Assembly: GCA_002269645.1 (NCBI GenBank)
Contig: NIVC01000425.1
Span: 1 to 29,934 of the forward strand
DNA length: 29,934 nt
DNA from: Macrostomum lignano
Taxonomy: Eukaryota
Direction of reading: 5' to 3'
Shown piece after piece: positions 1 through 29,934 of this stretch. A model generated the notes under the pieces. It saw only the letters and a program-made list of their open reading frames with translations, did not search any database and was not told the origin of the DNA. A program made the position numbers and the translations under genes. Positions within the stretch are counted from its first letter, which is position 1, and each line of letters begins with the position of its first letter.

Positions 1-2330
1 GCCTTGGGGGGTTGGCTCTCAAGGCGTTAATTGCACGAGCAGAGCCAAGCCGAGATTCCAATTCAGCCCCAAATTAATGTGACTGCACTTGAATCGAGCC
101 TGGGTCGCTGGCACACCAGAGCAGCTGCGCTACCGCTGGCTACGCCCCCCTTCGAACTGGCAAGTGGCTGCGCATTGCGTCGAGGATGACTGAGGGCTGC
201 CCAGAGTTCGAGTCGCGGAACCGTGACAAGGAGGCCTTGCTTGGTGGCTGGGGCGAGTCGAGCTTTAGCGAAGATGAGACGGCAGTAGACGCTGGAACCG
301 ACGCACTGCCAGGCGTAGATGGCAAAACCATAGGCCCCAGGAGCACCGTCAGATAAAATAACGAGACGAACTGAGTAGCTGGCGTCCTTGAATGGCGAAG
401 CGCGGCACGGTGACTTCGTTGAGGCGGAGAAAATCTGTGCGAGCTTGCCAGGCGTCTCTGATTTCAGAGCTGGCGATCTCGTCCCAGTGATCGGTGGCTT
501 GGAAAGCGAGGCGGTATAGAAGACGACCGCTGAGTATGAGTGGAGCGGCGTAACCGGCTGGGTCGTAGGGGGTGTGGACACCTTGCATAGCTTTCGGCGG
601 GTCAGTTCCTCTGGGCGTGGCAGGTTGGGCTTCTTAAGGGTGATGCGGTCTGCGTTGGTGGCCCAGGTGAGACCCAGAAGGCCGACTTTGTGGCTGCGGA
701 TGCAATCCTCATTGGGAATCGTGGAGAGGCAGTTGGCAGGTTTGTGGCAAACTCGCGAAGATGAAAGCAGGCTTGCCGGAAGAGCTCGCGAAGTCCACGA
801 CTAGTCGGGCGGCGTCTCCTCAGTGTCCGGTTCCGACGATTCTAGATTGTCGAAGTAAGAGACCACCTATGACGCGTTCGATCTCGGTACGAGTCAGAAA
901 TGTTTCTCCGGAGTTAAGAGCGTCGAGACAAATCTTGTGCAGGACTGCGAGAAGGATCCACGGCTGGGGAGAACACCCATGACGATGCGGGTGAGGCGCC
1001 ATATTTCAAAGTTGCGTCGATGAGCGGTTGAGAGATGTCTCTTGGGACAATGATACGTAGAGCGTCTCGATGGCGTTCATTGACCCCGATCTGATAGAAC
1101 GCAGCTTGGAAGTCGACGAGATGGCGAAGCGGTGGGCGCGATGGACTAAAAGGTCTTGAGTAGAGAGGTCAACAGGTTTGGTCCAGGCTCTAGAAATCAT
1201 TGAGCGTAGCGCCGGCAAGAGAGGTCTTCGCTGATGCGTCGACAACGGGCGAATTTTTGTGGTATTCGAGCTTTCCTTGATGACAGGGAAGTGCGGTAGA
1301 ACGTGAAGGATCTGCCGTTGTTGTCTCGCTGGGCGTCGACTCGCTCTAAGACTCCTTCGGCTTTCCGTTTTCGAACCGGCGTAGTAGGCTTCTCGCTCCG
1401 GGAGGCTTAGTCGCGCGGTGCGTGCCTGCGCTCGTCCTAAGGCTTGCTCGAAGTTTGATGGCAGCAGTTCAGCGCTGATTTTAAATGGCAAGTCGACTGA
1501 GATTCGACCATCAGAATCACGCGTGATGGTGTCGAGCAGGTGCTTAGTGAGCCTGTCGTCCTTGGGGTCCGGCCTTCCACATCCTTTGCTATGCCGAGAG
1601 CTTCGAGGTGGACATGTGGTCCAGGAGTCGGTCGAGGTGAAGGTTGTCGTTGTTGATTTTGAGGTAGGTGTTAGCGACGAGAACCTGAGAGGCTGAGAGG
1701 ACCGAGAAGCTGTTTGATGCTGTGGGCACCCGTGTCGTTGATGCACCGTTGAGGATAGCTCCGAAGGGCGTCAGGTAGGCCGTTAGAGTTGGTCGAAGAG
1801 CGAGGGCAGAAACTGCAGACCGGTGAGTAACTGGTTCACGTCACCACCGAGGATGAGGTCGAGGGTACGTCTGTATCGTGGTCGGGCGGGAGGTTGCAGA
1901 CGAGCCGTTGTTGACACTGCCAGGGTGTTAAGGATATCTTCAGGGAGCTTTACGGCCGGTATTTGGATCGGGGCTGCTAGCTGGTCGGAGGCGAGGGCTG
2001 TTGATTGGCCAGCGACGACCGTCTGGGGCCTGGAGGTCGAAACTGACGAGGTCCGCCGTTATCTGACGCCTGGACTCTGAGTGGAAGGTGGAGGTGGCTA
2101 TCGAGAGTCTCTTGGTGGTTTGAGGCCAAGCTTGTGGGCAACGGTGCCGTCGAGATGCGAGTACGAGCAGCCTGAGTCAAAGAAGATTGTGCAGTCGACG
2201 GAGCGGCCATCTTTTGGGTTGACGGCCTTCGCCCGGAAGGTAGCCATGATGGTCGGCAAGAGACCTCCGTCGGCTGCGGGCAGAGACTAGGGAGTTGGCG
2301 TCTCTTTGGAGTCGGCGTCCACCACTTGAA
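1..2330 (-). pseudogene. BEL/Pao pol (aspartic protease, RT, Pao peptidase_A17/RNase H-like region), fragmented
   Basis: Protease DSG at 2178-2170 in LLPT...IFFDSGCSYSHL...AHKLGL. RT catalytic YFDN at 857-846. SDGAPGAYG...FAKARLAP...TVPRLEL at about 355-230. Motifs sit in different frames with stops between them. Confidence 0.9.
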
Positions 2331-3698
2331 TTAACTGACGTGGGCGTTTTGGGCTGTCTTAGGTGGTGAGCAATGGCTGGAGCGGGCGTCGAAGGAGGCC
2401 CCGTACAGCGAAGTGTGGTGTGGGGCGTCGCACATACGACAGCGTCGGTTGTCGCGGCAGTCCTTGGTTTGGTGTCGGCGAAGGCAGTTGCGGCAAAGGT
2501 TCTTATTTCGAACGATTTTAAGCCGGTCATCGGGCTTGCGGATGTTGCAGCAGGACATGGTGGTATGTTCGGAGCTGTTGCAATAGAGGCATGGGTGGCT
2601 GGGCTTCTGCTGTTGCTGGTTGGTGGTAGGAGCGAAGCGTGCAGAGTGACGTGGTGAAGAGTTGGTGCCCGTGTGAGGAGTGGTGGACTGGCGGCGATCA
2701 CTGGGGTAGCGCGCTATTGGCGGCTGAGAGTCAGTGTTGCCCAGGAAGTCTGCGGTAGCAAAGGGCGCTGTCGGTGTAGTCGTGGCGGCAGCCCGGAGAG
2801 TCCTAAGTTTACAGTCAAGGTGGCTCTGGAGCTGTGTCATGGTTGGCACGAGAGGCTGCCCGTTGGCAGCACGAAGGTTGCCGATCTCGTTCTGCAGCTC
2901 GATCGGGAGGCGGCTCCAGAGAGCGTAGACGTAGCCGTCGAGGGTGCAGGCGGGCTCGCCAAGGCGGAGGAGCTGGCCGGTAGCGGGTCGGAGGGCGTCG
3001 GTGAAGGTCTCGAGCTCGTCTACGTCGGAGGCAGAGCTGCAGTTTAGTCCGAGGAGGCGTTGGAAGCAGGTGTCTTTCTGCTCCTGCGCGTCAGCGTAGT
3101 TAGCCTGGAGAACGCGGCAGGCCTCGGCGTAGGCGTTGGGTTGGTAGGCATCAATGGCGCCCAGCTTCCTGAGGGCGGGGCCGGATAGAAGACCGCGGAG
3201 TGCCTCGAACTTGTCGACGTCGTTGAGGCTGGATTGGTCAACGCGGTAGATGAAGGCGTCCCAGAACCCGGGAAATGCAGCAGGGTCGGTGCCGTCGAAT
3301 GTCGGGAGACGGACCTTTTTGAGAACAGTGGAGCGGATGAGCCCGGCCGGATCGTGCGCATCTAATGCGGGCGTTGAGGCAACTGGTGTCGAGGCTGGAC
3401 GGACGGTGGCGGCGAGCTGCTAAATGAGCTGCTGGTTCTGCTGCATCATCGCAGTCATTGCGGTCAGGAGGGCGTTGACGTCGACGGAGGCAGTGGGAGC
3501 TGTTGCAGATATCGGAGCCGTAGAAGGAGCAGCGGGAGGAGCAGATGTGGCGGATGAAGCGGCTGGTGGGGGGTCGCTGGCTTCGACGGGTGGCTGCTCC
3601 GTGGCAGTGGTCGCTTCTGCAGAGGCTGTGCTGTGGTCATTCTGGGACTGATGGGTCTGGTCACCAGATTGGTCAGTTATCGATCGTGTGATGACCAT
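2331..3698 (-). pseudogene. BEL/Pao gag with one in-frame nonsense codon
   Basis: ATG at 3698 (MVITRS). TAG at 3422-3420 interrupts QQLI*QLAA. The same frame continues through KVRLPTFDG..FWDAFIYRV..DVDKFEALRGLL and the boxes CLYCNSSEHTTMSC, CRNCLRRHQTKDC and CRMCDAPHH to TAA at 2333-2331. Confidence 0.9.
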
Positions 3699-3700
3699 GA

Positions 3701-3713
3701 CGCTCTGCCACCA
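3701..3713 (-). other. Primer-binding site of the BEL/Pao element
   Basis: The minus strand reads ...TTCGACA-ATTT-TGGTGGCAGAGCG: LTR end CA, 4-nt spacer, then TGG. TGGTGGCAG complements a tRNA ending ...CUGCCACCA, as some tRNA-Leu species do. The tRNA identity is tentative. Confidence 0.75.
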
Positions 3714-3717
3714 AAAT

Positions 3718-3749
3718 TGTCGAATAGACAATAAACTAATAACTAATAA
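3718..3749 (-). repeat. 3' terminal 32 bp (U5 end) of the BEL/Pao 5' LTR, cut off by the LINE insertion
   Basis: Ends in ...GACA (minus) immediately before the PBS and contains the left TSD copy. Confidence 0.8.
3738..3749 (+). repeat. Left target-site duplication AATAACTAATAA
   Basis: The identical 12-mer occurs at 9648-9659; together they flank the LINE exactly. Confidence 0.92.
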
Positions 3750-3994
3750 GCACGCGAAGGCGTATTCAGCATGCCAGTGAAGTATGAGACAGACTAGGCC
3801 CATGGGCTAAGGTCTGCGATGCTTCACGCCTGCCCCTATCTTCAGCAGGTCAAGGCTGGTGGGAGGTCTGCACCCTCTATTTGCCTCTGGCAGCCGCAGA
3901 CCCCCCCCCCCACGCTGTCTCGCAAGTCGACCCAGGGTACTCGTCCCCGCGTGTGTTCAAGGCAGTCCCTAGGGCTGCTGGACAGACTGGGCTC
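3750..3994 (+). ncRNA. HDV-like self-cleaving ribozyme at the exact 5' end of the LINE
   Basis: P1 GCACGCG(3750-56)/CGCGUGU(3948-54) with a first G.U wobble; P2 GACCCA(3929-34)/UGGG(c)UC(3988-94); P3 GGG(3935-37)/CCC(3945-47); L3 UACUCGU; P1.1 AC(3939-40)/GU(3955-56); P4 GGCAGUCC/GGGCUGCU(3961-79); J4/2 CAGAC with putative catalytic C3983. Folded by eye. Confidence 0.85.
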
Positions 3995-4269
3995 CGGCGC
4001 TGGCGACCCTATCCAGTGGCTTCGGCCGAATTTGGGTATGCGGGTCTGGCTCGCCAACCTGCAGGCCGTGGTACTGCTCAACGTACTCTCTAATGCCTAA
4101 GGTGTTGACCGTGCCGATGGGCTGGAAGGCCGGGGAGTAGTCCGGTCGCAAGCGGTCCCCCTCCTGGTGTCGGGCCAGCCTTGAGGGTGCTATTGGCCTA
4201 CTGCCCGGTCAGGTGGAGCGGCCGGGTGGGTACCGCGCCCCTTTGAGGGTAGCCCACCAACCTTTTATC

Positions 4270-5774
4270 ATGGCCTTCGAGCCGACTATGGATAAACAAG
4301 CTATTTCTAGGGACGGGGACCCTTCTAAACCCCAACCTCAGTCCGAAGGACCGGCCGGCCCTGCTGGCAGATCCCAACCGACTGATTCAACTGTGGCAAA
4401 GGAAGGACCGGCTGGCTCTGCTGGCAGATCCGACCAGAGCTACCAAACTCAAAATACCCTAAGACCTGCCAGCTCCGCTGGTGGATCTAAGGGAACCGCG
4501 AGCTCTGAGCCTAAAGGACCGGCCAAATCTGGCAGATCCGATGAAGCTCAGCGGGCTCGGCTTGAGCGCAAACGCGCTAAACAACGCGCCAAAAGGCAGG
4601 CCAAGAAGGGAGCTGCGGGGGCCAAAGCGGCGGCGTCCACCATGGATGCTGAAGCGACTGGAGTCCCAAGGCAACCAGGCGGGCCGGCCGGTGGAAGCTC
4701 CAGTAGTTCAGCGGCGGCGCTCCCTGGAGCTGCTGCCGCGGCTGCTGAGGCCGAAACCACGGCGCAACAAATGGCCACTGCCAACAAGGAGGTTCCTTCG
4801 GGAGCTACCTTTGCGGCGAAGGCCAAGGCCAAAATCCCGGGAGTGATCATCCAAGGTCGCGACCAGGACTGGACCACTGATCAGCTTCAAAAAGTGTGGA
4901 GTGCTGTTGACTCCTATCTGATTGAGCTGACTGTCGAGGAGGGAATCTCCATCGGCGTTGAGCGGATGGTGCTGCGAAGCACATTCGTTCTTATTGCTCC
5001 TAGCAGCGAGGAGGACGCTCGGCGGCTGCTCCAGCGGCTACCGACGGTCTCCTTGGATGCTGACCTTGGCGGAGCTCTTTTTCTTCGCGAGGGCCAGCGT
5101 CCAAAGACGATACCCTATGTGGTTTTCGTCCCTGCTAAGAGCACCGCAGCTGGACCAGACGTTATTCGCCGGGTCCTACTGCGTCTGAACCCCGACCTCC
5201 CTGCTAGTGGACTGGTGTATCACCGTAAAGTCCGCAGGGGGAGACGGGCAACTCAATTGTCCTCGGCCTTTCCAGCACTTGGGCGAGTCGGTACCCTAAT
5301 GGATCCTCTTTCCAGCTGGGTGCCCTCAAGCTCAAGTTGCGCCGAGGAAAGTCTGCCAAAGGGAAGGCTACTGCCAACCCCGGCATCTCCGGCAAGAGCG
5401 GGGCGCAGTCTAAGGCCCAAGGAAAGGCGCAAGCCGATCCCAAAGCCAAAGCTGCATCTCGCCCCTCTGCTAGCAGCAGTTCGGCGACCGCGGTAACGGC
5501 TCCGGCCGAGCCCCGGGAACCAAACCTGCCAGTCGGAGAAGGAGTTGAGGACGAGGCCGGGTCTTCGGAATCCGAGCTCTCCTCGGCCACCTTGGTGGGG
5601 TCTGAAGGTAAAGATGCAGGTGAGGAAGCTTCCTCCATCCTGTCATCGGAGCCTGAGGACTCTGCTGGGGGGGCCGGTGGGGGTGAGGAGGCCATGGACG
5701 TCGACCAACTCCCATCTCCCAGTCAAGCCCCAGCGGCCTGGGACGAGGACGATCTGTTGTCCAAGTCTCCTTGA
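4270..5774 (+). CDS. LINE ORF1 protein (DUF4780-like central domain), one frameshift near 5240
   Basis: ATG at 4270. Basic patch RARLERKRAKQRAKRQAKK. Central WTTDQLQKVW...YVVFVP...LLRLNPDLP region. One missing base in the G-run at about 5236-5241 joins it to the ORF-track frame 5337-5774 (GNSIVLGLS...DEDDLLSKSP*). The DUF4780 call is by pattern recall. Confidence 0.8.
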
Positions 5775-5813
5775 TGGCCCTGGGCTCTAGCCAGATATTG
5801 CATTTAATACAGT

Positions 5814-8800
5814 ATGACTAAGCTCCACGCTGCCAAAGGAGCGACATTCTGTCTGCAAATAAATTTACAGCATTGCGTATCTGCGTCAGTAAATCTGATG
5901 AAGATTGCTGAGCTGTACAGGCCAGGCCTCATCCTGATCCAGGAACCCTGGATGCGCAACGGTAAGTTGCCCAACATTCCCTCTGGCTACTCTGATTTTT
6001 ATGTGTGTGGCCCGGGGAACAGCCGCCCTAGAGCGGCTATCCTCGCTGCTAGCCATCTCCAGGCTTGGCTGAGGACTGATCTCTCTGATGGAGACCTTTG
6101 CGTCATCCAATCTAATCATTTCTCTCCGCGTACGTGTCTTGTTGCCTCGGTTTATATCCCAGGCGACAGAGACCCTGCTCCCGAGAGTTTACTGCGCCTT
6201 GCGCAGTACTGCGAGTCCCAGAACGCTGAGCTGTGCTTAGGGGGCGACCTCAACGCGCACCACAAGCACTGGGGCAGCAAAGATACCAACACTAGAGGAG
6301 AGGAGCTTCTGGCCCTCATCTCTAACACAAACCTCATGCTCTGCAACCGCGGCAGCACTCCTACCTTTAATAATGGCAGATGGACCGAGGTCCTCGACGC
6401 CACACTCGTTACCCAAGACTCTTTGACAGAGTCAAGGAGTGGAGAGTCTGGTCTGAGGAGCCCTCCCTGTCTGACCACTGCTTTATCGCCTTTAATATCG
6501 CGGACACTAAAACCCAGTCTCCGATCACTTGGAGACGCAATATCCGCAACACTGATTGGGCGGCCTACAAGGCTGCCCTTGATCTGCACCTGCAGGAACT
6601 CACGGACTTACGTCCGATTGAGACCTGCGAGGATGTGGATCATATGGCTGAGACGCTGACAGGTTGCATTATTGCAGCCTACGAAGCGGCTTGTCCTGCT
6701 CGCGCCTACAGAGGCAAGACCTCGGCGCCGTGGTGGAACCCGGAGCTGGGGAAACTCAGGCGGAAGGCCAAAAGCCTTCATCGCCGTGCCATGAAGACCG
6801 GAAACCCGGAGGACATGGAGCTTTTCCGGCAAGCCTCCCGCAATTTCAAATCTGAAGTGCGCAAGGCCAAGGAATGTAAGTGGCGCCAATTCTGCAATGA
6901 ATTGGATCAAGACAGACCTACTTCTAGGCTTGTCAAGGCCCTTACAATGGACAAAATGTCCAAATTAGCCATGATCAAAAAAGATGATGGCTCTCTTACT
7001 AAAGACCCTGAAGAAGTGCTTCAGCATATGCTTAGCACATTCTTCCCGAGGGTACCTACTGCTAGACCGGAGCCCAACCATTCGATGGATGGAGCCACCC
7101 TAGCGGCGGGCATTGTCACTGAAGACCTAATCGCTCGTGCGGTCAGAACCTTCAAACCCTTCAAATCTCCTGGACCTGATGGTATCTACCCTGTTCTCCT
7201 TCGTGAAGCAGCCAAGATACCCTCGTTCCTGAGACTCACCCGCAATCTTATGCGGGCCTCTATCCAGCTGGGATACGTTCCCAAAAGCTGGACTGAAGCT
7301 CGAGTAGTCTTTATTCCCAAACCTGGGAAGGGTGACTACCAAAGCGTCAAGGCCTTCCGGCCAATTAGCTTAACGTCAGCAATGCTTAAGCTCACTGAGA
7401 GGCTTATTCTCTGGCGGCTGCTCTCCTGCGAGCTGACAGCGATGCCCCTCAGCAATAATCAGCACGCCTTCCGTACCGGGAGGTCGACTGACAGCGCCCT
7501 GCATGCGATTGTCGAAAAGATTGAACGGGCGGTACTGGGTGACGGTTACGCCCTGGCTCTCTTTCTTGACATTGTTGGCGCCTTCGACAACGTTATCTTT
7601 GAAGCGTTTCAGAGGGCCCTTCAAAATCGCAAAGCTCATGCTACCCTCATACGGTGGATCATGTACATGATCTCCAACCGTACGGTCACTGCCCAACTTC
7701 TTGGGCAAACTGCCTCCACCAGAGTCTGTAAGGGTGGACCCCAAGGCGGAGTCCTCACCCCGACGCTCTGGAACCTGGTCATGGACGCTCTTCTGAGTGA
7801 CTCCCGACCTGACCCCGTCTTCAAAGTCGGGTATGCTGATGACGTCACGGCCATTGTGGCAGGACCGTCTCCCAGCACGCTCAGGGATCTGATGCAGAGC
7901 TTTATCCGCAAAGCAGAATCCTGGGCCAATGACAATGGTTTGGAACTCTCTGAGCCCAAAACCGTTGCCATTATGTTTACCAGCAGACTACGCTGGAACA
8001 TACGTCCTCTGCAGCTCTACGGCAGAGATATTGCCTTCGCGCACCAGACCAGATGTCTCGGGGTCACACTTGACCACCGGCTCAACTGGTCCTTCCACGT
8101 GAAAGCAAAAGCTAAGCGTGCCTCAGCCATCCTGGCCCAGCTCCGACGAGCACTTGGCACTTCTTGGGGTCTATCCCCAAAGCGGCTTTGGTGGATCTAT
8201 ACTTCCGTAGTTAGACCTGCCATTACGTACGCCTCTGTTGTCTGGGTTAGCGCTACCCAGGTCAAAAGCCATGCAGACCTGCTCAACACGATCCAAGGCA
8301 GAGCGTGTAGGCTCATCTGCAACGCCACCAGGTCCACGCCCTTTGCTGGCATGGGGGCCTTTCTTAATCTTCCGCCTCTTGACCTCTTCATCAGGGGTGA
8401 GGCGGCTAGAACGACGCGGCGTCTAATTGATGCCGGCGTCAAATTCATTTACATGAGAGCACCTGCTAAGCGGAACCTTGTCCCGCATAGCGATCTGTGC
8501 CTCAACTTTCTCAACGAGTGTCAGGCCAATCGCGTCTTCACCGATGGCATTGCCTCAACGCTCAACCTGAGACAGCGCTACTCCGTAGCTATCGACTCGC
8601 GCGATAACATCAATGACCATTGGAACCCTGGTGAGCTTCATTGCTACACCGACGGTTCTAAGCAGTCAGCCAACACCGGCTTTGGTGTTGGAATCTTTCT
8701 GAACGGGAGGGTCATCGCTACCCACGCTCAATACACTGGGGTCAACTCCAGTGTTTTCCAAAATGAAGTTCTGGCCATCAGCTCCTGCACTGCAGAGCTT

Positions 8801-9552
8801 CTCGCCACTGGCGTTACTGGTAAGAACATCATTTTCCATTCGGACAGCCAAGCTGCCTTGCACGCCATCAGTGGCTGCAGCACCAACTCTGCTACAGTCC
8901 TTGACTGTATCAAACTCCTCAATGTGTTGGGTTCCGCCAACAAAATTACCCTTAAGTGGGTTCCGGGGCATGTGGGGATCCGAGGAAATGAGTTGGCTGA
9001 CACCCTTGCAAAAGTTGGTGCCTCCGGCTCCTCTCTCGGCCCCGAACCTCTTGTCCCGATTCCTGGCTGTGTCATCGACTCGCGCATCAAAGCGTGGATC
9101 AGGACTCAGCACCGCTCGACTTGGGCGAACCGCACGAACTGCAGGCAATCCAGAGGCGCTGTCCCTCAGCCCTCTCACCAGCTCCGGAAGCTCCTCTTGC
9201 GCCTCTCGCGCAGAGACATCCGGGCTGCCACCATGACCCTCTCTGGTCACGGCTGCTTCTCCAGGCACCAGTACCTGCAGGGCAACGCCACCAACGCCAC
9301 CTGTAGTTTCTGCAACTCAGGTGACGAAACCGCTGAGCATTTCGTCAGCATCTGTCCCCCTTCACGCGGGCCAGACTCACTTACCTCGGGCCACACACAT
9401 CTATTACTGAAGCGTGCAAACCCGAAAACTTTAATCAGCTCATGCGCTACCTTCGGGCCACCCGCAGGGCTGAACTCTCCTTTCCAGAGAGCACCATAGC
9501 TGCTGGCGACACTGGGGGACCTCCCTGGGCGGCGCCAACCCTCCGTCCATAG
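5814..9552 (+). CDS. LINE ORF2 polyprotein (AP endonuclease, RT, RNase H, CCHC), two single-base frameshifts
   Basis: APE motifs QINLQH, IQEPW, GDLNAHH..WGS and LSDH. RT QGGVLTP and YADD (7832-7843). RNase H YTDGSK, HSDSQAAL and WVPGHVGIRGNELAD. C-terminal CSFC..ETAEHFVSICP. Adding one base at about 6411-6421 and one at about 9356-9360 gives one ORF ending at TAG 9550-9552. Confidence 0.9.
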
Positions 9553-9649
9553 CGACGCGTCGGCCGTTCAGGGACTAGCGGAATGGGCGCCCGCGCCTTC
9601 CCGCTGTGTCCCCTCCGGGACAGCCCTGCAGCTAAGTCAAGTAAGTCAA
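9553..9649 (+). other. LINE 3' UTR with stem-loops and TAAGTCAAG tandem tail
   Basis: Hairpins AGCGGAA/TTCCCGCT and TGTCCC-CTCC-GGGACA precede TAAGTCAAG TAAGTCAA (9633-9649). The last AA overlaps the TSD. Confidence 0.7.
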
Positions 9650-9659
9650 TAACTAATAA
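9648..9659 (+). repeat. Right target-site duplication AATAACTAATAA
   Basis: Identical to 3738-3749. Confidence 0.92.
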
Positions 9660-10290
9660 TATGTGATTAGTGGTGCAGAAAGAAAAAAGGTGAAGGCTTA
9701 ATCCGCGAGTTTAACTTGTATTTATACTAACAGAATGAACAGGTTAGTTGTATAATCTATGGTGAATTAACGATTGAGATTGTCTGTGGGGAAGAGCATG
9801 GCAGACGAAGGGAGTCGGCTAACTGAAAAGTACAAGGCTGAATTGCAAAGCAGAAAGTACAAATAATTGGAGGATGGAAATCCGACAAAGGGTTAGGGGG
9901 TCTGTATTTATAGCGCGGGATTCTCCACTGCCCCAACGCACAAGACCTCGTGACTTTGTTCTATTTTTAGACCTGACGTCTCTTGGGTCTCCTGGCAGAG
10001 TGCACTAGGTTGTGACTCAGTATCTATTTTTAGAAACATGAGTCACTCCTTTCCTTAGAGAAGCGAAGGGCCTTAGGCAAGTGATTCTGCCGTAAACACA
10101 GACCAGCGAGTGCAGTAAACATGTAAACATGTTTACTGCACTTTTAGGACTTCAAGAAAACAAGGTCTGTCATGTGAGCAAGTCACCAGTCAAGGGGAAA
10201 CAGGCCACCAGTAAGCTGACCAGCGGCAGACAGCGACCCAGGGCGAGGGCGAGGGCGAGGGAAACTACTGACCAAGTGCGACGCCTAACA
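9660..10290 (-). repeat. Remainder (U3-R-part of U5) of the BEL/Pao 5' LTR; reconstructed LTR about 663 bp
   Basis: Continues the sequence interrupted at the TSD. Minus-strand TATAAAT at 9912-9906. Candidate LTR start TGTTAGG at 10290 gives TGT...ACA termini. The outer boundary is tentative because the second LTR is outside the window. Confidence 0.6.
9906..10141 (-). promoter_or_regulatory. LTR promoter/enhancer: TATA plus clustered MEF2-, AP-1- and Forkhead-type motifs
   Basis: TATAAAT 9906-12; CTATTTTTAG at 9961-70 and 10024-33; TGACTCA 10013-19; TGAGTCA 10039-45; GTAAACA at 10092, 10115 and 10123, and TGTTTAC at 10130. Motif matches only. Confidence 0.5.
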
Positions 10291-10524
10291 CCAAACTAGC
10301 GGATCACTACAAAATTCAAGTTCAGAGAGCCAGTCGAATTATTATTATTCAAGCCTGCTGCAACAGTCTGCATCATGCATTTATTTAATGAGGTCACAAA
10401 GCCTCAGCTCAAACTCAGCTGCTCATTGAGTCTCAGTTAAACTCAGTTAATGTATTTATTAGGTGAAAGTTAATCAGTTGCAGACTGCACAGTCCCCAAC
10501 AGAAGCCGGTCCAGCAGGTTTGCC

Positions 10525-10964
10525 TCAGCTGCAGCTGAAGGACAGCTTCGCGCTCTTTGTGCACACCCGTACTTTGTGCGCGTTCATTGCTGAGCAATAA
10601 CCCCAGCATGAGCTGTTTGAGTGAGAAATCAAACCATTTGGATTAAAACGCTGACATTCGTCACCCCCACCGTTGAATCACCAGCCAATACGATTGTAAT
10701 TTCCTGTGCTGCATGCCCCTCCTGGCCAATTATCATTATCCGCATCGTAGGTGCTGAACTGCATTCCGTTGTGATACGCTGTCGTATCATTATAGAGGTC
10801 GCCACCCGGCTCCTGGTCTCCGAGCACCAGCTTGTAATTCTCGTCCGCTCCGCGCAACCCGAAATCCTTGAAAGTCGCACGCAAAACTTTGCCGTTGAGT
10901 CGGACTCCCTCATAGATGAGCTTGCATTTGCAGTCTTTTGTCATGGCTAAAAGCTGCTCTAAAC
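10525..10964 (-). pseudogene. Fibrinogen-related (FReD) gene, exon 2, with in-frame TGA at 10680-10678
   Basis: Acceptor ...ctgacAG|GT at 10965/10964. Reads GLEQLLAMT...NYKL...YHNGMQFSTYDADND...IGW*FNG..C..FNPNG... to TGA at 10527-10525. FReD motifs continue in frame past the internal stop. Confidence 0.85.
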
Positions 10965-11864
10965 CTGTCAGATTGATGAGTTAAAAAACTGCTTTAATTT
11001 ATTTTTTTAATTTTTCACCTCCATACAGTACTGTTCGACTAAGCCCTCAAATTCCACCCAGCTGTCCCAGCAACCACTTCCAAAGACGCTGAGCCTTTTG
11101 TCAGGTTCAGCAACTTAATTTGTGCCACCAGTGCACAGTTTTATTCCAGCACTCTTCTTTGTCTTAAAAGTGCCAAGTGAGTCTTCCTTTTGTAGGAACT
11201 CAACGCCCTCACTCATGCACGTCGCCGTGTCTTTAGAGCAACAACAAAGTACGCAGCCCCGCGTATTTAACATGTTAGAGCGTTCGCTGACTATGCTCAA
11301 TCAGCCCCATTGGAAATTTTACAACCCAGAAAATCAGGAAATTTACAAATCGTAAACTTTGAGAAACTTTATACGAGCAAAGCAAGAAATTGGATAATCA
11401 GATGCACCTGAAACTGTTCTGTACATTCGTGTGATTTTGTGAGAATGCCTGTTAAACACGTTCGTCAAACATACATCAAATCGGATCGATGCCTTTCTCT
11501 CTGGTGGTCGATGAGTGCTATTGGTTATCTTTGTTACTTTTACAACATTTACAACCTTGGGCATATGAATTAAAAATCAACATGACAATGAAACTTCACT
11601 ACACAACTATGGAAAAATACAATACAACAGAGTAAAGCTTTTTGCAGGCTAAATAAAACAAATGGTAATTTTCACTGCCCAGATCGAATGCAATCGTTGA
11701 TTTTGTGATGACAAATGATTTTTCCTATCTAAACAGTGTATTTTTCCAGGAAAATGGCCTCCAGAAGTTATACGATATTTAAGTTTTACGGCCTGGCCTT
11801 GCTGGCAGTTCTTACTGATGCACAGGTTTATAGTGGGCCGATGTAAACAGATTACTCTACTTAC

Positions 11865-12438
11865 CCATCCAGTAATTGCCGTTGGGATCTCCGAATCCTT
11901 TCACGTAGCCGTGCCAGTTCTGGGCGAACGAGAGGCTGTTGTCCAGGTGCCTCTGGAAGACCACCTCAGCAGGGACTGGCGCGGGACCGGATGCAGAGCG
12001 GACGGCACCGAACTGAGTGGGAATGGGGCCCTGGAAGCCGAAGGGCGCGAACTGCACAGCCTGCTGGATGAAGAGCGGATGATTGGTGATTTTTTTCCTG
12101 ATGTTTATGCACCTGCGCAAGGTTCTGCACACGAAGACCAGTTTGCCGGAAGCTCCATCACTGGACACTCGACCCAGCACGGTGGCACCGAAGTCCTGGT
12201 TTTGCATTCCATGTTCAGGTATCACCTTCAGTCCGGTGACTTTCCGCTTCCCGTCGGGACTCTCCGTGGCGACCTCAGTGATTTTGAGGTCCAGTTCGAG
12301 CTCGTACTTCTCGTAAAAGATGTTGTAGATAATTTCAGGCGTCTTCTTCAAGAAGTCCACCTGAAACTCTGCGGCAAAGGCGTACGGAACGAGCGACACG
12401 CACAGGACAAGGAAGAGCAGCACGCAGCGGTATTGCAT
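11865..12438 (-). CDS. Fibrinogen-related (FReD) gene, exon 1: signal peptide, unassigned N-terminal region, start of FReD domain
   Basis: Hydrophobic MQYRCVLLFLVLCVSLVPYAFA leader. Ends VVFQRHLDNSLSFAQNWHGYVKGFGDPNGNYWMG, then donor G|GTAAGT at 11865/11864. A phase-1 900-bp intron (10965-11864) restores WMGLEQL. Confidence 0.88.
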
Positions 12439-12856
12439 GGCTACCGTAGTTAAAAATCGGTTAAGCGCTTTGGACCTTGGAGACTGGATTCGGAGTGCCT
12501 GAAAAACACTTGCTGAGTATAAAGTCTGCTTAAGTCTATGCTTTGGGTGAGAGTGGCTTGCGGCTCACTTTTAATGGACCGAAGTTTTAAATTTTAGATA
12601 ATAAAAGCGTTTTTACGCGTGTAAGTTTACATTTTCAAAATAGTTTGGATTTTTTTGGTTGTGAAACTTCCAACGAACATTTAAAGCAAAAAATTTCTAA
12701 TGCGTGTCTTGACTATGGAATGCGACAGACCCATAAAAGAAAAAGCAAGGGAATTTCTTGCCTGTTCTGCAGTTCGTGAGACTTGACTTCAATGCAGAGT
12801 TGGTCCTGACGATTCTCTGGCTTCTGAGATCTCCACTTTGCGATGGAGGAGGTGGC

Positions 12857-13377
<521 letters not shown>

Positions 13378-13932
13378 CACACCTAGGTTGACTGCCCCTG
13401 TCTCTTGGTGGGCCGCTGTGTGAACACCCGTGTACTGTTGTACTACTGCAAGTAGTACAACAGTAGTACTAAAAGTAGTACTTTTATCCTGTACACCCTG
13501 CCGTTACTCCGTAGGCCAAGTATTTCAGTGATGCAACAGTTAGTAACCTTAATCACGTAAGGTCTTCATGATCCAAGGTTAAGATATCCGACGCATTTTT
13601 AGTCTACTAGAAAAAGCCAAAAAATAGAAATGAAAAATGAGGCATTGTTGAAAAACGGTGACGGCAAGACATTTGCAATAAAATTGCAGCAAAAAGTGCC
13701 TTAAATGGCAAAGTCAGACTCTTCGGTACGCTCTTAAGGTGACTTGACCAGTAGGTTAGAAAGCCTTACCTAATTTAACATTCGCATAGATTTAGTTCGA
13801 CATGCATACGAGTACATGCACTCATGTACCTAGGTATGAACAATTATTAGCAGTCTCTGAGACACAGAGAGGAAGAGTGTTGCAATTGGAGTGTACAATC
13901 TTGCCGTACGCTGATTTCTAAAAATAGAATCA

Positions 13933-13989
13933 ACTGCCAGGCTGGAAGTTTCGACGTCACTGCCTCACCCCCGCCAGTGCATTTATATG
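13933..13989 (+). promoter_or_regulatory. Candidate promoter of Arf-like gene A: ACTGCCAGGCTGGAAG plus TATA-like GCATTTATATG
   Basis: The same 16-mer and a GCATTTAWATG box lie at equivalent positions upstream of paralog B, amid otherwise unalignable sequence. Confidence 0.55.
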
Positions 13990-14039
13990 CAGTAGATGGA
14001 CAATTTCCGTCTTTCTAAGACGCCCAATTCTTCTCCAGC

Positions 14040-14735
14040 ATGGGTCAGGCTATCAGTTCAGCGTTAATCTGTCGTCGAACCCCGGACCTCCGCATCCTAA
14101 TCTGCGGCCTAGACGCGGCCGGCAAGACATCTGTTCTGTACAGACTGAAAACTGGAGAGCTCCTGTGCACAATTCCCACCATTGGCTTCAATGTTGAGCT
14201 GGTAAGCGTGGAAGGCCGGGCAAAGCTCACTATTTGGGACATTGGCGGTCGCGACAAGATGCGCGCCTTGCACCGGCACTACTACCCGAACTCTCGCGGT
14301 GTGTTGTACATTGTGGACGGCGTAGACCGAGACCGCCTTGGCGAGTCCGTTGACGAGCTCAACAGGCTGTGCAGCGAGCTGGACGACTGCGAACTTGGCG
14401 ACATTCCGCTGGCGCTCCTGTGCAACAAGTCCGACCTGAAGCCCCAGGCCGTAGCCGAGACCTGCAATGAGCTGCGCAAGGTGGCCGCATCGATTCGAAG
14501 GCCCTGCCGCTGCTTCGAGGTCTCGGCGGCTACCGGAGCGGGTCTGGCCGAAGCCGTCGACTGGCTGATCGCCTCCGCGCTGCACGAGCTGACGAAGGAG
14601 CTGGAGAGGGAGAGCCTGCCTGAGCAGGAGGGACTTGACAAGGTCGGTGAAGTGAGCAAAGCTGCAGAGCTGACAGCAGGCTCCGGCTGGAGGAGCGGCT
14701 TGTACAGCCTGGTGAAGTCCGTGATGCTGCGGTAG
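14040..14735 (+). CDS. Arf-family small GTPase, paralog A (231 aa, intronless)
   Basis: Gly2 myristoylation site; G1 GLDAAGKT; switch [11 protein letters not shown]; G3 WDIGGR; G4 NKSD; G5 SA; C-terminal extension of about 45 aa. Confidence 0.95.
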
Positions 14736-15055
14736 TTGTGGGGACGATGCAAGAGACTTGTGCCTGCGACTTTTAAATCATGATCACTTCTGCACAGATA
14801 CACCGCATTACATTTGATTTGTATAGTAAAATACAATAACTTTTATAACGATTTTCTTTTGAAATGCTAAGAAATGCGATTAAATCAAGCTGTGTTACTG
14901 GTGTGTTCGAATTCTCCTTGGGAAATCTACATAACTAAACCTCAATATGTACTAATTTTCAGTAGGGTGCGCAGATATTTTAATTTAATTGGGTGCTAAT
15001 GATTAGGGTCTTGCATGATGGGCGCCCCAGATACGAGTCGAATCAACCTCATGTT

Positions 15056-15892
15056 GAATAGGATTGTAACCTCAAGAAGGATGGGAGTTTAACCTCAAGA
15101 AGAATGGGAGTTTAACCTCATGAAGAATGGGAGTTAAACCTCAAGAAGGATGGGAGTTTAACCTCATGAAGGATGGGAGTTTAACCTCATGAAGAATGGG
15201 AGTTAAACCTCAAGAAGAATGGGAGTTTAACCTCAAGAAGGATGGGAGTTTAACCTCAAGAAGGATGGGAGTTTAACCTCATGAAGAATGGGAGTTTAAC
15301 CTCAAGAAGAATGGGAGTTTAACCTCAAGAAGAATGGGAGTTTAACCTCAAGAAGGATGGGAGTTTAACCTCAAGAAGGATGGGAGTTTAACCTCATGAA
15401 GGATGGGAGTTTAACCTCATGAAGAATGGGAGTTAAACCTCAAGAAGGATGGGAGTTTAACCTCATGAAGGATGGGAGTTTAACCTCATGAAGAATGGGA
15501 GTTTAACCTCAAGAAGGATGGGAGTTTAACCTCAAAAAGAATGGGAGTTTAATCTCATGAAGAATGGGAGTTAAACCTCAAGAAGGATGGGAGTTTAACC
15601 TCATGAAGGATGGGAGTTTAACCTCATGAAGAATGGGAGTTAAACCTCAAGAAGGATGGGAGTTTAACCTCATGAAGGATGGGAGTTTAACCTCATGAAG
15701 AATGGGAGTTAAACCTCAAGAAGGATGGGAGTTTAACCTCATGAAGGATGGGAGTTTAACCTCATGAAGAATGGGAGTTAAACCTCAAGAAGGATGGGAG
15801 TTTAACCTCATGAAGGATGGGAGTTTAACCTCATGAAGAATGGGAGTTTAACCTCAAGAAGGATGGGAGTTTAACCTCATAAAAGATGGGAT
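15056..15892 (+). repeat. 23-bp minisatellite GRATGGGAGTTWAACCTCAWGAA, about 36 copies, with a 69-bp higher-order unit
   Basis: Direct reading. A trimer of variant units repeats in the distal half. Confidence 0.97.
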
Positions 15893-16225
15893 TTTTGCGA
15901 TAAACCAAGAGATATCCAGCTCTACGTAATGCTTTCTTTGCTCTACTGGGCCGTTGTTACAATTCCACTAAATTCTCAGACGCATCGCGGCCATGATAAA
16001 GCTCTTGTAACATTTTCAAAGAGTGCACTCAGAGTACACATGCAGAGTAAGAGATGAAGAGAGAAGCAGAGAGAAACAGGGCATACAAGTGGCGCCGTTG
16101 CTAAGTGGCAGTCTCGTACGTACGGAGGAGACAGAGGACCGGCCCGCGTACAGTCAATGTACATTCGTGCCCAGCTATAAACAAAAGCAATTCTTCTGTA
16201 GCCGTCAACCCTTTTTCCTTGTCCG

Positions 16226-16276
16226 ACTGCCAGGCTGGAAGCTCACACGCCACCTCAAAGCTGCGGCATTTAAATG
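16226..16276 (+). promoter_or_regulatory. Candidate promoter of Arf-like gene B: ACTGCCAGGCTGGAAG plus GCATTTAAATG
   Basis: Identical 16-mer to 13933-13948. Confidence 0.55.
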
Positions 16277-16328
16277 AAGTTTACATTTTAGAGAGCTTCT
16301 CATTGCATTTTTAAAGGCTTATTTTAAC

Positions 16329-17030
16329 ATGGGTCAGGCTATCAGTTCAGCGCTCCTCTGTCGTCGAACCCCGGACCTCCGCATCCTAATCTGGGGCCTA
16401 GACGCGGCCGGCAAGACTTCGATTCTGTACAAACTGAAAACTGGAGAGCTCGTGTTCACAATTCCCACCATTGGCTTCAATGTTGAGCAGCTTTGCATCG
16501 AAGGCCGGGCCAACCTGACCGTCTGGGACATTGGACAAGGCGGTCGGGAAAAGACGCGCGCCCTGTACCGGCACTACTACTCGAACTCTCGCGGTGTGTT
16601 GTACATTGTGGACGGCGTAGACCGAGACCGCCTTGGCGAGTCCGTTGACGAGCTCAACAGGCTGTGCAGCGAGCTGGACGACTGCGAACTTGGCGACATT
16701 CCGCTGGCGCTGCTGTGCAACAAGTCCGACCTGAAGCTCCAGGCCGTAGCCGAGACCTGCAATGAGCTGCGCAAGGTGGCCGCATCGATTCGAAGGCCCT
16801 GCCGCTGCTTCGAGGTCTCGGCGGCTACCGGAGCGGGTCTGGCCGAAGCCGTCGACTGGCTGATCGCCTCCGCGCTGCACGAGCTGCCGAAGGAGCTGGA
16901 GATGGAGAGCCTGTCTGAGCAGGAGGGACTTGACAAGGTCGGTGAAGTGAGCAAAGCTGCAGAGCTGACAGCAGGCTCCGGCTGGAGGAGCGGCTTGTAC
17001 AGCCTGGTGAAGTCCGTGATGCTGCGGTAG
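16329..17030 (+). CDS. Arf-family small GTPase, paralog B (233 aa, intronless)
   Basis: Same motifs as paralog A. G3 reads WDIGQGGR because of a 6-nt insertion. Confidence 0.95.
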
Positions 17031-17334
17031 TTGTGGGGACGATGCAAGAGACTTGTGCCTGCGACTTTTAAATCATGATTATTTCTTCACAGATCTACCA
17101 TATTACTGTATAGTGTATCTAATCGTTCGCTAGAGTTAATAAATTTTATTTATAAATAAACAAACTTTCATTTTACGGCACGTATCTTAAAATGCGACAA
17201 AAGAACCGCCATTGGTAGTTATGGCTTGCAGTTGAATATTTATAAGGAATGCGAAATTCTGTGAGTGCTTAAAACTCCAACCTGCTAGATTAGCAGTACT
17301 AAATTTTATACACTTCGACTTCCCCTGCAATCTC

Positions 17335-17722
17335 TCGTTGTCGCCAGTCTTAGCATCGACTGGAAACACCAGCCTGTTGAACCTTGCCAAAGACCGGCCC
17401 AAATGGTCAAAAAATACCAACCGTTGGATTCAACGTCGTTGAAGAATCGTTGATTGAGAAAGCTGAAAACGGCAAAATACGTTGATAATCATCCCGTGGG
17501 ACGTTGCGGTGGCACTTATTTGATAACTCTGACGATATTTTTGACGTGTTCGAGGCGATAGAGGAGTCATTAGGGCAATGCGACTCACTGGGTAGCAAAG
17601 AGCAGCTGGGCCTGCCTGTGGCCAGCCATCATGGCCGACACCTGCAAGCAGATACAGCAAAATGGCCGCCACTAAACAGGTAGCGGGTGCAGACGGACTG
17701 ATTGTGGCGTTTGCAGAGGGGG
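17335..17722 (+). pseudogene. Degenerate third Arf-like sequence
   Basis: Collinear relics in shifting frames: STGNTSLL (P-loop-like), IPTVGFNV (17414-17437), WDV (17497-17505), HLFDNSD and LGLPVA. There are stops and frameshifts. Confidence 0.6.
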
Positions 17723-18196
17723 CCAAGAGACAGGGGCGCCCACCAAGAGACAGGGGCGCGTACCATGGGACAGGGGCACCCACCAAGAGACAGGGGCGCC
17801 CATCAAGAGACAGGGGCGCCCAACAAGAGACAGGGCCGCTCACCAAGAGACAGGGGCGCCCAACAAGAGACAGGGCCGCTCACCAAGAGACAGGGGCACC
17901 CAACAAGAGACAGGGCCGCTCACCAAGAGACAGGGGCGCCCACCAAGAAATAGGGGCAGCCACCAAGACAGGGGCGTCACCAAGAGACAGTGGCGCCCAC
18001 CAAGAAATAGGGGCAGCCACCAAGAGACAGGGGCGCCCACCAAGAGACAGGGGCGCCCACCAAGAGACACAAACGCCCACCAAGAGACACAAACGCCCAC
18101 CAAGAGACACAAACGCCCACCAAGAGACAGGGGCGCCCACCAAGAAATAGGGGCAGCCACCAAGAGACAGGGGCGCCCACCAAGACAGGGGCGTCA
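17723..18196 (+). repeat. 20-bp GC-rich minisatellite CACCAAGAGACAGGGGCGCC with variants
   Basis: Direct reading. It explains the repetitive ORFs on both strands here. Confidence 0.95.
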
Positions 18197-18366
18197 TCGA
18201 TCTGCTGAGCCTATATGGAGTTCTGAAAAAATTAAGACCGAAAACACAGACAATAGAGTTTGTTCTCTAACCAGATTTTTTAAATTAAAATGAGGCCGGT
18301 TTACCATTGACACAACCGGCTGAGAAAAGATGGGAGCGACTTAAATTCCACCACAACTTGCTTAGC

Positions 18367-18778
18367 GAATAGGATTGTAACCTCGTTTTAGAATGGGATT
18401 GTAACCTCACGTAGAATGGGATTGTAACCTCATGTAGAATGGGACTGTAACCTCATTTAGAATGGGATTGTAACCTCATGTAGAATGGGATTGTAACCTC
18501 ATGTAGAATGGGATTGTAACCTCATGTAGAATGGGATTGTAACCTCACGTAGAATGCGATTGTAACCTCAAGTAGAATGGGATTGTAACCTCGTGTAGGA
18601 TGGGAGTTAAACCTTATGAAGGATGGGAATTTAACCTAATGAAGGATGGGATTGTAACCTCGTGCAGAATGGGAAATTGTAACCTCGCGTAGGATGGGAT
18701 TGTAACCTCAGGATGGGATTGTAACCTCGTGCAGAATGGGAAATTGTAACCTCGCGTAGGATGGGATTGTAACCTCAC
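18367..18778 (+). repeat. 23-bp minisatellite GAATGGGATTGTAACCTCATGTA, about 18 copies, related to 15056-15892
   Basis: Same unit length and core, the same 18-bp leader GAATAGGATTGTAACCTC, and homologous 3' flank motifs. Confidence 0.95.
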
Positions 18779-19027
18779 CTTATGTACATCTAGCGTGGAA
18801 TTTATGTGACAACAAGAAATATCCAGTTTTGCGCTGCGTAATGCTTTTGTTTAATTCTTCCGATCCCTTCCGAAGTTCCGAGTTACTTCCTTTAATTCTA
18901 TCTATGGTATCGCACTGAATACCTCAGGATCTCAGAGCCAAATGAATTCGACACCTTTAAGAATGTTTCACTTGAACGATAAACGAAAATTTTCGAATAA
19001 AAAGGTCTGCAATCCTTGTCGCCTTGA

Positions 19028-19315
19028 ATGGAGCATGTCCCAGTTGTGCCAGAGTTTCGCGAGGCACTGGCGGCTGTCTTCGACGTATTCATGGCCGTGG
19101 TCGGACTTCTGCCGGTGATTCTAGCGGGACTGGCCCTCATTCTCGGACTGTTATTGATGCTGTTCGGACTTCTGCCGGCTGTTATCGGAGGCTTAGCAAA
19201 TATTCTCGCACTTTGGGCGTCGTTTTTTGTTATTCTAATGACCTTCTTCGGACTTCTGCCGGATATTATTGATATCTATAACGCCAACTTTGGAAGATTG
19301 GCGACAATTATTTGA
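19028..19315 (+). CDS. Hypothetical 95-aa hydrophobic membrane protein with heptad repeats
   Basis: GC-richer island in AT-rich flanks. ATG with G at +4. AATAAA at 19399-19404. The codon-phased repeat TCGGACTTCTGCCGG (GLLP) occurs three times. No charged residue from 20 to 78. No homolog recognised. Confidence 0.6.
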   Translation: MEHVPVVPEFREALAAVFDVFMAVVGLLPVILAGLALILGLLLMLFGLLPAVIGGLANILALWASFFVILMTFFGLLPDIIDIYNANFGRLATII

Positions 19316-19986
19316 GTTCTGACGTTGAGTTGATTTGTTAAAACGAGTTCAATTATGCTCTTATTTGAATAGTTTTCAACGAAACTTTTATTTTCCTTAA
19401 TAAAGCTTTTGTTATACTGTGTGATAAAAAATTAAAAACACCGGAAAAAAGCAAAGTTAACAAACGAAAACAAAAATAATTTTTTACTAAAACAGCGGCT
19501 ATGGCTGGCGTGTCTATGCAACAATCAGAACAAAAATAATTTTCATGTATTTGGGAAAAGGTTAAGCAGCTACAAATTTGTTAAAATTAAACAAACGGGC
19601 TTATCTTATCACGGTGCAACAATAAATTTTCGATTGATTAAAATGGGGTAAATAGCTAGTGTTCTAGCAAACGGAAGCAGGTCTCTGTATGAAAACGGTA
19701 CCTCAGGCCATGTCTGCGACTCTGAAACGACTCTGAGGCCGTAGTCAGTCGCATCTGAGGCGTGCCCGAGTCGCTGCAGAATCACTGAGTTGCGTCTAAA
19801 GCGCATTTGCGTCACTTTATGAATTAGAATCGCATTTCGCATTTATAACAACTCTATTTAGTCTACTTGAGTCAGTAGAAAGTTAAGCGCTAACACAACG
19901 ACTCTTGGATGACTTTTTCACGACTCTTTTGATTCTATAACTCACGTGATGCGCTCCAGACTCAACAACCGCTTCTCCATCGCACC

Positions 19987-21213
19987 AGTCGCTAAAAAGT
20001 CACAAGAGTTGCTCCAGAGTCGCTAGAGTCACAAGAGTCGCTCCAGAGTCGCTAGAGTCACAAGAGTCGCTCCAGAGTCGCTAGAGTCACAAGAGTCGCT
20101 CCAGAGTCGCTAGAGTCACAAGAGTCGCTAGAGTCACAAGAGTCGCTAGAGTCACAAGAGTCGCTAGAGTCACAAGAGTCGCTAGAGTCGCTCCAGAGTC
20201 GCTAGAGTCACAAGAGTCACAAGAGTCGCTAGAGTCACAAGAGTCGCTAGAGTCACAAGAGTCGCTAGAGTCACAAGAGTCGCTAGAGTCACAAGAGTCG
20301 CTAGAGTCACAAGAGTCGCTAGAGTCACAAGAGTCGCTAGAGTCACAAGAGTCGCTAGAGTCACAAGAGTCGCTAGAGTCACAAGAGTCGCTAGAGTCAC
20401 AAGAGTCGCTAGAGTCACAAGAGTCGCTAGAGTCACAAGAGTCGCTAGAGTCACAAGAGTCGCTAGAGTCACAAGAGTCGCTAGAGTCACAAGAGTCGCT
20501 AGAGTCACAAGAGTCGCTAGAGTCACAAGAGTCGCTAGAGTCACAAGAGTCGCTAGAGTCACAAGAGTCGCTAGAGTCACAAGAGTCGCTAGAGTCACAA
20601 GAGTCGCTAGAGTCACAAGAGTCGCTAGAGTCACAAGAGTCGCTAGAGTCACAAGAGTCGCTAGAGTCACAAGAGTCGCTAGAGTCACAAGAGTCGCTAG
20701 AGTCACAAGAGTCGCTAGAGTCACAAGAGTCGCTAGAGTCACAAGAGTCGCTAGAGTCACAAGAGTCGCTAGAGTCACAAGAGTCGCTAGAGTCACAAGA
20801 GTCGCTAGAGTCACAAGAGTCGCTAGAGTCACAAGAGTCGCTAGAGTCACAAGAGTCGCTAGAGTCACAAGAGTCGCTAGAGTCACAAGAGTCGCTAGAG
20901 TCACAAGAGTCGCTAGAGTCACAAGAGTCGCTAGAGTCACAAGAGTCGCTCCAGAGTCGCTAGAGTCACAAGAGTCGCTCCAGAGTCGCTAGAGTCACAA
21001 GAGTCGCTAGAGTCACAAGAGTCGCTAGAGTCACAAGAGTCGCTAGAGTCACAAGAGTCGCTAGAGTCACAAGAGTCGCTAGAGTCACAAGAGTCGCTAG
21101 AGTCACAAGAGTCGCTAGAGTCACAAGAGTCGCTCCAGAGTCGCTAGAGTCACAAGAGTCGCTCCAGAGTCGCTAGAGTCACAAGAGTCGCTCCAGAGTC
21201 GCGAGAGTCACAA
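19987..21213. repeat. 18-bp satellite GAGTCGCTAGAGTCACAA with 29-bp variants at both ends
   Basis: Built from the subunits GAGTCGCTA, GAGTCACAA and GAGTCGCTCCA. Confidence 0.98.
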
Positions 21214-21579
21214 GTGAGCAGTTTGCAATGACTCTAGTGATTCTTGACACGGTAACGTTTTCAACGGGTGAACCCCTTGAAAAATTGTTTACATTGAGAA
21301 AGAGTTGGAAAAGCACTGAGCTGAAAGTCCTCAACAATGTTATTGACCATATATCAAAATATTTTATGATATGCTACTGATTAGTTACACTAGAAAAGTA
21401 GGATGACGGAAATGTTGCAATCGGAATAGATTATACATTATCAATTTAAAGAATTCTGCAGATTTTCTGCCTGTACAGTTGTTATATTACTGGGGACTGT
21501 GACAACTGACTGCCAAGAATTGAGTGCTGAATCTGATCTTCACCTAAACAGTCGGGTACCCGATTTTAACCCAGCATTG

Positions 21580-21944
21580 CTTAACCCTAACCCGAACCTT
21601 AACATGAACTCTATTCTAATTTCTATTTGCTAGACTCAAACCTAAGCTCTAATCCCCAACCTAATCATTAATCTCTAAACCATAATCCATAAACCTTAAT
21701 CCCTAAACACAACTATAATACCTAAGTAAACCCTAACTCCTAATCCATAAACCCTACACAATAATCCCCAGTCCATAAGCTATACCTAATCCCAAAGCTT
21801 AATCCCTAATCCTTAATCTCTAATCCCTAATCTCAAATCCCTAACCCGTAGTCCCTAATCCATAAACCCTAATCTCAAATCCCTAACCGTAATCCCTAAT
21901 CCCTAATCGTTAATCCTAACCCTACTATCCCAAATACCCTAAAT
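21580..21944 (+). repeat. Degenerate interstitial telomere-like tract (CCCTAA/CCCTAAT variants)
   Basis: Many CCCTAA, CCATAA and CTCTAA hexa/heptamers with strong C-strand bias. Confidence 0.75.
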
Positions 21945-22760
21945 CTTCGGCAGTCAACTGCCATGCTTCAGCATTAGCAGGATTAAAAAAGGTCCAATTG
22001 TTAACAATCCATTTCGCCATTTGGGAAAATCAACAGTGTGCTTGATGATTCTAGATTGTATTAGTTGTAGCATTAAAGTATCAACAAGGCTCCCTTGTTG
22101 CACTTTAGCTAGCCTCACAGACAGGAACTGAGTGCATTAAACAGTATTAATATGTGCACTAAAATTAATTTATAATGTACAAAAGCGAGACAATGGAGCA
22201 AAATAACACAATAATAAATAAATCACAGCAAGAATTTCTAGAATAATATATAGATCCATATGACATCTACATGAGTGCTTAAACTGACAGCTTAACAATC
22301 TGACAGTTTTGTGTCAAAAGCAGTTTATAGAAAAACCCAACAATAGACAATGAATAGTATATTAGAAGAAGATGGAGGAAGGCACAGAAACTACAGGCTG
22401 AGAAGAATATGGGCAGTTATTAATCTGTTAGGCTGAGTAATCACGATTAGTGCTGTCCTACTTATGTTAGCTAGCAATCCATTGTTCATTAAAAAGAAGG
22501 GGCAAGTGAAGATTAGGAGAATAAATTCATCAGGAATAAACAAAATCATAACCAACAGTGAGGAAAGATGCTTTCTTTTAAGTAAAAAAAACTGCTTTTT
22601 ATTTAAGGAAAGACGGCTCAGAGAGTTAAGCTGGACCGATGGTGACTGGGGCAAAATCACATTAATTCGGAATGCTAGACGAACCGCACTCAGTGAGGGT
22701 ATCGGAGACCACTGACATCGGCTTTGGAGTATTGGCAGTGACAGCAAACCCTTGCAGTCC

Positions 22761-23143
22761 TCAGGGATGGGACTGGCACACACATTGCCATTCTCAGGGA
22801 TGGGACTGGCACACACATTGCCATTCTCAGGGATGGGACTGGCACACACATTGCCATTCTCAGGGATGGGACTGGCACACACATTGCCATTCTCAGGGAT
22901 GGGACTGGCACACACATTGCCATTCTCAGGGATGGGACTGGCACACACATTGCCATTCTCAGGGATGGGACTGGCACACACATTGCCATTCTCAGGGATG
23001 GGACTGGCACACACATTGCCATTCTCAGGGATGGGACTGGCACACACATTGCCATTCTCAGGGATGGGACTGGCACACACATTGCCACTCTCAGGGATGG
23101 GACTGGCACACACATTGCCATTCTCAGGGATGGGACTGGCACA
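22761..23143. repeat. 33-bp minisatellite TCAGGGATGGGACTGGCACACACATTGCCATTC, 11 full copies plus 20 bp
   Basis: Direct reading. There is one variant base in one unit. Confidence 0.98.
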
Positions 23144-23317
23144 AGCCTCAAAATCCAAAATGCAAATATTCCAATACCCTCATTATCACAAGCGCCAATA
23201 TAGTTATTAATAAACAAGTTACGGAATCCGTATTACTGAAATTTTATCAATACATAATGCTCTCCAATAAAGTGCTCAGCAGACTGCATTTACCAACAGC
23301 GATTTTAACAAATTTGT

Positions 23318-24499
23318 TCAAATCTTTGGCAGCTTTGAGGCCGCCACGAGCGGGTTGGCTTCGCGCAGCAGTCGACGCCCCTCCGACTTGAAGTCAAAGG
23401 TGCAGGCGTGCGTCTCCGGATAGCGGTGCTTGGCGCAGTAATTGCCGCCGCACCGGCAGCCGTAGGACGTGGCCGGGCCGGTTCGCTTCTTGCAGGCGGT
23501 GCAACGCGTCGGCGAAAGCGTCGTTGTGCCTGTCGTCGTGCCTGTCGTCATCGAGTTTTCAGAGACGGCAACCGCTGTCGCAATGGGCTCCGCCGGCGGC
23601 ATTGGCGGCAGTCTGTGGCCGGATTTGGCCCGGCCGGCCAGCAAGCGGCCGGTTGTTGGCGGCGGCGCCGGAGGAGGAGGAGGAGGCGGTTGCGGCGGCT
23701 GCTGCTGCAGGGTTGGGGCGGGCGGCAGAGTGGCAGCGGGCGGAGGCGGAAGCAAAGGCGGCAGACGCCTGAAAGTTCGCTGTTGCGGAAGCGGCAGAGA
23801 CGGCGCAGGCGGGAGTGAAGGCTGAGGGGGAGGCGGCTTAGTGGATTCGCAAGCGGGCGCAGCGCCGTTCGAATTGGCAGCTGAAGATGCGGCGGCGGCG
23901 GCGGCAGCCCTGGCCTGCCTGCCCAGTCGAATTTTGTCCATCTGCTGCTGCAGTTTCTGCATTTTGTCGCGCAAAGCCCGGCCGCTATTGGGCGGATCGT
24001 CCGGCCGCTGCTGCTGCTGATGGCCGTCCCGGTTATCCCGGCGGGAGCGGCTGCCGCTGCCGATCCAGCCGGTGCGCGAGCCGGCGCTGTCGATGGCCGC
24101 CAGGGGGCTGCCGCCACCGCCGCCGCTGCTGCCACCAAGAAGCTTGTAGAATTCCAGCTGCTCTCCGTCGCGCAGCACCACCACGGTGACCTGACGGCCG
24201 CCGCCGCTGCCAGCACCCTCGATGCTTGGCGAATCGTCTGGCGGAATCAGAATTCGACGAGTGTTGATTGGGCCGCCTCGCATGCCGAGCACGAGTTTGA
24301 GCTTGCTGCCAGACGGGATCAGGTAGTCCTGCAGGCACAGATCGTCATTGAGCTCGTGATTGTTCCAGATCAGGTGCTGCTGGCTGATGGGGATGCCCTC
24401 CATTCGTTGCAGTTTGGCTTTGACGGCTAGCACTGTCTCGTAGGGTGAGACGCGCACCTCGAATACTGTGCCAGACAGGCACTCTATGTACAAGTCCAT
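23318..24499 (-). CDS. ZFAND4: AN1-type zinc finger protein with N-terminal ubiquitin-like domain (ZFAND4/ANUBL1-like), 393 aa, intronless CDS
   Basis: MDLYIECLSGTVFEVRVSPYETVLAVKAKLQRMEGIPISQQHLIW...LKLVLGMRGGPINTRR matches the ZFAND4 UBL. C-terminal CTACKKR...CRCGGNYCAKHRYPETHAC...NPLVAASKLPKI is an AN1 finger. The second Met (24499) aligns with the family start. Confidence 0.93.
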   Translation of the reverse strand: MDLYIECLSGTVFEVRVSPYETVLAVKAKLQRMEGIPISQQHLIWNNHELNDDLCLQDYLIPSGSKLKLVLGMRGGPINTRRILIPPDDSPSIEGAGSGGGRQVTVVVLRDGEQLEFYKLLGGSSGGGGGSPLAAIDSAGSRTGWIGSGSRSRRDNRDGHQQQQRPDDPPNSGRALRDKMQKLQQQMDKIRLGRQARAAAAAAASSAANSNGAAPACESTKPPPPQPSLPPAPSLPLPQQRTFRRLPPLLPPPPAATLPPAPTLQQQPPQPPPPPPPAPPPTTGRLLAGRAKSGHRLPPMPPAEPIATAVAVSENSMTTGTTTGTTTLSPTRCTACKKRTGPATSYGCRCGGNYCAKHRYPETHACTFDFKSEGRRLLREANPLVAASKLPKI

Positions 24500-25802
24500 A
24501 AGCTCTGCTGCTATTTGACAATAATTATTGAGCAAACAATTGCGCTACCCTTGCTGGACGGTTACTGCTGGTGGCTTGATGGCACAGACGGTCTTCTACT
24601 TGATGTCATTTTTATCTATATCGCATTGCCTTGCATTGCAATGGATGGAACATCAATGCATACAATGTAGCACTCATTATTAAGGATTAGAAATAACTCA
24701 TTGAATTAGTACAATTTAAATAGAAATATTTTGTTTTCAGCATATTTCATATATTCAACACAGCAATTGCATCTAAAAGTATGTCAACAGGTAAGAAAGT
24801 AAGAAATTGATTTCTAATTTTAGACCACTGCATTTTGATAATTGTAACTACTAACCTTTGGCAAAGTATACAAGCAGTGTAATTATTAGTGAATAGAGCC
24901 TATTCATAACTAGGTAAAATAGCTGAGCCTAGATTAATAAATATATATATGATATAATATAGAGGGTTAGTGGCTAATGCCTAGAGTTTAATTTTCTTAT
25001 GAAGTTGTACTAAGTAAAATGTAAAATTTTCAATCCTAATTATATGCTTAGAAATAATAAGTTTCAGGTAGAAAACCATCTAGACAATTGTTACCCTAGT
25101 CTAAAATGTCTAATAACAAAGGTAAAGGTAAATCTAGGTTTTGATTTTATAGATAAAGCTTTTAAATTTTGATGGCTACACCATAGTTCAGTAGTTCAAA
25201 TCATGCTCGGAGCATACTTAAACAAAAATCGAAGAGATACAAATGCACACCAAAAACATTTTTAATACATGTCTACACTCTCAAATCTAGGCCAGTGTTG
25301 CAACAATAAATGACCCTTTTTGACTAATAATTTGGTTGATTATTTTTCTTTCTTGCCTATACTATTATATTTATAACAGAAAATCAATATATACAAAATT
25401 TAGTTTTAATGTATTGTTAATAAGCTTAGAAGCAAGAAAGTTTGAAATTTATGCTAAAATATCAATATTTTTAGTTGTTTTTTGACTTAATACTAACTTT
25501 TCTATATGATTCTATGAAGTGCATATTAGGTATGCATACAAAATTTTCTTAAGAGTCATGCATAATTCTTAAAGGCAATACATACCCAAATTTTTGAGTG
25601 TCTATATGATCTAGAGTATAGAGGCTATAATTTTGCAATGCTATCCCTATGCTACAATAAGTGGCATATAGTGTTTTGCTATATTTATAATTTTCCAATA
25701 TCTATATCAATAGCTAATTAATAATAAGCCATGGCCCATGGCAAATTCTCAGTATTGTTAATATTACTAGTATGGATGGGCAAGATGGCTTAAAATATTA
25801 AA

Positions 25803-26192
25803 GGCAGTTGTTATTTGTCTGGTGACTAGATGAACAGCAATGTGGTTATTTGTCCAGTTACTAGATAATGGCCATGATTTCCTATTTATCTGGTTAAATT
25901 ATTAATGCTAAAATATCTATTCTATAGAAACTACAAAGGTGAATATTCCTAGACTTCAAAGACTTCTTACTCATATCTTGATTATTATATTGTTATACTA
26001 GTGAGTAGTGTGTCTTATACACCAAATTATGCCAAATTGCATATACTGGTTTTGCTTATATACAACAAAATATTAATTAGTATATAAGAAAGTCTTAAAA
26101 ATCTAGAATATTCATCACAAAACAAATAGCAATTTAACTGGACAAATGGCAAAAAGACTATTTGTCCGGTTACTGGACAAATAACAACTGCC
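25803..26192. mobile_element. Candidate MITE, 390 bp, 17-bp TIR GGCAGTTGTTATTTGTC
   Basis: Perfect inverted repeats at 25803-25819 and 26176-26192, with internal copies of TATTTGTCCRGTTACT. No TSD seen. Confidence 0.45.
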
Positions 26193-27778
26193 AATATTAA
26201 ATATTACGAATCAATATTTTAAACAAAGTCATATATCTAGATATGTGATTTATTTTAAGCTTATTAAAGTAAAAAATTCAGAAAAATAGCAAAAAATAGT
26301 TGCGATTTTTTGTTTGCAATTCTGGCTTATTAAGAAAGTAAACTAACTAACTAGTCATGGACCCAGGCCATGGTCATAAAAACAAAGTCAAAGACCTATT
26401 GAAATTTGTCAAAAGCAAAAAATAAAAAAATGAATTCAATGCGATCAGACAAATGGAAAAGAATAACTTGCTCTAAAAATTCAATTCTTCTGCTAGAAAA
26501 ATACTACGCAGTTCTGACACAGACAGAAATTGTAAATCCAAATATATTGGATAGTTGCTTATGAATAATATCCTGCTTCTGTGAATTATGTTTATGTCAA
26601 TAAATATATTTTCGTTGACAACTCAAAACAACTTCTGTTTTTAAATTATTTTTTAAATTCTACACTGCAATGTGTTTGTTTTAGGATAATGTATCGCAAT
26701 ATTTAAAAGAAATTAAATTTACTTTTGTTCTCTTAAAGTATTTCATTTTTGTTTTAATTTTTAGTTGTAAATTTAATTTTTGCGTGTCATCATGCCGGAA
26801 ATTTCAAGCAACAAATAGCCCGCGTGACAAACACATTACAATAAATGCACTGATGTAGCATCCGCCAAATCTTGAATTTTTTTCAATTGGAATCACAAAA
26901 TATATCTGAAATATTTTCGTTTTTTGGAAATTGTTATTTGTCTGCATGCTGCAATTCTGCATAATACTTCGTACACTTAATATCAGCTAGCGTTAGGCCT
27001 AGCCTACTGGTCATACTCGTAGCTTGTCGAGTAGTGTCGACTGTCCTAGGAACTAGGCCCCTAGCCTAGCCTAGCCTAACCTATATGATTAGGTTAGGGA
27101 AAGTTCTCGAAAGTTTGAGTTATTTTGCTTTGAACAATTTTTAATATTGTTATTGTTAGGCCCTAGGCCTATTAATTAGGCCTACTGCCTAGCTAGGCCC
27201 ATTATTATATAAGTAGGCCTATAGTATTCAATCTTATACATACACATACAGACAACTCATTTTTAGTATATAGGATGTAATCTCCAACAAAAAGCAATAA
27301 CCTACTGCCAAGTGCCAACTAGGGCTGCTAGGGATTGGACAATAGGACCTAGGGCTAGGCTCTATCTTACTTGACTTAGCAACAGAGGGCCTAGGCCTAT
27401 TTTAGTATTTATTCTACAAATACAATCCTTTTCAGTAACAGCCATTTTGGTAACAGCCACTTTTGTAACAAAAAATGACCACTTTGGTAACAGCCAATTT
27501 GGCAATAATGTAGATTTACAATTGTTAATACCATTTTTTATGATAGGGGCCTAATTAGGTTTAACAATAATTGGTTTAATAATAAACATCTTAGATATCT
27601 TATTGCCACATTGCCATAGTTTAACTTTCTAGTTGAACATGTAGGGATTCCCTGTGTGATATTCAAGATTGATAGGCCTATAAGGCCTATTCAGAAATAA
27701 CAAAAATCTCTACTTTTAAAACACTAAATGCCATGATTTTTTACAGAAAAAACAGCACCTATGAGATAAATGGCGCAT

Positions 27779-28330
27779 GACCAAGATGGCCATAGCTCTA
27801 TTAAATGTTTAAATAGATAATAATAAGACTAGTTACATATATTTAATTCCTTTCCTTTTTTAGTAATTAGGAAAATAGATGTTATAATGGAATTGTATTC
27901 TAATAATTCCCTTTGGACTTAGGCCTAGCTTTTATTGTAGCCTGACCTGTAGGGGCCTACCTATTTATCTACTATATAAAGCAAGTAACCTAGCAGAAAA
28001 TAAATATCCTATGATATTCATAAATTTATCCTAATTATTTGTATAGCTAGCATTACCATTAGCAATAGTTTCTTAATAAACAGATCATGATAGATTTGAT
28101 AGATATAATGATAGAGAATAAATTGCCATAAACACTAAAAAAGATTAAATGTGTTGTATTATAAGTAGGCCTAATTAGTTTCAAATCTATTACTGTATCA
28201 GTATTTATGAATATAATTGATTAAACAAAAATAATTTAATATATTATATTGCTAATTAAGGATAGTAAAAGAGAGTAGATATAATAAATATTCAATATTG
28301 TGGCCATCTTGGTGTATGGCCATCTTGGTC
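27779..28330. mobile_element. Candidate MITE relic bounded by 16-bp inverted repeats GACCAAGATGGCCATA
   Basis: 27779-27794 and 28315-28330, plus a tandem partial copy at 28301-28313. No TSD seen. Confidence 0.3.
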
Positions 28331-28909
28331 CTATACCAAATAAATGACTTGAAAAAATTACAGCTACAGATCAAAAGGATTTTTTACAATTTGCAAAAAA
28401 CTGGTAGTTTCTTACTATTAGATTGATATTTAATTTTGAGGACTTCTGCTTGCTTTCTGTTGCTGAAAATTGACATTTAGAACTTTACCTAGACACTAAG
28501 TGATTATCATAACTCAAACCAAACTCAAAGCTTCTTGCTCAAGAACTTTTTGAGAAAAACTGATGTTTCTATATGTATATATATATATATACATATCTTC
28601 ACAGTGCATTGGATTGTGATAATAATTTTGTTTATTTGTGTGAATATATAGTAAGACAAGCTGTTAAAACCCGCGGATTTTGAACCTAGAGAATTTCAAT
28701 CCCCGGAACTACTTTTGCATGTATTCTGAAATCTAAGGCCATACACAAACAAAAACTTGTTAATAGTTAGTAGGATAGAGGTAGACATAAAATGGACACA
28801 TTCGTGTAAAATTAGGATTTGAGGCAAACATTGATATTGTTGGCTGGGGTACTGCACAGAATGTCAGGCAATGTCTGTCTGACTCTAAAACATGTATTGG
28901 CAAACTCTG

Positions 28910-29636
28910 GCCTCTCCCTGACTCTCCCTACGTCCCTTGGATCCTTTAAAATTTCTATCGTCTCTTCTGTTTCCTCTCTTCTCTCTCATCCCTTGTCTCT
29001 CCTCTCTCTTCTCTCCTCTCTTCTCTCATATCTTCCCTCATCTCTCTTCTCTTTCATCTCTCTTATCTCTTGTCTCTTCTCTCTACTCTTTCCTCTCTCT
29101 CTCCTCTCTACTTTTCATTTTCTCTCTCCTCTCTCCTGTCTCCTCTTTCCTCTCTCTCTCCTCTCTACTTTTCGTTTTCTCTCTCTCTCCTCTCTCCTGT
29201 CTCCTCTCTACTTTTTGTACTTTTCGTACTTTTCATCTCTATCTTCCCTCATCTCTCTTCTCTTTCAAATCTCTTATCTCATCTCTTCCCTTTTCTTTTC
29301 TCTCTCCTCTCCTCTATCCTCTACTTTTTCGTTTTCTCTCTTCTCCTCTCTCTCCTCTCTCCCCCTATTCTCTCGTCTCTTCCTTCTCCTCTCTATTCTT
29401 TTCTCTCTTCTCTTAACTCTCTCCTCTCTACTCTTTCCTCTCTCTCTCCTCTCTCCCCTCTTCTCTCGTCTCTTCTCTCACCTCTTTCCTCTCATTTCTT
29501 TTCTTGTTTTATCTCTTCTCTCTCCCCTCGTTGCTCATCTCTTCCCTCACCTCTCTTCTCTCTTGTCTGCGTTTTTATCTCTCCTTTCTCTTCTTTTATC
29601 TTTTCTCTCTTATCTTTTCTCGTTTCTCTCTGCTCT

Positions 29637-29724
<88 letters not shown>

Positions 29725-29732
29725 GTCTCTCT

Positions 29733-29772
<40 letters not shown>

Positions 29773-29934
29773 CTCTCTCTCTCATCTCTCCTCTCTTATC
29801 TCTCTTCTCCTCTCCTCTTTCTCCCCTTTTCATTCTCCTATTTCCTCTTCTCTCTCCCTGTCTCTCCTCTGTTCTCTCTACTCTCCCATCTCTTGTCTGT
29901 TCACCCTCATCTCTGCTCTCTCATCTGTCATCTT
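28910..29934. repeat. CT-rich low-complexity tract including a pure (CT)n run at about 29638-29722
   Basis: Direct reading. Confidence 0.97.

Follow-up and report, generated by a model that had tools for sequence, protein, structure and literature searches.

Introduction

HDV-like ribozymes that occupy the 5′ ends of LINEs are well established, having been described for R2, R4/Dong, RTE, Baggins and L1Tc elements (PMC3774820). In R4, Dong, Baggins, L1Tc and RTE, cleavage occurs at the 5′ terminus of the element (PMC3774820). In R2 ribozymes, P1 measures 6-7 bp, P4 varies and little is conserved apart from a few core bases; J1/2 has 216-498 nt and can reach about 700 nt (PMC3774820). The RNA of the element is freed from a co-transcript by these ribozymes (PMC3774820, PMC6765202). 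Both R2 and R4 insert site-specifically, have one ORF only, use a restriction-like endonuclease and are co-transcribed with rRNA, and many R2 ribozymes cut upstream of the element, inside the 28S sequence. HDV-like self-scission depends on Mg2+ and leaves a 2′,3′-cyclic phosphate and a 5′-OH end.

Three further systems are relevant for comparison. The HDV-like ribozyme in the Pr77 segment of the trypanosomatid L1Tc/ingi elements has a +1 that coincides with the initial nucleotide of the element (PMC3185411, PMC4035085, PMC6765202). L1Tc-type ribozymes start with C (PMC4035085), and L1TcRz itself is a compact ribozyme of 77 nt that doubles as an internal promoter in its kinetoplastid hosts. Large HDV-like ribozymes can be activated by structured J1/2 domains, and in the drz-Agam-2 family the core is activated by a J1/2 helix (P1.2) that draws P1 and P2 close to each other (PMC4908430). 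Finally, non-LTR retrotransposons of the flatworm Schistosoma mansoni are reported to process their 5′ ends with small self-cleaving ribozymes as well, namely twister variants (PMC8501958), which differ in ribozyme class and fold from the structure described below.

Here, we analysed a stretch of 29,934 nt of contig NIVC01000425.1 from the flatworm Macrostomum lignano (assembly GCA_002269645.1), which we call the window. It contains a LINE whose first 245 bases can be folded into an HDV-like shape, and the cut predicted from this fold falls exactly where the element starts. Like R2 and R4/Dong, this LINE shows a nested double pseudoknot at its 5′ end, in which J1/2 is large, P1 has 6-7 bp and P4 varies. 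As in R2, the C and G of L3 are conserved and P1 has undergone compensatory change between species. Release of the element RNA is established for R2, whereas for the window LINE it is predicted, and the cut is predicted at the junction itself rather than upstream of it. Unlike R2 and R4, the window LINE has an ORF1 and an ORF2 with APE, RT and RNase H domains, adjoins a BEL/Pao fragment and lies outside rDNA. Its APE-RT-RNase H organisation and 12-bp TSDs are shared with the L1Tc/ingi elements, and L1Tc-type elements are the nearest to it in protein organisation. Compared by description with L1TcRz, the candidate ribozyme is three times larger (about 245 nt), contains a 174-nt J1/2, starts with G and comes from a flatworm. 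A full-text literature search found no paper tying Macrostomum to an HDV-like LINE ribozyme.

Results

The element and its boundaries

The LINE and its flanking duplications have the following coordinates in the window.

3738-3749, plus strand: left copy of the TSD, AATAACTAATAA, 12 bp, identical to 9648-9659
3750-9647, plus strand: full-length LINE (non-LTR retrotransposon) with 5′ UTR, ORF1, APE-RT-RNase H ORF2 and 3′ UTR, bounded by the TSDs
4270-5496, plus strand: ORF1, 408 aa from the first ATG, no Pfam domain
5814-9507, plus strand: ORF2 with APE, RT, RNase H and a C-terminal Cys/His motif, identified with Pfam and tblastn; frameshifted
9648-9659, plus strand: right copy of the TSD, AATAACTAATAA, a perfect match to 3738-3749

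The bases outside the two TSD copies are unlike each other. Therefore, the element begins with G3750, in agreement with the first-pass annotation, which had named G3750 as the first base after the duplication. A 5′ UTR of 520 nt precedes ORF1. The Pfam domains Exo_endo_phos, RVT_1 and RNase_H in ORF2, the presence of an ORF1 and of TSDs, and the lack of LTRs identify the element as an APE-type LINE with RNase H. No clade (I, Nimb or Ingi type) could be assigned to it from cluster names. Membership of the R2 clade was considered and is ruled out by the two ORFs, the APE endonuclease and a flank that consists of BEL/Pao sequence and not of 28S rDNA.

ORF1 is homologous to the ORF1 of three related contigs (L001, L010 and L011), and its close relatives in an ORF1 search are M. 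lignano proteins only. A tblastn comparison with the intact ORF2 of L001 gave a match in three successive frames, which places frameshifts in the window ORF2 near 6413 and near 9359. With two frameshifts and no full-length protein, the window copy is a dead insertion, its TSDs still being perfect. Its upstream flank is a fragment of a BEL/Pao LTR retrotransposon on the opposite strand (Pao Peptidase_A17 at 63-581, minus strand), so no host transcription unit running into this copy is apparent. The BEL/Pao fragment probably reaches about position 3800, where the sequence is GC-rich and its GC skew strongly positive, and the LINE directly adjoins it in opposite orientation.

At the other end of the element, the motifs TAGCGGAATGGGCG and CCCTGCAGCTAAGTCAA are common to the 3′ UTRs of the window LINE (9540-9647) and L001 (5880-5962). 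In both, they are followed by a short tail of the AAGTCAAGTAAGTCAA type and not by poly(A). Judging from their sequence, the shared motifs are probably the 3′ recognition element for the reverse transcriptase of the element.

An HDV-like fold begins at the first base

A descriptor scan found a nested double pseudoknot at 3750-3991 with its strands in the order P1, J1/2, P2, P3, L3, P3′, P1′, P1.1, P4, J4/2, P2′. Its parts are listed below, together with a hairpin in J1/2 that is discussed further on.

3750-3756, plus strand: 5′ strand of P1, GCACGCG, 7 bp with 3948-3954; cleavage predicted at the bond 5′ of G3750
3757-3930, plus strand: J1/2 peripheral domain, 174 nt, self-paired, with a 38-pair consensus fold shared with L001
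3777-3827, plus strand: conserved hairpin within J1/2, the best-conserved block of the entire 5′ UTR, with covariation in the stem
3931-3934, plus strand: 5′ strand of P2, CCCA, paired with 3988-3991
3935-3947, plus strand: P3 (GGG/CCC, 3 bp; 3935-3937 with 3945-3947), enclosing L3
3938-3944, plus strand: L3, UACUCGU, 7 nt, within P3
3948-3954, plus strand: 3′ strand of P1, CGCGUGU, paired with 3750-3756; opening pair G3750.U3954
3955-3956, plus strand: 3′ strand of P1.1, GU; C3940-G3955 and A3939-U3956, both Watson-Crick
about 3960-3979, plus strand: P4 hairpin, present in unconstrained and constrained folds
3980-3987, plus strand: J4/2 with the candidate catalytic cytosine C3983 (C-A-G-A), a CNRA match in the window
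3988-3991, plus strand: 3′ strand of P2, UGGG, paired with 3931-3934

Each helix that the first-pass annotation had listed is thus present, in the order it gave. The predicted cut site, immediately 5′ of the first nucleotide of P1, agrees with the start of the element by position, as P1 begins at G3750. L3 has the expected 7 nt inside a 3-bp P3, and its first U and its C-G are conserved. P2 has 4 bp only; the next position is an A.C mismatch, followed by G3929.U3993. An alternative P2 partner, UGGGU at 4033-4037, could form 5 bp with 3930-3934 and has CGAAUU just before it (4027-4037). We rejected this partner, which would enlarge the P4 domain, as its counterpart is missing in L001.

The fold is kept by compensatory change in a relative

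L001, a 6,492-nt Logan contig with ORF1 and ORF2 intact, was the only relative with alignable and readable DNA in the ORF2 search. Its ORF2 is 57% identical to that of the window LINE, and the central domain of ORF1 is 38% identical. The first base of the contig is homologous to G3750. The two 5′ UTRs are strongly diverged, with BLASTN recovering one block of 41 nt and two marginal ones. MAFFT puts the core out of structural register, so pair counts were taken from a structural alignment made by hand, with nt 1 and the invariant P3-L3-P3′ block as its anchors. P3 starts at nt 176 of L001 and at nt 186 of the window element. P4 and J4/2 cannot be meaningfully aligned between the two sequences.

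P3 is identical in both (GGG/CCC), and L3 reads UACUCGU in the window and UCUCCGU in L001, with the U at position 1 and the C-G at positions 5-6 shared by both. The surrounding helices have changed in sequence while remaining paired. In P1, which has 6 bp in L001, pairs 3 and 4 are changed on both sides. Both pairs of P1.1 are changed on both sides as well and are again Watson-Crick (U181-A195 and C180-G196). P2 is a perfect 6-bp helix in the same place in L001 (CUCAGA/UCUGAG), and two of the four shared pairs are changed on both sides. Altogether, P1, P1.1 and P2 show six both-sided compensatory changes and no broken shared pair in this manual alignment of two sequences. The AC/GU form of P1.1, which had been put forward as compensatory support from the window sequence, is therefore strengthened: L001 has a different, fully Watson-Crick P1.1 in which both pairs covary. 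The L001 contig likewise starts at the homologous G and preserves the P1, P3 and P1.1 pairing.

Other parts of the proposed fold differ between the two sequences. The P1 opening pair, described by the first-pass annotation as a G.U, is indeed G3750.U3954 in the window and is G1-C194 in L001. P4 of L001 occupies the same place and is longer, at 10-13 bp. The CNRA-type J4/2 with C3983 stands in the window, which reads GGACAGAC in this region, and is not conserved in L001, which has AGCUGC directly before P2′; the window has an extra GGACAGA. Cytosines are present in the L001 junction, but CNRA is absent, so the assignment of C3983 as the catalytic base comes from the window alone, without support from conservation. 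An alternative homology of J4/2 through a shared GCUGCU was rejected, since it would abolish P4 in the window.

A conserved hairpin in a large J1/2 insert

The long, self-paired J1/2 had been likened to those of R2 ribozymes. At 174 nt, with a conserved hairpin at 3777-3827, it bears out this likeness, for which the R2 range of 216-498 nt is the precedent (PMC3774820). BLASTN aligned a block of J1/2 to L001 with 88% identity over 41 nt, lying 33-73 nt from the 5′ end in either sequence. A consensus fold of J1/2 from the window and L001 has 38 pairs, 11 of which have both-sided changes. The hairpin itself (3777-3827 in the window, 28-78 in L001) has the conserved sequence GUAUGAGA..GAC.AGGCCCAnGGGCUAAGGUCUnCGAUGC; changes in its stem are compensatory, and its internal loops are asymmetric. 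From its sequence, the hairpin could be a protein-binding or tertiary-contact module.

Like the drz-Agam-2 family, L001 has a helix in J1/2, which in its minimum-energy fold closes this segment with 9 bp (11-19 with 153-161), and in the window a possible closing helix (P1.2) of 5 bp can be drawn from the sequence between GGCGU (3759-3763) and ACGCU (3912-3916). By analogy with large HDV-like ribozymes, P1 and P2 would be drawn together by the structured J1/2 as a peripheral domain (PMC4908430), which may in addition have a part in translation or protein binding, roles discussed for R2 (PMC6765202). In contrast to drz-Agam-2, the window insert is far longer, a hairpin within it is conserved separately, and there is no Rfam match to the drz family.

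The fold alone is not rare, but its position is improbable

We next determined how often such a fold arises by chance. The descriptor called for 6-7 bp in P1, 3 bp in P3, an L3 of 7 nt matching U..CG., two P1.1 pairs of Watson-Crick type and at least 4 bp in P2, with CNRA before P2′ either required or not. In its anchored version, P1 had to start at nt 1 of the element. When CNRA was required, 1 of 20,000 dinucleotide shuffles satisfied the anchored strict descriptor; when it was not, 4 of 20,000 did for the window and 3 of 20,000 for L001. Without anchoring, the strict descriptor returned 10 cores from 707 kb of assorted DNA, the window core included, or approximately one per 70 kb. At this frequency, the fold alone is neither rare nor decisive. 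Two further unanchored matches lie in the window, one with weak A/T-rich helices on the minus strand and one with a 6-bp P1 at core position 1442. The improbability stems from the coincidence of the fold with an independently defined 5′ end.

Folding energies differed between the two sequences. The energy of the window region is ordinary (z = -0.94), and P1 is not in its minimum-energy fold. The nested part of the HDV-like fold lies at most 5.7 kcal/mol above that minimum, and P2 alone is worth -5.2 kcal/mol. For L001 (nt 1-237), the z-score is -2.9, and the unconstrained minimum-energy fold recovers P1, the J1/2 closing helix, P3 and P4.

Covariance models did not recover the structure. No HDV-like Rfam family (HDV, CPEB3, drz) matched anywhere in the window at gathering score, nor did any at E ≤ 10 on window positions 3500-4500, L001, L010 and L011. 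These negatives weigh little, as the 174-nt J1/2 insert exceeds what the models allow and penalises any match.

The core in other relatives

Besides L001, we searched for homologues from which the 5′ end could be compared. The ORF2 search gave relatives at 57% identity (P0004 and P0005), the next ones having at most 45%. The P0004 contig starts inside ORF1, and L010 comes without a 5′ UTR. The ORF1 search returned three M. lignano UniRef gene-model fusions only, which have no DNA on record. An exact look-up of the window ORF2 had no match, and a profile search with the ORF1 domain gave one new match only. The N-terminus of the M. lignano protein P0010 was considered as a translated paralogous 5′ UTR and turned out not to be one.

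Searches of prokaryotic and viral data likewise added no close relatives. The DNA pattern of the J1/2 hairpin was absent from the viral contigs, and its eight matches in metagenome contigs were all chance bacterial ones. A protein-profile scan of viral contigs found no relatives, and a GTDB scan found distant LINE contaminants only, at 31-37% identity. Three of the GTDB MAG contigs (L014, L015 and L016) carry full-length eukaryotic LINEs of the same clade as the window LINE, in bins assigned to Pseudomonadota, Opitutia and an unclassified bacterium. LINEs in such bacterial bins are likely eukaryotic contamination.

We found no HDV-like core in more distant relatives with 32-45% ORF2 identity, comprising L011 and L035 (44%) and L012, L013, L014 and L016 (32-38%). 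L011 and L035 are JGI metagenome contigs of one and the same related LINE with unlike upstream flanks. These differing flanks set its 5′ end at about GGGGCATGCTTGTGCCC, near position 81 of L011 and position 63 of L035, where it forms a simple terminal hairpin without an HDV-like core, so 5′-end strategies vary within the clade. Given this absence, the HDV-like feature looks limited to the lineage of the window LINE and L001.

Discussion

We consider it probable, at roughly 0.7, that the 5′ end of the window LINE is a genuine HDV-like 5′ processing ribozyme, with cleavage predicted from the sequence. The fold is there, in register with the 5′ end, and it has been kept up by compensatory change in one relative. 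Catalysis, the identity of the catalytic cytosine, read-through transcription and any role in translation are inferred. The ribozyme looks confined to one lineage of APE/RT/RNase H LINEs.

In the mechanism that we propose, functional copies would be transcribed within longer read-through RNAs, with no need for a promoter exactly at +1. The nested double pseudoknot would then form, P1 stacking on P1.1 and P4, and P2 on P3. The J4/2 cytosine (here C3983) and a Mg2+ ion held by the wobbles of L3 and of the base of P1 would act as catalysts, and the 2′-OH of A3749 would attack the bond 5′ of G3750. The released RNA would have a 5′-OH, and its first base would be the first base of the element, so that each round of retrotransposition is proposed to restore the 5′ end. 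Cap-independent translation of ORF1 or binding of element proteins may further be aided by the folded ribozyme and the J1/2 hairpin, as proposed for R2.

Alternatively, the pseudoknot might be under selection without cleaving, or after having ceased to cleave. It would then be a structured module of the 5′ UTR that might support cap-independent translation of ORF1, bind element proteins, or protect or define the 5′ end during reverse transcription, with the RNA's 5′ end set by an internal promoter. Several observations are consistent with this: the helices covary, yet the CNRA of J4/2 is not kept between the window and L001, the cleavage-site G.U is missing in L001, and the best-conserved block is the J1/2 hairpin rather than the core. 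Roles in translation and protein binding have moreover been discussed for R2 ribozymes (PMC6765202). We nevertheless regard a non-cleaving fold as unlikely. In both sequences P1 begins exactly at nt 1, the signature of an end defined by cleavage, and the C and G of L3, which are reported to be critical for R2 ribozyme activity, are kept (PMC3774820). A J4/2 cytosine is available in both the window and L001, and in active R2 ribozymes it is P4 and J4/2 that vary most (PMC3774820). In a further reading, since L001 lacks CNRA and its J4/2 directly abuts P2, J4/2 and the position of the catalytic cytosine might be free to vary in an atypical HDV-like ribozyme whose J1/2 hairpin is an obligatory activating or protein-binding module. 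We think this quite unlikely; if true, the element would combine a ribozyme with a translation or RNP-assembly unit instead of carrying a plain processing ribozyme.

Chance is the remaining explanation, according to which a GC-rich and highly structured 5′ UTR happens to match the descriptor, transcription starts from G3750 at an internal promoter, and the likeness of L001 is ordinary homology. The unanchored frequency of about one match per 70 kb of unrelated DNA, the two other matches in the window, the lack of an Rfam match, the ordinary folding energy of the window region and the absence of the fold from more distant relatives are all compatible with it. However, the match is anchored at an independently defined first base, where only 1-4 of 20,000 shuffles reproduce it. 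In addition, six pair-preserving both-sided changes without a single disruptive one, in a UTR that can barely be aligned, are not expected from ordinary homology. A chance match is thus very unlikely in our assessment.

Processing by an HDV-like ribozyme would explain the fixed starting G of full-length copies. If the ribozyme is active, it would add a lineage of flatworm APE/RT/RNase H LINEs to the elements whose 5′ ends are defined in this way (R2, R4/Dong, RTE, Baggins and L1Tc). Flatworm LINEs would in that case rely on two or more ribozyme classes, given the twister variants of Schistosoma LINEs. The understanding of HDV-like ribozymes itself is unchanged by this new example of an established strategy. 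The window LINE and L001 do provide a natural test of how variable an HDV-like core can be, as J4/2, the bottom pair of P1 and the size of P4 differ between them while P1.1, P3 and L3 are kept. The conserved J1/2 hairpin may be worth testing in a species that is open to transgenesis.

Other features of the window

Downstream of the LINE, a gene for a small GTPase of the Arf family occurs in two copies without introns (14040-14735 and 16329-17030, plus strand) at a spacing of 2.29 kb. The copies are 89-97% identical and have a 23-nt minisatellite between them. An ORF on the minus strand (23318-24535) combines a ubiquitin-like domain at its N-terminus with an AN1 zinc finger at its C-terminus. 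Dense minisatellite arrays occur at 12726-13300, 14930-16000, 17662-18255, 19940-21300, 22686-23209 and 28900-29900, with periods of 8, 23, 20, 9/18 and 33 nt, in addition to a long CT-rich tract. The GC content of the window falls to 0.28 at 25-29 kb.
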